Of a stretch of DNA of 64,000 nt, positions 1 through 64,000 are shown piece by piece (the stretch's first letter is position 1; each line of letters starts with the position of its first letter). Source of the DNA: an uncultured Bacteroidota bacterium (GTDB lineage: Bacteria > Bacteroidota > Bacteroidia > Chitinophagales > Chitinophagaceae); contig CAVWRD010000011.1 in NCBI GenBank assembly GCA_963757315.1, forward strand, positions 1,613,682 through 1,677,681. The letters are read 5' to 3'. The translations under genes and the position numbers were made by a program. The notes below the pieces were generated by a model that worked only from the letters and a program-made list of their open reading frames with translations, did no database searches and was not told the origin of the DNA.

Positions 1-300
1 TTCCCGAGGACTGATCTTAGGGGCAGAAAATATTTTATAAAAAAAATAAAACACACCGACTAGTGAAGTGTAGAAAAAAACGGATGTTACCGTATCCATT
101 GTTACCCCAACTTTTAAAAATTTTAACATCCCGGTAAGAAAAGAAACGATCCCAAAACATACCAGCCAGGAAATATTTTCATTTTTTATCAAACTCTTTC
201 CAGGTTTTGCCGGAATGGTATTCGGGAAAGCCGGCGATTTATAGGCAGAAGGACGTATTTCTCCTATTTTTTCATCACGAAGGATTTGCATCTGAAACAT
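1..300 (-). CDS. hypothetical membrane protein, 5' part only (runs off the left edge)
   Basis: Hand translation of the minus strand from ATG at 300 gives 100 uninterrupted codons to position 1 (MFQMQILRDEKIGEI...WLVCFGIVSFLTGMLKF...). It has hydrophobic segments and no recognisable motif. It is absent from the ORF track because it has no stop in the window. Confidence 0.3.
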   Translation of the reverse strand, partial: MFQMQILRDEKIGEIRPSAYKSPAFPNTIPAKPGKSLIKNENISWLVCFGIVSFLTGMLKFLKVGVTMDTVTSVFFYTSLVGVFYFFYKIFSAPKISPRE

Positions 301-383
301 TTTCAAAAACAAGTAAAAAAACCGTGCCAGGAAATTGCCTGTGTTTGAAACAAGGTTAACCCGTATTCGAGAAAGAAAGGGAG

Positions 384-1376
384 CTAATGAACCAATTCAT
401 GCATTGACAAGGTTCCCGGCTTGTAAGCCAGGACCCACCTGATACAGGTGTCTATCCAGGATCTATTGTCGGCATTATTCGTCATTCCGAAACCATGTCC
501 ACCTTTTTCATAAAGAAAAATCTTTGCAGGCACATGATGTTTTTTAAGAGAATCGGCAAATACAATACTATTTTCATATGGAACGGTACTGTCGTCTTTA
601 GCATGAACCAAAAAAGACGGAGGTGTTAGTTCTGTTACTTTGGTTTCATTTGAAAATTCGTGTATCTGTTCCTGAGAAGGAGTTGGTCCGAGTAAATTAT
701 GCATTGAACCCATATGTCCGATGCGCTCGTCAAAACTAATAACAGGATAAATAAGCAGCATAAAATCGGGTCGTAAATTAATATTGCCTGGATTGTCAAT
801 GTAATTTTTTTCAAAATGTGTTCCTGCCGTGGAAGCAAGATGGCCGCCTGCTGAAAATCCCATAATTCCTATTCGTTTTTTATCAATTCCCCACTCATCT
901 GCTTTTGAACGTAACAGTAAAATGGCTCTTTGTGCATCCTGAAGTGGACCTATTTCCTTTTTAAACATTGTATGATCGTCAGGCATTCTGTATTTTAAGA
1001 CGAAAGCGGCAATACCAGAATCATTAAAACGAAGGGCTACATCTTCTCCTTCATAACCCATTGCAAGATTAACATAACCCCCGCCCGGGCAAATAATTAC
1101 GGCAACCCCTGTAGACTTTTCTCTGGAAGGCAGAAAAACCGTTAGCGTGGGTCTGGAAATTTTGCTGACGATAAGTATTTCACCCGGTTCATATTTAAAC
1201 GTTTCTTCGTTTTCAGAAGGCCGCGCATTTGGGATCTGCTCGTATAATGGAATTACTGTTTTGGTTTTCATTTTAAAAAAGAAAAAAACAACGATCAGAC
1301 AAATCAAAAGTGGTACAATCGCTTTCTTTAGCATGAGGTTAAAGTTAAGCATTGACTTGAATCTATCATGGCGCAA
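384..1376 (-). CDS. alpha/beta hydrolase (esterase/lipase-like, secreted or membrane-anchored)
   Basis: Nucleophile elbow GFSAGGH, oxyanion-type CPGGGY, C-terminal GGHGF. N-terminal hydrophobic anchor. The start may be an internal Met (MLKKAIV...). Confidence 0.8.
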   Translation of the reverse strand: MRHDRFKSMLNFNLMLKKAIVPLLICLIVVFFFFKMKTKTVIPLYEQIPNARPSENEETFKYEPGEILIVSKISRPTLTVFLPSREKSTGVAVIICPGGGYVNLAMGYEGEDVALRFNDSGIAAFVLKYRMPDDHTMFKKEIGPLQDAQRAILLLRSKADEWGIDKKRIGIMGFSAGGHLASTAGTHFEKNYIDNPGNINLRPDFMLLIYPVISFDERIGHMGSMHNLLGPTPSQEQIHEFSNETKVTELTPPSFLVHAKDDSTVPYENSIVFADSLKKHHVPAKIFLYEKGGHGFGMTNNADNRSWIDTCIRWVLAYKPGTLSMHELVH

Positions 1377-1408
1377 TTGGACTTACCTTTGCAATCTGAA
1401 TTTATTTT

Positions 1409-2671
1409 ATGCACTTCATTTGCAGATATTCCCTGATAATTTTTTGTTTTTCTTTTTCACTTTTTGGAATCGCCTCTCCAACTATCAAACCCTTCTCTGA
1501 CAGCAAAGTATCTATTGGCATCTGGAGAGGTGAAATTCTAAGAGACGATGGCCAAAAGATTCCGTTCAACTTTCAAATAAGAGAGACCGCAGGAAGAATG
1601 ATAATTCATATTATCAATGGCGCCGAACGCTTATTGGTGGACAATATCCGTCAAGAAGGCGATTCATTCTTTATTGTAATGCCTTTTTTTGACTCATACT
1701 TTGCGCTGAAGATTGTGAATGATCAAAAACTTGAAGGAAGCTGGATTAAAAATTATGGCGATCATCGTATTACTACTGCTTTCCAGGCAACCTTTAATGA
1801 AATCAGCCGTTACCCGGAGCCCGTGAAACCAGCATTTAATATTTCAGGCCGATGGTCGGCTCATTTTATAAACCCGACGGACTCTACTGAAGCCATCGGA
1901 GAATTCAGGCAATCCGGATCGGAGGTTCGAGGAACTTTTCTAACTACTACTGGCGACTATCGTTTCCTGGAAGGACAGGTAAGTGGGGACACACTAATGC
2001 TTTCAACATTTGACGGAGGCCACGCCTATTCATTCACAAGTAAAATTGTAGATAGTAACAAGATGCAGGATGGTTTCTTTTATGCCGGTGCAAAAAATAT
2101 TGAAAGCTGGAAAGCTGAAAGAAATGAAAATGCAAAACTGCCTGATGAATATAGTCTGACGCGCCTGAAAGATTCTACCAATGCTGTATTACATTTCAGT
2201 TTTCCCGATTTGAATAAACATAAGGTTTCACTGAGCGATCCAGAATTTAAAAACAAAGTTGTTATTGTTCAAATTCTGGGATCCTGGTGCCCGAACTGCA
2301 TGGATGAAACAAGATTTTTGAGCTCCTACTATCTTAAAAACAAAACCAGAGGTGTGGAAATAGTAGGATTAGCCTACGAAAGAACGACTTCTTATTCCTC
2401 AACAGTAAAGTTATTGCAACCTTTTATTACACGATTCCATGTTACATACCCCATTCTTGCCACCGGTGTGTCCGTGAATGATTCTCTACGGACGGAGAAA
2501 ACACTGCCGGAATTACAAGAAATAGTTGGATTTCCAACTACGATATTTATAGATAAGAAAGGAATGGTAAGAAAAATTCACACTGGATTTAACGGACCGG
2601 GGACGGGTGACCATTATGAAATTTTCCAAAAGGAATTCAACGATCTTATCACCAGTTTACTTAAAGAATAG
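1409..2671 (+). CDS. TlpA-like thioredoxin-fold (AhpC/TSA family) protein with an N-terminal domain of unknown function
   Basis: Signal-like N-terminus. The C-terminal thioredoxin fold has the WCPNC redox motif and GFPTTIFIDKKG. Confidence 0.75.
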   Translation: MHFICRYSLIIFCFSFSLFGIASPTIKPFSDSKVSIGIWRGEILRDDGQKIPFNFQIRETAGRMIIHIINGAERLLVDNIRQEGDSFFIVMPFFDSYFALKIVNDQKLEGSWIKNYGDHRITTAFQATFNEISRYPEPVKPAFNISGRWSAHFINPTDSTEAIGEFRQSGSEVRGTFLTTTGDYRFLEGQVSGDTLMLSTFDGGHAYSFTSKIVDSNKMQDGFFYAGAKNIESWKAERNENAKLPDEYSLTRLKDSTNAVLHFSFPDLNKHKVSLSDPEFKNKVVIVQILGSWCPNCMDETRFLSSYYLKNKTRGVEIVGLAYERTTSYSSTVKLLQPFITRFHVTYPILATGVSVNDSLRTEKTLPELQEIVGFPTTIFIDKKGMVRKIHTGFNGPGTGDHYEIFQKEFNDLITSLLKE

Positions 2672-2721
2672 CTTATTGCGGTTACTAATTAATTTAGTAA
2701 TTTTGAGTAAACCAATTAGAG

Positions 2722-3876
2722 ATGCCCTGTCAGGAACGATTCCGATCTATAGTGCATTTTGATCTGGATGCTTTTTTTGTAAATGTCGAATACCTCCGTG
2801 ATTCCACATTACGGGGGAAAGCCATTGCAGTAGGTGGTCACAGTGACCGGGGCGTGATCACCTCCTGCAGTTATGAAGCCAGGAGATATGGTGTCCATTC
2901 TGCCATGCCCACCAAGATCGCGAAAAGATTATGTCCTCATCTTATAATTGTTCGGGGAGATATGGATAGATATTCTTATTTCTCCAATCTGGTTACCGAA
3001 ATAATTCAAACAGAAGTTCCATGTTTTGAAAAATCGAGTATTGATGAATTCTATGTTGATATGACAGGTATGGAAAAGTTTTTCGGGGTAATCCGGTTTA
3101 TAGAGCACCTCAGGGAAAAAATAATTAAGGAAAGTGGTCTGAGTATTTCTCATGCACTAGCCACTAATAAACTAATCAGTAAAGTCGCTACAAATGAATG
3201 TAAGCCCAATGGCCATCTGGAAATAAAACCGGGAAATGAGAAATCCTTTCTCGCCCCACTTAGAATTGAAAAACTTCCCATGATCGGCAAACGAACTGCT
3301 GAACTTTTACGAAGTATTGGAATAGAAACAATTTCGGCGCTAAGTGAGGTCCCCATTGAAATGTTGATCAGTGTTCTTGGGAAAAACGGATTTGAGATTT
3401 GGAAAAGGGCACGGGGTATAGATGAGAGCCCGATCATCCCATACCACGAACAAAAAAGTATTGGAACAGAAAATACATTTGAGTCCGACACTTGCAATAT
3501 GGAATTTCTTGGTAAGGAGTTGGTCCGAATGACTGAAAAAATAGCGTTTGAACTTCGCTGCAATAACAAACTAGCGGGGTGTATTACAATAAAAATACGG
3601 TACAGTGATTTTCAAACATTGACAATGCAATCAGCCATTTCATATACTTCACAGGATTTTTTTTTATTACAAAAAGCAAAAGAAATTTTCAATAAGTTAT
3701 ATAATAAACGTATGCGGGTTCGCCTGTTAGGAGTTCGGTTCTCTAATTTTATCGAGGGCAGCTATCAGATTAGAATATTTGAAGACCGTAAGGAAATGCC
3801 CGGACTTTCGAGGGCGATTGATAGCGTGAAAAAGCAATATGGAGAAAAATATTTAGTCCGGGCTGCGAGTCTTTGA
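2722..3876 (+). CDS. dinB: DNA polymerase IV (Y-family)
   Basis: HFDLDAFFVNVE and SIDEFYVDMTG catalytic motifs. Length 384 aa. Confidence 0.9.
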   Translation: MPCQERFRSIVHFDLDAFFVNVEYLRDSTLRGKAIAVGGHSDRGVITSCSYEARRYGVHSAMPTKIAKRLCPHLIIVRGDMDRYSYFSNLVTEIIQTEVPCFEKSSIDEFYVDMTGMEKFFGVIRFIEHLREKIIKESGLSISHALATNKLISKVATNECKPNGHLEIKPGNEKSFLAPLRIEKLPMIGKRTAELLRSIGIETISALSEVPIEMLISVLGKNGFEIWKRARGIDESPIIPYHEQKSIGTENTFESDTCNMEFLGKELVRMTEKIAFELRCNNKLAGCITIKIRYSDFQTLTMQSAISYTSQDFFLLQKAKEIFNKLYNKRMRVRLLGVRFSNFIEGSYQIRIFEDRKEMPGLSRAIDSVKKQYGEKYLVRAASL

Positions 3877-3999
3877 ATTCATGTTCCCATTTTTGGAAAT
3901 AAAATAGAATTAAAATAACAATTCTTTTTAAAACATTCCTCCTACCTTCATATTCCAAATTCCTTTGTAAAAGCTGCCGTAAATTCCCGGAAATATATT

Positions 4000-4320
4000 A
4001 TGCGCAGCAATAAAAAATATAAGTTTAAAATAATTGATGGCGTCCTTTCATGGAAGAATGAAGAAATGGAAAGATATGTTCCGGTATCTGCAGAAGTGCT
4101 TACACGGGTGATTCTGCTTTATGAACGGGAAATCAGGAATGGCATTCGCATCTGGAAAAAGCTGAAAGAAAATGACAACCTGATCGCCAATAATGATTCA
4201 GATGATCCACTGGTTCAAGATCTGTCAGAATGGATGGAACAACTGTATGGAATATTTGAAAATACGGAACCATTTCGCGAAAAAGAAAAATGGACCGATC
4301 ACCAAATAAACTTAAACTAG
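4000..4320 (+). CDS. hypothetical protein
   Basis: 106-aa ORF with no recognisable motif. Its 3' end overlaps the convergent kinase gene by 9 nt. Confidence 0.4.
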   Translation: MRSNKKYKFKIIDGVLSWKNEEMERYVPVSAEVLTRVILLYEREIRNGIRIWKKLKENDNLIANNDSDDPLVQDLSEWMEQLYGIFENTEPFREKEKWTDHQINLN

Positions 4321-5766
4321 ATTTCCCAGATTTTTACTTAGAATATTTAATGTGATCACGAAAGAAGTACCGTTTCCTTCCTCACTGAACACTTCGATTT
4401 TTCCTTTATGATTTAATACAATATTTTGAGTATTGGTCATCCCTAATCCATTCCCGTTTGCCTTCGAAGTAAAATACGGATCAAAAATTTTAGTGATTGT
4501 TTCATCATCCATACCATTACCATTGTCGCGTATAATGATATTACACTGATCACCGACCCGATTAGTTTCAAGGGTTAATATTGCGTTTTCTCCAGACATA
4601 GCCTCAATAGCATTTACGATTACGTTTAGTAAGGCAATTTTCATTCGGGTCTTGTCAACATTCAACAAGATCCTTTCCGCTGAATATCTTTTATCAATTT
4701 TTACCTGCTTGAGGTGAGCACGGTCAATTGCTTCATGAAGTGACTGGTCCAGCAAATCGTTTACGGGTATTTCCTCATATTGCAGGTCGGTAAATTTAGT
4801 AGCGGACAGGAGTTCATTAATCAATTCATTGATCCTCCGGGAATTCCTCGATATAATTTCAAGAAACATTTTTTTATCTTCTCCCGCAAGACTGTCGTTA
4901 TCTAAATGACTTGCAGACAAATCGATGTTAGTGAGCGGATTTCGGATTTCATGTGCAATAACGCGGGCCACGCGGCCCATGCTGGTAAATCGTTCCATAC
5001 TTCTCAACTCCAATAATTCTTTATTCGCATTCGCGAGTTCAGAAATTCTCTTTTCAAGCTGGTCATGATAAGATTCTGCCTGTATAGTTGCCTTTTTCTT
5101 GGCCTGGCTTTCAATGTTAAAAGTGACAAGAGAATAGATTATGAGTAGGCCGGAAACAAGACCAGCGCCAATTATGATCCAAAAAACTATTTTGCCGTAA
5201 TACGAAACTCTTTGAGTTCTCTGAGAAAGTAATTTATTTTCATTTACTGTTATGGAATCCGAAAGCTGCTCAATGGAGTTAATGAGACTGCCATTTAACT
5301 GTTCTCTTTCGCGGATGGAATCGTTAATTTGAAAATGGTTCCTGTTTAATATGCTGAGTTCTTCATTCAGCATATTGTATTTTCTCACAATGATCTCATG
5401 CATCACTTCCAGTCTTTTCTTTTCTTCAGGATTGTCATTTACACTATTGGATAAAACCTGAAAAACAGAATCAACTAAGGTTTCGCTCTCTTTATAGTCA
5501 TTCAGGTAGGCAACCTGCTTCTTATGCATAAATTCATTCCAGCTTATTTCTGCATCTTTCAAATTGGAATTAAGGATGGCCAGTTTATTAATTACTTCCC
5601 TGGTATGACTAACCCATTTATTTTGTTTTCTAAGCTGAACAAATGAAGAGAGTGATAAGAAATAGCAAATGAGCAGTAAAATAAATGCTGCCAGATAACC
5701 GCTTCTGATCTTTTTAGGAAAATCAAATTTCATAATCATTATTGGCAAACAATAACAGGTCACCAA
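4312..5766 (-). CDS. sensor histidine kinase with CHASE3-like periplasmic domain (orphan; no response regulator adjacent)
   Basis: H-box HEIRNPL, N-box NVIVNAIEAM, G-boxes DNGNGM and GNGLGM. N-terminal WVSHTREV pattern typical of CHASE3. The true start is probably MKFDFPKK. Confidence 0.85.
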   Translation of the reverse strand: MVTCYCLPIMIMKFDFPKKIRSGYLAAFILLLICYFLSLSSFVQLRKQNKWVSHTREVINKLAILNSNLKDAEISWNEFMHKKQVAYLNDYKESETLVDSVFQVLSNSVNDNPEEKKRLEVMHEIIVRKYNMLNEELSILNRNHFQINDSIREREQLNGSLINSIEQLSDSITVNENKLLSQRTQRVSYYGKIVFWIIIGAGLVSGLLIIYSLVTFNIESQAKKKATIQAESYHDQLEKRISELANANKELLELRSMERFTSMGRVARVIAHEIRNPLTNIDLSASHLDNDSLAGEDKKMFLEIISRNSRRINELINELLSATKFTDLQYEEIPVNDLLDQSLHEAIDRAHLKQVKIDKRYSAERILLNVDKTRMKIALLNVIVNAIEAMSGENAILTLETNRVGDQCNIIIRDNGNGMDDETITKIFDPYFTSKANGNGLGMTNTQNIVLNHKGKIEVFSEEGNGTSFVITLNILSKNLGNLV

Positions 5767-5856
5767 TACCTGGCTAAGATCAATGTTGTTATTCCCGCTA
5801 CTTTGAAATTACAAAGAATTGTCCAAAATGAGATTTCGCTTTAGATATCCAATCGA

Positions 5857-6906
5857 TTAAACGAGTAACATCGCATCCCCATAACTAAAAAACCGGTATT
5901 TGTCTTTGATAGCCCTTTTGTAGGCTTCCATTGTCAGATCATAACCTGCAAAAGCACACACCATGATTAAAAGACTGGTTTTGGGAAGATGGAAATTTGT
6001 GATCAAGGCGTCCGCAATATTAAACTGATAAGGAGGATGTATAAATGTATTTGTCCAACCTTCGGAAGGTTTGAGGAGTTTTTCTGCCGTGAATGAAGAT
6101 TCAAGTGCGCGCATAGTAGTGGTTCCGACTGAACAAATGCGATGACCGCCCAACCTGGCCTTATTGACTATTTTACAAGCTTCTTCATCCACCCGGTAAT
6201 ATTCAGCATCCATTTTATGTTTACTGAGATCTTCCACTTCAATAGGACGAAATGTTCCCAAGCCCGTATGAAGGGTGGCTTCTGCAAAACGGATTCCCTT
6301 TATTTCCAGCCTCTTAATGAGTTCTTTACTAAAATGTAAACCAGCGGTCGGAGCGGCGACAGCACCTTCATGTTTTGCATAAACAGTCTGATATCTTTCT
6401 TTGTCTTCTTCGTCGGGTTTACGTTTTATATATTTCGGTAGGGGCGTTTCTCCCAGTATTTCAAGTACCTGTCGAAATTCATCGTCTGTTCCATCCCACA
6501 AAAACCTTATTGTACGTCCCCGGCTGGTCGTATTGTCTATCACTTCTGCAACCAGTTCATCATTATCACCGAAGTACAATTTGTTGCCTACCCGAATCTT
6601 TCTTGCAGGATCAACTATTACATCCCAGAGTCTGTTTGGTTTATTCAGTTCACGGAGCAGGAAAACTTCAATTTTTGCTCCCGTTTTTTCCTTGCGACCG
6701 TACATTCGTGCTGGAAATACTTTGGTATTATTAACAACAAAAACGTCTTTATCGTTAAAATAATCCATCACATCCCTGAAATGTTTGTTTTCAATTTGGC
6801 CGGTTTTCCGGTGAACAACCATCATGCGGCTGTCTTCTCTTCTTTTTGCGGGATGTTGTGCGATCAGATTTAAGGGCAGGTCGAATTTGAACTGAGAAAG
6901 CTTCAT
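5857..6906 (-). CDS. queA: S-adenosylmethionine:tRNA ribosyltransferase-isomerase
   Basis: Full-length resemblance to QueA ([11 protein letters not shown]...AQHPA...; GTTxxRxLES-like [11 protein letters not shown]). 349 aa. Confidence 0.92.
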
Positions 6907-7159
6907 TCAGTGTGAAATTTTAAATTGTACCCGGTACATGAGTCGAACGAAGCTGAGAATAACTGGTCAGTCAAACCAGGTCTTACGGCACCCGATTCTG
7001 TCATGTTACGGCATGATTTTACAAGTGTGCAAAGGTAATGAAGAATTATGAATTTCCGTTGGGTTGTTTAAATAAAGATTCGTGGCTAAAATCTCTTCCT
7101 TTTCTGCAGAAAACGTCCCGGTTTAATTTTATAGTTTTTCGTAAAAAAGAGCCAAAATT

Positions 7160-8908
7160 TTAGATTTTACCTGGAATTGCCGCAATTAGTGAGCGGGTAT
7201 ATTCGGTTTTTGGGTTTTGATATACCTCATCCACTTTGCCGCATTCAACGATTTTACCTTTTTCCATTACAATTACCCGTTCGCACAAATAACGGATTAC
7301 CGATAGGTCGTGCGAAATAAATACGGCTGTAAATCCAAGTTTCTCTTTCAGATCGTTGATAAGATTTAAAATCTGGGCCTGTACGCTCACATCCAACGCT
7401 GAAACAGATTCGTCAAAAACTACGAAACCGGGATTTAGTATGAGTGCCCGCGCTATTACTATTCTCTGTCTTTGGCCGCCTGAAAACTCATGAGGGTATC
7501 TGCTAAAATACGCCGGTTCCAGATCCACCTTTTTTAGCATTTCAAGTGCGGATCGTTTTCTTTCTGCAGATTCCTTTAGTTCATGTGCTTTTATCGGTTC
7601 CGATATTGCAGGACCAATCATCAGCCTGGGATTTAAAGAAGAGTATGGATCCTGAAATACAATTTGGATGTTTCTTCTGAATGATCGCAATTCGGATTTT
7701 TTCATTTTTAACAAATCCCTGCCTTCATAAGAAATATTCCCGTGAAAATTTTTATTTAATCCAAGAAGAGCACGACCAAGAGTAGTTTTCCCAGATCCAG
7801 ATTCACCCACCACTCCGAGAATTTCTCCTTTGAACACCTCGAAATTTATATCCCTTATGCCATCTGTCCAATGTTTTTTGATACCTAATAAATTTCTGCC
7901 TGTAACGTAACGTACGTGTAACCCCTTTACACTTAGGAGAACCTGAAGTGAGGTACCCGGATTATCTGCAGAATCAGCTTCCAATACCAGTTCGGCTGTC
8001 TTTGGATTCGTATTTAAATAACCTGGTAAAACCGTATTGATATTATTATCACCCGAATTTTCGGGTACGTAGAAGTCCGATACAACTGGCAGGCGATTGC
8101 CCTTTGAATATAAAGATGGCCGGCACATCAGAAGTCCCCTGGTATATGAATTTTTAGGATTTTTAAAGAGTTCCTTAACTATTCCGGATTCAACAATTCT
8201 TCCCTTTAGCATTACCTGCACTCTGTCTGCCATTTCCGTTACAAGTCCCAGATCATGGGTAATAAAAATCATACTCATGTTTTCCGACAGGCATAAATTT
8301 TTCAACAGTTCTAATATCGTTTTCTGAACAATCACATCCAGTGCTGTTGTTGGTTCGTCGCATATCAGAACGGAAGGATCGCAGCTAATTGCCATGGCAA
8401 TCATTACCCGCTGTCTTTGGCCTCCACTCAGTTGATGCGGGTATTTTCTGAAGACTTTTTCGGGTTCAGTAATCTGAACTTTTTGAAGTAGTAGCAAAGC
8501 AGCAGCTTTTGCATTTCTATCGTTCAACTTTTTATGAAATTTCAGAGGCTCGCAAATTTGAGCACCACACGTCATAACCGGATTAAGTGATGTCATCGGT
8601 TCCTGAAAAATCATTGCCAACTGCTTTCCTCTGTAAAACCGGAATTCTTTTTCGTTCATGCCCAATAGTTCAACTTTATTTTCATCATCGGAAGAAAATA
8701 AAATGGAATCTCCTTTCACAACAGCATTTTTGCCCAGCAATTTCATCAGGGCCAGCGACATCACAGATTTTCCTGATCCCGATTCTCCTACCACGGCCAT
8801 CACCTCACCCCGATTCAAATCCATGGAGAAGTTGTGCAAAGCAGGAACGGCATTTCCTGTTTCAGGGAATGAGACGGTTAAATTTCGTATTTGAAGTATT
8901 GGGTGCAA
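7160..8908 (-). CDS. ABC transporter ATP-binding protein with duplicated ATPase domains (Dpp/Opp D-F type)
   Basis: Two Walker A motifs (GESGSGKS, GESGSGKT) and two signature motifs (LSGGQRQR, FSGGQRQR). No permease gene is adjacent. Confidence 0.9.
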   Translation of the reverse strand: MHPILQIRNLTVSFPETGNAVPALHNFSMDLNRGEVMAVVGESGSGKSVMSLALMKLLGKNAVVKGDSILFSSDDENKVELLGMNEKEFRFYRGKQLAMIFQEPMTSLNPVMTCGAQICEPLKFHKKLNDRNAKAAALLLLQKVQITEPEKVFRKYPHQLSGGQRQRVMIAMAISCDPSVLICDEPTTALDVIVQKTILELLKNLCLSENMSMIFITHDLGLVTEMADRVQVMLKGRIVESGIVKELFKNPKNSYTRGLLMCRPSLYSKGNRLPVVSDFYVPENSGDNNINTVLPGYLNTNPKTAELVLEADSADNPGTSLQVLLSVKGLHVRYVTGRNLLGIKKHWTDGIRDINFEVFKGEILGVVGESGSGKTTLGRALLGLNKNFHGNISYEGRDLLKMKKSELRSFRRNIQIVFQDPYSSLNPRLMIGPAISEPIKAHELKESAERKRSALEMLKKVDLEPAYFSRYPHEFSGGQRQRIVIARALILNPGFVVFDESVSALDVSVQAQILNLINDLKEKLGFTAVFISHDLSVIRYLCERVIVMEKGKIVECGKVDEVYQNPKTEYTRSLIAAIPGKI

Positions 8909-8915
8909 AACTTTT

Positions 8916-9686
8916 TCAAAAACGCAGATGCCTTACAGTGAGCCCTCCGTTGATAAGTTGTTTTAGAGAATCTATACCAATTTTTAAATGAGTTTCCACG
9001 AAATCGCCCGTCACTCTCTGATCGCTTTCAGCTGTTTTCACTCCATCGGGAATCATCGGTTGATCACTTACCAGTAACAAGGCCCCGGTAGGAATTTTGT
9101 TATAGAAGCCTACAGAAAAAATGGTGGCAGTCTCCATATCAACCGCGTATGCTCTGATTCTTTTCAGGTATTCTTTAAATACGTCGTCATGTTCCCAGAC
9201 TCTGCGGTTTGTAGTATAAACAGTACCAGTCCAGTAGTCCACTCCAAACTCCCGAATAGCAGTGGAAATGGCCTTCTGAAGAGCGAAAGCGGGAAGAGCC
9301 GGAACTTCAGGTGGAAAATAGTCATTGGATGTGCCTTCTCCGCGAATTGCTGCAATCGGGAGTACAAGATCGCCCAGTTTGTTCCTTTTTTTTAAACCAC
9401 CACATTTCCCTAAAAACAATGCAGCTTTTGGAGAAACCGCACTTAATAAATCCATAATGGTTGCACCCGAAGGACTTCCCATTCCAAAATTGATGATGCT
9501 TATATCGCCGGCTGTTGCACACTGCATGGGCTTGTCTTCCCCAACGATTTTTACTTTGTGCATTTCGGCAAAAAGATGAACATAGTGAGAAAAATTGGTC
9601 AGCAATATATAAGAACCAAAATTTTCAAGTTTCTCCCCGGTATACCGCGGAAGCCAGTTACTTACAATTTCTTCTTTTGTTTTCAT
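8916..9686 (-). CDS. AMP nucleosidase-like / PNP-UDP family nucleoside phosphorylase
   Basis: 256 aa. GMGSPSGA and VDMETA motifs of the PNP_UDP_1 fold. Short catalytic-domain-only form, as annotated in Bacteroidota. Confidence 0.7.
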   Translation of the reverse strand: MKTKEEIVSNWLPRYTGEKLENFGSYILLTNFSHYVHLFAEMHKVKIVGEDKPMQCATAGDISIINFGMGSPSGATIMDLLSAVSPKAALFLGKCGGLKKRNKLGDLVLPIAAIRGEGTSNDYFPPEVPALPAFALQKAISTAIREFGVDYWTGTVYTTNRRVWEHDDVFKEYLKRIRAYAVDMETATIFSVGFYNKIPTGALLLVSDQPMIPDGVKTAESDQRVTGDFVETHLKIGIDSLKQLINGGLTVRHLRF

Positions 9687-9760
9687 AAATTCATCACTAG
9701 ATTCATGTCAAAAAACCATTCGGTCTTACAACATTCTGTAATTTACTAAATAGTTGAGGT

Positions 9761-10204
9761 ATGATTAAAATCTATTACCCTCATTATGCATTCAAAATCA
9801 AAGAAGAGGATTCCGGAAAGGAATTCATTTTCGATGAGCAACGAAAACAATGGGTACGACTAACGGAAGAAGAGTGGGTAAGACAAAATTTCGCACAATA
9901 TCTGCTCCAGGTAAAAAAATATCCCTCAAGTTATATTGCCGTTGAGAAAAAAATGAAACTCGGTGAAATGAACAAGCGATTTGATATATTGGTTTATGAC
10001 AAAGCCGCCAAACCCTGGATGATGATCGAATGCAAAGCCATGGACAAACCCCTGGATAAAACAGTTCTTTGGCAGGCACTTCATTATAATCTTGCTATCC
10101 CTGTTAAATATCTGGTGATAACTAACGGACAGCAATGTCACGCGTACAAAAAAGCCATCCTGGATTTTGAGGAAATGAATGTTTTACCTTCTTATGATGA
10201 ATAA
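9761..10204 (+). CDS. HsdR N-terminal (PD-(D/E)xK nuclease fold) domain protein, solitary
   Basis: 147 aa. RFDILVYD ... MMIECK matches the D...E-x-K nuclease motif of HSDR_N-type proteins. Confidence 0.65.
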   Translation: MIKIYYPHYAFKIKEEDSGKEFIFDEQRKQWVRLTEEEWVRQNFAQYLLQVKKYPSSYIAVEKKMKLGEMNKRFDILVYDKAAKPWMMIECKAMDKPLDKTVLWQALHYNLAIPVKYLVITNGQQCHAYKKAILDFEEMNVLPSYDE

Positions 10205-10210
10205 TCTATC

Positions 10211-10238
10211 ATAAAGCTAAAAGCCTAAAACCTAAACC
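10211..10238. repeat. four degenerate NNAAAGC-type heptamers (ataaagc taaaagc ctaaaac ctaaacc) followed by T6
   Basis: Read directly. Begins 7 nt after the stop of 9761..10204. Inverted partner at 10323..10350. Confidence 0.7.
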
Positions 10239-10272
10239 TTTTTTAAAAATTCTTTTGAAACTTTTAATTTCT

Positions 10273-10306
10273 AAAGCAAAAAAGCATCAAATGATGCTCT
10301 TGCTTT
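10273..10306. terminator. bidirectional intrinsic terminator between convergent genes
   Basis: Interrupted hairpin aaagcaaaaaagcatc / aaat / gatgctcttgcttt with A-run and T-run flanks. Confidence 0.55.
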
Positions 10307-10322
10307 ATTAATAATCTGTTTT

Positions 10323-10350
10323 GGTTTTAGACCTTGGGCTTTAAGTCTTC
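10323..10350. repeat. heptamer block ggtttta gaccttg ggcttta agtcttc, inverted relative to 10211..10238
   Basis: ggttttag is the exact reverse complement of ctaaaacc at 10225..10232. Abuts the gdh stop. Confidence 0.6.
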
Positions 10351-11768
10351 TAAGGAAAGATACCCAGCTCGGCATAAGATGTTCCGACTTTATTTATCGC
10401 AACAACATAAGCTGCAGTGCGCATATCCGGAATTGATGGATTACTTTTCCAGCAATTCATTATTTCATGAGTTGCAGTAATCATTGTCTCTTCCAGACCA
10501 CTATACACCAGATCTGCTTCTTCAGGACCGTGCATTATGAATTCTCTCTCTTTCGACCGGACATTTTTACCGGTTAATTCTTCCAATTGTCCGAGAATAT
10601 GCGTGTTAAGATTTTCCGTGAACCTCTTTTCCATCCGACCATATCTTACATGACTCAGATTTTTCAGCCATTCGAAATATGAAACGGTTACACCGCCTGC
10701 ATTTAAGTACATATCAGGAATTACCAATACACCTTTTTTTATAAAAACTTCGTCTGCTTCAGGCGTCAGCGGACCATTTGCAGCTTCTCCAATGATTTTT
10801 GCCTTTACCCGCGGAGCATTCTCACCATTAATTACATTTTCAAGTGCTGCCGGAATGAGAATATCGCACTCGAGTTCTAAAGCCTCAGTGGACTTTTTAA
10901 TATTAGTGGCGCCTGGAAAATTCAGAATAGAACCGGTTTTTTTTCTGTGTTGGAAAACTTCTTCTTCATTGAGTCCCTCAGAATTTGTTATAGCACCTTC
11001 AAATTCTGCCAGTGCGATAACTTTTGCTCCTCCCTCTCTGAAGAATTTAGCGGCATGAAAGCCCACATTGCCAAGTCCCTGAACTATTACACGCTTACCC
11101 TCTACGCCCGTTTGCAACCCAAGCTTGTCCATTACTTCTTTAATGTTACATACTTCACGAACCCCGTAGTATACGCCCAATCCGGTTGCCTCTTTTCTGC
11201 CCCTCACTCCACCCTGCGTTACTGGTTTCCCTGTTACACAACCCAGTGCGTCGATCTCACCCGGCCGCATACTCAAATAGGTATCAAGAATCCATGCCAT
11301 TTCTCTTTCACCCGTACCATAATCTGGTGCGGGCACGTCGGTACCAGGACCTATAAAATTCTTTTTAATGAGTTCTGATGTGTAACGTCGCGTAATTTTT
11401 TCCAAATCATAACTTGAATATTTCTTAGGATCAATAGCGATACCTCCCTTTGCGCCACCAAATGGTACATTTACAATTGCACACTTAAATGTCATCAAAG
11501 CCGCAAGTGCCATCACTTCATCGAGGTTTACAGAAAGCGCAAAACGGATACCTCCTTTACAGGGTGTTTTATGATGAGAATGCTGCACGCGATAAGCCTT
11601 GATTACCTCAATTTTATCCCCAATTTTAACGGGGAAGTACATGCGATAAACCGCGTTGCATTGTTTAATTTGTTCCAGAATTCCCGGATCCCAAGTTGTA
11701 AACGGAGTTGCTTTGTCGAAGCTTTTTTCTACCGCTTCAAAAAATTTATATTCATTCCTGGCAGCCAT
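10350..11768 (-). CDS. gdhA: Glu/Leu/Phe/Val-family dehydrogenase (glutamate dehydrogenase)
   Basis: Catalytic-lysine motif PFGGAKGGI. Rossmann motif GLGNVG. 472 aa. Confidence 0.88.
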
Positions 11769-11800
11769 ATATCGTTATTTTTTGAAAAATTAAATTCGAA

Positions 11801-12046
11801 TTATATCTTAGTTTTTTTTTCCAGTCTGCTGATTTTGCGATCAAGACTGATGAGATAAAAGAAAAGACCTCCTAAAATGATCAATAACACCGCTACAACA
11901 ACATAGATTTTCCCGTTGGAACGCATAAGCCCGGCCATCTGCGGTTTTTCTTTTTGCAAACTATCCTGTGCCTCAACGAAAATCGCCTGTATCAATCCGG
12001 CTCCTAAAAAGAATAATCGGCAAACAAACCTATTCATGTATCTCAT
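11801..12046 (-). CDS. ccmD: CcmD-family small membrane protein
   Basis: Single TM segment IYVVVAVLLIILGGLFFYL followed by a basic tail. Lies immediately after ccmC, overlapping its stop. Confidence 0.55.
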   Translation of the reverse strand: MRYMNRFVCRLFFLGAGLIQAIFVEAQDSLQKEKPQMAGLMRSNGKIYVVVAVLLIILGGLFFYLISLDRKISRLEKKTKI

Positions 12047-12704
12047 GTTTTAGAGAAAAAAGTTTAAGGCGGATTCGAAGGGTGGAAATCCATACTCCCA
12101 ATAAAGTCCAACCGGGAATTGCGCCCAGATCAAATATCAGCCGCATCCGGCTGTCAATATCCTTTGTATTAAACCCCGCGGGATTCCCCATGCCCCCGGG
12201 ATGTAGACTTTCAACAAGTCTGGGTATGATCCAGATGGTTGGGAATAACATGGAAAAAGCAAATATGTTATAAACGGAACTAATGCGGGCTGCTTTATCC
12301 ATGTCGGTGAGAGAATTCCGCAAAACAAAATAAGCGAGGTATATAAGTAATGCGATTGCCGCTCCCAATTGTTTAGGATCATTGCTCCAGAAGGCTCCCC
12401 ACGCATATTTTGCCCATACGGATCCTGTGAGAAGGCCCATTAATCCAAAAACGATACCTGTTCGTGCAAATTCAACTGCGTAAACATCATCAGCCGCCCT
12501 ATTATATCTCAGGTATCTGACGGAATACACAACAGAGATTATAAAAAAAATCATCATTGCCATCCACATGGCAACATGAAAATAGAGGTTGCGAATTGTT
12601 TCATTTAGAATAGGTTTGGCAGGAACACCTCCCAAAAAACCGGCAGTAACAGTGTAAAGCAGAAAAATGATACTCAGTATTTTCCACCAATTCTTACGAA
12701 GCAT
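12030..12704 (-). CDS. ccmC: heme exporter protein C-like (cytochrome c assembly protein)
   Basis: Polytopic 224-aa protein with a Trp-rich motif WAKYAWGAFWSNDPKQ typical of CcmC/CcsA heme-handling proteins. Confidence 0.8.
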   Translation of the reverse strand: MLRKNWWKILSIIFLLYTVTAGFLGGVPAKPILNETIRNLYFHVAMWMAMMIFFIISVVYSVRYLRYNRAADDVYAVEFARTGIVFGLMGLLTGSVWAKYAWGAFWSNDPKQLGAAIALLIYLAYFVLRNSLTDMDKAARISSVYNIFAFSMLFPTIWIIPRLVESLHPGGMGNPAGFNTKDIDSRMRLIFDLGAIPGWTLLGVWISTLRIRLKLFSLKHEIHE

Positions 12705-12859
12705 ATGGTAAACTTAAGAAAGCGGCTGCAGTTATTACCGGAACGCAAAAATAGTATAAGGCGGTCAAACCCTAAAATATGCTTAACGCCACTTCTTAAA
12801 TACATGGCGATTTATAATTGGATCCACACCTCCAAACTTCCAAACTTCCACACTTGTTT

Positions 12860-13522
12860 TCAGTCCTTCCAAAGAAATGGAAACAGAATTGAAGAAAGCA
12901 ACACGATCAGAATATCGAAACTTACCAGTAACAAGACTATTGTGACAAGGCCATTTTGAAGCACATCTGAAAAAACGATTGTTGAAAGTCTCATCATTAA
13001 CATCAGTTGTGGAATAATCAGCGGAAAACCCAGGATCGCCATAAGAGCGGCGTTTTGCTGAGCTCTTGCAGCTATGGCTGCCAAAAAACTAAAAATCAGA
13101 CTTATACTACATGCTCCAAAACAAGAAATGCCGATAAAAGCGACCGGATGAACAATCGGAAGACCTAATAAAAATGCAAATATCATGAGGCTTAAAATGT
13201 TCATCAGCAACATTAGCAGAGCATTGAAAATCATTCTTGCTAAAATGAAATGTAGGGGACTACATAAAGAATAAAAATAAATTTGCCGGCCCCTGCCTTC
13301 CTGAAGAAATGTTTTCGCAATTGCATTTACGCAAATAAACAACTGCATCATCCAAAAAAGTCCATTCCATACTGTACTTTCCGGCTGACCCATGGCCAGA
13401 TAAAGTACAAAAATGGTAGAAGCCACATAGAGCAAAACACCGTAAAAACTGTATTGCTGTCTAAATTCCAGTAAAATATCCTTTTTAACGAGCGTGAAAA
13501 TAAGGTGAAGGGTTGTTTTCAT
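12860..13522 (-). CDS. ccmB: heme exporter protein B-like ABC permease
   Basis: 220-aa, six-TM protein of CcmB size and hydrophobicity pattern. Sits upstream of ccmC. Confidence 0.7.
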   Translation of the reverse strand: MKTTLHLIFTLVKKDILLEFRQQYSFYGVLLYVASTIFVLYLAMGQPESTVWNGLFWMMQLFICVNAIAKTFLQEGRGRQIYFYSLCSPLHFILARMIFNALLMLLMNILSLMIFAFLLGLPIVHPVAFIGISCFGACSISLIFSFLAAIAARAQQNAALMAILGFPLIIPQLMLMMRLSTIVFSDVLQNGLVTIVLLLVSFDILIVLLSSILFPFLWKD

Positions 13523-13534
13523 TTTTCTTTAAAA

Positions 13535-14113
13535 TTATTTTAACAAATCACCTTTGTCGAAGCAAATCCTACATCTTGGTTCGTATAAGTCCTTGCTACC
13601 AATTAAAAATAGCGCGGCATTTCCTGTTTTTCTATAGGAATAGTTCGCAATATTCCCACATTGCATACATATGGCATGCAACTTGGTAATGTATTCTGCC
13701 TTGGATAGAAGCGCTGGAATTTGTCCGAATGGGTTTCCGAGATAATCCATATCAAGACCAGCCACGATAACGCGAGTGCCCTGCAATGCAAGCTGATCAC
13801 ACACATCTGGAAGAGCATCATCGAAGAACTGAGCTTCGTCTATGCCAACCACATCGACCGTTGAAACCTGCTCCAGTATTGCATTTGCGCCCGCGACAGG
13901 TATTGATTGGATGCTGTTTTCATCGTGGGACACGATATTTTCAACGTGAAACCTTTTGTCGGACTCTGGTTTGAAAATACCAACACGGAGGTTGGCAATT
14001 CGTGCCCTGCGTAGTCTCCTGATTAGTTCTTCTGTTTTTCCGGAGAACATAGATCCGCAAATCACTTCAATCCAACCACGTTTATTAAACTGAATATCGG
14101 GCTCTATAAACAT
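13535..14113 (-). CDS. tdk: thymidine kinase
   Basis: P-loop GSMFSGKT, DEAQFF, and C-terminal Cys pairs (CMQCG, CRIC). Confidence 0.92.
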   Translation of the reverse strand: MFIEPDIQFNKRGWIEVICGSMFSGKTEELIRRLRRARIANLRVGIFKPESDKRFHVENIVSHDENSIQSIPVAGANAILEQVSTVDVVGIDEAQFFDDALPDVCDQLALQGTRVIVAGLDMDYLGNPFGQIPALLSKAEYITKLHAICMQCGNIANYSYRKTGNAALFLIGSKDLYEPRCRICFDKGDLLK

Positions 14114-14180
14114 AGTTCGCAGGAATTTGGATAAATATTTGCATTAAATTTATAAAACATTTCATCTCCCACTATAAGTA

Positions 14181-14867
14181 ATGGAACGGTTGCAGCAACT
14201 CATCAGCAAGTTAAATGAACAATGCGAACAAAACGAAAGTGCGCTTCAAATGCTTGTTACCCTGAAACAGATAGAAGCAGAACTCACGCAAATTCATACA
14301 GTAACGATAACCGGAAGAAAAAGTCCGGGTGTTTCCGTCGTTATGCCATCTCTGAGTTTCTCTTATAAGATGAAAGAAGATTATGCTCAGAAAATGGAAA
14401 AAGTGGTTTCTTCGGAAAAAGAAGAAACGAATCTTCACACGCAAGAGACGATTGTAGTTCCAATCAGCCATCAAGCCTGGATGGGGGATCCAATGTTAGA
14501 GATTCCGACCTTATCCCATCAATCAGTTAACAAGGAAATAAATGATCTGATTGGCAGTAACAGCCCGTCTATCAACGAAAAGCTAAAAACCGGCAATTTC
14601 ACTGAATTGGGATCCACGTTAAAAGGATCTCCTGTAAAAGAATTGAGAAAAGCCATCGGTGTAAATGACAGGTTTTTATTTATCAATGAATTATTTCGTG
14701 GAGATGAGGCGATGTATGAAAGAAGCATCAAAACCATTAATAACTTTCGCATCTTGCCTGAAGCTGAATACTGGATGGAAAGAGAATTGAAGATTAAGAT
14801 CGGCTGGGACGATTCGAGAGATATTGTTCAACATTTTTATCAATTGGTAAGAAGACGGTTTTCCTGA
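14181..14867 (+). CDS. hypothetical protein
   Basis: 228-aa ORF with coding-like composition and no motif recognised. Confidence 0.5.
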   Translation: MERLQQLISKLNEQCEQNESALQMLVTLKQIEAELTQIHTVTITGRKSPGVSVVMPSLSFSYKMKEDYAQKMEKVVSSEKEETNLHTQETIVVPISHQAWMGDPMLEIPTLSHQSVNKEINDLIGSNSPSINEKLKTGNFTELGSTLKGSPVKELRKAIGVNDRFLFINELFRGDEAMYERSIKTINNFRILPEAEYWMERELKIKIGWDDSRDIVQHFYQLVRRRFS

Positions 14868-16126
14868 ATGTACCGGACAATTTTATCAGTCGCACCTCTT
14901 CGGGCGTAAACATAATTACGGGCTGCTTTGCTGTGAAACGTATATTCTTCATCATTTTTGAATAATCGATTGAATGCAGATTCGGCTTCAAGGGCATTGT
15001 CAATAATTATTACCCCGCCAAGATCCGCCAATTCCATCACTTCAATAAACTTTTCAATCACAGGTCCGGTAACGACAGGTTTCCCGTAAACAGCAGCCTC
15101 CAATACATTGTGCACACCGTCATCTCCAAAACCACCACCCACATAGCATATTTTCGCATAAGAGTAAAGGCGGGCCAACATACCAATATTGTCAATAATA
15201 AGGACATTCACCTTTTCAAGATTAACTGATTGCAACTCCTGCGATATGGGTGATAAATAATGTTTTTCCAAAACTGAATATCGAATGGAATTTCGAAAGA
15301 GCGTTTCCATATCTTTAAGATGGCTCTCATCAATCTCATGCGGAGCGATTATGAATTTTACATCCTGATGTGTATTGGCAAAATGGTCGAGCTCCTCTTC
15401 ATCTTCCTCCCAGGTGCTACCTGCAACAATAACTGAATGATCTGTGCAGAAAGCTTCAATTACCTGAAGAGGTTGTAATGCTTCAGCAATTTCTATTACT
15501 CTGTCAAAACGGGTATCGCCACTAACAAAAACCGATTTCTCAATTCCCAATGTTTTTAATAATAGTTTCGAGTCTTCGTTCTGGACAAAAAATGCGTGAA
15601 AACTATCAAGCATCAGGCGGTGAATATTGCCGTACCATTTAAAGAACGGCTGATCTGAACGAAAAACCGGAGAAACAAGCAGTGCGGGTATTTTTCTTTT
15701 TTGTAACTCGCGCAGATAATAATACCAGTAGTCATATTTAATCCAAATAACAAGTTTTGGATTTAGGAGATCAAGCCATCGTTTTGCATTGGCGGCTGAA
15801 TCCATCGGAAGGTAAAAAACATGATCGGCCCCCCCGTAATCTTTCCTGATCTCATAACCTGAGGGCGAAAAAAAACTGATGATGATGGTGGTCGCCGGAT
15901 ATGTTCTTTTAAGTGATTCAATTACCGGTCTTCCCTGCTCAAATTCACCCAGAGAAGCGCAATGCATCCATATCCTTTCGTTTCCTTTTATCTGGGCATT
16001 TTTGATAGTGGAAAATATCCCTTTCCGACCTCTAATCCAAAGTGCTGCCTTTGAGTTCCAGGGAGAAACAAGCCGGACACATATCTGATATAGATGAAGA
16101 AAAAGATTATATAAAATGATAGTCAA
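14840..16126 (-). CDS. waaA: 3-deoxy-D-manno-octulosonic acid (Kdo) transferase
   Basis: HCASLGEFEQGRPVIE motif and overall KdtA/WaaA architecture. 428 aa. Confidence 0.88.
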   Translation of the reverse strand: MTIILYNLFLHLYQICVRLVSPWNSKAALWIRGRKGIFSTIKNAQIKGNERIWMHCASLGEFEQGRPVIESLKRTYPATTIIISFFSPSGYEIRKDYGGADHVFYLPMDSAANAKRWLDLLNPKLVIWIKYDYWYYYLRELQKRKIPALLVSPVFRSDQPFFKWYGNIHRLMLDSFHAFFVQNEDSKLLLKTLGIEKSVFVSGDTRFDRVIEIAEALQPLQVIEAFCTDHSVIVAGSTWEEDEEELDHFANTHQDVKFIIAPHEIDESHLKDMETLFRNSIRYSVLEKHYLSPISQELQSVNLEKVNVLIIDNIGMLARLYSYAKICYVGGGFGDDGVHNVLEAAVYGKPVVTGPVIEKFIEVMELADLGGVIIIDNALEAESAFNRLFKNDEEYTFHSKAARNYVYARRGATDKIVRYIQENRLLTN

Positions 16127-16246
16127 TGAAGATTGTTAAATGTTTATGCAGGCAAATGTAATCCTTTCCCATAACGTTCATAACTGATTGAGTCATTGCA
16201 TATACCATTATTTTAATGTAGGTTTGTGCCCGTTAATAAAGAGCTT

Positions 16247-17374
16247 ATGCGACCGATTCAAATGGTTGATCTCAAGGGTCAGTATAACAGTATAAAAAAC
16301 GAAATAGATCTCGCAATTCGGGAAGTTTTGGAAACAACTGCGTTCATTAACGGCAAACAGGTAGTTGATTTTACCAGGAACCTGGCTGCCTATCTGGGAA
16401 TTGAAAACGTAATACCCTGCGCTAATGGCACCGATGCGTTACAAATAGCATTGATGGGATTGGGTCTTGAACCCGGGGACGAGGTAATCACCCCCTCCTT
16501 TACCTTTATCGCAACGACAGAAGTGGTGGCGCTTCTCCGCCTGAAACCGGTTTTTGCCGATGTAGATTTAAAAACGTTTTGTCTGGATCCGGGTTCCATC
16601 GAAAAACAGATTACAAAAAAAACCAAAGCTATCGTTCCGGTACACTTATATGGACAATCTGCCCCAATGCAGGAAATTATGGAATTGGCAGAGAAATACA
16701 ACTTAATGGTGGTTGAGGACAATGCGCAGGCTATTGGCAGCGATTACCATTTTCCAGATGGAAAGAAGTATAAAACGGGAACTATCGGCACAGTAGGTAC
16801 CACTTCTTTTTTCCCTTCCAAAAATCTAGGAGCTTACGGAGATGGTGGCGCACTGTTTACAAAAGACAGTTCTCTTGCTGAAACCTTTAAAATGATTGCT
16901 AATCATGGACAGAAAAAAAGGTATTATCACGAAATCGTTGGTTGCAATAGCAGACTCGATTCACTTCAGGCCGCTGTTCTCAATGTAAAATTGAATTTGC
17001 TGGATGGATACATAAACAGACGCAGATCAGCCGCAGATTTTTATGATAAGGCTTTTAAAGATCATCCAAAAATTATCACGCCTTACCGGGCTCCTTACAC
17101 GAAACATGTTTTTCATCAATATACACTGATTATGGAAGGTGCAGACAGAAATAAGCTCAATGAGTACCTTGCCTCAAAGGGGATTCCATCGATGATATAT
17201 TATCCCGTACCTGTTCACCGGCAAAAAATGTTTTCGTCTTTTGAAACCGGCTCACAGATTTTGGAGAATACTGACTGGCTTACTGAACGGGTGATCTCTC
17301 TGCCGATGCATACGGAACTTGACGATGAACAGCTCGACGTGATAAGCAGTACTGTCCTGGAATTCTTAAATTAA
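16247..17374 (+). CDS. DegT/DnrJ/EryC1/StrS-family PLP-dependent sugar aminotransferase
   Basis: MVDLKGQY N-terminus. PLP-lysine region SFFPSKNLG. I prefer ATG 16247 over the GTG at 16226 used by the ORF track. Confidence 0.88.
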   Translation: MRPIQMVDLKGQYNSIKNEIDLAIREVLETTAFINGKQVVDFTRNLAAYLGIENVIPCANGTDALQIALMGLGLEPGDEVITPSFTFIATTEVVALLRLKPVFADVDLKTFCLDPGSIEKQITKKTKAIVPVHLYGQSAPMQEIMELAEKYNLMVVEDNAQAIGSDYHFPDGKKYKTGTIGTVGTTSFFPSKNLGAYGDGGALFTKDSSLAETFKMIANHGQKKRYYHEIVGCNSRLDSLQAAVLNVKLNLLDGYINRRRSAADFYDKAFKDHPKIITPYRAPYTKHVFHQYTLIMEGADRNKLNEYLASKGIPSMIYYPVPVHRQKMFSSFETGSQILENTDWLTERVISLPMHTELDDEQLDVISSTVLEFLN

Positions 17375-17404
17375 CCTACCATATATTAAACAATAAACCT
17401 TATA

Positions 17405-18748
17405 ATGAAAATTGCTATTGTTGGAACCGGATACGTGGGTCTTGTAACCGGTACTTGTTTTTCGGAGACCGGAAACGATGTAGTTTGCATCGATATCGAC
17501 AGTAAAAAAATTGAAAAACTTAGTAAAGGAGAAATTACTATTTATGAACCCGGGTTAAATAAATTGTTCCTCCGAAATCTTAAGGAAGACAGGTTGACTT
17601 TTACCACTGATTTGGCTACGGGCATTAAAGACGCTGCCATTATTTTCCTTGCACTTCCAACGCCGCCTGGTGCCGATGGTTCCGCGGATCTCAGATTTGT
17701 ACTGGATGTTGCTGACAAATTGGGGAAATTGATAACTGATTACAAAATCATAGTAGACAAGAGTACTGTACCTGTCGGTACTGCAGAAAAAGTACGCGAT
17801 GCCATATCTAAAAATTGCAAAACTGAATTTGACGTAGTATCTAATCCGGAATTTCTGCGGGAAGGAGTTGCAGTAGACGACTTTATGAAACCGGACAGAG
17901 TGGTAATTGGAACTACTTCTGAGAGGGCACGTAAAATTATGGACGAACTATATAATCCGTTTGTGCGTCAGGGAAATCCGATCATATATATGAATGAAAG
18001 ATCCGCAGAACTCACAAAGTATGCGGCCAACTCTTTCCTGGCAACCAAAATTACTTTTATGAATGAGATTGCGCAGATCTGTGAAAGATTAGGCGCAGAT
18101 GTCGATATGGTGAGACGCGGGATAGGCAGCGATGAGCGAATAGGAAAACGTTTTTTATTCCCCGGAATCGGTTATGGTGGAAGTTGTTTTCCGAAAGATG
18201 TGCAGGCACTCGTCCAATCATCGAACGATGTCAATTATGAATTCAAAATCCTGAAAGCAGTAATGGAAGTTAATGAGAAACAGAAAATTCATTTAATATC
18301 AAAAATCAGGAAATATTTTGACGGTCAACTCAAAGGGAAACATTTCGCGCTTTGGGGATTGGCCTTCAAACCCAACACCGACGATATTCGCGAGGCGCCA
18401 GCATTATATCTTATTGACGCCCTGAAAAAAGAAGGTTGTACACTTTCAGTATATGATCCGGAAGCTATGAATAATGTCAAAGCGGTGATTGGAGATATTG
18501 TAGAATATGGCGAGAATCAATATGAGGTACTCGACAATGCGGATGCGCTTATTATCGCAACTGAATGGAACGAATTTCGAACGCCCAATTTTTTGAAAAT
18601 GGTAACTTCAATGAAAAATAAAGTGATTTTTGACGGTCGAAATCTATTCGATGTGAATGCTATAGGCAATTTGGGATTTTACTATGAAAGTATCGGGCGA
18701 GATGCTTCGATTCCGACTAACGGCTATTATCGTAAAAATATCGTATGA
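17405..18748 (+). CDS. ugd: UDP-glucose 6-dehydrogenase
   Basis: GTGYVG Rossmann motif. Catalytic Cys motif GGSCFPKD. Confidence 0.92.
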
Positions 18749-19725
18749 GTAAAAAGCGGGTACTCATAACAGGAGCAGCAGGGTTTTTAGGTTCCCATCT
18801 TTGTGATAGATTTATCAAGGAGGGACATCATGTGATCGGAATGGACAATCTTATAACCGGTGATCTAAAAAATATCCAACATCTTTTTAAGCTTGAAGAA
18901 TTTGAATTCTATCATCAGGATGTAAGCAAATATATTCATGTACCCGGCGAACTACATTATATTTTGCATTTTGCATCACCGGCCAGTCCGATTGATTATT
19001 TAAAAATCCCAATTCAGACTTTGAAAGTAGGTTCGCTTGGTACTCATCACTGTCTTGGACTTGCAAAATCAAAAGGTGCGCGTATTTTAGTTGCGTCCAC
19101 CTCAGAAATATATGGAGATCCATTGGTACATCCCCAACCAGAAGAGTACTGGGGAAACGTAAACCCGGTCGGTCCGCGCGGCGTATACGATGAAGCAAAA
19201 AGATTCCAGGAAGCTATAACAATGGCATATCACAGTTTTCACAAACTGGAAACTCGAATCGTTAGAATTTTCAATACTTATGGTCCACGCATGCGTCTGA
19301 ATGACGGTCGTGCCCTCCCGGCTTTTATAGGGCAAGCATTGCGTGGAGAGGATCTCACTGTATTCGGTGATGGAAGTCAGACCCGTTCATTTTGTTATGT
19401 GGATGATTTGATTGAAGGCATTTATCGACTGCTGTTAAGCGATTATTCCCTGCCCGTTAACATCGGAAATCCTTCAGAAATTTCCCTAAAAGATTTTGCC
19501 GAAGAAGTGATTGCACTTGCAGGCACAAATCACAAAATAATTTACAAACCTTTGCCGGCAGATGATCCAAAACAAAGAAAACCGGATATCAGTAAAGCAA
19601 AAAAAATATTGGGCTGGGAGCCAAAAGTCAACCGAAAAGAAGGCCTCAAAATTACGTATGAGTATTTTAAATCTCTTCCCCCGGAAGAATGGTTTAAACA
19701 ACCGAAAGAATTTAAAAGTTTGTAG
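18745..19725 (+). CDS. UDP-glucuronate decarboxylase (UDP-xylose synthase), SDR family
   Basis: GAAGFLGSH, and YDEAKR (YxxxK). ATGA overlap with ugd. Confidence 0.88.
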
Positions 19726-19778
19726 GAAACATGAAACGGGATTTAATTTCTGAATCAATACCCGATATTAAAAACAAT

Positions 19779-20839
19779 ATGAATTCGCCAAAAAAAAAAT
19801 CTTAATAACCGGAGGTGCGGGATTTATAGGATCACATCTTGTAAGATTGTTTGTCAACAAATATTCAGATTACCTGATCGTTAATCTCGACGCATTAACA
19901 TATGCCGGAAACCTGGAAAATCTGAGAGACGTTGAATCCCTCCCAAACTATATTTTTGAAAAAGGCGATATTACCAATCAGGAATTTATTTTTTCATTAT
20001 TTGACAAATATGAATTTGACGCTGTCCTCCACCTGGCTGCAGAAAGTCATGTAGATCGTTCCATTACGGATCCTCTGGCCTTTGTTAAAACAAATGTGAT
20101 GGGAACCTGCACTCTTTTGAATGTTTGTCGTAATAAATGGAATAATGATTGGGATCAGAAACTTTTTTATCATGTTTCGACAGATGAAGTATATGGATCT
20201 CTTGGAAAAGAAGGATATTTTACTGAAACTACACCATATGATCCACGTTCACCCTATTCCGCTTCTAAAGCTTCATCCGACCATTTTGTAATGGCCTATC
20301 ACCACACTTACGGCTTACCAGTCATCATATCCAATTGTTCTAACAATTATGGATCCTATCATTTCCCGGAAAAACTGATTCCGTTAATGATCATAAATAT
20401 AAAAGGCAAGCGACCACTGCCTGTGTATGGTAAAGGTGAGAATATTCGCGACTGGTTATATGTAAATGATCACGTGAGAGCGATTGATCTTATTTTTCAT
20501 AAAGGAAAAATTGGTGATAAATATAATATTGGAGGATTTAATGAATGGAAAAATATTGACCTCGTATACTTACTATGTGAAATAATGGATGGGAAACTGG
20601 GACGAAAGCCCGGAGATTCTGCAAAGCTCATTCAATTTGTAACAGACAGGCCCGGACATGATATGCGTTACGCTGTAGACTCAGCTAAACTAAGCAGAGA
20701 GTTGGGATGGAAGCCTTCGCTCCAATTTAAGGAAGGATTGGAAAAAACTGTTGACTGGTACCTGGCTAATGAAAAATGGGTTGAACAAATAACGTCAGGG
20801 GAATACAAAAGCTATTATGAAAAACAATACGCTAAATAA
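19779..20839 (+). pseudogene. rfbB: dTDP-glucose 4,6-dehydratase, disrupted by a -1 frameshift in an A10 tract near the start
   Basis: ATG 19779 reads MNSPKKKS then stop. The Rossmann segment KILITGGAGFIGSH lies in the +2 frame with no start codon after the in-frame stop at 19769. An A11 tract would give MNSPKKKILITGGAGFIGSH. Downstream YSASKASSDH confirms the family. Confidence 0.8.
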
Positions 20840-21393
20840 TGCCATTTACGGAAAACTTTATAAACGGGATAACTATTTTCGAACCGAAAGTTTATCCTGA
20901 TCAGCGTGGATTCTTTTTTGAGTCATACAACAAACAACTGTTTCATGACAACGGAATTACTACTGAATTTATACAGGATAATCAATCCTTTTCAGTCTAC
21001 GGAGTCATTCGCGGACTTCACTACCAAAGGGAGCCATTTGCGCAGGCCAAATTAGTTCGTGTGCTGGAAGGCAGTATTCTTGATGTGGTTCTGGACATAC
21101 GTGCAAAATCTCCGACATTTGGTAAAACATACAGTATTGTATTATCATCCGACAATAAAAAACAAATATTTGTTCCTAAAGGTTTTGCCCACGGATTCTC
21201 AGTACTAAGCGAAACAGCTGTTATTTCCTATAAATGCGATCAGTTTTACAATAAGCAAAGTGAAGGGGGTATTCGTTTTAACGATCCTGGTTTGAATATT
21301 GACTGGCAAATACCTGCGGATAAAATATTGATTTCTGAAAAAGATGAACAGTTACCTGAATTTGATCCAATAATGAAAGATTTTATTTTTTAA
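20839..21393 (+). CDS. rfbC: dTDP-4-dehydrorhamnose 3,5-epimerase
   Basis: Cupin motifs RGFFFE, RGLHYQ and GFAHGF. 184 aa. Confidence 0.92.
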   Translation: MPFTENFINGITIFEPKVYPDQRGFFFESYNKQLFHDNGITTEFIQDNQSFSVYGVIRGLHYQREPFAQAKLVRVLEGSILDVVLDIRAKSPTFGKTYSIVLSSDNKKQIFVPKGFAHGFSVLSETAVISYKCDQFYNKQSEGGIRFNDPGLNIDWQIPADKILISEKDEQLPEFDPIMKDFIF

Positions 21394-21394
21394 A

Positions 21395-22280
21395 ATGAAA
21401 TCCAGCATGTCACCTTTTCGGGTAGTGGTTACAGGTGGCGATGGCCAGCTTGGAAATGAAATTGCAAAAATCGCAAGTGAATCCCAAGGTTTTCAATTTA
21501 CATTTCTATCGCGAAAAGAATTCCCACTTGAAAATTTTGATTTGATAACAGAATGGTTGAATCAAAATCCGGTAGACATCTTTATCCACTGTGCCGCGTA
21601 TACGGCGGTTGATAAAGCCGAATCCGAAAGAGAAAAAGTATTCAGAATAAATGCGGAAGCTCCGGGCCTCATCGCTTCTTCTATAGCCAGGACAAATTCC
21701 CGGCTCATTTATATTTCAACAGACTACGTATTTGATGGTACTTCTTCAAGCCCTCTGAAAGAGGATGCTTTAACTAGTCCCTTAAACATTTATGGCGCTT
21801 CAAAATTGGAGGGTGAACGACTTGTTAGCAGCAATAATCCCTTGACTCAAATAATTCGTACGTCCTGGCTCTATTCTGAGTTTGGAAATAATTTTGTGAA
21901 AACAATGCTTCGTCTAATGAAAGAAAGACATTCACTGAATATAGTGAATGATCAACAGGGGATCGCCCACTTATGCCGGAGATCTAGCCATAGCTATAAT
22001 GAAAATTTTAGAAACCGACCATTTCGAGCCAGGAATCTTTCATTTTAGTAATGAAGGTGAAGCAACCTGGTACGAATTTGCGCTGGAGATAAAAAAATTA
22101 ACCGGGATAAATTGTAACATTTTACCGATACCAACATCGGAATTTCCAACTCCTGCCAAGCGTCCGGCGTATTCCTTATTGGATAGTTCCAAAATAAAAA
22201 AAGAATACAACCTGATCATTCCTGATTGGCAAAACAGCCTTGCATATTGTCTTGAGGTATTAAAAAAAGGAAAAATGTAG
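21395..22280 (+). pseudogene. rfbD: dTDP-4-dehydrorhamnose reductase, split by a +1 frameshift at a G4 run (21958..21961)
   Basis: Two overlapping ORFs (21395..22048 and 21948..22280). VNDQQG in frame 1 continues as SPTYAGDLA in frame 2. A GGG run instead of GGGG restores VNDQQGSPTYAGDLA. YGASKLEGE is the active site. Confidence 0.8.
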
Positions 22281-22302
22281 AATTTGCTATACTCTTTATC
22301 TT

Positions 22303-22563
22303 TTATTTGGCAAATTTGGTTTGGTTTAATCGATCGGGTTTTAATCCGATAACCGGTGTATCGCTCGCGTTTTCATGGATGCCATAAAGCAGCTCTTCAT
22401 TTAAGTCGAGAACATCTTTTTGCAAACCATAGATTTCGTGAGTGAGTTTCTTCACTTTTTTTATACCTATGAGATAACCTATCGAAAAAATAAAAAGACC
22501 GGCAACACCAACATCCAGCATATTTAGCTGTATAGCCTTAAGCAAATCGATTACTGTTTCCAT
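22303..22563 (-). CDS. hypothetical small membrane protein
   Basis: 86 aa with one TM segment (VGVAGLFIFSIGYLIGI). Confidence 0.4.
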   Translation of the reverse strand: METVIDLLKAIQLNMLDVGVAGLFIFSIGYLIGIKKVKKLTHEIYGLQKDVLDLNEELLYGIHENASDTPVIGLKPDRLNQTKFAK

Positions 22564-23023
22564 AAATTTTATTTTAAACAGGATTGGATTAAATACACTT
22601 TAAAAGTACCTTTCGGAAGCCATATCTACAACGCAAAAACACCTGCTTTATTAACCGTACTTTTACGAATTTCTTTTTACCCTTTTCATCTATTATGAGA
22701 TAATTTATTAACTATCAAATAATTACATAGCACTATTTTTAGTACTTTAAATGTGGCTACCAGAAACCGATGCTAAAATCTAAAAGCATTCATTCTTGCT
22801 ATTCCAAGCTGCCAAACTCAGTGACTCAACGATTGAAATTCAGATTTTCGGTTGTAAAACAACCGGGGTCGATCAAGCACTTATTGCAAAACCAATAACT
22901 AACCAGGATTTTCTCATTTCCTGATGATTTGAAATCGATGATGTATTTACATTTTAACCAGGCAGAAATATCCTTTATAAGCAATAAGCCCCTACTTCAA
23001 GTACATGAAATAAAGGCTTTATG

Positions 23024-23094
23024 TTGCCTGACCTGGATTCGAACCAAGACAAACAGAGTCAGAGTCTGTCGTACTACCGTTATACTATCAGGCA
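23024..23094 (-). tRNA. tRNA-Gln (anticodon CUG)
   Basis: Hand-folded cloverleaf: acceptor TGCCTGA/TCAGGCA, anticodon arm ACAGA-CTCTGAC-TCTGT, T-arm CTTGG-TTCGAAT-CCAGG. No encoded CCA. Confidence 0.88.
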
Positions 23095-23133
23095 GTTTGA
23101 GTTTAAAGAATTAAATTCCTTTATTTTAGGTTG

Positions 23134-23141
23134 CAAAGATA
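23134..23141 (-). promoter_or_regulatory. Bacteroidota -7 box TATCTTTG upstream of tRNA-Gln(CUG)
   Basis: Minus strand reads gttATCTTTGcaacc with TAnnTTTG, about 40 nt upstream of the tRNA 5' end. Confidence 0.4.
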
Positions 23142-23204
23142 ACTTAGGGAGCTGAATTTTACCCAAATAAAATATACAAACCCTCATCAGATGGGTATCA
23201 ATGT

Positions 23205-23810
23205 ATGAATAAAAAAAGCAGATTTTCGGATACGGAGCTTTTGGAGGCGATAAATGAAAAAGATTTGCTGGAACAGGCGATTTTACAGCTCTATCAGGAT
23301 CATTTAGAAGCAACAAAAGCTTTTATAATGACTAAAGGTGGTACGAAACAGGATGCCGATGATATCTTCCAGGAAACCATAGTTTCATTTATAGATTGCG
23401 TTCAAAAGAATAAATTCAGGCAGGAGTCGGGCATCAGGACTTTTTTGATTTCAATTTCCAAGAACCTTTGGTACAACGAAATTAGAAAAAGAGATAGAGC
23501 AGGACGCCGGGAAATAATTTTTGAAATGGACCGTGATCAACCAGAAGCAGCGGTCATTGAGACTATTCAATATCGGGAAATGAAAAAGGAATTAAATCAA
23601 CTACTTCAGGATTTGGGAGATTCATGCAGGAAAATTCTCGAATTGTTTTACTATGAGAATTTATCAATGAAAGAGATTGTTGATCATTTACATTACGAAA
23701 ATGAGCAGGTTGTTAGAAATAAAAAATATAAATGCCTCAGCCAGCTGACGGAAAAGATGAAGAACAATCCCTTGATAAAAGAAAAAATAACCGAACTGAT
23801 TTCCAGATAA
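23205..23810 (+). CDS. ECF-type RNA polymerase sigma-70 factor
   Basis: 201 aa. Region 2 (DADDIFQETIVSFI, WYNEIRKR) and region 4 HTH (ENLSMKEIVDHL). Confidence 0.9.
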   Translation: MNKKSRFSDTELLEAINEKDLLEQAILQLYQDHLEATKAFIMTKGGTKQDADDIFQETIVSFIDCVQKNKFRQESGIRTFLISISKNLWYNEIRKRDRAGRREIIFEMDRDQPEAAVIETIQYREMKKELNQLLQDLGDSCRKILELFYYENLSMKEIVDHLHYENEQVVRNKKYKCLSQLTEKMKNNPLIKEKITELISR

Positions 23811-23871
23811 TGGCGTCTCTGAAACCGTTTAGAAAGTTTTAGACAATGTCATTTTGTAATCCCGTTATCGA

Positions 23872-26655
23872 CTATGAAATTCGTCGGCTTTTCGCGACTT
23901 TTTTTCTCAAGATTAATAAAATGATACCGCTTCCCGTTATGAATGCAAGCCAAATCGGGGTTTGCTTTTTTGCATACAAGCTACATGGATTACCTGTAAG
24001 AACAATATGCGACCAGTAAGCCGGATCTCTCTTTATCGGATTATTCCTTATAAAATCCAGTTTGGCCTTTTGTAGTGCCTTTGATTTTGAATTTCCCGCT
24101 TTCAGATAACCATAGAACGACTTAAAAATCTCCGCTGTTGAATGATCATCAGCTTTCCAGAGCGTATTGATAGTGCTTGGGCAACCTGCATACAGGAAAG
24201 CACGCGCAAAACTCATTACCCCCTCATTCTTTACAAGTTCGCCTCTTCCGGTTTCACAGGCACTGATAACCATCATCTGGCAACTGTCCAGCCGGAGAGA
24301 GTAAATTTCATCCAAAAACAGAAAATCCTCCGATCGTATGCCTGTGATAGGGAAAAAAGCAATGTAAGAAGCAGACGGATTTTCCAGATCTGTAATCGCG
24401 TGGGTTGCCAGATGTACGATTGGATATAGATTCAGATTACTGATAAATTCTTTCTTTGTCGCCTGCCGATCTTCAAAACGTTTCCCGGTTAATTCTGATA
24501 TTTCATCTCTGGAATATGGCAATTTTTCAAGCCAGCCCATTCCTTCTGTCTTCCCATCAGCAGCCCTTTGCGAAAAAGGTGCAAATGAAAGCACGGGCTC
24601 TTGTAAAGAATGTCCATAAATACGTCCTTTATTTTCAATAAGAAATCTGGCAGAAAATTCGTAACTGATTGCATGTTTTTCAAGAATCAGGGTTCCCTTA
24701 TTGTCAGCTGGCAGAGACTCTATCGGAAGAAGAAAAAACAGGCCGTCGGGTATAATAATCCACTCCTCTTTTTCGCCTGCCAATCCAATGATTGGTTTCA
24801 TCAATTGTTCATAAATGCTTTCTTTCAATTCTAAATTATTTTTATGCCTTCCGCTTTCTGTATTCTGCAGGTTTTGTATCCAGGAATGTATATCACTCCG
24901 AATTTTCTCACCGCTACCGATTTCAACTTGTTGCAGAGATGCTTTTGTTAATACAAATACTTCTATTTTTCCAGGTAAATTACAAAAACTGATGAGTGCC
25001 TGATTAGCGCCAATAGCTTCTTTTAGATGTTCAATGGAAGGAAAATCATCCGAATATTTCAACTTATAAAAGCTTTTATCTCCCTCCATTTTTCTGCGTA
25101 GGGTTACTAACTGCGTTTCGTAAGCCGACTTTTCACTATTTATTTTTTGCAAAGTCAGATCATCCAATTCCTCATCCGCCCTGGAATTTAAACGTGCGAT
25201 ATTAAATTTTATATTTCGCTCCTGCCCCGCCAGGTCTTCACCAGACCTGTCAGATCTGAGAAAATTGCTTTCCCTGAGCTGAGAATTCATAATGGATGCC
25301 TTATTCTTCTCTGTGATTAAGAAAGCGGCTTCTTTGAATTCCGCTTTCGGGAATAATTTGTTTAATTCAAGACAGACAGTCAATGCATTCGTATATACTT
25401 CTCCGCTTTTTTGTTTCAACAGTATTTTAGCATCGTCCATTTCATAACTTTTTTCAATATAAGAAAGGAGTGAAATGGTTGATTGATAGGTATCAAAAGC
25501 AGACTTGAGGTCATCCGGATTGGATGTCTTTTTATATTCTATTTCCCAGGCAGTCGCTTTTTTAACAAGCACTTCAAAAAGTCTGTAATAGGCAAATGAT
25601 CCATTGAAGCTTACGGGATTCTTTCGGATATCACGACTTGTAAAATTTCCCGAAAAAATAATCAGTGATTTCTGCAGGTGGCTGAGTGCGGATTCCGGAC
25701 GCTTCAGAAAAATATCCAGGTCGCCTGAATAAAGTTCATTTACCCCATCGTCCAGGTCATTTGTGTGTAGTGCTTTTTTCATATCCTGAAACTGATGTAA
25801 CCAGACAGACGCGGAAAGAGTATCCCCCATGTCAAGGGCGGTTCTTGCCATTTCATTTAAAACCCCCGGTACCGCCGTAATTTTTACTTTTTTGAAAGAA
25901 GTCAAAGCTGACTGATATTGATGCAGACCCGCATATGCCCGACCCATATTCATATATAACGGATCCGGTAATAACTGATATTTCAGAATTTTAATGTAGA
26001 GCTTCAGTGCCTGTTCATATAAACCAAGCTTATAATAACAAGTTGCCATATTCAATTGTAAACTATATGCAAAAACATCAGCCGGATTTTTTGTTTCAAT
26101 CAAACGTAGAGCCTGCGTGAAATAATTTTTACTCTGAAGGTAATTTCCATTATCATAGTACATAACACCGAGAGTATTAAACAACCTTACACGGTCTTCG
26201 AAAGTACCTCCCTCATCAGTACTTTCTTCTGCACGCAAAAGAAAAAAACTTGCTGAATCAAAATTATTCAGATTATAATACCCTGAACCCGCCAGCACAT
26301 TCAAACTGAATTGTTCTGCTGGATTCTTTGAATATTTCATTGCATTCCGGTAAGATATTGTGGCCTTGTAATAATCTTTATACACGTCACTCATTATGCC
26401 CAGTTTATAATTGGCCTGGTAAAGAAGACTGTCCGTCAATCTGGACATTGGCAAACTACTTAACTCAGAAATGACTTTATTGAATCCTTCCATGCAAGCG
26501 CTATCCATTGCCGGGGTATTATGCGTGGAATAGAATAGATGGTCCGCTCGGTCAAATGCTGAAAGAATGGACTTTAAAGGCCGTCCTGGAGAATACTGTT
26601 TAAATGACAAGATTAACAGGAAAGAGAGGGTCACAAAAAAAGCTTTCCCGGACAT
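23872..26655 (-). CDS. TPR-repeat CHAT-domain (caspase-like, clan CD) protein with signal-like N-terminus and C-terminal TM anchor
   Basis: CHAT dyad motifs VHLATHA (His752) and VISACETG (Cys800, tgt at 24256..24258 minus). TLWKADD motif. TPR-like repeats in the N-terminal third. Terminal helix IWLAFITGSGIILLIL plus a KKVAKSRRIS tail. Confidence 0.88.
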   Translation of the reverse strand: MSGKAFFVTLSFLLILSFKQYSPGRPLKSILSAFDRADHLFYSTHNTPAMDSACMEGFNKVISELSSLPMSRLTDSLLYQANYKLGIMSDVYKDYYKATISYRNAMKYSKNPAEQFSLNVLAGSGYYNLNNFDSASFFLLRAEESTDEGGTFEDRVRLFNTLGVMYYDNGNYLQSKNYFTQALRLIETKNPADVFAYSLQLNMATCYYKLGLYEQALKLYIKILKYQLLPDPLYMNMGRAYAGLHQYQSALTSFKKVKITAVPGVLNEMARTALDMGDTLSASVWLHQFQDMKKALHTNDLDDGVNELYSGDLDIFLKRPESALSHLQKSLIIFSGNFTSRDIRKNPVSFNGSFAYYRLFEVLVKKATAWEIEYKKTSNPDDLKSAFDTYQSTISLLSYIEKSYEMDDAKILLKQKSGEVYTNALTVCLELNKLFPKAEFKEAAFLITEKNKASIMNSQLRESNFLRSDRSGEDLAGQERNIKFNIARLNSRADEELDDLTLQKINSEKSAYETQLVTLRRKMEGDKSFYKLKYSDDFPSIEHLKEAIGANQALISFCNLPGKIEVFVLTKASLQQVEIGSGEKIRSDIHSWIQNLQNTESGRHKNNLELKESIYEQLMKPIIGLAGEKEEWIIIPDGLFFLLPIESLPADNKGTLILEKHAISYEFSARFLIENKGRIYGHSLQEPVLSFAPFSQRAADGKTEGMGWLEKLPYSRDEISELTGKRFEDRQATKKEFISNLNLYPIVHLATHAITDLENPSASYIAFFPITGIRSEDFLFLDEIYSLRLDSCQMMVISACETGRGELVKNEGVMSFARAFLYAGCPSTINTLWKADDHSTAEIFKSFYGYLKAGNSKSKALQKAKLDFIRNNPIKRDPAYWSHIVLTGNPCSLYAKKQTPIWLAFITGSGIILLILRKKVAKSRRIS

Positions 26656-26721
26656 AAACAGATTTTAAGTAGCTCTGTTTTAACGTCCGGGAAAGCTCAA
26701 TATTGTTGGACTGAAAAGGGG

Positions 26722-27606
26722 TTAGTTATTATCCCTTACAATAATAATGAGTGGAGGTCTGGGTGAAGGACCTTTACTCAAAAGCAGGTTATCCAGTGTA
26801 TTTATAAGGTTGTTGGTAATTGAAGACAGCACACCAGACGGAATATCCGATCTATGGTTATAAAAGACTAACTGCAACTGTATCTTTTGATCCGCATAAT
26901 TACTAGCATCATTCAACCAATAATAGATAGTCGTATTCACGGTAGTGCCATTTAATGGAAGAAGACCAAACAAACTCTTTTTCATCGTTTGCTGCAAATC
27001 AATATTTCCGGTATGCTGATCTATTACAATGCCCTGGTTCTTTGCATAGTTATTATAATCAAACTGGCATCCTTTTCCCTGGTTTGTCAGACATGGTGAA
27101 GGCCAATTGGGATTAGCATTAAAATAGGGTTTTGCGGTATCGTTTGTTGTAAGCACGTAAACACTATCCATATACGCCGCACCCCCTACAATCAACTGGG
27201 ACATACAAGTATCAGTAGTTCCATTTTTCACAAATGCAACTGAATACCGCTGACCGGTTTCCGACTGGGTTAAATCGATTGCCCCAGTGTTTGGATTCAA
27301 ACTCAATCCACCAGGCCAGGATAAATAAGTACCCTGGATACCCTGATTATTTTGTTGAAACACATAATAGTCTCCGTTTGATTGGGGTTCGGGGTAAACG
27401 ATGGAGTCTCCATAATCTGGCGCAAAATTACATTCCTGGACCGGACTAACCGGATATGGAACCGGTGGTGGAACCGAGAGTGTCGTATCGTGCGGAATAC
27501 TTACAGTTGTATTTGGGCTGGAAGGATCGGCTGATTTCTTGCACGCTATTGCACAGAAAAATGTTATCAGCAGGATCAACGATCCTTTGTAAAGATTTTG
27601 TTTCAT
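26722..27606 (-). CDS. hypothetical lipoprotein
   Basis: Signal peptide with a lipobox-like FFCAIAC. Pro-rich linker. Internal repeat NPNTGAIDLTQS / DQHTGNIDLQQT. Confidence 0.6.
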   Translation of the reverse strand: MKQNLYKGSLILLITFFCAIACKKSADPSSPNTTVSIPHDTTLSVPPPVPYPVSPVQECNFAPDYGDSIVYPEPQSNGDYYVFQQNNQGIQGTYLSWPGGLSLNPNTGAIDLTQSETGQRYSVAFVKNGTTDTCMSQLIVGGAAYMDSVYVLTTNDTAKPYFNANPNWPSPCLTNQGKGCQFDYNNYAKNQGIVIDQHTGNIDLQQTMKKSLFGLLPLNGTTVNTTIYYWLNDASNYADQKIQLQLVFYNHRSDIPSGVLSSITNNLINTLDNLLLSKGPSPRPPLIIIVRDNN

Positions 27607-27754
27607 GGGTATCAGGGATCTGGTTTATGGAACACAAGATAATCGGAAAACCCGGCAGATGCAAGTGTTTCCGCGTAAAACTGGTCGAGAGACTTAGTAA
27701 AAAATACACGCAGATCCGCGTCCTATTCTGAATAAATTTCCCAATATGGGAAAT

Positions 27755-28798
27755 TTAAAACCGAGGGCATTGCACTTCAGTTCTTGTGCTCCCGTCTGTA
27801 GGTTTTTTAAAGATGTAGATCAGGGAGATTTCAAAACCACCCTGGCTTTGAGAAGCAACTTTAAACCCGGAAACATTTACGTCATAAGTCATACCTAAAT
27901 TAAAACTTCCATAGTCCATTCCAACATAAGGTATAATCGCGTCCGAAACATTATTTGCTCTGGCCCACGCACCAAAATAAATATTTACAACTTTATTTTC
28001 ATCTGTAGTGGCACTCAATTCCAAAGCGCCGCCGAACACAAGTTCACTTGCAGTAAGCTGCTTGTTATAAATAGCACTAACATACCATGTCTTACCCGTG
28101 CTCGCTGATGGGAAATAACCACCTCCATGAACCGTAAGACGTGTCGGCACTGTTATGTTATCCACTCCAAGAAAAGATTCCTTAGGTTGATTAATATGGT
28201 ACATAGCTACACCAAAATACACTTCATTGTTTCCATCGAGTGACCCATTGTACAACGCACCTGCGTTCATGTCAAAATAATTTGCTGTAACCACCTGAAG
28301 ATTTACGGGCTCTGTTGCAGATGGAAGCCAGGTTCCGTCAATTTGAAGACCATCCAGAAAATGAAGTCTCGGACCGTCAAGCGTCCGGTTGGCATAAGTG
28401 CCCTGAAACCCTATGCCTATAGTATGTAATCCATTTTCGTCAATGGTTTTATGATAAGCAGTTGATAATGCAAAATAATTGCTGGTCAATATACCGTTTG
28501 CTGTTTTATCGGTCATTGCCATCATTCCAACTCCCCAGCGATCTCCTTCGCGAAGACTATTTTGAAGTATAGGAAGATCTATAGAAATTGTAGAAGTGAC
28601 ATAAGCCTGATTAACCGTAGGCCATTGATTTCTGTAGTTTCCCGCCACGCGAAGATCTCCGTTAAATTTTCCCGTTAAAGCTGGATTTAGTGTAAGTGGT
28701 GAGGCGAAAAACTGAGAAAAATGAGGATCCTGCGCGGAGACCACGTTCGTTATTAAAACTTGTAAAATGAAAAAATGAATTATCCTTTTCATCATCAA
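27755..28798 (-). CDS. PorP/SprF-family type IX secretion outer-membrane protein
   Basis: Signal peptide followed by the family-typical QDPHFSQFFASPLTLNPALTG. 347 aa, beta-barrel-like composition. Starts 11 nt after a type-B CTD cargo gene. Confidence 0.85.
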   Translation of the reverse strand: MMMKRIIHFFILQVLITNVVSAQDPHFSQFFASPLTLNPALTGKFNGDLRVAGNYRNQWPTVNQAYVTSTISIDLPILQNSLREGDRWGVGMMAMTDKTANGILTSNYFALSTAYHKTIDENGLHTIGIGFQGTYANRTLDGPRLHFLDGLQIDGTWLPSATEPVNLQVVTANYFDMNAGALYNGSLDGNNEVYFGVAMYHINQPKESFLGVDNITVPTRLTVHGGGYFPSASTGKTWYVSAIYNKQLTASELVFGGALELSATTDENKVVNIYFGAWARANNVSDAIIPYVGMDYGSFNLGMTYDVNVSGFKVASQSQGGFEISLIYIFKKPTDGSTRTEVQCPRF

Positions 28799-28809
28799 TT
28801 CTATTGCGC

Positions 28810-31800
28810 TTATCTTACTAATTCAACGGTTCCTTTTAAAACAAAATTTTCTCCAGTAAAACAAATCATTTCAGTGACGTATACATATGTGTCTGAGGGT
28901 TGCGGCATTCCGTTCAGGTTACCATCCCAACCATATTTTTTATCATTCGGTGGAAAATCAGTTCTTGAATACAGGAGCTGCCCCCACCTTGAATAGACCT
29001 GGAATGATTTTACCATTTTTACTCCGCTGCCCGTAGGATAGAAGTAATCGTTGTTCCCATCATTATTCGGGCTGAACGCATTCGCCATATATACTCCACT
29101 TTGTAAACACAATAACTTAATGGTTACTGATGCGGATGAAACACAACCCGTAGCAGTTTTAACAGTAACAGTGTAAGTAGTAGGTGCCAAAGGTGTGCTG
29201 ACTGGCATTGCACAGTCCGTACAACTTAAATAAAGAGGTGGTGTCCAATCCCACGACACAACATCTGCACTTACATTCGGATCAAGCTGAACGTCAGAAC
29301 CTGCTAACACTGGATCGGGCGTTGGTATGCTTACGGCCGGCAACGAGTCAACGGTGACCTTAATGGTTGCTGTATCCAGAAAACATTTGTAGCTGTCTTC
29401 TCCAATGACTGTATAATTCGTAGTAGAAACAGGTCGGGCAATAACGCTATCTCCTTTGGTTGTATTCAAACTACTAGCGGGCGACCAATCATATGTAAAA
29501 GCACCGCTGGCCTGAAGTATCGCAAGTCCTCCTATACAAATTGTTGTATCCGGTGAGTGAAGCATGGGGAAGGGACCAATCACATGCACAGAATCATACG
29601 CCATCGCAGTACACCCAACAGGTGATGTCACCTGGAAAGCGGTGACAAAATCGCCAGGGGTTACATAGTTAAATGTTGGATTCAAAATATTGGAAGTATC
29701 GGTCGAGACACCGGTACCAAAGTCCCAATGATATGTAAGCGGATAACCCAAAGTATCTGCGACAAAACTTACAACATGCGGACCATAAGAAATGGAACCT
29801 ATACCACATAGTGTAACGGGTGGACCCAAAGCTGCAAACAAAGTATCCATTAGTATTTGATGGTCAGATTTGTAAGACATCTGACATCCGGTGGAATCTG
29901 TCAGAATGAGTGCCGGTGTAAATAAACCCGGCAATATATAAGTATGTACAGCTATGGAATCCTGAGTAGTTAATACAGTTCCATCTCCAAAATCCCATGT
30001 ATAAGATCCAATATAACTTGCTGTAGCATGCAGGGTGTCAGCTGCCGGAACACAGGCCTGATCCAGAGTCGAATAAAGTTTGGCAAACGGTCCCTTTACT
30101 GTAATAGTATCATAAGATATTACCGAAATGCCATTCGCTCCGTAACCCGTTAGAGACACGATATAAGTACCTGGTATATCATATTCGTATTTCGGAGTAA
30201 TCTTATTATCTGCCGTTCCCTTACCATCACCAAAATCCCAATGAAGTCCAATTGTATTTACAGGAACCGCAGTAAAATTTACAAACAAGGGTGGGCAACT
30301 GGAATTATTATAGTAATAGGATGAATCGGTAAAGGGCGCGGATATGGTTTGTATCTGTAAAGGCTGAGCCAATGTATCAATACAGGCACCTGCCATAGTT
30401 GGATAAGCAATAAGTGTCATCGTATCGTTACCAACATTCGGAAAAGTTACTGTAATCGAATCGGGATTTGTAAACGTTGCGCCACTACCCGAAATCCGCC
30501 ATAAATATGTAACTCCTGTATTTTTTACCGACGTATTGTAAAACGTAATAGGAAAACCAGGAGTAATTGCTATGGGCTTCCAATAAAAATTTGCCTTAGC
30601 TCCATATATCAATACCTGTGTAACTACGAGTTTTGCTGTGGCCTTACATCCATTGGAATCTGTTACTGTTAATTGTGGATTGTATGTTCCAGGCAGCGCA
30701 TAAAGATGCTGAACCGTATCACCTGTTAGATTTGTAACAGAATTTCCATCACCGAAATTCCACAACCAGGAAATAATTGGAACTCCATTAACTGGTTGAG
30801 AAGAATCTGAAAATATCACCGGCGCGTGATAACATAGCTGATTTTCGTCGCCAAATTTTGCAACCGGGCCAATGATATGGATTGGTATATAATTACTGGT
30901 GTCATAACATCCAAAAAAAGCAGACTTTAAAATAACACGAATACTGTCCTCACCAGCTACCAGTCCTGATACAGTTCCGGAAAAAGAAGTCTTAATAGCA
31001 GTATTACCAGTCGGGTTAAACGTTGTGCCGTCGTTATATTGCCACTTATAAATATTATAGTATGTAGTTGATCCTGTCACTTTACGCTGATAATTAGTAT
31101 CAAGTGTGTTTATGTTAATTGGAAGCGTGGAGCTTGCACAAATGGTATCTTTCGTTGAACTCAATACGGGTTTTTGATTTGCCAATACATAAACTGGAAC
31201 TGGTCCTGTAGTTTGTATACAGGATCCATAAGTAACAATCACGGAAGCAGAATAGACCCCTCCTTTTGGATAATGATGATTTTTGGTGGGTATGTAAACC
31301 AAATCCGTATCGTTCGGCGATCCGTCTCCATAACTCCATACATATTGTGATCCTCCCGAAGGAACAACGGTAAGGGCAGCACTCAACCTGTCACTATCAC
31401 AATTATTTACAACAGTTAGTTTAGGTATTGGTGTTGTTTTAACGAAGCGGGTAATCGTCGACGTGTCACTTTTACAACCCGGACTTGAAGCAATCAGCGT
31501 CATATTGTACGATCCTGAATTCTGATACAGATGCGTATGGTAAATGTTATTATTTATGTCTGATTTGCCGTCGCCGTACAACCATTTGAATTGTGCAGCG
31601 CTGTCATCGAGATTATAAAAAGTTTCCAATTGATTGGTCGTACAGGGAAGAGAATCCTGTGCGGTAAAAATCGCGTGTGGTTTTGGATAAACGATGATCG
31701 TGTCTGATGGGAATGCACCGCCCGAACATCCGTGAATGGTTGTAAAACTCAGGTTAATAATATATGTGCCTGGTTTGGAAAATACATGAATAGGACTGGC

Positions 31801-33297
31801 GCTGGTATCAGTAGTCCCATCTCCGAATGACCAGAAATAGGTAGCTAAGGTATCAGCAGATTTGGCAGTAAACGTGGCTTGAACATCAGCGCAATAAACA
31901 GCAGACGGGATTAAAATGGTGTCTGCATGAATTGTCGCAGTTGGCAACGCAGTATTAAAAGTTTCTGATATTGTTGATGAACATCCATTTGAGTTTACAA
32001 TTGTAAGCGTTGGTGAAAACGAGTTGTTTGTCAGGTACGTAAAACTTGGATTCTTTAAATCCGAAGTATCGCCTGGGTTCCCGGTAAAATTCCAATGCCA
32101 GTTTGTTGCACCCAGACTGGTATCCAAAAAATTAACAGTCATTGGTGAGGAACAACTTGTTCCCTTATTGAGTATAAAAGGACTGATATTGGGAGCAGCC
32201 AGGACATTAATAATCTTAGTAACCGAATCCGGACAAGTTCCAAAGTTTTCATACATCGTAACCGGATATGCACCCGCCGTCGCATAGCTGTGTCCGTAAG
32301 TAATTCCTATTCCACTTCCACCATCGCCAAATGTCCATATGGGAACCCCGGTAGGTGCGGGTGTACTTTTATTTATAAAAATAATTGTGTTGCCCGGGCA
32401 GTATGCGGAATTTGTAGTGAAATCAGCACTAAAATTTGCGGCATTGATATAAGCGGGTTTTGTAACGGTAGATGAACATCCATAAGTATTCGATACAACC
32501 AGACTAATATCATAATTCCCTTTTGCAGCATAAAGATGTGTCGGGTTTGTAAGAGTACTTGAATCGTTGTCGCCAAATGACCAGGAATAACTTAAAGCAC
32601 CTGCGCCAGTTGAAGTGTTATGAAAAAGAACAGGCTGATTTAAACTACAAATAGCAGTAGTGTCGACAAAAAATGAGGGACTAAGAGCAGGATATACGGT
32701 AACCATATCCTGAATCTTATAAGTATTGATACAACCAAAACTATTAGTTGCCGTAAGACTAACCGAATAAGTTCCGGGAAACTGGTAGATATTAGAAACA
32801 GAACCAACCGTGGTGCTTTGTGAATTACCATCACCAAAATTCCAAATAGCTCCGGTAATGGTACCATCACCTGCGCTTAGTGAACTTGAAAAATCAACTA
32901 ACAATGGTGAACATCCTACGGTATGATCCGCTGAAAAATTTATTGCAGGTTTTTTGTAGACGGTTATATCCTTGGAAATTGTCGCGGTCTTTCCACCATC
33001 ACTTATCGTCAACGTTACTGTGTAGATTTGTCCGACAAAGTAGGTAGCAGAAACGGGATTATTTTTAACGTTGGTTGTGATACCATTTCCATTACCAAAA
33101 ATCCAGGTGTAAGTAGAAGTGGCGCTTGTTCCAGTAGATGTATTTACAAAACTCACCGTTAATGGCGAACAGCCCGAATTAACACTTGGTGTAAAGTCAG
33201 CCGTCAGTTGCGCCATCACCGGATCGATACCTGCCAACAAAAAAATAATTGCCAGCAGATAGCCTGATCTTCTACCTGAATTATTCCTCAGGGGCAT
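28810..33297 (-). CDS. large PKD-repeat surface protein with T9SS type-B (gliding-motility-associated) C-terminal sorting domain
   Basis: About 14 repeats carrying WxFGDG-type PKD motifs (AIWNFGDGNS, YFWSFGDGTT, LHWDFGDGKG ...). C-terminal NAFSPNNDGNNDYFYP motif of type-B CTDs. N-terminal signal peptide. Confidence 0.88.
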   Translation of the reverse strand: MPLRNNSGRRSGYLLAIIFLLAGIDPVMAQLTADFTPSVNSGCSPLTVSFVNTSTGTSATSTYTWIFGNGNGITTNVKNNPVSATYFVGQIYTVTLTISDGGKTATISKDITVYKKPAINFSADHTVGCSPLLVDFSSSLSAGDGTITGAIWNFGDGNSQSTTVGSVSNIYQFPGTYSVSLTATNSFGCINTYKIQDMVTVYPALSPSFFVDTTAICSLNQPVLFHNTSTGAGALSYSWSFGDNDSSTLTNPTHLYAAKGNYDISLVVSNTYGCSSTVTKPAYINAANFSADFTTNSAYCPGNTIIFINKSTPAPTGVPIWTFGDGGSGIGITYGHSYATAGAYPVTMYENFGTCPDSVTKIINVLAAPNISPFILNKGTSCSSPMTVNFLDTSLGATNWHWNFTGNPGDTSDLKNPSFTYLTNNSFSPTLTIVNSNGCSSTISETFNTALPTATIHADTILIPSAVYCADVQATFTAKSADTLATYFWSFGDGTTDTSASPIHVFSKPGTYIINLSFTTIHGCSGGAFPSDTIIVYPKPHAIFTAQDSLPCTTNQLETFYNLDDSAAQFKWLYGDGKSDINNNIYHTHLYQNSGSYNMTLIASSPGCKSDTSTITRFVKTTPIPKLTVVNNCDSDRLSAALTVVPSGGSQYVWSYGDGSPNDTDLVYIPTKNHHYPKGGVYSASVIVTYGSCIQTTGPVPVYVLANQKPVLSSTKDTICASSTLPININTLDTNYQRKVTGSTTYYNIYKWQYNDGTTFNPTGNTAIKTSFSGTVSGLVAGEDSIRVILKSAFFGCYDTSNYIPIHIIGPVAKFGDENQLCYHAPVIFSDSSQPVNGVPIISWLWNFGDGNSVTNLTGDTVQHLYALPGTYNPQLTVTDSNGCKATAKLVVTQVLIYGAKANFYWKPIAITPGFPITFYNTSVKNTGVTYLWRISGSGATFTNPDSITVTFPNVGNDTMTLIAYPTMAGACIDTLAQPLQIQTISAPFTDSSYYYNNSSCPPLFVNFTAVPVNTIGLHWDFGDGKGTADNKITPKYEYDIPGTYIVSLTGYGANGISVISYDTITVKGPFAKLYSTLDQACVPAADTLHATASYIGSYTWDFGDGTVLTTQDSIAVHTYILPGLFTPALILTDSTGCQMSYKSDHQILMDTLFAALGPPVTLCGIGSISYGPHVVSFVADTLGYPLTYHWDFGTGVSTDTSNILNPTFNYVTPGDFVTAFQVTSPVGCTAMAYDSVHVIGPFPMLHSPDTTICIGGLAILQASGAFTYDWSPASSLNTTKGDSVIARPVSTTNYTVIGEDSYKCFLDTATIKVTVDSLPAVSIPTPDPVLAGSDVQLDPNVSADVVSWDWTPPLYLSCTDCAMPVSTPLAPTTYTVTVKTATGCVSSASVTIKLLCLQSGVYMANAFSPNNDGNNDYFYPTGSGVKMVKSFQVYSRWGQLLYSRTDFPPNDKKYGWDGNLNGMPQPSDTYVYVTEMICFTGENFVLKGTVELVR

Positions 33298-33550
33298 CTA
33301 TCGGTTTTTAGGATAAAGGAAATTCTAATCGTAAATACTAAAATGAAACGAAAAATGACTGTTTATATTTTAATATAGTCAGTATTCCCAGATTGGGAAA
33401 AATAATGAGTTTACAGAGTGGAAAATAATCCCCGAAACGAATATTCATCGTACTTACACGATATGGCAATTCACTACACAAAAACCATTAGATCGATCCT
33501 GGCAGCGTAAATATATTTTCGAAATAGCACACGGGTTGAGTCGAAATCTT

Positions 33551-33586
33551 AAAAAATAAAAACCCCTTCACGGAAATGTGAAAGGG
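33551..33586 (-). terminator. intrinsic terminator after tRNA-Gln(UUG)
   Basis: Minus strand CCCTTTCAC-ATTTCC-GTGAAGGGG followed by TTTTTATTTTTT. Confidence 0.65.
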
Positions 33587-33592
33587 TTCTTG

Positions 33593-33663
33593 TTGCCCGA
33601 CGAGGATTCGAACCTCGACAAACAGAATCAAAATCTGTCGTACTGCCATTATACTATCGGGCA
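33593..33663 (-). tRNA. tRNA-Gln (anticodon UUG)
   Basis: Acceptor TGCCCGA/TCGGGCA, anticodon arm ACAGA-TTTTGAT-TCTGT, T-arm CGAGG-TTCGAAT-CCTCG. Confidence 0.9.
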
Positions 33664-33681
33664 AAACCAACGAACAGGGCG

Positions 33682-33689
33682 CAAAAATA
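33682..33689 (-). promoter_or_regulatory. Bacteroidota -7 box TATTTTTG upstream of tRNA-Gln(UUG)
   Basis: Minus strand ccTTATTTTTGcgcc, about 20 nt upstream of the tRNA. Confidence 0.4.
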
Positions 33690-33734
33690 AGGTTTTTTAA
33701 AAATGTTTCGAACTATTAAACAGATTCTCTTTCA

Positions 33735-35009
33735 TTATTTCGCCTCCACCAGGTAGAAATTTTTTTTACCTTTTTGAACGAGTATATATTTCTCATACAA
33801 AAGCATTTCATTTCCTATATTAAACTGAATATTTTCAACGCGATTTCTATTGATGCTGATTCCTCCATTTTGAATCAGTTTCCTCGCTTCCCCTTTGCTG
33901 GGCAAAATACCCGTTTCCGCCAGAAACCTCACGACGTCCACACCCTGGTTGATTTCGCTTTTTGCGTAAGTTGATTTTATAATTCCCTCAAGGGAGAGCA
34001 AATCCTGTTCACTTAGATTTTCCTGTGAGTTCGTCTGACTAAATAATTTCTCCGTAGTCAAGATTACTTTTTCATATTCCACTTGTCCGTGAATGAAAAT
34101 TGTAACCTCTTTTGCAAGGGCTTTTTGCAATAATCTGTCACCCCGATTTTGATAGTGCCTAACTGACAGTAAATCAACTTCCTCCCGGCTTAAAAATGTA
34201 AAAATCTTAACCCATTTTTCAGCATCCTCGTCTGATGCATTCAACCAGAATTGATAAAATTGATACGGCGATGTTCGCGAAGCATCCAACCAGATATTTC
34301 CTTTCTCTGTTTTGCCAAATTTTCCTCCGTCCGATCTTGTTAACAGCGGACAGGTAAATGCAAATGCTTCACCCCCCGATTTCCGACGAATTAATTCGGC
34401 TCCGGTTGTGATATTTCCCCACTGGTCACTCCCTCCCATTTGAAGTTTACAATTCCGGTTTTTATAAAGCCAATAAAAATCATATCCCTGTACCAGCTGA
34501 TATGTGAACTCCGTAAAACTCATGCCCGAAGTGCCTTCCAGTCTTTTTTTCACGCTGTCTTTGGCCGACATGTAATTGACTGTAATATGTTTCCCCACGT
34601 CTCTTATAAAATCCAGAAAATGCATTTCTTTGAACCAATCGTAATTATTTACCAGTTCAGCTGCATTCGGCTTTATTTGATCAAAATCAAGAAATTTTTC
34701 GAGTTGTTTGCGAATGCTCTTCAAATTGTGATTCAAAGTCTCTTCGTCCAACAGGTTTCTTTCTTCAGATTTGCCGCTCGGATCTCCTACCATACCAGTT
34801 GCACCTCCCAATAACACAAAGGGTTTATGCCCCGCTTTTTGCATATGAACCAGCAGTAAAATAGGAACAAGACTGCCAATATGCAGGCTATCCGCTGTGG
34901 GATCAAAACCAATATAGCCGGAGGTCATTTCAGAAGAAAGCTGTTCCTCCGTACCGGGGATAATATCCTGAAGCATACCCCGCCATTTTAATTCGGTGAC
35001 TAGCGACAT
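33735..35009 (-). CDS. tyrS: tyrosine--tRNA ligase
   Basis: HIGH-type motif (SLHIGSL), KMSKS-type motif (KFGKTE), C-terminal S4-like domain. 424 aa. Confidence 0.93.
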   Translation of the reverse strand: MSLVTELKWRGMLQDIIPGTEEQLSSEMTSGYIGFDPTADSLHIGSLVPILLLVHMQKAGHKPFVLLGGATGMVGDPSGKSEERNLLDEETLNHNLKSIRKQLEKFLDFDQIKPNAAELVNNYDWFKEMHFLDFIRDVGKHITVNYMSAKDSVKKRLEGTSGMSFTEFTYQLVQGYDFYWLYKNRNCKLQMGGSDQWGNITTGAELIRRKSGGEAFAFTCPLLTRSDGGKFGKTEKGNIWLDASRTSPYQFYQFWLNASDEDAEKWVKIFTFLSREEVDLLSVRHYQNRGDRLLQKALAKEVTIFIHGQVEYEKVILTTEKLFSQTNSQENLSEQDLLSLEGIIKSTYAKSEINQGVDVVRFLAETGILPSKGEARKLIQNGGISINRNRVENIQFNIGNEMLLYEKYILVQKGKKNFYLVEAK

Positions 35010-35100
35010 AATTGATCTCGGGAATTTCGGTAAAAGTAAGGGATATTCGCATCCGGAAAACGTCGCAATATTCTGAATAAAAACGCGTTAGAATTAGTTT

Positions 35101-36246
35101 ATGGTATCGACTTCAGTAACCCGAAGAATCAGAACCTGCTGCCCCCTACTACTGCTGTTGCTGATACTTTTTTGCAACCGTTCATTGGGCCAGTTTGCCA
35201 AATATTCCAATGAATTTTTAAATATCGGCGCTGGCGCCCGCGGAATGGCCATGGGAAATGCTCAGGTAGCTTCGGTTACCGACGGCACTGGTGGTTATTG
35301 GAACCCTGCCGCTCTGGCTGATATAAGAACCAGCCCTCAACTTAATATTATGCACGCCGAATACTTCGCGGGCATAGGAAAATACGATTTTGCAAGCCTG
35401 GCGCTTCCACTCAAAGACAGTAAACGTACCCTAGGTCTCACATTATTACGGTTTGCCGTAGACGATATACCAAATACAGTATTTCTCGTGCAACCCGATG
35501 GTAGCATAGATTTTAGCAATATCACTACGTTTTCTTCAGCAGATTATGCTTTCCTGATTTCTTTGGCTCAACAGGTAGACTGGATAAAAAACACGAAAAC
35601 TAATTTCGGAATAAATGCCAAAATTATACATCGTCTGGCAGGAGATTTCACTACTTCCTGGGGATTTGGTTTTGATGCGGCCATCCAGATTGTCGGTGAC
35701 CGTTGGAAACTCGGTATTGTCGCGAAGGATGTGACAACCACTTTCAACGCGTGGTCGTATAATATAAGTCAGGATTGGAGAGAAGTGTTTTATGCCACAT
35801 CAAATGACATTCCATCCAATTCAGTTGAATTGACAGCGCCTCAGTTGATACCCGGATTCAGTTATAATTTCCCGATCAATAAGAAAATAAGTATACTCGC
35901 TGAAGCAGATTTTGATATCACGTTTGATGGAAAAAGAAATACAATCGTCAGTTCAAATCCCATCAGCATAGATCCTAAAATGGGACTTGAACTATCTTAT
36001 AATAATGCATTTTTTGTAAGAGCCGGCATAAACAATTTTCAGCAAACACTGGACGACAGGGACACGACTAATCAAAGGAAAATCTGGATTTATCAACCGT
36101 CCATCGGAGCTGGTTTTAAAGTGGGAGATGTTGAAGTGGATTATGCTTTTACGAATCTGGCCAATCAGTCAAACCCATTATATACAAATGTGTTTTCGTT
36201 AAAAGTTGATTTGGTGGATATGAAAAAGAAAACGGTCAAGAAATAA
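35101..36246 (+). CDS. PorV-family outer-membrane beta-barrel protein (PorV2-like T9SS shuttle candidate)
   Basis: Signal peptide. N-terminal FLNIGAGARGMAMGNAQVASVTDGTGGYWNPAALA, the PorV/LptO-type signature. Alternating beta-strand composition. 381 aa. Confidence 0.72.
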   Translation: MVSTSVTRRIRTCCPLLLLLLILFCNRSLGQFAKYSNEFLNIGAGARGMAMGNAQVASVTDGTGGYWNPAALADIRTSPQLNIMHAEYFAGIGKYDFASLALPLKDSKRTLGLTLLRFAVDDIPNTVFLVQPDGSIDFSNITTFSSADYAFLISLAQQVDWIKNTKTNFGINAKIIHRLAGDFTTSWGFGFDAAIQIVGDRWKLGIVAKDVTTTFNAWSYNISQDWREVFYATSNDIPSNSVELTAPQLIPGFSYNFPINKKISILAEADFDITFDGKRNTIVSSNPISIDPKMGLELSYNNAFFVRAGINNFQQTLDDRDTTNQRKIWIYQPSIGAGFKVGDVEVDYAFTNLANQSNPLYTNVFSLKVDLVDMKKKTVKK

Positions 36247-36272
36247 TCCGCTGCCGAAAAACTAAACTGATT

Positions 36273-39200
36273 ATGAATAGATTTTTTACATTGATATTAA
36301 TCCTGATTGCGGGAACTGCCGTTGCTCAGCCCTACAATAACGAGTGGATTGACTACAGTAAGACATACTATAAATTCAAGGTCACTTCGGATGGTCTTTA
36401 CAGAATCCCTGCTTCCGTACTGTCATCCGCAGGACTTTCTTCTGTAGATGCAAAAGATTTTCAACTTTTCCGTAATGGAGTAGAGGTACCGTTATATACT
36501 TCAGTTAGTAGTGGCCCTCTGTCTCCAACAGATTATATCGAATTCTGGGGACAAATGAACGATGGGAAAGCTGATAAACCTCTTTACAGAAATCCGGCAT
36601 ACCAGCACACCACCAAATGGAGTCTTCAATCAGATACATCTGTTTATTTTCTGACGGTCAATACTACAGGTGCTACTTTTCATTATAATACGCTTAACAA
36701 CGACACAACTACTAATGTGTTGCCCGTTGAACCTTACTTCATGTACACAACTGGATCTTATTTCCATTCCCAAATTAACCCGGGACTCGCATACGTTCTT
36801 GAGCAATACATTTATTCTTCTTCTTACGATATAGGTGAATTCTGGAGTTCAGATTTTTCATCACCAGGGGCACCTGTATCTGATAACCAGAATAATCTTT
36901 ATATATATAATAGCGGACCTTCCGCCAATTTGAAATTTGGTGCTGCAGGCTGTTCAGACACCCTTCGAACAATCCAGGTTAAAGTAAATAATACTCTTTT
37001 TAAGGATACTACTCTGAACAATTTCGATGACATTGTTAGTAACGTTACAGTGCCACTCTCCTCCTTAAACACCAGCTCTTCTAATTTTCAATTTATAAAT
37101 AATTCGCAGGCAATCACCTATTCAGACCGATTGGTTGTATCATTCTATGAACTTACATATCCCAGGCAATTTAATTTTAACGGACAACCTAATTTTCCGT
37201 TTCAGTTGCCGGCTAATGTCGGTGGATATTATTTAAAGATCACCAATTTTAATCAGGGCAGTTCCATTCCTGTACTTTATGACCAGACAACAGGTCAGCG
37301 CTTCGTCGCAATTTCAAACGCCGGAACCCTGACCTTTGCTCTTCCGGGATCTGCATCATCGAGAAACCTGGTGTTGGTCAGTGAGGATCCATCGAACATT
37401 AACACTATTAATTCTTTGACAAAAAAGAATTTCATATCATATGCAGATCCGTTAAATCAGGGCAATTATCTTATAGTCACAAATTCGGTACTTTATACAG
37501 GCACACACGGGAATAATCCCATCGCAGATTATGTGGGATATCGTTCTTCTACTGCAGGTGGTGCTTTTAATGCACAATCGATGGACATCGCAGAGCTCAC
37601 CGATCAGTTTGCGTTCGGAATTCAGAAACACCCGCTTGCAATAAAGAACTTCATAAACTATGCGAGAAATAATTATGGGCAAAAGCCAGCATTTATATTC
37701 CTGATAGGTCGCGGAATGACTTATATGGAATATCGGCAGAATCAGGGGAATCCTGCTACCGAACAGCTCAACCTTGTACCTACTTTCGGATATCCGGCGT
37801 CTGATGTGATGCTTGCGTCGGGGAATGGATCCGGAAGTGTTAACCTGATTCCCATTGGCCGTTTAGGAGCCGTTAAAGGTTCCGAAGTGGAAGACTATCT
37901 TGAAAAAATTATAGCATATGAACAGGTGCAACAAACAGCCGCAAATACTTTTGCAGGAAGAGGATGGCGTAAGAATATCATGCATGTTACCGGTGCCACA
38001 GATCCGTTCCTTGAAAGTGTGCTGTGTAATTATATGGTGTACTATCAGCAGATAATTTCCGATACCCTGTTTGGCGCAAATGTAATTCGGTTCTGCAGTT
38101 CTACAATTGACCAGAATAATCAGGCTTCCAATGCTCAGATTCCCCAGCTATTTGATAATGGTTTGGGTATTCTTGATTATTTTGGACACTCCTCCTCTTC
38201 TACATTAGGTTTTAATCTGGACGATCCAAGTATATTCACTAATCAATCAAAATATCCGGTTATGTACGTGAACGGATGTTATGCAGGAAATTATTACACA
38301 TTTGACCCAGGTCGTCTGACAAATGGAAAAACATTATCTGAGAACTATGTACTCATAAAAAATAAAGGTGCCATTGCATACGTGGCGAGTTCTCATTTTG
38401 GTGTAGTAAATTATTTGAATCTGTTATTGAATTATATGTACACACTGATGGGAAACAGTGATTATGGCAAAAGCATCGGAACGATTGAGTCTGATGCGGG
38501 AAGAAATTTGATAACACAACTTCCCACGGATTTTATTGCCCGGTGTCAAACGGAAGAAATGAATATTCACGGAGATCCGTCATTGACAGTTAGTGACGAG
38601 AAATTACCCGATTACGATGTTGAAGCTTCAGGTGTATTAGTGACTCCAACGTTTATTTCGGTTGCAGATCGCAGTTTTAACCTGAGCGCAACTTTTTATA
38701 ATCTGGGAAAAGCTGTTTCCGATTCGATTACAATACTTATTACCAGAAGATATCCGAATGGCAGCACTACTACAATGCTGAAGAAAAGAATTCCAGGTAT
38801 AAGATTTTCTGATTCCCTGCAAATCCAGGTACCCATAGTTGCAACGACAGATGAGGGCCAAAACTATATTACCGTAACTGTTAACTCAGACAACGATGTC
38901 CCCGAAATAACAACGGCTAACAATTCCGTAACGGTTCCGATATTCATTTATCAGGATGAGCTCACACCGATTTACCCTTATAATTACGCGATTATTACTA
39001 CACCGGTTCAAAAACTATATGCATCTACAGCTAATCCATTTGCGCCTATTACGCAATATATAATGGAAATAGATACAACAGAGGCCTTCAATTCTCCCAG
39101 AATGGTATCAAAAAATATCACGTCGGTAGGCGGAGTGTTTGAATTTGATCCCGGCATAAGATATGCGGATAGCACAGTCTATTATTGGAGAACTTCCATT

Positions 39201-41336
39201 GTTCCGGCTCAAAATGCGGCTTATCACTGGAATGAATTTTCATTTATCTATATTGATTCAATAAAAAGTACGGTCGGTTTCAACCAGTCCCATTATTATC
39301 AACAACTGCAGTCTACGGGTAACGGAATGAGTCTATCAGCGGACCGGAATTGGCATTTTGGTCAGCATACCGGAAATCTCTATATCAGTCAGGCTATTTA
39401 TCCAACCAGTGGTTTAAATGATGCGGACTTCTCAGTTTTAGTAAATGGTGGCGGAAATATTGCGAGTGCATGTGTCGGTCAATCCCTGATATACAATATT
39501 TTCGACTCTGCTACTTTTTTACCATGGTTAAATGTGGGTCCATCCGGAAACAATCTGTTCCGTTTTGGAAGCGGAAGTGCAAATTGCAAAACCAGCTCAC
39601 ATTATAACTTCGAATTCTCTTATACAACCGCTGCCAGCCGAAAACTTATGATGGATTTGATGGATTCGATTCCAATTGGGGATTATGTTGTTGTGAGAAG
39701 TATCGATTATAACAACAATCTTTCTTACGCAGCAACATGGGAAGCAGATACAGCATTGTATGGACACCAGAAATCGTTATATCATTACCTGCTTGCTGCG
39801 GGTTTTACATTAATTGATTCAATAAATCAGCCCCGATGCTGGACTCTTGTTTATAAAAAAGGAAACAACGGATATACTCCTGTATTTAAATATTCCCAGG
39901 GAATCTTTGATAAAATTATTCTGTCTACAGATGTACCCTTACCAAACCTTTCTGCAAATATGGTTTCACCTCTATTTGGCCCTGCAAAACAATGGAAACA
40001 GGTACATTGGAGAGGTCATAGTCTGGAATCTCCTTCAACCGACAGTTTGGGTGTACAGGTTCTGGGTGTGGACACTTCGGGCAATCAAAGTGTTCTATAC
40101 AATCTCAATTCAGCAACTCAGGATTTCGATATTTCTTCAGTTAACGTTCAGCAATTTCCGTTCATCCAATTAAAACTAACGACCACAGACTCAGTACATG
40201 CTACGCCATTCCAATTAAATTATTGGAGACTCAATTACGTTCCTGTTCCCGAAGGAGCGATTGCACCTAATATATATCTTACTGGTAAGGATTCTGTTGA
40301 GTTGGGTGAAGTAATACAATTTGGGGTAGCATTCAAAAACGTCAGTTTGTCTTCGTTTGACAGCCTGAAAATTTCATTCAAGATCATCGATAAAAATAAT
40401 GTTACACATATAATACCTTATCCAAATACAAAACCATTGATTTCGGGAGACACAGTAAGAATTGTTTATCAGATAGACAGCAAACTTTATCCGGGATTAA
40501 ATACAATTAATGTGGAAGTAAACCCGGGAAATGCTCAACCAGAACAATACCATTTCAACAATTTTCTCTTTAAGAATTTCTATGTTAAAGTAGATATGCT
40601 TAATCCACTACTGGATGTGACTTTTGATAATGTGCATATTCTAAATGAAGATATCGTTTCGGCAAAACCACATATTTTTATAAAATTAAAAGACGAATCC
40701 CAATTCCTACTTCTTAAAGACACTTCGGTCATAAAAGTCCAATTGCGATATCCGGATGGGTCAATGCATCCCTACTATTTCAACTCAGACACACTTAAAT
40801 TTACACCGGCAACGAGTAGTGCTGATAATACGGCCAGCGTGGAATTCAATCCGGTTTTCACAACTCAGATAAATCCCCAGGGTGATGACTATACTCTAAT
40901 TGTTACAGGAACAGACAATAGTGGAAATCCTTCGGGATCCATTCCATACCAGGTGACCTTTAAAATCATCACGAAAGCCATGATTTCGAACATGCTGAAT
41001 TATCCGAATCCTTTTACCACATCCACAGCTTTTGTATTCACCATAACAGGAAGCGATGTTCCGCAAAATATTAAAATCCAGATTCTAACGATTACCGGAA
41101 AGGTAGTTCGGGAAATTACAAAAGAGGAACTGGGACCTTTACATGTAGGTCAGAATATTACTGAATTCAAATGGGATGGAACTGACATGTATCACGCGCG
41201 GCTGGCAAATGGAGTTTATCTCTATCATGTAGTTACAAATCTTAATGGTAAATCTCTCGATAAGTATACTTCTCAAAGCGATAACACGGACCAATACTTC
41301 AATAAAGGCTATGGAAAAATGTATTTGATGAAATGA
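36273..41336 (+). CDS. PorU-like clan-CD (C25/gingipain-type) peptidase, putative T9SS sortase paralog, with C-terminal type-A-like CTD
   Basis: Strand-His GILDYFGH (His639, cac 38187..38189) and strand-Cys PVMYVNGC (Cys669, tgt 38277..38279), 30 residues apart. C-terminus NYPNPFTTSTAFVFTI...GVYLYHVV. Signal peptide. 1687 aa. Confidence 0.72.
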   Translation: MNRFFTLILILIAGTAVAQPYNNEWIDYSKTYYKFKVTSDGLYRIPASVLSSAGLSSVDAKDFQLFRNGVEVPLYTSVSSGPLSPTDYIEFWGQMNDGKADKPLYRNPAYQHTTKWSLQSDTSVYFLTVNTTGATFHYNTLNNDTTTNVLPVEPYFMYTTGSYFHSQINPGLAYVLEQYIYSSSYDIGEFWSSDFSSPGAPVSDNQNNLYIYNSGPSANLKFGAAGCSDTLRTIQVKVNNTLFKDTTLNNFDDIVSNVTVPLSSLNTSSSNFQFINNSQAITYSDRLVVSFYELTYPRQFNFNGQPNFPFQLPANVGGYYLKITNFNQGSSIPVLYDQTTGQRFVAISNAGTLTFALPGSASSRNLVLVSEDPSNINTINSLTKKNFISYADPLNQGNYLIVTNSVLYTGTHGNNPIADYVGYRSSTAGGAFNAQSMDIAELTDQFAFGIQKHPLAIKNFINYARNNYGQKPAFIFLIGRGMTYMEYRQNQGNPATEQLNLVPTFGYPASDVMLASGNGSGSVNLIPIGRLGAVKGSEVEDYLEKIIAYEQVQQTAANTFAGRGWRKNIMHVTGATDPFLESVLCNYMVYYQQIISDTLFGANVIRFCSSTIDQNNQASNAQIPQLFDNGLGILDYFGHSSSSTLGFNLDDPSIFTNQSKYPVMYVNGCYAGNYYTFDPGRLTNGKTLSENYVLIKNKGAIAYVASSHFGVVNYLNLLLNYMYTLMGNSDYGKSIGTIESDAGRNLITQLPTDFIARCQTEEMNIHGDPSLTVSDEKLPDYDVEASGVLVTPTFISVADRSFNLSATFYNLGKAVSDSITILITRRYPNGSTTTMLKKRIPGIRFSDSLQIQVPIVATTDEGQNYITVTVNSDNDVPEITTANNSVTVPIFIYQDELTPIYPYNYAIITTPVQKLYASTANPFAPITQYIMEIDTTEAFNSPRMVSKNITSVGGVFEFDPGIRYADSTVYYWRTSIVPAQNAAYHWNEFSFIYIDSIKSTVGFNQSHYYQQLQSTGNGMSLSADRNWHFGQHTGNLYISQAIYPTSGLNDADFSVLVNGGGNIASACVGQSLIYNIFDSATFLPWLNVGPSGNNLFRFGSGSANCKTSSHYNFEFSYTTAASRKLMMDLMDSIPIGDYVVVRSIDYNNNLSYAATWEADTALYGHQKSLYHYLLAAGFTLIDSINQPRCWTLVYKKGNNGYTPVFKYSQGIFDKIILSTDVPLPNLSANMVSPLFGPAKQWKQVHWRGHSLESPSTDSLGVQVLGVDTSGNQSVLYNLNSATQDFDISSVNVQQFPFIQLKLTTTDSVHATPFQLNYWRLNYVPVPEGAIAPNIYLTGKDSVELGEVIQFGVAFKNVSLSSFDSLKISFKIIDKNNVTHIIPYPNTKPLISGDTVRIVYQIDSKLYPGLNTINVEVNPGNAQPEQYHFNNFLFKNFYVKVDMLNPLLDVTFDNVHILNEDIVSAKPHIFIKLKDESQFLLLKDTSVIKVQLRYPDGSMHPYYFNSDTLKFTPATSSADNTASVEFNPVFTTQINPQGDDYTLIVTGTDNSGNPSGSIPYQVTFKIITKAMISNMLNYPNPFTTSTAFVFTITGSDVPQNIKIQILTITGKVVREITKEELGPLHVGQNITEFKWDGTDMYHARLANGVYLYHVVTNLNGKSLDKYTSQSDNTDQYFNKGYGKMYLMK

Positions 41337-42883
41337 CCTTAAAACAATCAGGTAATTCAGATTCAGGTTTTTCTATCAGGAAACATCTGTTTCTATTATA
41401 TTTATTTGTCGTCACTGCATTTTTTATTTACGCGCCGGTACTTCATCATTTTTTTGTATCTGACGATTTTAAAGTATTGTATAGAGTTACCGGAGAGAGG
41501 ATTATTTTTATTCATGGCTTCTTCAGGCCGCTTTCAGATATTTCCATATTAATAACCTTCCTTGCAGGTGGTTTAAATCCTGTGTGGTTTAATTCATTTA
41601 ATATCCTGATTCATGGGATAAACAGCTTCCTCCTGTTTCGCCTCTCCATTCAAATAGGCCGCAATATTCAGGATAAGTCAAATGCATTTTATTTCGCAAT
41701 ATTATCTTCCGTTTTTTTTATTTGTTATCCATTTCACAATGAAGCTGTGGTCTGGATATTGGGTAGAGGATCAGGAATGGCCTGCATGTTTGCACTTTCC
41801 GGACTTCTTTGCTACTATGAAATAAAAAAAAATAACCTGAAAATCGCGGCATCCTGTTTCTGTTATTTCATGAGTATGACTGCGTTTGAATCAGCCATGA
41901 TTTTTCCTCTGTTATTGTGGCTTTTACTTTTACTGGAAAAACAGAATTCCAAGAATATACGCAATTGGATTTTCGCGCTGACATTTACATTTTGCCTTCA
42001 TTTAATATGCAGATATTTATTATCAGGGGCATTTTTTGGCTCTTACGGAAATGATTTTTTTCACACCAGTTTTAAAAAATATTTCCTGAATATAGCAAAA
42101 ACCGGAGGTCGGTTAATTTTGCCGCCATCAAATAATACTGTCCTGTTGGTATCGGTTTTCATTCTTTTGACTTTGTACGCGTTTTATTATATAATAAAAC
42201 ATATACATCAAATTAGGCAAAACAAAATCTGGAGAACTATAGCAATTTTGTCTTTAATGCTTGTTATTTCCTGCGTAGTACCGTTAGTCGCAGGAGTTAA
42301 CACCCGGACGTCTGAATCTGACAGGCTGTTATATTTTCCCTCGGTTTTTGTATGTATGATTTGGGCATTCCTGATCGTTTTTAACGTCGGTAATAAGAAC
42401 CTTCAACGTTTGTTGATTTTTTCCACTGTTGCTTACAATCTTTTTTTCCTGGAATTAAATAATTTGAACTGGAGAAAAGCATCATCAGTTACTTCGTCGA
42501 TACTTGAAAAGGTAAATGCAGAAACCCATTCAGGAAATTCAGGTCGAATATATTTCTTGAATATTCCGGATGAAATTGATGGAGCCTATGTCTTAAGAAT
42601 GGGATTTTCGGATGCAATGAAATTATATGGATTTGATTTAAACCGTTTTGTCGATGTAAATTATTTGCAGCGAAGTGAAATGAGTGAAATAAAACATGAA
42701 ATAATACTGAATGCAGATAAAACCGAAATTTCTTTACCGCCGGATATTATAATAAAAAGAATGCCCGTAGGAAACTACCAAATCTTCGACCATGGAAAAT
42801 TAAAATTTACGAGTAGCACGAATGATAAGATATATTTTTGGAATGGCAGTCAACTGGAACTATTTCGACCTTCTTTTGAGTAA
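41333..42883 (+). CDS. polytopic membrane protein, GT-C fold glycosyltransferase-like (PMT_2/TMTC-like signature)
   Basis: ATGA overlap with the upstream gene. TM1 is followed by FFVSDDF (Asp44-Asp45, gac gat 41462..41467). FRPLSDIS...GGLNPVWFNSFNILIHGINSFLLF resembles the first-loop signature of PMT_2/TMTC-type GT-C enzymes. About 10+ TM segments plus a ~130-aa soluble C-terminus. Confidence 0.55.
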   Translation: MTLKQSGNSDSGFSIRKHLFLLYLFVVTAFFIYAPVLHHFFVSDDFKVLYRVTGERIIFIHGFFRPLSDISILITFLAGGLNPVWFNSFNILIHGINSFLLFRLSIQIGRNIQDKSNAFYFAILSSVFFICYPFHNEAVVWILGRGSGMACMFALSGLLCYYEIKKNNLKIAASCFCYFMSMTAFESAMIFPLLLWLLLLLEKQNSKNIRNWIFALTFTFCLHLICRYLLSGAFFGSYGNDFFHTSFKKYFLNIAKTGGRLILPPSNNTVLLVSVFILLTLYAFYYIIKHIHQIRQNKIWRTIAILSLMLVISCVVPLVAGVNTRTSESDRLLYFPSVFVCMIWAFLIVFNVGNKNLQRLLIFSTVAYNLFFLELNNLNWRKASSVTSSILEKVNAETHSGNSGRIYFLNIPDEIDGAYVLRMGFSDAMKLYGFDLNRFVDVNYLQRSEMSEIKHEIILNADKTEISLPPDIIIKRMPVGNYQIFDHGKLKFTSSTNDKIYFWNGSQLELFRPSFE

Positions 42884-43488
42884 ATACCATGATTACCTGA
42901 ATCAGTTGTACGCATCATCCGTTCAACATATTTACCAATAAGATCAAACTCAATGTTCACGAAAGATCCTTCTTCGAGATCCCGAATATTCGTGTTTTCG
43001 AAAGTATAGGGAATAATGGCCAGGGAAAATTCTTTATCGGTCACTTCAAAGCAGGTCAGGCTGATTCCATTAACAGCCACAGACCCTTTTTCAATAATCA
43101 GGCTCTTATATATTTCCGGGAATTCGAACCGAAAAACCCAGCTTCCCTTTTTATTTTGACGAGATATACATTTTGCAGTTGTATCTACATGTCCCTGAAC
43201 CATATGACCATCGAGTCGGCCGTTTAATTTGACGCATCGTTCCAAGTTTACCTTGTTGCCTGGTTTCCAATGAGATAAACAGGTTTTTGAAAGAGTTTCA
43301 GCAACGGCTGTCACCTGGTAGAAACTTTCAGAAACTGATTCCACAGTCAAACAGACCCCGTCGTGGGAAACACTCTGATCAATACCCAACTCATGGGTTA
43401 TTGGTGATGCAATCTTAAAGATTTTGTTTGTTCCCTCTGCTGAAACTGTAGAAATATTACCAATTGCTTCTATTATACCGGTGAACAT
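42850..43488 (-). CDS. ribE: riboflavin synthase alpha chain
   Basis: MFTGIIE start and duplicated lumazine-binding repeats (GDSIAVNG-like GSVAVNGISLT). Confidence 0.9.
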   Translation of the reverse strand: MFTGIIEAIGNISTVSAEGTNKIFKIASPITHELGIDQSVSHDGVCLTVESVSESFYQVTAVAETLSKTCLSHWKPGNKVNLERCVKLNGRLDGHMVQGHVDTTAKCISRQNKKGSWVFRFEFPEIYKSLIIEKGSVAVNGISLTCFEVTDKEFSLAIIPYTFENTNIRDLEEGSFVNIEFDLIGKYVERMMRTTDSGNHGIYSKEGRNSSS

Positions 43489-43542
43489 GATGTAAAAATC
43501 GTGTTTTTCAACCTTTTTAGTACATTATTTTAAAAAACTCCT

Positions 43543-43550
43543 TATCTTTG
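43543..43550 (+). promoter_or_regulatory. Bacteroidota -7 box TATCTTTG upstream of rpsU
   Basis: TAnnTTTG match 35 nt upstream of the rpsU ATG. Confidence 0.4.
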
Positions 43551-43585
43551 CAAACCGAAATTCATTTTAAAAAAACAGTATTTTC

Positions 43586-43783
43586 ATGTTGATTATCGAT
43601 TCAAAAGATTGCGAAAACATTGACAAGGCTTTAAAGAAGTACAAAAAGAAATTTGAAAAAGCCAAGGTATTGATTCAATTACGCAGTCGCCAGTCATTTA
43701 CAAAGCCTTCTATCAAAAGAAGAGGCGAAGTATTAAAAGCTGTATACAAGCAACAGCTTGCAACCGGCAAGTTTGACGCTTAA
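43586..43783 (+). CDS. rpsU: 30S ribosomal protein S21
   Basis: 65 aa, highly basic. ENIDKALKKYKKKFEKAKV...FTKPSIKRR pattern typical of bS21. Confidence 0.9.
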   Translation: MLIIDSKDCENIDKALKKYKKKFEKAKVLIQLRSRQSFTKPSIKRRGEVLKAVYKQQLATGKFDA

Positions 43784-43816
43784 AACTCATTCATACTACA
43801 TCGAATTCATAAATAG

Positions 43817-43843
43817 CCCTTCAGAGAAATCTGAGGGGTTTTT
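43817..43843 (+). terminator. intrinsic terminator after rpsU
   Basis: cccttcag-agaaat-ctgagggg followed by ttttt. Confidence 0.65.
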
Positions 43844-43898
43844 AGTTTTTACTTTTAGCTTTTAAAATTTTAAATTTGAATGTATCAATCAAAATGTA

Positions 43899-44786
43899 TT
43901 GGATAGCTTCTTTCAGCGCTTCATCGATTATTTGAAATTCGAGAAAAGATATTCTGCCCATACGGTCATGGCTTATCGGGATGACCTGGAACAATTCTAC
44001 ACTTTCTTAAAATCTACTTTTGGTGAAACACCTGTTGAATCTATAACGACCCCCTTCGTACGATCCTGGCTGGCTAGTCTGAAGGAGCAAAAAATCACTT
44101 CCAAATCGATCAATCGAAAAATTTCTTCTTTAAAATCTTTTTTCAAATACCAGTTACGAATCGGTCTTCTGGAGAAGTCGCCTATGATTGGTATTATCAG
44201 TCCAAAAACAGGAAAAAGACTTCCGGTTTATATTGAAGAAAAAGATATGCAGTTGCTCAGCAACCATATAGAATTCACGGATGACTGGGCCGGAAAAACA
44301 GACCGCCTGCTTATTTTAATGTTTTATAATACCGGGGTCAGACTTACGGAACTTATTACGCTTAAAAACGGTCAGGTAGATTTAAAAGCCGCTACGATTC
44401 GGGTGCTTGGAAAAGGCAACAAGGAAAGAGTGATCCCACTGAGTTATGCACTTACGAGTGAAATAAACCAGTACCAAATGGCTAAGCAGGAAGGAGGACA
44501 GGAACCGGCCGGAACTCTTTTCGTTAACGAAAAGGGCCGACCGCTTTATGCTAAATATGCTTATCTGGCTGTTAAAAAATGGCTTACAAAAGTGACCACG
44601 GTCGACAAAAAAAGCCCCCACGTTCTTCGCCACAGTTTTGCAACTCATTTGATGAATCATGGGGCCGATCTGAATTCAGTGAAAGAACTGCTGGGTCATT
44701 CCAGTTTGGCAGCCACGCAGTTATATACTCATAACAGTATTGAGAAACTTCGCGAAGTCCATAAAAAAAACCATCCGAGAGGATGA
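43899..44786 (+). CDS. xerC: tyrosine site-specific recombinase XerC/XerD-like (TTG start)
   Basis: N-terminal SAM-like FIDYLKFEKRYSAHTVMAYRDDL. Catalytic R (GVRLTEL), HxxR (HVLRHSFATH), and LGHSSLAATQLYTH with Tyr. Confidence 0.85.
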   Translation: MDSFFQRFIDYLKFEKRYSAHTVMAYRDDLEQFYTFLKSTFGETPVESITTPFVRSWLASLKEQKITSKSINRKISSLKSFFKYQLRIGLLEKSPMIGIISPKTGKRLPVYIEEKDMQLLSNHIEFTDDWAGKTDRLLILMFYNTGVRLTELITLKNGQVDLKAATIRVLGKGNKERVIPLSYALTSEINQYQMAKQEGGQEPAGTLFVNEKGRPLYAKYAYLAVKKWLTKVTTVDKKSPHVLRHSFATHLMNHGADLNSVKELLGHSSLAATQLYTHNSIEKLREVHKKNHPRG

Positions 44787-44931
44787 TTTTTACGTTAAAA
44801 TACAAGTAATTTATAGGTCGAAAAATTTGGAAAAACTCCTCCAAGGACTTAATTTCATTCCATTGGTTTACTCATAATTGATGAATAAAAAAGTTCTTGA
44901 ATTTATTGTTTCACTGTAAAAAAGTGTTGAT

Positions 44932-45231
44932 ATGACCGTAAATATTCAAACTGTCCGTTTCGAAGCCGATAATAAATTAGTTGAATATGTAAATAAGAAA
45001 TTATTGCGACTGGACACCTTCCACGACAGAATTGTAAATGTGGAAGTTTACTTAAAACTTGATAATGTAGTTCACACCATAAAAGATAAAATAGCCGAAA
45101 TTAAAGTCCACGTGCCCCACCAGGATTATTTCGTGAAATGTTCCTCCAAATCATTTGAAGAATCTTTTGACAAAGCAATGGGATCGCTGATCAATCTCAT
45201 TAAACGGAAAAAAGATAAACAAGCTGCCTGA
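44932..45231 (+). CDS. hpf: ribosome hibernation promoting factor (RaiA/HPF family)
   Basis: 99 aa. Conserved position between xerC and the tRNA-tuf cluster. S30AE-type alternating beta-alpha pattern. Confidence 0.8.
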   Translation: MTVNIQTVRFEADNKLVEYVNKKLLRLDTFHDRIVNVEVYLKLDNVVHTIKDKIAEIKVHVPHQDYFVKCSSKSFEESFDKAMGSLINLIKRKKDKQAA

Positions 45232-45339
45232 AAAATACTTCTCTTAGCAAATTTATGCTCGTGATTTCATCATGATTGAGGATTCTGTTGTGTTCCCCAG
45301 AAAAAACACTTCAAAATTTTTCCATTTAACAAAATCGCT

Positions 45340-45347
45340 TACCTTTG
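45340..45347 (+). promoter_or_regulatory. Bacteroidota -7 box TACCTTTG upstream of the tRNA-tuf cluster
   Basis: TAnnTTTG match about 80 nt upstream of tRNA-Thr. Confidence 0.35.
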
Positions 45348-45428
45348 CCTTCCCAAAAAAACAGGGGGTAATTACGTCTGTTTTAGTTCTTTGCAGGAAG
45401 TTCCGTTTCAATGTAAGCATGAAATCAA

Positions 45429-45501
45429 GCCTGAGTAGCTCAGTTGGTAGAGCAGCTGATTTGTAATCAGCAGGTCGCGGGTTCGATCCCCCTCTCAGGC
45501 T
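45429..45501 (+). tRNA. tRNA-Thr (anticodon UGU)
   Basis: Acceptor GCCTGAG/CTCAGGC. D-arm GCTC-AGTTGGTA-GAGC. Anticodon arm GCTGA-TTTGTAA-TCAGC. The T-stem has one C:C mismatch by my hand fold. Confidence 0.85.
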
Positions 45502-45564
45502 CACTGACAAGAAAGGCGGATTGAAATTTTGAAACGTGTTTTTGCAGGCTGGCAGAAACCATTC

Positions 45565-45647
45565 GGGCAAGTAGTCAAGTGGCCAACGACAACAGACTGT
45601 AAATCTGTTCTCTTCGGAGTTCGGTGGTTCGAATCCATCCTTGCCCA
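45565..45647 (+). tRNA. tRNA-Tyr (anticodon GUA), long variable arm
   Basis: Acceptor GGGCAAG/CTTGCCC. Anticodon arm ACAGA-CTGTAAA-TCTGT. Variable arm TCTCTTCGGAGTTC. T-arm GGTGG-TTCGAAT-CCATC. Confidence 0.9.
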
Positions 45648-45816
45648 CTATCCCGCTGAAGGCGGAAAGTATGGAAGTGTGAGGGTGAGAGAATGTGAGG
45701 GCGCATTTCCAGTTATTGTTAATAGTTCTTTGAGTTGATTATATGAAAATGTGAAGTGTAAAAAATGTATCTCTTTCTCACACTCTCACACTTCCATACT
45801 TTCATACTTGTATCAT

Positions 45817-45889
45817 GCGGAAGTAGCTCAGTTGGTAGAGCGACAGCCTTCCAAGCTGTAGGTCGCGGGTTCGAACCTCGTCTTCCGCT
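45817..45889 (+). tRNA. tRNA-Gly (anticodon UCC)
   Basis: Acceptor GCGGAAG/CTTCCGC. Anticodon loop CTTCCAA. Confidence 0.9.
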
Positions 45890-45981
45890 CTCACCTCCCG
45901 GATCCCGCAGATCCTGGAGAAGGCAGATATTCATATATGGTGGAATCCTTATGTGGAGATATCTGTAGCTATAGCGTTAAT

Positions 45982-46053
<72 letters not shown>

Positions 46054-46148
46054 CATATCGACAGAGTGGTTGAACGGAAAAATGGAAAGCAGATTTAAAG
46101 AAAATAGAATCACAATTATTTAAAAACACAATTAAAAACTAGATACCA

Positions 46149-47336
46149 ATGTCAAAAGAGACCTTCAAAAGGGATAAGCCCCACGTTAATGTCGGAACCA
46201 TTGGTCATATTGACCACGGTAAAACCACTTTAACTGCTGCCATTACAACCATTTTGTCTTCAAAAGGGTTGGCAACGGCTAAAAAGTATGATGAAATTGA
46301 TGCCGCTCCGGAAGAAAAAGAGCGTGGAATTACCATCAACACTGCGCATGTTGAATATCAGACGGTAAACCGTCACTATGCACACGTCGATTGCCCGGGT
46401 CATGCTGACTATGTAAAAAATATGATTACAGGTGCCGCCCAGATGGACGGTGCTATTCTTGTTGTCGCAGCTACGGATGGTCCAATGCCTCAGACAAAGG
46501 AACACATTCTGCTTGCCCGTCAGGTTGGCGTTCCCAGAATGGTTGTATTTATGAATAAGGTTGACCTGGTCGACGATCCTGAATTACTGGAACTCGTTGA
46601 AATGGAAATCCGCGAACTGCTTACTTTCTACGGTTTCGATGGCGACAATACGCCTATTATCCAGGGTTCTGCTACCGGCGCACTTGCCGGAGAAGCAAAA
46701 TGGGTGAAAGCAATCGACGAACTGATGGAAGCCGTTGATAGCTATATCCCATTGCCTCCACGCCCGGTTGATCAGCCTTTCCTGATGTCGGTAGAAGACG
46801 TATTCTCGATCACAGGTCGTGGCACGGTTGCTACCGGACGTATCGAGAGAGGTCGCATTAAAGTAGGTGAAGCGATTGAAATCGTTGGACTGATGGAAGC
46901 GCCGCTTGCTTCTACTGTTACAGGTGTGGAAATGTTCCGCAAATTGCTGGATGCAGGTGAAGCTGGCGATAACGCCGGTTTACTGCTTCGTGGTATTGAA
47001 AAGAATCAGATTCGCCGCGGGATGGTACTTTGCAAACCAGGATCCATTACTCCACATACTGAATTCAAATGTGAAGTATACGTTTTAAGCAAGGAAGAAG
47101 GTGGACGTCATACACCTTTCTTTAATAAATATCGCCCCCAGTTCTATTTCCGTACAACGGACGTAACCGGCGAGGTTGAATTGCCAGCCGGAACTGAAAT
47201 GGTGATGCCTGGCGACAACAGTGCATTAACGGTGAAGCTGATTCAGCCTATCGCGATGGAAAAAGGTCTGAAATTCGCGATCCGTGAAGGCGGTCGTACA
47301 GTAGGTGCAGGACAGGTTACTGAAATCCTGAAATAA
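46149..47336 (+). CDS. tuf: elongation factor Tu
   Basis: [18 protein letters not shown] and NKVD motifs. 395 aa. Confidence 0.98.
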
Positions 47337-47384
47337 ATAGAAACCTGTTCCGCGGAATGCGGTATAGGATAAATCGGATTTTAT

Positions 47385-47392
47385 TATATTTG
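47385..47392 (+). promoter_or_regulatory. Bacteroidota -7 box TATATTTG upstream of tRNA-Trp-secE-nusG
   Basis: TAnnTTTG match about 50 nt upstream of tRNA-Trp. Confidence 0.4.
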
Positions 47393-47440
47393 CAAGAACT
47401 AAAAGCTGTCTCGGTCAAGCGGGATAGCTTTTAGCTTTCT

Positions 47441-47512
47441 ACGGGAATAGTTCAACGGTTAGAATAGAGGTCTCCAAAACCTTTGATCAGGGTTCGAATC
47501 CTTGTTCCCGTG
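47441..47512 (+). tRNA. tRNA-Trp (anticodon CCA)
   Basis: Acceptor ACGGGAA/TTCCCGT. Anticodon arm GAGGT-CTCCAAA-ACCTT. T-arm CAGGG-TTCGAAT-CCTTG. Confidence 0.9.
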
Positions 47513-47545
47513 CGAAGACAATTTTCAAATTTTCAAATAACACAA

Positions 47546-47740
47546 GTGAACAAAGTCACAAATTATTTTAAAGAGTCGTACCGGGAACTGATGGAAAAAG
47601 TAACCTGGCCAACATGGTCAGAACTGCAACAGTCAACAGTGATTGTCCTGGTCGCCACAATTCTTATAACATTGCTCGTCGGTGTTATGGATGTGTTTTC
47701 AAGTGGAGTTTTAAAATTCATTTATTCATTATTATCCTGA
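47546..47740 (+). CDS. secE: preprotein translocase subunit SecE (GTG start)
   Basis: 64 aa: NKVTNYFKESYRELMEKVTWPTWSEL followed by one TM segment. The longer ORF-track start at 47483 would overlap tRNA-Trp. Confidence 0.8.
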   Translation: MNKVTNYFKESYRELMEKVTWPTWSELQQSTVIVLVATILITLLVGVMDVFSSGVLKFIYSLLS

Positions 47741-48339
47741 TGGAAACAATTAATCAAACCGCTACTCCGGATTCTGCGGAGCAGACGCCCGGTAAGGAAA
47801 CAAAATGGTATGTGCTTCGCGTAGTGAGTGGCAAGGAAAGAAAAGTAAAGGAATATCTCGACAAAGAAATTTCCCGTGGTGGCTGGAGTGAAGTCGTGAA
47901 ACAAATCTTCCTCCCAATCGAGAAGGTCTATAAGGTTCAGAATGGCAAGAAGGTCATGCGTGAAAGAAACTACTATCCGGGGTATGTGATGGTTGAAGTA
48001 GTAGAAGGCAAGCTGGGAGATGATTTGCGTGATGCTGTTAAAAATACACCCAGCGTAATACATTTCCTTGGAAAGGAAAATCCAATTGCCCTGCGTAAAG
48101 CAGAAGTGAACAAGATGCTTGGCAAAATGGATGAGATGGCAGAAGCAGGCGGAATGAGCATGAGTGAGCCTTTCATCATTGGGGAAACCATCAAAATCAT
48201 CGAAGGTCCGTTTAATGATTTTAACGGAATCATTGAAGAGGTGAATGACGAGAAGAAAAAACTAAAAGTTACAGTTAAGATATTTGGCAGATCCACTCCC
48301 GTGGAATTAAACTATATGCAAGTAGAAAAAATCGCTTAA
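47740..48339 (+). CDS. nusG: transcription termination/antitermination factor NusG
   Basis: KWYVLRVVSGKERKV NGN start and a C-terminal KOW domain (GETIKIIEGPFNDFNGIIEEV). The start overlaps the secE stop (TGATG). Confidence 0.92.
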   Translation: METINQTATPDSAEQTPGKETKWYVLRVVSGKERKVKEYLDKEISRGGWSEVVKQIFLPIEKVYKVQNGKKVMRERNYYPGYVMVEVVEGKLGDDLRDAVKNTPSVIHFLGKENPIALRKAEVNKMLGKMDEMAEAGGMSMSEPFIIGETIKIIEGPFNDFNGIIEEVNDEKKKLKVTVKIFGRSTPVELNYMQVEKIA

Positions 48340-48356
48340 GATTTTTCCGGCAAAAT

Positions 48357-48392
48357 AAAAAAGACGTCTTGTTAATCGAGACGTCTTTTTTT
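48357..48392. terminator. bidirectional intrinsic terminator between nusG and the convergent H1-like gene
   Basis: aaaaaAGACGTCT-tgttaatcg-AGACGTCTttttt, with an A-run and a T-run flanking the stem. Confidence 0.75.
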
Positions 48393-48439
48393 ATTGTTCG
48401 GTTGTTAAAAATCGCCATCCGCAAACAGCAAAACCAATT

Positions 48440-48805
48440 TTAAAAAGAACTGCCACCCATATCCGAAGATCCTGATCCGTTTGAACTATCCGAACCGCCA
48501 GATGGTACTTCAGGAGCCGATGGCATACTTATCACGGGGGCCGCTTTTTTAGGAGCTGCTTTTTTCTTGGGAGCCGCTTTCTTCTTAGGAGCTGCCTTCT
48601 TCACTGCTTTTTTAGCTGCAGCTTTCTTTTTAGGTGCCGCTTTTTTCTTTGGCGCTGATTTCTTTGGCGCTGATTTCTTTTTAGGTGCCGCTTTTTTCTT
48701 AGCCGCTTTCTTTTTAGCGGGTGCTTTTTTAGCAGACTTTTTAGGTGCAGATTTCTTTTTGGGTGCCGCCTTTTTCTTGGCTGCTTTTTTCTTTGACTTT
48801 GCCAT
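48440..48805 (-). CDS. Lys/Ala/Pro-rich histone H1-like basic protein with Ser/Gly-rich acidic tail
   Basis: 121 aa. About 90 residues of KKKAAPKKKSAPKK-type repeats, then VISMPSAPEVPSGGSDSSNGSGSSDMGGSSF. The other frames of the same DNA give only low-complexity artefacts. Confidence 0.65.
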   Translation of the reverse strand: MAKSKKKAAKKKAAPKKKSAPKKSAKKAPAKKKAAKKKAAPKKKSAPKKSAPKKKAAPKKKAAAKKAVKKAAPKKKAAPKKKAAPKKAAPVISMPSAPEVPSGGSDSSNGSGSSDMGGSSF

Positions 48806-48926
48806 AATTTGAAGACAATTTTAAATGATTTGAATGCTATGGATCTTTGTGGCAAAAAGTTAAACAGAAATCCGCATATAGAAAAAAATGAGCTCACTTA
48901 ATTAGAAAACAATTTCTATTTAATGC

Positions 48927-48954
48927 CAAAAGCTCAAAGCCCAAAGCATAAAGC
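48927..48954. repeat. four NNAAAGC heptamers (caaaagc tcaaagc ccaaagc ataaagc)
   Basis: Read directly. Opposite orientation to the 17-copy array at 49136..49254. Confidence 0.75.
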
Positions 48955-49135
48955 TCTTTAATAAAATGCGGTATCATCTGCTCGGCGCTGTGCAATCCGT
49001 AAGATGAATGAAGATTAAGGTGATAATCAGGAATAAAAAAAGTGATTTAGACTCGTATTCCGGATCAGGAATTTTGGATGAAGCCCTTTGAGCTCCACTT
49101 AAATTAATTTTACCTTTACTTCTCACCAAAACTCA

Positions 49136-49254
49136 GCTTTAGGCTTTAGGCTTTAAGCTTTAGGCTTTAGGCTTTAGGCCTTAGGCTTTAGGCTTTAGGC
49201 TTTAGGCTTTAGGCTTTAGGCTTTAGGCTTTAGGCTTTAGGCTTTAGGCTTTAG
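49136..49254. repeat. tandem heptanucleotide array, (GCTTTAG) x17 with two single-base variants (copy 3 gctttaa, copy 7 gccttag)
   Basis: Counted copy by copy across 119 bp. All reading frames carry stops. Followed by gcccg and a T8 run. Confidence 0.97.
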
Positions 49255-49264
49255 GCCCGTTTTT

Positions 49265-49295
49265 TTTGAATATTCCATATAATGCATTAATTTTG
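49265..49295 (+). promoter_or_regulatory. candidate Bacteroidota sigma-A promoter for rplKAJL (-33 TTTG, 19-nt spacer, -7 TAATTTTG)
   Basis: TTTG at 49265..49268 and TAATTTTG at 49288..49295. Lies 10 nt downstream of the heptamer array. Confidence 0.5.
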
Positions 49296-49337
49296 CGACC
49301 CCAATCGAAAGTTCTTAGTTTATCGTATTGTTTGGGA

Positions 49338-49356
49338 GTGGCGCTAAAGACGCCAC
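49338..49356 (+). promoter_or_regulatory. 5'-UTR hairpin of rplK (GTGGCG-ctaaaga-CGCCAC) preceded by GGGA
   Basis: Perfect 6-bp stem read directly. Its position suggests a possible L1 autoregulatory site. Not verifiable by eye. Confidence 0.25.
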
Positions 49357-49378
49357 GTTAACACCAAAAAAAGTAAAT

Positions 49379-49822
49379 ATGGCAAAGCAAATTTCCGGGT
49401 ACGTCAAATTACAGGTAAAAGGCGGACAGGCTAATCCTGCTCCCCCAATCGGACCTGCGTTAGGATCCAAGGGTATTAACATTATGGAGTTCTGCAAGCA
49501 GTTTAATGCCAGAACCCAGGACAGAATCGGTAAGGTTCTTCCGGTGTTAATTACTGTTTATTCCGACAAATCCTTCGAGTTCATCATCAAAACGCCGCCT
49601 GCAGCTGTTCAGATTCTGGAAGCAGCAAAATTGCAAAGCGGATCCAAAGAGCCAAATCGTAATAAAGTGGGTAAGGTCAACTGGACCCAGGTAGAGGCAA
49701 TTGCGAAAGACAAAATGCCGGACCTGAACTGTTTCACCGTTGAAAGTGCTATGCGAATGGTGGCCGGTACGGCACGCAGCATGGGCGTCAATGTGGAAGG
49801 CAAAGCTCCATGGGATAATTGA
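49379..49822 (+). CDS. rplK: 50S ribosomal protein L11
   Basis: [29 protein letters not shown]. 147 aa. Confidence 0.96.
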
Positions 49823-49848
49823 TTCTGAACACTTAAAAAAATTATGAT

Positions 49849-50541
49849 ATGGCTATCTCCAAAAAAAGAAAATCTGTTGCGACTAAAGTCGACAAGAATA
49901 AAGCTTATACGCTGAAAGACGCGTCTTCACTGGTAAAGGAAGTGAATATTGCAAAATTTGATGCATCGGTAGATCTTCACATCAGGTTGGGTGTGGATCC
50001 TAAAAAAGCTGATCAGTCTGTACGCGGAACTGTCAGCCTGCCTCATGGTACAGGTAAAACCAAACGGGTTCTGGTATTATGTACGCCCGATAAAGAAAAT
50101 GATGCCCGTAACGCAGGTGCTGACTATGTGGGTCTCGATGAGTTTATTCAGAAAATTGAAAGCGGTTGGGTAGATTTTGATGTGGTTATCGCAACCCCGT
50201 CGGTGATGCCTAAAATAGGTAAGCTGGGTAAAGTGCTTGGACCACGTAACCTGATGCCGAATCCCAAAACAGGCACAGTTACAAATGACGTAGCAGGTGC
50301 TGTAAATGAAGTTAAAGGCGGTAAGATTGCGTTCAAAGTAGATAAAGCAGGAATCATTCATGCCTCTATCGGAAGAGTGAGTTTTACGCCCGACAAAATT
50401 ACGCAGAACAGCCAGGAGCTGATCAATGCTGTGATCCGTGCAAAACCGGCCACATCAAAGGGCACCTATGTAAAAAGCGTATTCATGGCCAGCACAATGA
50501 GTCCTTCCATTTCAATTGATACAAGAGCTTTTGCTCAATAA
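49849..50541 (+). CDS. rplA: 50S ribosomal protein L1
   Basis: Typical uL1 sequence ([30 protein letters not shown]). 230 aa. Confidence 0.96.
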
Positions 50542-50561
50542 AACATTTTTAAAAAAAGGTT

Positions 50562-51092
50562 ATGACCAAAGATCAAAAAAACGAAGTGATTGAAGTGTTG
50601 AAGGGCAAATTCTCTCAATACAGCAATTTCTATGTGACCAATACGGAGTCTCTCACAGTGGAACAAGTTGGTAAACTTCGCAGAATCTGCTTCAACAAAA
50701 AAGTAGAAATGAAAGTTGCCAAAAATACCCTGATAAAAAAAGCACTTGAAAATCTGGATTCAAAAAGATTTTCCGGTGTATACAATTCATTGAACGGAGT
50801 AACAGCTTTACTTTTCTCTGAAAGTGCAAAGGAACCGGCTATTATCATCAGCAGTTTCCGTAAGGATTCAAATCTTGAAAAACCTGTGCTGAAAGCCGCA
50901 TTTATTGACGGCGATGTTTTCGAAGGAGATAATCAGTTGAAAACGTTGACAACACTGAAAAGTAAACACGATCTTATCGGGGAAATCATCAGCCTGTTAC
51001 AATCACCTGCTAAGAATGTAATCAGCGGATTGAATGCTGGTGCAAAACTTGCGGGTCTGGTGCAGGCATTGGAAGCGAGAGCGCAGGCGTAA
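50562..51092 (+). CDS. rplJ: 50S ribosomal protein L10
   Basis: 176 aa. Position between rplA and rplL. uL10-like N-terminal region. Confidence 0.92.
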   Translation: MTKDQKNEVIEVLKGKFSQYSNFYVTNTESLTVEQVGKLRRICFNKKVEMKVAKNTLIKKALENLDSKRFSGVYNSLNGVTALLFSESAKEPAIIISSFRKDSNLEKPVLKAAFIDGDVFEGDNQLKTLTTLKSKHDLIGEIISLLQSPAKNVISGLNAGAKLAGLVQALEARAQA

Positions 51093-51150
51093 GGATGACG
51101 GATGACGGATGACGGATCGACGGTCAACGGTCAACGGTCAACGGTCAACG
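51093..51150. repeat. composite heptamer array (GGATGAC)x3-GGATCGA-(CGGTCAA)x4
   Basis: Begins at the first base after the rplJ stop codon. Counted directly. Confidence 0.92.
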
Positions 51151-51236
51151 ATAAATTATAGCTTATAAAAATTTTTTAATAACCATCCTCCGGAGTTGGC
51201 AAAAACTAACCATGAAGGGGGAAAAAATCAAACAAA

Positions 51237-51614
51237 ATGGCAGACTTAAAATCATTCGCAGAACAGTTGGTATCACTGACTGTAAAAGAAGTTAATGAAC
51301 TCGCAAAAATTCTGAAAGAAGAATACGGTATCGAACCCGCTGCAGCAGCTGTTGCAGTCGCTGGTCCTGCTGCCGGTGGTGCAGCAGCCGCAGCTGAAGA
51401 AAAAACTGCTTTCACAGTTATTCTGAAAGCCGCAGGCGCAAATAAGTTGAACGTTGTGAAGATCGTTAAGGATCTTACAGGTCTCGGACTTAAAGAAGCT
51501 AAGGATCTGGTAGATGGCGCTCCAAAACCTGTAAAGGAAGGCGTTAGCAAGGCAGATGCAGAAGGTCTGGTTGCAAAGCTGAAAGAAGCAGGTGCTGAAG
51601 TTGAAATTCAGTAA
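51237..51614 (+). CDS. rplL: 50S ribosomal protein L7/L12
   Basis: Ala-rich hinge ([22 protein letters not shown]) and [24 protein letters not shown]. 125 aa. Confidence 0.96.
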
Positions 51615-51638
51615 GATTCTTGTAAATAGTTAATAGTA

Positions 51639-51669
51639 AGTGGTGAATGGACCTGGTCTGTTCACCATT
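51639..51669 (+). terminator. hairpin after rplL (possible attenuator before rpoB)
   Basis: agtggtgaa / 13-nt loop / ttcaccatt (9 bp including one G:U), followed by tgctttt. Weak U-tract. Confidence 0.35.
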
Positions 51670-51765
51670 TGCTTTTACGCTGGCTGTTTGCCGTTGGCTG
51701 TGGAGGGTTAGCTGGGGTGACGATTTTCTACGTACAAGTTACCCGATCTGCTAAAAAACTAAAAC

Positions 51766-51795
51766 CGGCCAACCGTCAACGGTCAACGGCCAACG
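51766..51795. repeat. heptamer array cggccaa ccgtcaa cggtcaa cggccaa + cg
   Basis: Same unit, orientation and ...caacgat end as the array at 51121..51152. Confidence 0.85.
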
Positions 51796-51833
51796 ATTTA
51801 TTTCAAGAATGCCAAAAATTCACACAAAATCCC

Positions 51834-51841
51834 TAACTTTG
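51834..51841 (+). promoter_or_regulatory. -7 box TAACTTTG upstream of rpoB
   Basis: TAnnTTTG match about 150 nt upstream of the rpoB ATG. No clear -33 element. Confidence 0.3.
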
Positions 51842-51994
51842 CCGTCCGTTTGTATTATCAATTAAGTTATAATTATTCAGCACCATATAATATGCTATTA
51901 ATCAATGCGTTGGGAATTCATTGAATTCACAAGGCATTGTTTTGTTTTCCCGCGAACTGTAGTTTGAACATTTAAAAAAAGGATATATACCATT

Positions 51995-54900
51995 ATGTCT
52001 TCCACAAAGCTCACACCCAGGATCAATTTCGGTAAGATTAAACACCTTGCAGAAACACCTGATCTTCTAGAAGTTCAGATCCAGTCTTTTAAAGAGTTTT
52101 TCCAACTGGAAACGACTCCGGATAAGCGTAATATCGAAGGTTTATTCAAGGTATTCAAGGAAAATTTCCCGATCACCGATACGAGGAACATTTTCATGTT
52201 GGAGTTCCTTGATTATTTCATCGATCCGCCCCGCTATACAATTGAAGAATGTATGGAACGCGGTCTTACTTATGCCGTGCCTCTGAAAGCGAAACTCCGC
52301 CTCAGTTGTAACGACGAAGAGCATGTGGATTTTCAAACCATTGTACAGGACGTATTCCTCGGAAATATTCCTTACATGACGCCACGCGGAACCTTTGTGA
52401 TCAACGGTGCAGAACGTGTTGTGGTTTCTCAACTTCACAGATCACCCGGCGTATTCTTTGGTCAGTCTATTCATCCGAACGGAACCAAGATATATTCTGC
52501 CCGTGTAATTCCTTTTAAAGGAGCATGGATGGAATTTGCAACGGACATCAATAACGTGATGTTTGCTTACATCGACAGGAAAAAGAAATTCCCGGTTACC
52601 ACCCTTCTTCGTTCAATCGGTTACGAAACAGATAAGGATATCCTCGCTCTGTTTGGCATGGCAGACGAAGTAAAGGTTGATAAGAAAACATTACATAAAT
52701 ACATCGGCAAGAAACTCGCTGCCCGCGTTCTGAGAACATGGGTGGAAGATTTTGTGGATGAAGACACCGGTGAAGTTGTTTCTATCGAAAGAAATGAAAT
52801 CGTACTGGAACGTGATACCGTTTTGGATGAAGAGGCCATAGATATGGTAATCGAAATGGACGTGAAGAGTGTTTTCATTCAGAAAGAAGATGTGGGTGGA
52901 GACTACGCAATCATCTACAATACCCTGAACAAGGATACTTCTAACAGTGAACTGGAAGCAGTTCAGCATATCTATCGCCAGTTGCGAGGCGCCGACGCAC
53001 CGGATGATGAAACTGCGCGTGGTATCATCGACAAGTTGTTCTTCAGCGACAAACGTTATGATCTCGGTGAAGTAGGCCGTTATAAAATAAATCGGAAACT
53101 CAATCTGAATCTGCCACTAACTCAGAAAACACTGACCAAGGGAGATATGATTGAAATCATTAAATACCTGGTACGTTTAACAAACGGAAAAGCAGAAATC
53201 GATGATATCGATCACCTGAGCAATCGTCGTGTTCGTACCGTGGGTGAACAATTATATGCTCAATTCGGTGTGGGTCTTGCACGTATGGCACGTACCATCC
53301 GCGAACGTATGAATGTGCGCGACAATGAAGTGTTCACACCTGTGGATCTGATCAATGCCAGAACTCTTTCTTCTGTAATCAATTCCTTTTTTGGAACATC
53401 ACAGTTGTCACAGTTCCTCGATCAGACTAATCCATTAAGTGAAATAACTCATAAACGTCGTATCTCCGCCCTCGGGCCCGGAGGTCTTAGCCGCGAAAGA
53501 GCAGGATTTGAAGTACGTGACGTGCATTATTCTCACTACGGTCGCCTTTGTACGATTGAAACTCCGGAAGGACCTAATATTGGACTTATTTCAACGCTTT
53601 GCGTTCACGCAAAAATCAATGAAATGGGATTCATTGAAACTCCTTACCGTAAAGTGAATGAAGGGAAGGTGGACATGAAAAAACTCACCTATCTCAGTGC
53701 AGAAGAAGAAGATATTGCCAAGATCGCGCAGGCAAATATCGCTTTGGATGATAAAGGGAATTTCATAGAAGATAAAATTGTATCACGCCAGACAGGTGAC
53801 TTTCCGATCCTCGACAGAAATGACGTGGAATTCATGGACGTCGCACCGAACCAGATTGTTGGTCTGAGTGCTTCACTCATTCCATTTCTTGAACATGATG
53901 ATGCCAACCGTGCGCTCATGGGCTCGAACATGCAAAGGCAGGCTGTGCCACTGATACTTCCTGAAAGACCAATTGTCGGTACCGGACTGGAAGCCAAAGC
54001 TGCCCGCGATGCACGTATTCAGATTCACTCTGAAGGAGAAGGTGTTGTGGAATTTGTTGACGCTAATGAAATCCATGTTCGCTACGAGAGAAATGAAATA
54101 CAAAAGCTCGTAAGTTTCGAAGACGATCTTAAAATATACAAACTCACTAAGTTCATTAAAACGAACCAGGAAACATGTATCAATCTGAAACCGGCTGTTA
54201 GAAAAGGACAGAGAGTTAAGGATGGTGATTTCCTAACAGAAGGATATGCTGTGCAGGCAGGTGAAATGGCGCTCGGAAGAAATCTTAAAGTGGCATTCAT
54301 GCCATGGAAGGGTTACAACTTTGAGGATGCCATTGTAATCAGTGAAAAAGTGGTTCGCGAAGATTTATTTACATCTGTTCATATTTCAGAATATGAACTG
54401 GAAGTAAGAGATACAAAACTAGGTGAAGAAGAATTAACTCCGGATATTCCAAACGTTTCAGAAGAAGCAACAAAGGATCTGGACGAAAACGGAATTATTC
54501 GTGTAGGTGCACAAATAAAAGAAGGCGATATTCTGATTGGTAAGATTACACCAAAAGGTGAAAGCGATCCTACTCCGGAAGAAAAATTGCTTCGTGCCAT
54601 CTTTGGCGACAAAGCCGGGGATGCTAAAGACGCTTCTTTAAAAGCACCGAGTGGTACCGAAGGGGTTGTAATTAGCAAGAAACTTTTCCAGCGTGCGAAG
54701 AAAGATAAGAATGCAAAAGTGCGCGAGAAAGCAGTGCTTGATAAGATCGAAAAAGTGCACGAGAAAAATGAAGCAGATCTGCTGGAAGTATTGATCTCCA
54801 AACTGGGCGTATTACTGAAGGATCATAGCTCTACGGGAGTAAACAATAACTTCGGTGAAGTACAGATTGGAAAAGGTGCAAAGTTCACACAGAAGAACCT

Positions 54901-55798
54901 GAGTGGTATTGACTATCTCAATGTAAATCCTTTGGGATGGACCGGTGATCCAAAATCTGACGAACTCGTAAACGTGTTGTTGCACAACTACAATATCAAG
55001 TACAACGAAGAACTGGGAAGATACAAGAGAGAAAAATTCAACATTTCTATCGGTGATGAATTACCAGCTGGAGTATTGAAACTGGCTAAAGTATATCTCG
55101 CTGTAAAACGGAAGTTGAAAGTGGGTGATAAAATGGCGGGTCGCCATGGAAACAAAGGTATCGTTGCTAAAATAGTGCGTGCAGAAGATATGCCTTTCCT
55201 CGAAGATGGTACTCCGGTTGATATTGTGTTGAATCCTCTAGGGGTTCCGTCACGTATGAACCTGGGGCAGATTTATGAAACCGTTCTGGGATGGGCCGGA
55301 GAAAAACTGGAGTTGAAATTCGCCACTCCGATTTTTGACGGAGCAACGGTAGAAGAAATTGCCGAGCATATCGACAGAGCGGGTCTACCTGTCTTCGGTC
55401 ATACTTACCTGTATGACGGAGAAACAGGGGATCGTTTTGATCAGAAAGCTACCGTAGGTATCATTTATGTGATCAAGCTTCACCATATGGTGGACGACAA
55501 AATGCATGCCCGCAGTATCGGACCATATAGTCTAATTACGCAACAGCCATTGGGTGGTAAGGCACAGTTCGGTGGTCAGCGTTTCGGAGAAATGGAAGTT
55601 TGGGCTCTCGAAGCCTATGGTGCTTCCAACATTCTTCAGGAATTGCTTACACTGAAATCTGATGATATCATTGGCCGCGCTAAAACTTATGAAGCCATCG
55701 TAAAAGGTGACAGTATCCCAAGAGCTGGTATACCGGAATCATTCAACGTGCTTGTTCATGAGTTACGTGGACTGGGTCTTGATCTAAGATTTGACTGA
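51995..55798 (+). CDS. rpoB: DNA-directed RNA polymerase subunit beta (complete)
   Basis: 1267 aa. Conserved blocks include [63 protein letters not shown] and [18 protein letters not shown]. Native-looking C-terminus [14 protein letters not shown]. Confidence 0.98.
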
Positions 55799-55805
55799 GT
55801 CAAAT

Positions 55806-55838
55806 CTTAGGCTTAAAGCTGAAAGCCTAAAGCCTAAG
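55806..55838. repeat. AAAGC-family heptamer palindrome (cttaggctt / 15-nt loop / aagcctaag)
   Basis: 9-bp perfect inverted repeat starting 8 nt after the rpoB stop. Confidence 0.75.
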
Positions 55839-55851
55839 GCTTATAAAATAC

Positions 55852-55883
55852 AAACCCTCTCAGAAGATCTGAGAGGGTTTTTT
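55852..55883 (+). terminator. strong intrinsic terminator after rpoB
   Basis: CCCTCTCAG-aagat-CTGAGAGGG followed by TTTTTT. Confidence 0.85.
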
Positions 55884-56010
55884 CATTTCATAGCCTCAAC
55901 AATTAATCCCCGTCAGCGCAGTCCGGTGTTCCAAACAGATGAAATATGGTTTTATTCTAATATTTAAAGTAGGATCCCCGGGCAGTTTTCCGGGAATATT
56001 CCGGGGCGTA

Positions 56011-56043
56011 CCCCCCAGCAACCCCCCAGCATCCCCCCAGCGG
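56011..56043. repeat. three tandem 11-mers ccccccagcaa ccccccagcat ccccccagcgg
   Basis: Read directly. A C6 (G6 on the minus strand) run recurs every 11 nt within an otherwise AT-rich spacer. Confidence 0.9.
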
Positions 56044-56123
56044 GTCCTGAGCGGGTCAGTTCAATACCCTAACCAATCCTCAATGAGTCATGATGTATAT
56101 GAAAGAAAATAATACGTACAATA

Positions 56124-56756
56124 TCAGAGTTTGCTCTTTATAAAATATCCCAAGGCCCTGCCCGCTTCGCTGTAAGCGGTGGCAATACGTTCATCCGTTG
56201 CATAATCGTTTTCAAAAAAGCTGCCACCCGGAGAATTTACTACGCTGATTTTAGCAATTACGCGCGATTTATTGCCAGAATCGACAATCCAGGCTACCCC
56301 GCTGATTTCAGCACTGTGACGCATGAAGCCAATATTAAATCCGGGTTCAGTAACGGTCGTTTTAAAGATAAGCGTATATTTTGCTTTTGGGTCAGGCTGA
56401 ATTCCACCAGATTTTTCGAATTCCTTCGTGAAGCCAGGTTCGTATAAAGTCTCCCTGTCATCTTTCCACGCTTTGGCCCATTCATCGCCTTTTCCAGGTG
56501 ATTTCTTATTATATTCTTCAGTGTGCTTTGCCACGTATTCCGTCTCTGTCTGTTGTGCATGTGCATGTCCAGGCCCGGGTGGATGTCCATGCCCACCCCC
56601 CATCGACATGCTATCATAAGTGAAAGCAAAAGCAATTGTTTTTTCAGATTTCAATGGCGAGAGATCACCATCCTCCAGTTTAACTTTCTGAGCAAATCCC
56701 CGGGTGGCCAGGAGTAAGATGAATGTGGTCAGGGTAAGGCATTTCAACTGTTTCAT
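56124..56756 (-). CDS. secreted protein of unknown function, paralog B, with His/Gly/Pro-rich insert
   Basis: Signal peptide MKQLKCLTLTTFILLLATRGFAQ. Shares FTYDS, GKGDEWAK and AKYTLIF-TT blocks with 56835..57425. Unique insert GGGHGHPPGPGHAHAQQ. Confidence 0.6.
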   Translation of the reverse strand: MKQLKCLTLTTFILLLATRGFAQKVKLEDGDLSPLKSEKTIAFAFTYDSMSMGGGHGHPPGPGHAHAQQTETEYVAKHTEEYNKKSPGKGDEWAKAWKDDRETLYEPGFTKEFEKSGGIQPDPKAKYTLIFKTTVTEPGFNIGFMRHSAEISGVAWIVDSGNKSRVIAKISVVNSPGGSFFENDYATDERIATAYSEAGRALGYFIKSKL

Positions 56757-56834
56757 ATTCTATTTTTAAGGTTTAAGACTATAAAAATAAAGAAATGGTC
56801 TAATTAAACTGTTGAAAAGAACTTCAGCCAGCCT

Positions 56835-57425
56835 TTAATTATTTATTACGAAGGGTCCGGCTGCATTGCCTGCTTCGAAAAACGCTTCATCTACATGATC
56901 ACCCGTTTCAAAATGAGGGCCAGCCTTGCCCATCGCTTTGGTTAAATTAGCCCTGGCAATAATTTTATGCTCGCCTTGTGTTTCGACTAAAATGAGTTCT
57001 CCTCTCACTTCGGGATTTTTGTGTACCATAATTCCGGCGGTACTAAATCCCTGTTCGATATAAGTTGTATGAAAAATCAAAGTATATTTTGCGTCCTGTG
57101 AAATCTTTAATCCGGATGAGTTCTTAAATCCATCCGTAAATGCAGGCTCAAATTTTTCTTTTCTCTGAGCTATCCATTCCTTAGCCCACTCATCCCCTTT
57201 GCCTTCCTGCTTCTTATTCATCTCTGTTACTTTCTTATTTACATAGTCGGCCTCCACCTTATATTTTCCCACCTGCAAACTGTCGTAAGTGAATTGCAGA
57301 GCAACATTTTTTTCTGCGAATAGAATTTTGAAACTTCCTTCTTCGATCGTAATATCCTGTGCATAACTAAAATGAAAACAACATTGAATAAGTATGAAAG
57401 CGCAAATCAATTTCGTAAATTTCAT
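56835..57425 (-). CDS. secreted protein of unknown function, paralog A
   Basis: I prefer the start at MKFTKLICAFILIQCCFHFSYAQ (signal peptide). The longer ORF-track start overlaps thrC. Blocks shared with 56124..56756. Confidence 0.6.
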   Translation of the reverse strand: MKFTKLICAFILIQCCFHFSYAQDITIEEGSFKILFAEKNVALQFTYDSLQVGKYKVEADYVNKKVTEMNKKQEGKGDEWAKEWIAQRKEKFEPAFTDGFKNSSGLKISQDAKYTLIFHTTYIEQGFSTAGIMVHKNPEVRGELILVETQGEHKIIARANLTKAMGKAGPHFETGDHVDEAFFEAGNAAGPFVINN

Positions 57426-57453
57426 TTGATTCTTATTTGTACTTTTTAGATTA

Positions 57454-58755
57454 TTATTTTCGTTCGAGTAGTTTCTTCCTAAACGTTGGATAGTCTGCAT
57501 AAATTTTTTCAGACACACTTTTTTTATCAAATAAATCCTGAACGGATTCAGGGATTTTTACAATTTCGCCGGAGAATCGCTCTACAGCGTCGGGGAATTT
57601 AACCGGATGAGCAGTTTCCAGGAATATCCCTTCCTGATCTGGGTGTTTGATAAGCCAACGCTGAAGTGCCAGCCAGCCTATCGCTCCGTGAGGGTCAGCT
57701 ATATATTTGTAATCCTGATAGAGACTGCGTATGGCAGTACCCGTTTCTTCATCTGAAATACTTTCGCTGCTCATCATATTTTTCAGAGGTTCAAATTCAG
57801 CATTAAACAATTCAAGAACCCGCACAAAGTTGCTGGGATCTCCCACATCCATTGCGTTGGATAAACTGGCCTTTGCTTTAAGAGGTTTATATAAACCTGT
57901 TTTCAAATAATTCGGGACAACCGCATTTACATTGCAGGCTGCAATAAAATGTTTTACAGGAAGCCCTGAATGATGGGCAAGCAAACCCGCACAGATATTT
58001 CCAAAGTTGCCGCTGGGCACGGAAATAACCGGAGGTTTTGATTTATTTTTCCATTGTTTCCATGCCAGAAAATAATAAATCTGCTGTGGCAACCAACGCG
58101 CTACATTGATGGAATTAGCTGACGTCAAAAATATTTTTTTGCCCAGCTCTTCATCTGAAAATGCCTGCTTCACCAATGCCTGGCATTCATCAAAACTTCC
58201 TTCCACTTCTAAAGCAGTAATATTTTCCCCGGTGGTGGTAAGCTGTAATTCCTGCACCGGACTCACTTTCCCTGAAGGATAGAGTATTACTACATTCACC
58301 CCTTCCACGCCCAGAAATCCACTTGCCACGGCACCGCCCGTATCACCAGAGGTTGCAACCAAAACTGTAACCGGTCGTTTCTCCTCCTGTATGAAATATC
58401 CAAGACAACGGCTCATAAATCGCGCTCCCACGTCCTTGAAAGCCAGCGTAGGACCATGAAATAATTCCAGTGTGTAAATATGTTTTGAAATCTGAACCAG
58501 GGGAATATCAAATGCAATTGTTTCAGCAACGATCTGCCTGAGTATTTTTTCAGGAATGGCATCTCCCACATATTGATTCATCACATACCAGGCGATCTCT
58601 TCATTAGATATATTTTCCAGATTGTTTATCCAGGAAGAAGGGAATACCGGAATCTGTTCCGGAAAAAATAATCCTTTTTCAGATCCCAGTCCCTGTATGG
58701 TAGCTGTTCTGAAATCAACTTTTTCTGAATGTTTATTTAAGTTGTAAAATAACAT
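57454..58755 (-). CDS. thrC: threonine synthase
   Basis: PLP-lysine region PTLAFKDVGARF, and ATSGDTGGA. 433 aa. Confidence 0.92.
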   Translation of the reverse strand: MLFYNLNKHSEKVDFRTATIQGLGSEKGLFFPEQIPVFPSSWINNLENISNEEIAWYVMNQYVGDAIPEKILRQIVAETIAFDIPLVQISKHIYTLELFHGPTLAFKDVGARFMSRCLGYFIQEEKRPVTVLVATSGDTGGAVASGFLGVEGVNVVILYPSGKVSPVQELQLTTTGENITALEVEGSFDECQALVKQAFSDEELGKKIFLTSANSINVARWLPQQIYYFLAWKQWKNKSKPPVISVPSGNFGNICAGLLAHHSGLPVKHFIAACNVNAVVPNYLKTGLYKPLKAKASLSNAMDVGDPSNFVRVLELFNAEFEPLKNMMSSESISDEETGTAIRSLYQDYKYIADPHGAIGWLALQRWLIKHPDQEGIFLETAHPVKFPDAVERFSGEIVKIPESVQDLFDKKSVSEKIYADYPTFRKKLLERK

Positions 58756-58816
58756 TTCTGCTTTTTAGATTTTCGATCGCGTTTTGAGATCAGCCTTACG
58801 CTTTAAGACTGAGGTC

Positions 58817-59734
58817 TTAAGCTTCAGTAACTCCTTTATGATTAACAGTCGTAACATACATATGATAGTTCACACCGATCCTGTCATAAACTGATTTCAT
58901 TACGCAGGCAACCGCATGAGCAGTGGGTTCATCTTTACTCAGCATAAATATCGAGGGGCCTGACCCTGAGATGCCGCCTCCGATTGCTCCAGCTGATTTA
59001 CATTCAGACTTGATTTTATCAAATCCCGGAATGAGGATGGATCTCACAGGCTCAATGATGACGTCTTCCAGTGATCTGCCGATGAGTTCATAATCTCCTT
59101 TCATAAGACCGGCCACAAGTCCGCCAATATTTCCCCATTGTCTTATGGCGTCTTTCAGCAGGACTTCTTTTCTTAATATTTCGCGGGCATCAGAAGTCCT
59201 TACTTCAATCTGCGGATGTAAAACGGTTACAAATAAAACCGGAGATGAAATGGGAATAATATCCAGTGGAAAGATTGATCTGATGAGCGTTACACCACCG
59301 TAAATACAGGGGGCTATATTGTCGGCATGTTTAACACCGGAAGCCACTTTTTCGCCGAACATTGCGAAACGTACTAATTCCTCTTTGGTAAAAATATCTC
59401 CAAGAAGTTCGTTCGCGGCAACTACGGCCCCCGCAGCACTGGCTGCACTGGAACCTATTCCGCTACCCGGTTTAATTTGTTTCGTAATAATCACTTCGAA
59501 TCCGATCTCTTCTCTTAAACCCGCCAGCATTTCGATCAATGGAGCACCGGCTGTATTCATAGCCGGATCTGAAGGAAGTGGGAAATTATCAGTCGTGCGA
59601 ATAATCACCTCTCTTTTATCGAGCAACCGAACATTCATGATATCAAAGGGCTCGGCGAGACATAATCCCAACACATCAAAGCCGCAAACCAGGTTTGCAA
59701 CAGTGGCCGGAGCACGAACGGTAATTTCTTTCAT
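58817..59734 (-). CDS. thrB: homoserine kinase
   Basis: GHMP kinase motif PGSGIGSSAASAAG. 305 aa. Confidence 0.9.
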   Translation of the reverse strand: MKEITVRAPATVANLVCGFDVLGLCLAEPFDIMNVRLLDKREVIIRTTDNFPLPSDPAMNTAGAPLIEMLAGLREEIGFEVIITKQIKPGSGIGSSAASAAGAVVAANELLGDIFTKEELVRFAMFGEKVASGVKHADNIAPCIYGGVTLIRSIFPLDIIPISSPVLFVTVLHPQIEVRTSDAREILRKEVLLKDAIRQWGNIGGLVAGLMKGDYELIGRSLEDVIIEPVRSILIPGFDKIKSECKSAGAIGGGISGSGPSIFMLSKDEPTAHAVACVMKSVYDRIGVNYHMYVTTVNHKGVTEA

Positions 59735-59743
59735 AGCGGCAAT

Positions 59744-62188
59744 TTACGTATTGGCTGCCCGAATGATATCGGCAAAAACACCGGAAGCGGTTACATCTGC
59801 ACCAGCACCTGCACCTTTGATCACCAAAGGCTGTTCAGGATAACGATCGGTATAAAATAAAACAATATTGTCTTTCCCGTACAAATGATAAAAATCATGC
59901 GAAGGACCAACATGCTGCAGGCCCACGGAAGCTTTTCCATTTTCATATCCCGCCACAAACTTCAATTTTTTACCTTCTGCAGTTGCAGCGTCCAGTAGTT
60001 TTTTGAAATGCACCTCTTCTTTTGCCATGGCAATATAAAAATCAGAAACTGATCCTTCCATGCAGGCAGTCGGCAGAAAAACCTTATTGCTGATATCCTC
60101 CATCTCAATGGCATTCCCCGCTTCACGGGCAAGAATCATAATCTTTCGCATCACGTCTGTACCGCTCAGATCAAGTCTCGGATCGGGCTCTGTGTAACCT
60201 TCATCCTGCGCCTGTTTTACAACGTCGGCAAATTTGATCTTACCGTCGTAATGATTAAAAACAAAATTAAGCGTACCACTCAGGACGGCTTCGATTTTTC
60301 TTATTTTATCTCCACTTCGCAGCAGGTCGTTGAGGGTACCGATCACCGGTAGTCCCGCACCTACATTGGTTTCAAAATAATATGCAGCGTTGAATTCCTT
60401 CGACAAATCTTTTAGTCTGCGATAATAGACATAAGGTGAAGAACTCGCAATCTTATTACAGGCAACCACCGAAATACTTTTTTGCAGGAGATGTTCATAA
60501 CCAAGCGCTACTTCTTTATTGGCGGTAACATCCACAAAAACCGAATTACGCAGATTTTTGGTATGGATATTTTTGATAAAATCCCGGAGATGCATGGCAT
60601 TTCCTTTCTCCAATTCGCCCTGCCAGTTATTTAAATCTATTCCTTCTTCCTGGATCAGCATATGACGACTGTTTGCAAGGCCTGTAACGCGTACCTGTAG
60701 CCGAAGTTGGTCGAGCAGAAAATGTTTTTGTTGCGATAGTTGTGCGATAAGTCTCTTCCCCACATTACCCGTACCCGTAATAAAAAGATTCAGTTGTTTA
60801 TAGGTCGCTTCAAAAAACTCTTCATGTAAGGAATTTACGGCCTTCTTCACGTCCTTAGTTGAGATGACCGCAGAGATATTTCTTTCGGATGAGCCCTGGG
60901 CAATAGCACGAACATTTATTCCATTGCGGCCCAGTACACCAAATAATTTCCCGCTGATTCCGGGATGACTCTTCATATTGTCGCCTACGAGTGCCACGAT
61001 AGCCAGTTCTTCCTCCACTATCAGTGGCAATACAGTGCCGGCCTGAATCTCAGAAACAAATGCATCGTCGATGGCAATTTTTGCAATTGCAGCCTGTGAG
61101 CTATCCACCCCCACACAAATCGAGTGTTCCGAAGAAGCCTGTGTTATCAGAATCACGTTGATCTGTTGTCTCGACAATGCTTCAAATAATCTTTTTGAAA
61201 AACCGGGAATGCCAATCATTCCACTTCCTTCCAGACTAAGAAGAGCAATTCGGTGGATGCTTGAAATACCTCGAATACTGTTGCCATGTGTAGTAGAAAC
61301 TTTTTCGATCAGGGTGCCAGGGTCTGCGGGTGCAAATGTATTTTTAATCCACACCGGTATTCCTTTATTCATAACCGGCTGAAGTGTCGGAGGATAAATT
61401 ACTTTGGCGCCAAAATGTGAAAGCTCCATTGCCTCCTGGTAAGAAATATCCGGTATAACACGGGCATTAATTACCAGACGCGGGTCGGCTGTCATCATGC
61501 CGGATACATCGGTCCAGATTTCAATTCTCTTACTATTTAATGTGCTGCCGAATATAGCAGCGGTATAATCGGATCCGCCTCTTCCCAATGTTGTTGTTAT
61601 ACCAACTGCATCAGAGGCGATAAATCCGGGTACAATAAAAAGTGAAGCACTGTTATTTTGAAAATAAACATTCATCTTTTTTTGCGTAGATGGAAAATCC
61701 ACTATGGCATGTCCGAATTTTGAATCGGTGATGATCAGTTCACGTGAATCCTTCCAGCTGTTTGGAATTTCCAGTGCAATAAGGCTTGCAGATATGATGC
61801 GGGACGACAATAATTCTCCGAAGCTAAGGACAGCATCTTTAGTGCGGGCTGAAAGTTCCCGGAGTAAAAAAATACCCTTGAAAATATCTTCCAGCTCATT
61901 ACAGGTTTTTTTTACCATGCTGAGAATGCTGCTCTGACTCATAACAGGTATCAGTTCCCGCACCGCGTCGAGATGTCTCTGTTCGATACCTTTCAGAGAT
62001 TCGGTATAATTTTCATCTCCTGCCGCAGCAGCAGAGGCGCAATGCAATAATGTATCTGTAATACCCCCCAGAGCCGAAACTACCACAATCGTTTTATCCT
62101 GATCAATTGCACGTTTGATAATAGCCGTGCATTTACTAATGTTAACCGCGTTGGCTACCGAAGAGCCTCCAAATTTTAAAACCTGCAT
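59744..62188 (-). CDS. thrA: bifunctional aspartokinase / homoserine dehydrogenase
   Basis: MQVLKFGGSSV kinase start, ACT-region repeats, and a C-terminal homoserine dehydrogenase Rossmann motif (ITGTGNVG). 814 aa. Confidence 0.93.
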   Translation of the reverse strand: MQVLKFGGSSVANAVNISKCTAIIKRAIDQDKTIVVVSALGGITDTLLHCASAAAAGDENYTESLKGIEQRHLDAVRELIPVMSQSSILSMVKKTCNELEDIFKGIFLLRELSARTKDAVLSFGELLSSRIISASLIALEIPNSWKDSRELIITDSKFGHAIVDFPSTQKKMNVYFQNNSASLFIVPGFIASDAVGITTTLGRGGSDYTAAIFGSTLNSKRIEIWTDVSGMMTADPRLVINARVIPDISYQEAMELSHFGAKVIYPPTLQPVMNKGIPVWIKNTFAPADPGTLIEKVSTTHGNSIRGISSIHRIALLSLEGSGMIGIPGFSKRLFEALSRQQINVILITQASSEHSICVGVDSSQAAIAKIAIDDAFVSEIQAGTVLPLIVEEELAIVALVGDNMKSHPGISGKLFGVLGRNGINVRAIAQGSSERNISAVISTKDVKKAVNSLHEEFFEATYKQLNLFITGTGNVGKRLIAQLSQQKHFLLDQLRLQVRVTGLANSRHMLIQEEGIDLNNWQGELEKGNAMHLRDFIKNIHTKNLRNSVFVDVTANKEVALGYEHLLQKSISVVACNKIASSSPYVYYRRLKDLSKEFNAAYYFETNVGAGLPVIGTLNDLLRSGDKIRKIEAVLSGTLNFVFNHYDGKIKFADVVKQAQDEGYTEPDPRLDLSGTDVMRKIMILAREAGNAIEMEDISNKVFLPTACMEGSVSDFYIAMAKEEVHFKKLLDAATAEGKKLKFVAGYENGKASVGLQHVGPSHDFYHLYGKDNIVLFYTDRYPEQPLVIKGAGAGADVTASGVFADIIRAANT

Positions 62189-62270
62189 ATAAAAAAATTA
62201 AAAAAAATTGATAGTATAAGCTGTTTTGAATACAGCCTGAGCCCTGGAATGATATGAAATTGTACAACCC

Positions 62271-62360
62271 CTAAAGGGTCGTAATGATAATAGAAATAGT
62301 GACACCGGTTGCGCGGGTAAGAAAAGAGAAATTGTTGATATGGTTAACCGGATAATTCAT
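62271..62360 (-). promoter_or_regulatory. candidate thr-operon leader peptide (29 aa, MNYPVNHINNFSFLTRATGVTISIIITTL)
   Basis: Verified codon by codon on the minus strand. 4 Thr and 4 Ile lie within the last 12 codons. The stop is embedded in the hairpin ACGACCC-TTTAG-GGGTTGT. Lies 82 nt upstream of the thrA ATG. Confidence 0.45.
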
Positions 62361-62507
62361 TTTCAAAGAGCGACAAAGCTAACGAATTATATTAATGAAA
62401 TCGAAACAAATCACGATAATTTATACTATATCAAATGAATTTCCCCATTTGTTTTCATTTTCCGCTTATATATTGCTCGATTTGTTGAATGAATTTTAAA
62501 TTCGCTT

Positions 62508-64000
62508 ATGAATAACCAATCCTCGGGATTGCAGGAGTTTAAAAACCTGGTGGGTATTAAGTTCCAGCTTTACAACAGTTTATTTACATCCCTTCCATTT
62601 CACAGGATAGAAAAAACGGGTATTTTTTTATCTATCCTCCTTACCTACTGTGAAGAAGGATATCACAAAAAACAGAGCCCTGTTCAGATTCTTGAAGAAT
62701 TCTTCAGCAAACACTATCCTGATGGCACCGATCGTGAAAAATCGGATATCCTTTTTCGGTTTGTTCAGTACGTCGAAAGACAGGTTGTACTTTTTGATGC
62801 CCTGGAAGACGCTGCTTTCACTAACGTTAATGATATGGGAGGGCCCGGAACGCTTAAACATCTCTCTTCTGAAATCATTCAGTATGACAAGGAAAAAGAA
62901 CTGAAAGAAAAACTGTCCGACTATGATGTCAGGCTTGTGCTCACAGCGCATCCCACGCAGTTTTATCCGGGTCCGGTGTTAGGTATCATAAACGATCTTT
63001 CACGGGCGGTAATTCAGAACAATGCAGCTGAGATCAACACGTTCATGCAGCAACTGGGTAAGACTCCATTTTTTAAAAAGATAAAACCTACTCCCTATGA
63101 TGAAGCGATTAGCCTGATCTGGTATCTGGAGAATGTTTTTTATCATGCTGCAGGGAAAATTTTGTCATCACTCAAAACCCAGTTTCCGGATGCAGTAAGT
63201 GATAAAAATCCCGTAATCCAGATGGGTTTCTGGCCTGGTGGAGACCGCGACGGCAATCCTTTTGTAAAAACAGAAACAACTATCAGGGTTGCAGACGCTT
63301 TGCGTACAGCCATTTTAAGATGTTATTATTTTGATGTGAGGCGTCTCAAACGCAGGCTGACATTTAAAGAAGTCGATCTGATTATTGCCAATTGGGAAGA
63401 AAGATTATATCAGGAACTATTTACACCGGATCCTACCAAACCTTTTGATCATGGAGATATGCTTGTTTCCATGCTCAAGATTCGGGAAGTGCTGATCTTT
63501 CAGAACAATGGTTTGTTTCTGACAATGGTAGACAATTTCATTAGTAAAATGCGCATATTTGGTCTTCACTTTGCCACACTGGATCTGCGGCAGGAAAGTA
63601 CGGCGCATGAAAAAGTTCTTAAAATAATTAATGACAGGGAAGAAATATTTCCGGTAGACTACGAAACGCTGGGAGAAAAGGAAAAAATAAAAATACTCAC
63701 CCATCTGAAACCGGTTTCAAAGACTCCTTTTGCAGATGAACTCACAAACGACACGCTGGCATCTGTCCGGGCAGTAAAAACGATACAGGAAAAAAATGGC
63801 GAGTCCGGATGTAACCGGTACATTATCAGCCAGTGTAACAAAGCAAGTAACGTGATGGAAGTATATGCTTTATTTTTATTAGGGGGACTTAAAAAAGACC
63901 AGATCAATCTCGACATAGTACCACTTTTTGAAACCGTAGACGACCTACATCATGCAGCGGGCATCATGAAGATCCTTTACACCAATCTGGAATATCGTGC
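62508..64000 (+). CDS. ppc: phosphoenolpyruvate carboxylase, N-terminal part (continues past the right edge)
   Basis: Hand translation from ATG 62508 (in-frame TGA at 62490) is open to the window end. It contains VLTAHPTQ and GFWPGGDRDGNPFV signature motifs. Absent from the ORF track because it has no stop. Confidence 0.88.
   Translation, partial: MNNQSSGLQEFKNLVGIKFQLYNSLFTSLPFHRIEKTGIFLSILLTYCEEGYHKKQSPVQILEEFFSKHYPDGTDREKSDILFRFVQYVERQVVLFDALEDAAFTNVNDMGGPGTLKHLSSEIIQYDKEKELKEKLSDYDVRLVLTAHPTQFYPGPVLGIINDLSRAVIQNNAAEINTFMQQLGKTPFFKKIKPTPYDEAISLIWYLENVFYHAAGKILSSLKTQFPDAVSDKNPVIQMGFWPGGDRDGNPFVKTETTIRVADALRTAILRCYYFDVRRLKRRLTFKEVDLIIANWEERLYQELFTPDPTKPFDHGDMLVSMLKIREVLIFQNNGLFLTMVDNFISKMRIFGLHFATLDLRQESTAHEKVLKIINDREEIFPVDYETLGEKEKIKILTHLKPVSKTPFADELTNDTLASVRAVKTIQEKNGESGCNRYIISQCNKASNVMEVYALFLLGGLKKDQINLDIVPLFETVDDLHHAAGIMKILYTNLEYR

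Follow-up and report, generated by a model that had tools for sequence, protein, structure and literature searches.

A conserved sigma, anti-sigma, lipoprotein and TPR-CHAT module of Bacteroidota and its probable derived form without the anti-sigma factor

The closest known system to the locus described here is DdvS/DdvA of Myxococcus. DdvA is a natural fusion of an anti-sigma factor and a periplasmic TPR-CHAT protein; the proposal is that it cleaves itself in trans and that RseP acts afterwards. DdvA-like proteins have been reported only in Myxococcota and one Comamonas (PMC11506125). In addition, a TPR-CHAT fold and a linkage to an ECF sigma factor are found in the type III-E Craspase (Cas7-11 and Csx29, with Csx30/Csx31 and RpoE), which is cytoplasmic and RNA-guided, and cuts a soluble sigma inhibitor. 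In RIP systems, such as RseA-DegS-RseP of E. coli, RsiW-PrsW-RasP of B. subtilis, and Prc acting on FecR-like anti-sigma factors, the genes of a single-pass anti-sigma factor and an autoregulated ECF sigma factor share one transcript.

The window, i.e., the whole 64-kb stretch of DNA analyzed, carries an ECF sigma gene that converges on a TPR-CHAT gene (Table 1). An original prediction, made from the letters of this stretch, described a sigma factor natively without an anti-sigma factor, tail-to-tail with a membrane-anchored TPR-CHAT protease, and took the Craspase as the one well-studied TPR-CHAT/ECF pairing. The sequence features that it listed are all present, and the gap between the two stop codons is exactly 61 nt. 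The comparison with the Craspase has to be revised, because DdvA/DdvS, with a periplasmic TPR-CHAT part fused to an anti-sigma factor, is the nearer pairing (PMC11506125). The native absence of an anti-sigma factor is contradicted by the related loci described below.

Table 1. Coordinates of the features at the locus, in positions of the window.
Feature	Position	Strand	Basis
Decayed remnant of the sigma autoregulatory promoter, AATATACAAACCCTCATCAGATGGGTATCAAT	23171..23202	+	Positional homology to GGTTACA-N17-TACTAAT
ECF (group IV) sigma factor, intact, 201 aa	23205..23810	+	Pfam and NCBIfam profile matches
Deletion scar, 61-nt spacer in place of about 1 kb; keeps only part of the terminal hairpin element	23811..23871	.	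Alignments
TPR-CHAT protein, 927 aa: N-terminal signal/anchor, TPR/helical scaffold, CHAT caspase-like domain, C-terminal TM anchor, basic tail	23872..26655	-	
C-terminal transmembrane helix, aa 900-916, then RKKVAKSRRIS tail	23908..23958	-	Hydropathy 2.21
CHAT domain, aa 612-889; His752 at 24400-24402, Cys800 at 24256-24258	23989..24822	-	Pfam; codons checked
N-terminal hydrophobic segment, aa 2-18, SGKAFFVTLSFLLILSF, export signal or signal-anchor	26602..26652	-	Hydropathy scan
Lipoprotein, 294 aa, lipobox FCAIAC|KK, directly upstream of CHAT	26722..27606	-	
Intergenic region: terminator-like hairpin (27721-27708) after PorP/SprF and clade-conserved promoter-like element	27607..27754	-	Terminator scan

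Judged by its profile matches, the window sigma is an ECF (group IV) sigma-70 factor: it matched Sigma70_r2 (E=6e-10, aa 29-98), Sigma70_ECF (E=3.5e-6, model span aa 10-174) and TIGR02937 (E=2e-20), with a weak region 4 signal at aa 129-163. The residues that are invariant in its subgroup, including LFYYENLSMKE and YENEQVVRNKKYKC, are all retained. The convergent protein contains TPR repeats and a CHAT domain (PF12770, clan CD; E=1.8e-47) covering profile positions 5-289 of 289. Its predicted catalytic residues, His752 in VHLATHA and Cys800 in VISACETG, are intact at the codon level and invariant in an alignment of 16 sequences with 44-83% identity. Thus, domain content and the conserved His/Cys dyad identify it as a putative CHAT protease.

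The hydropathy scan found only two hydrophobic segments in the TPR-CHAT protein, one at each end, and no cytoplasmic N-terminal domain. The N-terminal segment is conserved family-wide, and one homologue (L073) has a canonical signal-peptidase site, AWA|QP. The 11-residue tail behind the C-terminal helix has 6 K/R, which fits the positive-inside rule; helix and basic tail are kept in the homologues, while the tail sequence is not conserved. This agrees with the topology proposed originally, in which the bulk of the protein is predicted to be periplasmic with a C-terminal anchor. Only about 10 residues separate the end of the CHAT domain from the anchor, suggesting that the protease is held near the membrane. 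The AlphaFold2 model (pLDDT 79, pTM 0.69) had Csx29 of the Craspase as its best Foldseek match (8d9h_E, 1e-13). DdvA (8rw5 and 8rot, E about 1e-12, probability 1.0) and separase were also among the top matches. Global TM-scores were low (0.25-0.5), which is to be expected of flexible proteins with several domains. In the sequence search, DdvA 8rot_B was the sole solved CHAT match. The modeled fold is craspase/DdvA/separase-like.

Essentially all loci, L073 included, have the lipoprotein gene as the direct upstream neighbor of CHAT. Its product has no Pfam or NCBIfam match and no known domain, its structure prediction reached pLDDT 44, and its 444 homologues are all annotated as "hypothetical". 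Within the clade of the window, the sequence upstream of the gene is conserved (GGAAACAC..TTTTCCGATTATCTTG), and none of the 40 loci of this clade, which share sigma identity of 62% or more, had an ECF promoter motif there. With its own promoter-like element, the preceding terminator-like hairpin and no ECF motif, lipoprotein-CHAT appears to be a separate transcription unit. As a side observation, the lipoprotein-CHAT segment was replaced by recombination in the lineage of the window.

The sigma factor, an anti-sigma factor, the lipoprotein and the TPR-CHAT protein form a conserved, undescribed envelope module of Chitinophagaceae-type Bacteroidota. About 150 related loci have, directly behind the sigma gene, a gene for a single-pass anti-sigma factor of about 250 aa with a periplasmic TPR domain, and this operon converges on the lipoprotein and TPR-CHAT operon. 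Of the genome loci, 62 of 63 carried the anti-sigma gene immediately downstream of sigma, as did 59 of 61 metagenome loci. One of the grounds for refutation named in the original prediction thus applies in modified form: in relatives, the sigma subgroup is accompanied by a cognate anti-sigma factor. The sigma-CHAT adjacency proved to be strongly conserved and CRISPR-independent: a convergent CHAT gene was present in 43/43 loci with at least 2.5 kb downstream in the sigma-centered survey, and a convergent sigma gene at every locus with sufficient flank in the CHAT-centered survey. The four-gene module persists to 28% CHAT identity with changing flanks and reaches Catalimonadaceae.

The anti-sigma factor consists of a cytoplasmic part of about 85 aa, one TM helix and the periplasmic TPR domain. 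Its NCBIfam matches are weak and sub-threshold (7 of 14 members, best 2.9e-6), and the assignment as a putative anti-sigma factor is based on position, topology and these matches. There is no conserved Cys or His in the N-terminal 80 residues of the family, and there are no CHCC zinc ligands. A motif, L.t.RG, shows at least 90% conservation and lies about 25 residues outside the membrane.

The window family can be regarded as a split version of DdvS/DdvA. Both have an autoregulated sigma operon and combine an ECF sigma factor with a periplasmic separase/craspase-type TPR-CHAT protein with a His-Cys dyad at the inner membrane, and the proposed logic is shared, in that CHAT would make the first cut and intramembrane proteolysis would then set sigma free. 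However, in the Bacteroidota the anti-sigma factor, with its small periplasmic TPR domain, and the 927-aa TPR-CHAT protein are separate and encoded in convergent operons; the latter has its own export signal and C-terminal anchor, and a dedicated lipoprotein partner is present. The TPR-CHAT fold of DdvA is thus found, whereas its anti-sigma/TPR-CHAT fusion and CHCC zinc domain are not. No CBASS/CRISPR regulon lies near the Bacteroidota module, and the window differs further in having no anti-sigma factor at all. In contrast to the Craspase, the window protease is predicted to be extracytoplasmic and membrane-anchored, and the sigma inhibitor in the relatives of the window is a classical membrane anti-sigma factor. 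In agreement with the original prediction, no CRISPR array, no Cas7-11 (gRAMP)-sized cas gene and no Csx30/31 were found in the window, nor in related loci; the large ORFs of the window code for a PKD type IX secretion (T9SS) cargo protein, a C25 peptidase and RpoB. As in RIP systems, a periplasmic protease is proposed for the first cut. However, the candidate for this site-1 step is a caspase-like CHAT protein of clan CD rather than a serine or metalloprotease, and it is always encoded beside the sigma/anti-sigma operon, unlike DegS, PrsW and Prc.

Upstream of sigma, 137/138 loci that contain the anti-sigma gene carry a 32-nt promoter motif, GGTTACA-N17-TACTAAT, which is absent in 7/7 loci without that gene, and the out-of-sample loci L159, L160 and L161 agree. 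A site of at least 15 bits (median 31) was found upstream of sigma in 136/142 loci; in relatives, about 3-4 nt separate its end from the sigma ATG. In 1.92 Mb, nearly every match that reached 15 bits lay within the module, and shuffled 64-kb sequence contained none. In intact loci, one to three extra copies of the motif also precede a repeat-rich non-coding region between the anti-sigma and CHAT genes, which is A-rich and G-poor and has no Rfam family. In the 64-kb window, no match exceeded 8.3 bits. The remnant before the window sigma scores 1.7 bits, with ATATACA in place of GGTTACA at -35 and TAT in place of TAC at -10, so that the window sigma lacks the group-specific bipartite promoter of autoregulation.

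The original prediction that no anti-sigma gene follows the window sigma was correct: there is no such ORF, and tblastn with the family anti-sigma gave no match across the 64 kb. Since the cognate gene is present in >95% of orthologous loci, its absence here points to a lineage-specific deletion and is almost certainly derived; the missing anti-sigma is a recent loss rather than a design feature. The lost segment of about 1 kb comprised the anti-sigma gene, sigma-dependent promoters and the repeat-rich non-coding region. In alignments to L001, L010 and L161, the deletion starts at the sigma stop codon and extends as far as the 5' arm of the GTCGACG...CGTCGAC terminal element. The anti-sigma gene, the non-coding region and the promoter motif are all missing in the window and in six related loci, from four or more lineages. 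The loss of the anti-sigma gene is common to independent assemblies and lineages (L077-L079, L159, L160, L011), and these loci cluster on the sigma tree and the PorP tree. The gene arrangement of the window recurs in independent assemblies (L077, L078, L079, L159) and is therefore not an artefact. The junctions of L011 and L159 differ from that of the window and are larger. The CHAT protein of L011 has a C-terminus changed by the deletion and is more divergent.

The mucA mutants of Pseudomonas aeruginosa are a natural case of anti-sigma loss in which, similarly, the anti-sigma gene is lost in a lineage and the sigma gene is kept. However, the window shows a clean deletion that has become fixed in a clade with several species-level lineages, and the decay of the promoter alongside it would limit runaway sigma activation. 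Despite the loss, purifying selection on sigma, CHAT and lipoprotein is strong (dN/dS 0.02-0.10). Between the window and L077, two genomes without the anti-sigma gene, dN/dS was 0.073 for sigma, 0.095 for CHAT and 0.017 for the lipoprotein, at dS 0.25-0.31. The ORFs and the catalytic dyad are intact in all lineages without the anti-sigma gene.

Taken together, we give roughly even weight to the reading that the copy of the conserved envelope module in the window is derived and uncoupled, and that CHAT cleaves the anti-sigma factor where the module is intact. In the intact module, the cytoplasmic N-terminus of the anti-sigma factor would bind sigma, the operon would be driven by the sigma factor's own promoter, and the extra promoter copies would fire into the repeat-rich non-coding region. 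The TPR scaffold and the lipoprotein may serve as sensing parts for the membrane-proximal CHAT, which would act as a site-1 protease on the periplasmic or juxtamembrane segment of the anti-sigma factor; this cut would license intramembrane proteolysis and release sigma. In the lineage of the window, with the anti-sigma gene and non-coding region deleted and the autoregulatory promoter decayed, sigma would be neither sequestered nor self-amplifying. Another promoter presumably supplies it at a fixed level, and lipoprotein-CHAT would be expressed from its own housekeeping-type promoter. The sigma factor is probably uncoupled or constitutive in this lineage, and it may be controlled by a non-cognate regulator outside the 64 kb.

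The role of CHAT as the site-1 protease of the anti-sigma factor is proposed tentatively and by analogy. It is consistent with the structural resemblance to Csx29, DdvA and separase, with the precedent of the DdvA fusion, with the short distance between the CHAT domain and its membrane anchor, and with the R-G of the anti-sigma motif conserved near the membrane. However, CHAT and the lipoprotein are constrained, with the dyad intact, in every lineage without the anti-sigma gene, which indicates that anti-sigma cleavage cannot be their sole job. In addition, the ECF motif precedes the lipoprotein-CHAT operon in 37/55 loci of a distant clade, often with a second, divergent copy, as would be seen for an output gene. 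This last observation favors a reading that is possible but rather unlikely, namely that lipoprotein-CHAT does not transduce the signal but belongs to the sigma regulon as a protease for processing or quality control in the periplasm, like DegP and the sRNAs in the sigma-E regulon; the anti-sigma factor would then sense the signal alone or through unlinked proteases, and adjacency would reflect co-regulation. The adjoining sigma-dependent non-coding RNA region, which recalls sigma-E-dependent sRNAs, the selection on CHAT and lipoprotein after the loss, and the recombinational swap of their segment also agree with an output role. However, none of the 40 close loci has an ECF promoter before lipoprotein-CHAT, yet all keep the linkage. 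Moreover, the DdvA fusion points to direct functional contact between anti-sigma and TPR-CHAT, and tethering about 10 residues from the membrane would be an odd design for a general quality-control enzyme.

Under the site-1 reading, the intact family might be an undescribed kind of envelope signaling, in which a lipoprotein-assisted, membrane-tethered TPR-CHAT protein is the in-trans site-1 protease of a TPR-bearing anti-sigma factor, coupled to a sigma-dependent non-coding RNA; the clade of the window would be a natural anti-sigma knock-out in which the feedback promoter was killed and the protease kept for a second function. This full scheme is more speculative still than the protease role itself. 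If true, it would be the first split DdvA counterpart and, outside Myxococcota, the first site-1 protease of the caspase type, in a family that is widespread in Chitinophagaceae and extends to Cytophagales.

Because DdvA/DdvS, the closest characterized architecture, controls a CBASS/CRISPR island, the module might instead sense phage attack in the periplasm and turn on anti-phage genes. This is very unlikely, since 0/4 module proteins had a PADLOC match, the flanks carry rhamnose biosynthesis, T9SS cargo with PorP, tyrosyl-tRNA synthetase and other housekeeping genes, the promoter motif marks the module alone within 10 kb, and the module holds a stable chromosomal position across many genera. 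The original scheme of a CRISPR-free Craspase analogue, with a sigma factor natively controlled by the CHAT tail or by cleavage of a Csx30-like inhibitor, drew on the missing anti-sigma gene, the conserved adjacency and the Craspase-like fold. It is highly improbable and largely refuted by the comparative data: the cognate gene sits in related loci exactly at the deleted position, the catalytic domain is predicted to lie on the opposite side of the membrane from sigma, the short, unconserved cytoplasmic tail makes direct sigma binding unlikely, and there is no Csx30/Csx31-like ORF between or beside the sigma and CHAT genes. The idea of a fortuitous adjacency, or of a decaying locus whose sigma and CHAT are becoming pseudogenes, might appeal to the joint loss of anti-sigma, promoter and non-coding region, to the CHAT of L011 and to the seemingly frameshifted sigma of L063, but its probability is negligible, as it is already contradicted by selection and synteny, with sigma and CHAT dN/dS of 0.07-0.10 over dS of about 0.25-0.3 after the loss, dyad and ORFs intact, and 100% linkage in both surveys.

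The features on which the original prediction rested, namely the ORFs, the 61-nt gap between the sigma stop and the CHAT stop, the CHAT domain and its dyad, were confirmed by sequence and profile checks, and their positions are listed in the table. His752 and Cys800 were invariant in a 16-member alignment with identity down to 44%. A hydropathy scan of CHAT picked out two segments and no others, one at the N-terminus (aa 2-18) and a helix near the C-terminus (aa 900-916), after which comes a strongly basic tail. Most of the protein should therefore be periplasmic, with its anchor at the C-terminus, which supports the predicted topology. No anti-sigma ORF, CRISPR array, or Cas7-11 was found within the 64-kb window. 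An exact-sequence look-up of the window sigma gave no match, and PADLOC returned none for the sigma, CHAT, the lipoprotein encoded upstream of CHAT, or the anti-sigma of related loci. A terminator at the sigma-CHAT junction was rejected, since the spacer showed no significant structure on folding (z=-0.04). A terminator-like hairpin lies beyond the spacer, at 23945-23965, within the 3' end of CHAT.

Features of the module and its surroundings in the window and in related loci (L numbers), with dN/dS between the window and L077
Locus	Feature	Coordinates	Strand	Description	dN/dS
Window	ECF sigma, 201 aa	23205-23810	+	Sigma70_r2, Sigma70_ECF, TIGR02937 (Pfam, NCBIfam)	0.073
Window	TPR-CHAT, 927 aa	23872-26655	-	Convergent to sigma; TPR repeats and full-length CHAT domain, E=1.8e-47 (Pfam/NCBIfam)	0.095
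Window	Lipoprotein, 294 aa	26722-27606	Same as CHAT	Upstream of CHAT; no known domain	0.017
Window	PorP/SprF protein	27755-28798	Same as CHAT	Upstream of CHAT	0.035
Window	T9SS cargo, 1495 aa	28810-33297	Same as CHAT	Upstream of CHAT; PKD repeats, type-B sorting domain
L001	Repeat-rich region	12815-13055	Sigma strand
L037	Repeat-rich region	12800-13560	Sigma strand
L057	Repeat-rich region	12700-13780	Sigma strand
L161	Repeat-rich region	6370-6630	Sigma strand

The gene arrangement around CHAT was conserved far beyond the window. A CHAT-centred survey scanning one genome per species gave 76 loci, mostly from Chitinophagaceae MAGs labelled Puia, together with Flavihumibacter solisilvae, Niastella, Flavitalea, Puia sp. 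P3, and a Catalimonadaceae genome. By tblastn, the lipoprotein gene followed by CHAT and a convergent sigma was found in essentially all loci with sufficient flank, at CHAT identities from 95% to 28%, and this order was retained while the outer flanks varied. In the relatives, the interval between CHAT and sigma is about 1 kb and contains an ORF of 250 aa that either begins 4-14 nt past the sigma stop or overlaps it. The encoded protein has a conserved, helical N-terminus in the cytoplasm, a single transmembrane helix, and a TPR domain in the periplasm. Sub-threshold matches to anti-sigma families were obtained with half of the tested members; in profile and PDB searches these were the only matches of the N-terminus, and the periplasmic part matched only TPR proteins. 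We read this ORF as the putative cognate anti-sigma. It was present in 62 of the 63 genome loci containing sigma, the exception being L011. In a sigma-centred metagenome scan with sigma-specific peptide patterns, it was present in 59 of the 61 loci having at least 900 nt downstream of sigma, except for L079, which belongs to the window's own lineage, and L153. A convergent CHAT was found in all 43 sigma-centred loci with at least 2.5 kb downstream. The linkage in both surveys therefore shows that the predicted, CRISPR-independent link between sigma and CHAT is real; by the anti-sigma counts, its absence is the exception. The proposal that this sigma natively lacks an anti-sigma has thus to be replaced by a lineage-specific deletion. 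In L153 (4064-4324), the first ~36 anti-sigma codons are joined to a DksA/TraR-like zinc-finger sequence, with high-GC DNA beyond it, and this metagenome contig is probably an assembly chimera. In Puia sp. P3 (L063, NZ_CP192583.1; a complete sequence from a cultured strain), the sigma homologue matched in two frames with a truncated translation at ~13790-14390 and the CHAT match was fragmented too, so the module may be decaying there.

Alignment with the related loci L001, L010, and L161 showed that the window is without a contiguous ~1.04 kb. The missing stretch begins at the sigma stop codon and reaches the 5' arm of a hairpin element, GTCGACG...CGTCGAC, that overlaps the CHAT stop. The same anti-sigma-less arrangement was found in L077, L078, and L079 (95% identity; independent samples), in L159 (sigma 91%) and L011 (81%), and probably in L160 (82%), while the anti-sigma is kept in L161 (81%) and L080 (79%). 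The anti-sigma-less loci form one group on both the sigma tree and the PorP tree, suggesting a single clade, yet their sigma-CHAT junctions differ (gaps of 61, 69, or 30 nt; in L011, the genes overlap by 74 nt, and in L160, sigma is extended) and the lipoprotein-CHAT segment appears recombinant. Gene trees and synonymous distances are in conflict along the locus: sigma and PorP place the window beside L159 and L011, which are anti-sigma-less, whereas the lipoprotein and CHAT (23872-27606) place it beside L161, which contains the anti-sigma. Between the window and L159, dS was 0.79 for sigma and saturated for CHAT and the lipoprotein; between the window and L161, it was 0.80 for CHAT, 0.67 for the lipoprotein, and saturated for sigma. 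From this mosaic, the lipoprotein-CHAT segment of the window lineage appears to be a recombinant patch with affinity to a lineage that retains the anti-sigma, and its right-hand end would lie at the deletion scar.

The loss of the anti-sigma was accompanied by a change in the promoter of sigma. In the relatives, the motif GGTTACA-N17-TACTAAT ends 3-4 nt ahead of the sigma ATG, a position from which the sigma mRNA would be leaderless or nearly so. A 32-nt PWM (28 bits) was built from the sites upstream of sigma and applied to 148 loci (1.92 Mb), and matches of at least 15 bits were almost confined to four places; a shuffled 64-kb sequence gave none above 15 bits. Matches were found upstream of sigma in 136/142 loci, a class with some circularity, as these sites had served to build the model, and in three independent classes: on the sigma strand, immediately past the stop of the anti-sigma (87/117 loci, in as many as three tandem copies), ahead of the lipoprotein gene (37/55 loci with sigma identity below 62%, and 0/40 at 62% or above), and divergent from the lipoprotein gene (25 loci). 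In an out-of-sample test, L161 scored 35 and 31 bits, and L159 and L160 gave no match. The motif was missing in all seven anti-sigma-less loci; thus, the two losses, of the anti-sigma and of positive autoregulation, are perfectly associated. The homologous site of the window (23171-23202) scored 1.7 bits, and a TAC-to-TAT change in the -10 element is common to the window and L159. In a distant clade, the motif occurs upstream of the lipoprotein gene as a back-to-back pair (L022 8688-8832; L027 8713-8867; L052 8771-8925), one copy facing a variable divergent gene, such as that for a 227-aa secreted protein in L027; the local regulon of sigma is therefore larger in this clade.

Between the anti-sigma and CHAT, the relatives carry 51-1338 nt (median 368) with no counterpart in the window. 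On the sigma strand, this interval is A-rich, G-poor, and dense in AUCC and UGAAAA(A)CC-type repeats, which form ~100-nt tandem units in some genomes. The repeat-rich region is bounded by one to three copies of the sigma motif before it and by the GTCGACG...CGTCGAC hairpin after it. Density of the repeat motifs was highest in this interval and nowhere else in the loci, and it was at background level across the whole window. Rfam searches of the interval at gathering and E-value thresholds gave no match. The repeats and the promoters upstream of them suggest a candidate sigma-dependent non-coding RNA.

Selection after the loss was measured between the window and L077, both of which are anti-sigma-less (dS 0.25-0.40). 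The dN/dS ratios were low, and the CHAT dyad motifs were also intact in L159 and L011, which shows that sigma and the lipoprotein-CHAT pair are still functional genes. On this comparative evidence, the pair must do something that needs no anti-sigma, and the view that the window sigma is uncoupled from its ancestral control is supported.

The predicted CHAT model (pLDDT 79, pTM 0.69) had Csx29 of Craspase, DdvA, and separases as its top PDB matches (E 1e-13 to 1e-11), and by sequence DdvA was the only solved CHAT match. Craspase had been put forward as the one well-studied TPR-CHAT/ECF pairing, but DdvA of Myxococcus xanthus is a closer precedent. In this single-pass anti-sigma, a TPR-CHAT makes up the periplasmic part of ~900 residues, and its authors propose that CHAT cuts the juxtamembrane linker in trans, after which RseP acts (PMC11506125). 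Whereas DdvA holds these parts in one chain, the relatives hold them in separate genes, and the description that fits the module best is that of a split DdvA-like system. In the searchable literature, Myxococcus DdvA, with its proposed proteolytic step, was the only sigma-linked periplasmic TPR-CHAT protein found. The ECF reclassification paper yielded no group number for the sigma, and a CHAT association is not mentioned in its main text. As a family, the module appears to be undescribed so far.

CHAT may act as a trans site-1 protease of the anti-sigma. This role is favoured because a natural fusion exists in Myxococcus, because the linkage was seen at all informative loci, whichever gene the survey was centred on, and because both partners are inner-membrane-anchored with their working parts in the periplasm. 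In addition, the CHAT domain is tethered ~10 residues off the membrane, and the anti-sigma has a conserved R-G ~25 residues outside its helix. Site-1 cleavage as the sole function is disfavoured, because CHAT and the lipoprotein are still present where the anti-sigma has been lost and because a sigma-type promoter precedes the lipoprotein gene in many lineages. The latter fits the lipoprotein-CHAT pair being an output of sigma; a pure output role seems somewhat less likely than the site-1 role. The site-1 and output roles do not exclude each other. FecA-type transducers serve as input and output alike.

Among the regulators of Bacteroidota, ECF sigma factors are the most numerous, and to our knowledge the input mechanisms of most of them are not known. 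The split genes make the idea of trans-cleavage directly testable with purified ectodomains, cultured hosts are available in Flavihumibacter, Niastella, Flavitalea, and Puia, the sharply defined promoter motif is usable as a reporter, and the natural anti-sigma-less lineages offer a comparison. For annotation, an "orphan" sigma adjoining a CHAT gene can be a deletion scar and not a new regulatory principle.

Upstream of the lipoprotein gene, the cargo gene and then its PorP/SprF-family partner (27755-33297) form a typical cargo/PorP pair. A link of the module to type IX secretion was rejected, because this pair adjoins the module only in close relatives (CHAT identity at least 57%) and is separated from it by a terminator-like hairpin between the PorP and lipoprotein genes. 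This hairpin also suggests that lipoprotein and CHAT form their own transcription unit. The predicted structure of the lipoprotein (20-sequence alignment) was unusable (pLDDT 44).

The remaining genes of the window are housekeeping genes, such as those for rhamnose biosynthesis, tyrS, rpoB, and thrA. The dTDP-4-dehydrorhamnose reductase gene (rfbD/rmlD, 21395-22280) is split into two overlapping ORFs of 217 and 110 aa; in L077, L159, and L011, the gene is unbroken (294 aa). The split reflects a frameshift, which marks the gene as a pseudogene or else stems from a sequencing error. The interval from the rhamnose genes to sigma contains an 86-aa single-transmembrane protein without a family match (22303-22563), whose ORF is conserved next to sigma in L026, L068, and the close clade, and a tRNA gene (23024-23094). 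A 1687-aa protein (36273-41336) carries Peptidase_C25 (gingipain/PorU-like, also clan CD), CARDB, and FlgD_ig-like domains and is flanked by ORFs of 381 and 516 aa without a Pfam match. A perfect intergenic 7-nt tandem repeat, GCTTTAG x17, lies at 49136-49256, adjoining 15/18-nt coding repeats (48523-48800) in a small Lys/Ala-rich ORF on the minus strand (48440-48805).

Follow-up and report, generated by a model that had tools for sequence, protein, structure and literature searches.

The porV2-porU2 gene pair described here is a paralogous module for surface processing in type IX secretion that is conserved across Chitinophagaceae, and the conserved feature of the locus is this pair together with a downstream slot of variable content, filled by GT-C-like and glycan-modifying genes as alternatives. 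The reading that we tentatively favour, and which we regard as plausible rather than probable, is that the pair forms a second surface sortase module lying beside a fast-turnover glycan-modification island that tailors its acceptor glycan. The three genes under study are co-directional on the plus strand between positions 35101 and 42883 of the window, the whole stretch of 64,000 nucleotides that was analysed. The source of the DNA is a soil Bacteroidota genome. The module and its boundaries are as follows:

33735..35009, minus strand: tyrS (TIGR00234, 394 bits), the divergent housekeeping gene at the left boundary of the module
35101..36246, plus strand: porV2 (gene 1), PorV/PorQ-family outer-membrane protein of 381 aa (NF052325)
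36273..41336, plus strand: porU2 (gene 2), PorU-related C25 cysteine peptidase and putative sortase of 1687 aa, with a putative C-terminal domain of its own (NF052324)
41333..42883, plus strand: gene 3, unclassified polytopic GT-C-fold membrane protein of 516 aa, putative glycosyltransferase
42850..43488, minus strand: ribE (riboflavin synthase; NF006767, 222 bits), convergent, at the right boundary of the variable slot

The same three open reading frames had been given in a preliminary description of this DNA, together with a 26-nt gap and an ATGA overlap, and direct reading of the junctions confirmed both: the TAA stop of gene 1 is followed by 26 nt and the ATG of gene 2, and the start of gene 3 overlaps the stop of gene 2 in ATGA. 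ORF offsets that match this overlap recur at several other loci carrying porU2 and gene 3. Since each of the three ORFs has hundreds of homologues, they are real genes and not chance ORFs. The end of gene 3 is overlapped by ribE over 34 nt, and the GC content of gene 3 is 0.344, compared with 0.402 for the window. In related loci, tyrS occupies the same position 67 times, and the slot is closed by ribE in 28 loci and then by xerC/D in 24. The window also encodes further components of the T9SS, namely a protein of the PorP/SprF family and a cargo with a type-B CTD.

The product of gene 1 begins with a signal-like segment, MVSTSVTRRIRTCCPLLLLLLILFCNRSLGQ, and contains the motif FLNIGAGARGMAMGNAQVA...YWNPAALA, on which its earlier designation as a PorV-type protein was based. 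This designation is borne out at the level of the PorV/PorQ family: residues 19-371 match NCBIfam NF052325 (PorVQ2, 'putative type IX sorting system protein PorV2'; model positions 9-353 of 354) with 520.2 bits against a cut-off of 325. The PorV_fam model scores 89.8 bits, just under its cut-off of 90. A search against Pfam returned no match. Canonical PorV and canonical PorQ were both excluded as identities of gene 1, with 40.4 bits against 250 for NF033710 and 57.1 bits against 220 for NF033711.

Gene 2 belongs to the PorU2 family of NCBIfam (NF052324, 'putative type IX secretion system sortase PorU2'), which its residues 4-884 match along model positions 2-879 of 879 with 854.6 bits and a cut-off of 450. 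The protein is divided as follows:

37467..38588, plus strand: Peptidase_C25 catalytic domain, residues 399-772 (Pfam PF01364)
38187-38189 and 38277-38279, plus strand: codons of His639 and Cys669, the dyad within the Peptidase_C25 domain
38667..38933, plus strand: CARDB-like beta-sandwich domain, residues 799-887 (Pfam PF07705, 23.4 bits against a cut-off of 22.7)
38934..40940, plus strand: PorU2-specific middle region, residues 888-1556, with several beta-sandwich domains and one alpha/beta subdomain
40941..41333, plus strand: probable T9SS C-terminal domain, residues 1557-1687, matching the P. gingivalis PorU CTD

The catalytic domain matches PF01364 over its full length (profile 1-373/374, E 3.6e-47). 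The motifs GILDYFGH, with His639, and PVMYVNGC, with Cys669, lie 30 residues apart as previously noted; both residues are invariant among 20 PorU2 homologues and align exactly to His211 and Cys244 of gingipain RgpB (structure 1cvr_A), for which the spacing of 33 residues given earlier is correct. The family and domain matches and the invariant dyad thus bear out gene 2 as a C25 (clan CD) PorU-like protein. Its suggested own CTD is only partly confirmed: it matches the P. gingivalis PorU CTD (6za2_A residues 1039-1141, E 3e-5), while the profile scores fall short of their cut-offs (TIGR04183, 20.9 bits against 23; FlgD_ig, 25.5 against 27). The P. gingivalis PorU length of about 1150 aa, also given earlier, agrees with the 1156 residues of chain 6za2_A, and PorU2 is about 530 residues longer and carries extra beta-sandwich domains. 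The term 'giant' is nevertheless unwarranted: about 1690 aa is the ordinary length of the family, with a median ORF of 1696 aa measured stop to stop at 81 loci. The AlphaFold model of residues 880-1687 is confident across 895-1430, and Foldseek searches with the middle region returned generic multi-Ig/MG-domain matches only (TM about 0.1). No PorZ-like propeller was found by this Foldseek comparison.

As to canonical PorU, gene 2 was rejected as a member and retained as a relative, with 142 bits against a cut-off of 420 for the equivalog NF033707 (T9SS_sortase). Because PorU2 and PorV2 both lie far under the canonical equivalog cut-offs, the pair is distinct from canonical PorU/PorV, which supports the earlier proposal of a second attachment-type module (142/420 for gene 2; 40/250 for gene 1). 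The PorU2 and PorV2 labels mentioned in that proposal do exist in NCBIfam; the literature search found no experiment or paper on either protein, and the apparent matches were false positives. Of the 76 Chitinophagaceae loci that have upstream sequence, 75 carry PorV2 as the gene immediately before PorU2, L049 being the one true exception.

The closest known counterpart is PorU-PorV (with PorZ-PorQ) of P. gingivalis. The two systems share a C25 enzyme with a retained-type CTD (a probable one in PorU2), a conserved His/Cys dyad and an adjoining gene for a PorV/PorQ-family barrel; in P. gingivalis, porU and porV are neighbouring genes. They differ in that PorU2 fails the PorU model and PorV2 fails the PorV and PorQ models, and in that PorV2-PorU2 is flanked by the variable GT-C/glycan-modification island. 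We know of no such island at the P. gingivalis porU-porV locus. By analogy with PorU-PorV and PorZ-PorQ, PorU2 would be exported through the T9SS via its own C-terminal domain and kept at the cell surface by the barrel PorV2, where its gingipain-type His639/Cys669 dyad may cleave the C-terminal signal of cargo and link the cargo to an amine of a surface glycolipid. It is improbable, though compatible with the sequence, that PorU2 is instead an ordinary T9SS-secreted surface protease, a gingipain-like hydrolase for which PorV2 is merely an anchor or shuttle. The C25 family includes true proteases, PorU2 lies far below the PorU equivalog cut-off, and its sequence gives no distinction between hydrolysis and transpeptidation. 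RgpB has the same catalytic-domain fold family and a similar dyad spacing (33, against 30 in PorU2), but the profile match to it is only at E about 1e-3, its domain architecture differs, and RgpB is known as a hydrolase that, being itself a T9SS cargo, loses its CTD. Against the protease reading, the N-terminal 880 residues of PorU2 align along PorU model positions 4-733, beyond the C25 core, the pairing of its gene with that of a PorV/PorQ-family barrel is exactly that seen for PorU and PorV, and NCBI curators label the family a putative sortase. By analogy, PorU2 may act as a sortase on CTD cargo.

Gene 3 encodes a protein in which the motifs FFVSDDF and GGLNPVWFNSFNILIHGINSFLLF, quoted in the preliminary description, are present and for which searches against Pfam, NCBIfam and PDB sequences gave no match. 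Two parts of it are of particular relevance:

41462..41467, plus strand: Asp44-Asp45, acidic pair just after TM1, in the first loop predicted to be periplasmic; candidate for catalysis or metal binding
42530..42880, plus strand: C-terminal beta-rich soluble domain, residues 400-516, predicted to be periplasmic (model secondary structure)

The AlphaFold model (pLDDT 86.9, pTM 0.88) has about 11-13 helices. When it was compared with the PDB by Foldseek, the top 19 matches were all GT-C enzymes, among them STT3, ArnT, PglB, AftD, AglB, DPY19, Pmt1/2 and AftA, with unrelated proteins and noise below; the similarity is modest (probability 0.99-1.00, E 3e-4 to 4e-2, TM 0.31-0.45). That the fold matches are weak, at E about 3e-4 and TM 0.36-0.45, counts against our working model. 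The GT-C type first suggested from motifs is therefore supported at the level of the fold, and on the strength of the model gene 3 is a putative glycosyltransferase of a previously unclassified GT-C-fold family. Asp44-Asp45 lies about 10 residues past the helix 15-32 and is invariant across the 39 homologues compared, whose identity to the query ranges over 31-79%, as are R65, P66, D69, H94, H135, E137, R145, E186, R227, R260, T326, S327, E328, D330 and R331. An acidic pair right after TM1 is a hallmark of the ArnT/PglB/PMT group. Some family members lack the C-terminal beta-rich part, their profile matches stopping near position 430-445. Among Pfam families, EpsG and GtrII come nearest, each of them weakly: EpsG (PF14897) is matched by five of the 39 homologues over profile positions 51-310 of 326, one of which (P0100) reaches 31.7 bits and so exceeds the gathering cut-off of 30.1 bits, and the window protein itself has no EpsG match; GtrII (Glucos_trans_II, PF14264) is matched over nearly the full profile by 3 of 10 more distant members, at a sub-threshold but suggestive 13.5-18 bits (cut-off 30).

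GtrABC- and ArnT-type systems, which combine a GT-C enzyme with a GT2 polyprenyl-phosphate sugar synthase, offer a further comparison. Gene 3 shares with them the GT-C fold and the acidic motif after TM1, its family includes the weak GtrII and EpsG matches, the slots of sister loci hold ArnC/AglJ/PpgS-like GT2, AT3, SGNH, methyl- and carbamoyltransferase genes, and its sequence diverges fast, as that of serotype-converting enzymes does. Unlike these systems, gene 3 of the window has no HMM membership and no GtrA or GtrB partner in the window, and it is found almost always behind a T9SS sortase-like gene and not in a prophage or LPS locus. Gene 3 would be placed in the inner membrane like ArnT or the GtrC-type O-antigen glucosyltransferases, where it may use a polyprenyl-phosphate-linked sugar as donor and attach this sugar to a glycan at the periplasmic face via the Asp44-Asp45 loop. 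Such a donor is suggested circumstantially by the ArnC/AglJ/PpgS-like GT2 genes of the sister-locus slots, no polyprenyl-phosphate sugar synthase being found beside gene 3 in the window, and the acceptor may be a surface glycan.

The earlier assignment of gene 3 to PMT_2/TMTC found no backing from any HMM or from TPR repeats, and this bears on a quite improbable alternative, in which gene 3 is a PMT/TMTC- or oligosaccharyltransferase-like protein glycosyltransferase that glycosylates T9SS cargo, CTDs, or PorU2/PorV2 in the periplasm before export. The polytopic GT-C-type architecture, an Asp-Asp/Asp-Glu type motif in loop 1 and the presence of STT3, PglB, AglB, DPY19 and Pmt1/2 among the fold matches are in line with it, and JGI names about 20 homologues 'protein O-mannosyl-transferase'. 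The TM2 segment also visibly resembles '(F/Y)(H/N)xxNxLxHxxN', a likeness to PMT_2/TMTC noted in the preliminary description. In Cytophaga hutchinsonii, cargo CTDs reportedly receive N-glycans in the periplasm, a step for which reviewers name no transferase (PMC11611037). On the other hand, no match to the PMT_2 (PF13231), PMT, DUF1736 or STT3 HMMs was obtained in any of the 39 family members, even at E<=1; gene 3 has no TPR (Pfam search) or MIR domains and no WWDxG motif, its C-terminal domain being predicted to be beta-rich; and Pmt1 and Pmt2 rank only 14th and 19th among the fold matches, with partial alignments. The weak sequence matches are to the polysaccharide-acting families EpsG and GtrII, and polysaccharide decoration is the typical setting of the slot partners (AT3, SGNH, carbamoyltransferase, GtrB-like GT2). 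The EpsG matches might in turn point to a Wzy/EpsG-like polysaccharide polymerase or ligase in place of a single-sugar transferase. This we consider very improbable: the EpsG profile fails to match the window protein, the structural neighbours are of ArnT, STT3 and PglB type with O-antigen ligases and polymerases absent from the Foldseek top 50, and the invariant acidic pair points to the ArnT/PglB/PMT group.

The trio that had been treated as one operon is not conserved as such: about a third of the PorU2 loci (19/57) have gene 3, and it is missing from the closest relatives (L001, L003 and L004, with 76-81% PorU2 identity). At least one GT-C-like polytopic gene occurs within 7.7 kb downstream of PorU2 in 32 of 42 loci, compared with 1 of 42 over the same span upstream. 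Conversely, among the 37 gene-3 homologues preceded by 8 kb or more of sequence, 34 have PorU2 upstream on the same strand; gene 3 stands immediately 3' of PorU2 at 12 genome loci and 31 metagenome loci, and the same order was found for each of six distant homologues inspected one by one. PorU2 is missing beside a few gene-3 relatives (L152, L168, L160-163, L170). Apart from GT-C-like polytopic proteins, the slot is occupied in related loci by GtrB/ArnC-like polyprenyl-phosphate sugar synthases, AT3 and SGNH acyltransferases, carbamoyltransferases and methyltransferases, a content typical of periplasmic glycan modification; it also holds unrelated genes (Hsp70, M1 peptidase), and many slot genes are on the opposite strand. 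This content turns over completely between close relatives. Gene 3 itself diverges far faster than PorU2 (79% PorU2 identity with 51% for gene 3; 77% with 33%), which is the pattern of serotype-type glycan enzymes.

The main rival to our working model is that this arrangement is a syntenic coincidence: the slot genes would modify LPS O-antigen or exopolysaccharide, for example in phage or predator evasion, the porU2-ribE gap would be a recombination hot-spot, and PorV2/PorU2 would be independent of it. We regard this as somewhat unlikely. All sampled loci belong to one family, Chitinophagaceae, and share the synteny tyrS / porV2-porU2 / slot / ribE-xer; the neighbourhood counts are therefore phylogenetically non-independent, and the adjacency of PorU2 and gene 3 could reflect an inherited position rather than function. 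The complete turnover of the slot, its opposite-strand and housekeeping-type genes such as Hsp70, the gene-3 GC below that of its neighbours and the gene-3 relatives lacking PorU2 can all be read in the same way. Coincidence accounts less readily for the one-sided enrichment or for the dozens of loci at which gene 3 overlaps or tightly abuts the porU2 stop on the same strand. Moreover, the non-syntenic PorU2 at L049 is also found among GT2 and GT1 genes, and an LPS glycan is the substrate of the one characterised PorU (PMC13086638).

Based on these results, we tentatively infer a functional coupling of PorU2 and gene 3, and a sortase-like step linked to glycosyl transfer, as first suggested from the supposed operon, can reasonably be drawn from the gene neighbourhood, more strongly for the island than for gene 3 itself. 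In the working model, gene 3 would be one among several genes that can replace each other in the glycan-modification slot between porU2 and ribE, whose content turns over rapidly, and the island may tailor the surface glycan, LPS O-chain or linker, that serves as the PorU2 acceptor, so that the anchoring chemistry would differ between strains. To our knowledge, the P. gingivalis anchor pathway needs no Gtr/ArnT-type enzyme. The LPS-type acceptor proposed for PorU2 follows P. gingivalis PorU, whose acceptor is an LPS-borne glycan and which joins cargo to O-LPS by way of a linker saccharide (PMC13086638, PMC4560394).

A link of the PorU2 module to a glycosyltransferase appears to be unreported, and the presence of surface-sugar-modifying genes 3' of PorU2 in most related genomes hints at a connection between protein anchoring and sugar decoration. 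A bolder version, which we find doubtful at present, is that periplasmic tailoring enzymes diversify the acceptor glycan of a dedicated sortase from one strain to the next, with gene 3 as the founder of a new GT-C family. If true, diversifying selection would act on protein anchoring chemistry, beyond O-antigen structure alone.

The three open reading frames of the trio (porV2, porU2 and the gene for a GT-C-fold membrane protein, gene 3) lie on the plus strand of the window, and they and both junctions are confirmed on the sequence where the preliminary description had placed them; all the sequence motifs that it quoted were likewise found in the trio. Genes 1 and 2 are separated by 26 nt, and genes 2 and 3 share an ATGA stop/start overlap. 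The layout is as follows.

Trio and flanking genes in the window
33735-35009, minus strand, tyrS, divergent, left boundary of the trio
35101-36246, plus strand, ORF of gene 1 (porV2, 381 aa)
36273-41336, plus strand, ORF of gene 2 (porU2, 1687 aa)
41333-42883, plus strand, ORF of gene 3 (516 aa)
42850-43488, minus strand, ribE, convergent, right boundary, sharing 34 nt with the end of gene 3

Beyond ribE lie xerC/D, a cluster of tRNA genes, tuf, nusG and rpoB. The tRNA-Thr, Tyr, Gly and Thr genes upstream of tuf, from 45429-46054, represent ordinary conserved bacterial synteny; tRNA-Trp is located between tuf and nusG (47441-47513) and tRNA-Gln at 33592-33663. The nearest named relatives of the window are Puia spp. 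of the family Chitinophagaceae. The GC content of gene 3 is the lowest of the neighbourhood (0.344 versus 0.402). A scan of 34.8-43.7 kb for sigma-70 promoters and terminators gave counts no higher than those of shuffled sequence, and the consensus is unsuited to Bacteroidota.

By searching family models, the identities of genes 1 and 2 were established. Gene 1 scores 520 bits against NCBIfam NF052325, "putative type IX sorting system protein PorV2" (cut-off 325); it lies at the cut-off of the PorV/PorQ superfamily model, falls well short of the models specific for PorV and PorQ, and has no match in Pfam. Gene 2 scores 855 bits against NF052324, "putative T9SS sortase PorU2" (cut-off 450), but just 142 bits against the canonical PorU model, whose cut-off is 420. 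The PorU2 and PorV2 labels that the preliminary description had suspected thus do exist, as "putative" models. Residues 399-772 of gene 2 form a full-length Peptidase_C25 domain (E 3.6e-47), and a CARDB domain is also present. His639 and Cys669 are invariant across 20 PorU2 homologues aligned at 42-60% identity, and the profile of this alignment retrieves RgpB from the PDB, with His639 on His211 and Cys669 on Cys244. The last 100 residues match the CTD of Porphyromonas gingivalis PorU (6za2) with an E value of 3e-5, and the generic CTD models score gene 2 slightly below their cut-offs. These results firmly show that a PorV/PorQ-family gene stands beside a C25 gene related to PorU, whose catalytic dyad is intact, and that both genes are distinct from the canonical components.

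The length that had made gene 2 appear "giant" is normal for its family, in which the median ORF, measured stop to stop over 81 loci, is 1696 aa. Compared to P. gingivalis PorU (1156 residues in 6za2), the surplus of PorU2 consists of beta-sandwich domains and one alpha/beta subdomain. A PorU-PorZ fusion accounting for the extra 530 residues was considered and rejected, as the model of residues 880-1687 is devoid of a beta-propeller; this model finds no structural matches beyond generic beta-sandwich arrays, such as those of complement C5, alpha-2-macroglobulin and transglutaminase, at a TM of about 0.1, and its final 250 residues are poor because most of the aligned homologues are truncated.

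Gene 3 has no match in Pfam, in NCBIfam or, by phmmer, among PDB sequences, and a 39-sequence family profile searched against the PDB gave nothing meaningful. In the family alignment, Asp44-Asp45 is invariant directly after the first transmembrane helix, and a number of Arg, His and Glu positions are likewise invariant; a TSExDR loop spans 326-331. The AlphaFold model built on this alignment is confident (pLDDT 86.9, pTM 0.88); in it, a polytopic core of helices leads into a small, beta-rich domain at the C-terminus. In a Foldseek search of the PDB with this model, the first 19 matches are all GT-C glycosyltransferases (STT3, ArnT, PglB, AftD, AglB, DPY19, Pmt1/Pmt2 and AftA), followed by unrelated membrane proteins; these matches score only modestly (E 3e-4, TM up to 0.45), and the GT-C call is therefore made at the level of the fold only. 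The earlier reading of gene 3 as a PMT_2/TMTC-type GT-C enzyme stands with regard to the fold, and its type finds no support from HMMs: even with the threshold relaxed to E<=1, PMT_2, PMT and DUF1736 match none of the 39 family members, and TPR repeats are absent. EpsG gives near-full-length matches to 5 of the 39 members, one of them above the gathering cut-off, and GtrII gives near-full-length, sub-threshold matches to three of ten more distant members. An exhaustive HMMER search retrieves approximately 950 representatives at E<=1e-30 and approximately 59,000 at E<=1e-3, which marks the family as a separate branch within a very large superfamily. Profile-profile comparison by hhalign with other polytopic families found downstream of porU2 (LIC_10190, YfhO-like, GT22/PMT_2-like and DUF6056, and those labelled c53, c31, c78 and c96) gave probabilities of at most 10%, values that speak neither for nor against common ancestry. 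JGI records name some homologues "protein O-mannosyl-transferase" and others "hypothetical". Gene 3 belongs to a new GT-C-fold family, which is firmly shown to occur almost solely behind the PorV2-PorU2 pair and currently has no Pfam or NCBIfam model. It diverges far faster than its neighbour, with paired PorU2/gene 3 identities of 79%/51% and 77%/33%.

Conservation was assessed in the 80 genome loci that best match the PorU2 profile by searching the ORFs of each. PorV2 stands beside PorU2 in all loci with enough upstream sequence except L049, so that the pair is essentially invariant, and tyrS / porV2-porU2 / ... / ribE-xerC is a conserved synteny block of Chitinophagaceae. Complete genomes with the locus include Pseudobacter ginsenosidimutans CP042431.1 and chromosome OY970066.1, and its culturable carriers include Pseudobacter, Flavihumibacter, Niastella and Agriterribacter. 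The trio is not conserved as a unit, a point that the preliminary description had singled out for checking: of 57 informative loci, the window among them, 12 have gene 3 directly behind PorU2, and a further 7 have it at a distance of 1-7 kb downstream. The other loci lack it, including the closest relatives (L001, L003 and L004, with 76-81% PorU2 identity). The three-gene "operon" is a single arrangement among many. Viewed from gene 3, the association is close. Each of six distant homologues looked up individually (31-38% identity) has a same-strand C25 gene upstream of it, and in a metagenome scan PorU2 was upstream of gene 3 in 34 of the 37 loci whose upstream sequence extends to 8 kb or more, the two being directly adjacent in 31 of the 55 loci showing both. 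The exceptions are the metagenome locus L170 and a small subgroup (L152, L168, L160-163) in an unrelated context.

Several individual loci depart from the usual arrangement. L170 (8500-11470) carries two tandem gene 3 paralogues upstream of GT2-ribE-xer; the gene 3 homologues that match them best among the reference loci share 31% and 40% identity with them, and PorU2 is absent within 9.9 kb. The relatives in the L152 subgroup (approximately 31-36% identity) occupy another conserved neighbourhood devoid of PorU2 and ribE, with an opposite-strand gene of approximately 490 aa just upstream and a gene of approximately 335 aa downstream; the neighbours in L152 gave no matches in a PDB sequence search. 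In L074 (3731-15115), one PorV2 lies between two PorU2-like genes (PorU2'-PorV2-PorU2), the first of which (1645 aa) is markedly divergent, at 1073 versus 1649 bits to the window protein. In Paraflavitalea sp. CAU 1676 (L049, 7305-20021), PorU2 is outside the usual synteny and has no PorV2; 4 nt after it begins an 814-aa TonB-dependent-receptor-like barrel with a CarboxypepD_reg domain, which may be an alternative PorU2 partner, and GT2 lies upstream and GT1/GT28 downstream. A record labelled "MAG: Citrobacter freundii" (QFQQ01000006.1, L079) holds a typical Chitinophagaceae tyrS-porV2-porU2-ribE-xer locus and is probably mislabelled or derived from a contaminated bin.

Between porU2 and ribE lies a variable slot with recurrent occupants.

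Occupants of the slot between porU2 and ribE
Polytopic proteins: gene 3, LIC_10190-family, YfhO-like, GT22/PMT_2-like, DUF6056
A 250-aa GT2, best matches polyprenyl-phosphate sugar synthases (AglJ, ArnC, PpgS)
Another GT2; Acyl_transf_3; GDSL/SGNH proteins
Carbamoyltransferase with small SxtJ-like companions; methyltransferases
GFO/IDH/MocA oxidoreductase; radical-SAM/SPASM protein
Unrelated: Hsp70; M1 peptidase with CTD

At least one GT-C-like polytopic gene is present within 7.7 kb downstream of porU2 in 32 of the 42 loci with full flanks, as against a single one of the 42 over the matching distance upstream of porV2. In two further loci, a different 10-13-TM protein without annotation lies beside a methyltransferase. 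It is thus firmly shown that the site behind porU2 is a hot-spot of genes typical for periplasmic tailoring of surface glycans, comprising the classical Gtr/Arn-type three-part logic, AT3/SGNH O-acylation, carbamoylation and methylation.

A same-strand Hsp70/DnaK-family gene (approximately 620 aa) occurs in 13 loci overall (L021, L022, L024, L050, L058, L066, L068 and L089 among them) and is the first gene after porU2 in six. In L081, L083, L084, L086, L105 and L111, a recurrent co-directional array starts between porU2 and gene 3, in the order GDSL/SGNH, carbamoyltransferase, 49-aa ORF, 118-126-aa SxtJ-like ORF, a 407-469-aa protein (unknown or DUF6056-like polytopic), gene 3 and radical-SAM/SPASM; the "operon" of these genomes is much longer than the three genes of the window.

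Other genes in the window concern secretion and glycans. Upstream of the trio, the 27755-33297 region of the minus strand encodes a 1495-aa PKD-repeat protein with a type-B T9SS CTD, adjoined by a PorP/SprF-family gene, which is how type-B cargo and its anchor are usually paired; from these two genes, the organism clearly uses T9SS. In 8 related loci, a large homologue of the PKD-repeat protein (cluster 27) precedes the porU2 stop codon by approximately 13 kb. Also on the minus strand is a 927-aa TPR-repeat protein with a C-terminal CHAT (caspase-like) domain (23872-26655); a 294-aa ORF with no family match (26722-27606) comes next. An LPS/nucleotide-sugar synthesis cluster (14840-22048), approximately 13 kb upstream of the trio, comprises a Kdo transferase (14840-16126, minus strand), a DegT/PseC-type aminotransferase, a UDP-glucose 6-dehydrogenase, an NAD-dependent epimerase/dehydratase and a dTDP-glucose 4,6-dehydratase. 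No canonical porU/porV pair was found within the 64-kb window. PorU, PorV, PorQ and PorZ homologues are reported for the class Chitinophagia, with paralogues not separated (PMC7323717).

By analogy with PorU-PorV and PorZ-PorQ (PMC4560394, PMC8545088), PorU2 would be a putative sortase anchored by PorV2. Gene 3 would use a polyprenyl-phosphate sugar as donor, and the glycan tailored by the island would serve as the PorU2 acceptor; its sugars may be supplied by the 14840-22048 cluster. A precedent is the dedicated linker saccharide that joins cargo to O-LPS via P. gingivalis PorU (PMC13086638). It is also plausible that gene 3 instead glycosylates a T9SS cargo protein, because periplasmic N-glycosylation has been reported for the CTDs of C. 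hutchinsonii (PMC11611037); however, PMT/STT3 signatures are missing in gene 3 and its slot partners are of the polysaccharide type, and this explanation is disfavoured. The main rival to a sortase acting on an island-tailored glycan is positional coincidence, in which the porU2 module and the glycan genes are neighbours with no functional link. All loci come from one family with inherited synteny, unrelated genes also enter the slot, many slot genes are carried on the opposite strand, and the nearest relatives hold other genes in place of gene 3.

To our knowledge, the fixation of T9SS cargo to the cell surface is understood solely in Porphyromonas and close relatives, where one sortase (PorU) links cargo to one LPS-borne linker. 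Environmental Bacteroidota have hundreds of secreted CTD proteins, glycan-degrading enzymes and adhesins among them, whose anchoring is, as far as we know, essentially unknown. A literature search for "PorU2" and "PorV2" found no paper, the name matches being superscript reference numbers or unrelated uses, and one on PorU paralogues or GT-C enzymes in T9SS papers found nothing relevant; the association of a PorU2 module with a variable GT-C/glycan-modification island appears to be unreported. If the link is merely positional, the results still provide annotation for the gene 3 family and document a hot-spot of glycan diversity that keeps a constant chromosomal position in Chitinophagaceae. 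If the two are coupled, a conserved second sortase/barrel pair beside a fast-evolving glycan island would open a tangible route to alternative anchoring chemistries, might explain strain-specific surface display, and would give the model-less GT-C family of gene 3 its first functional context.
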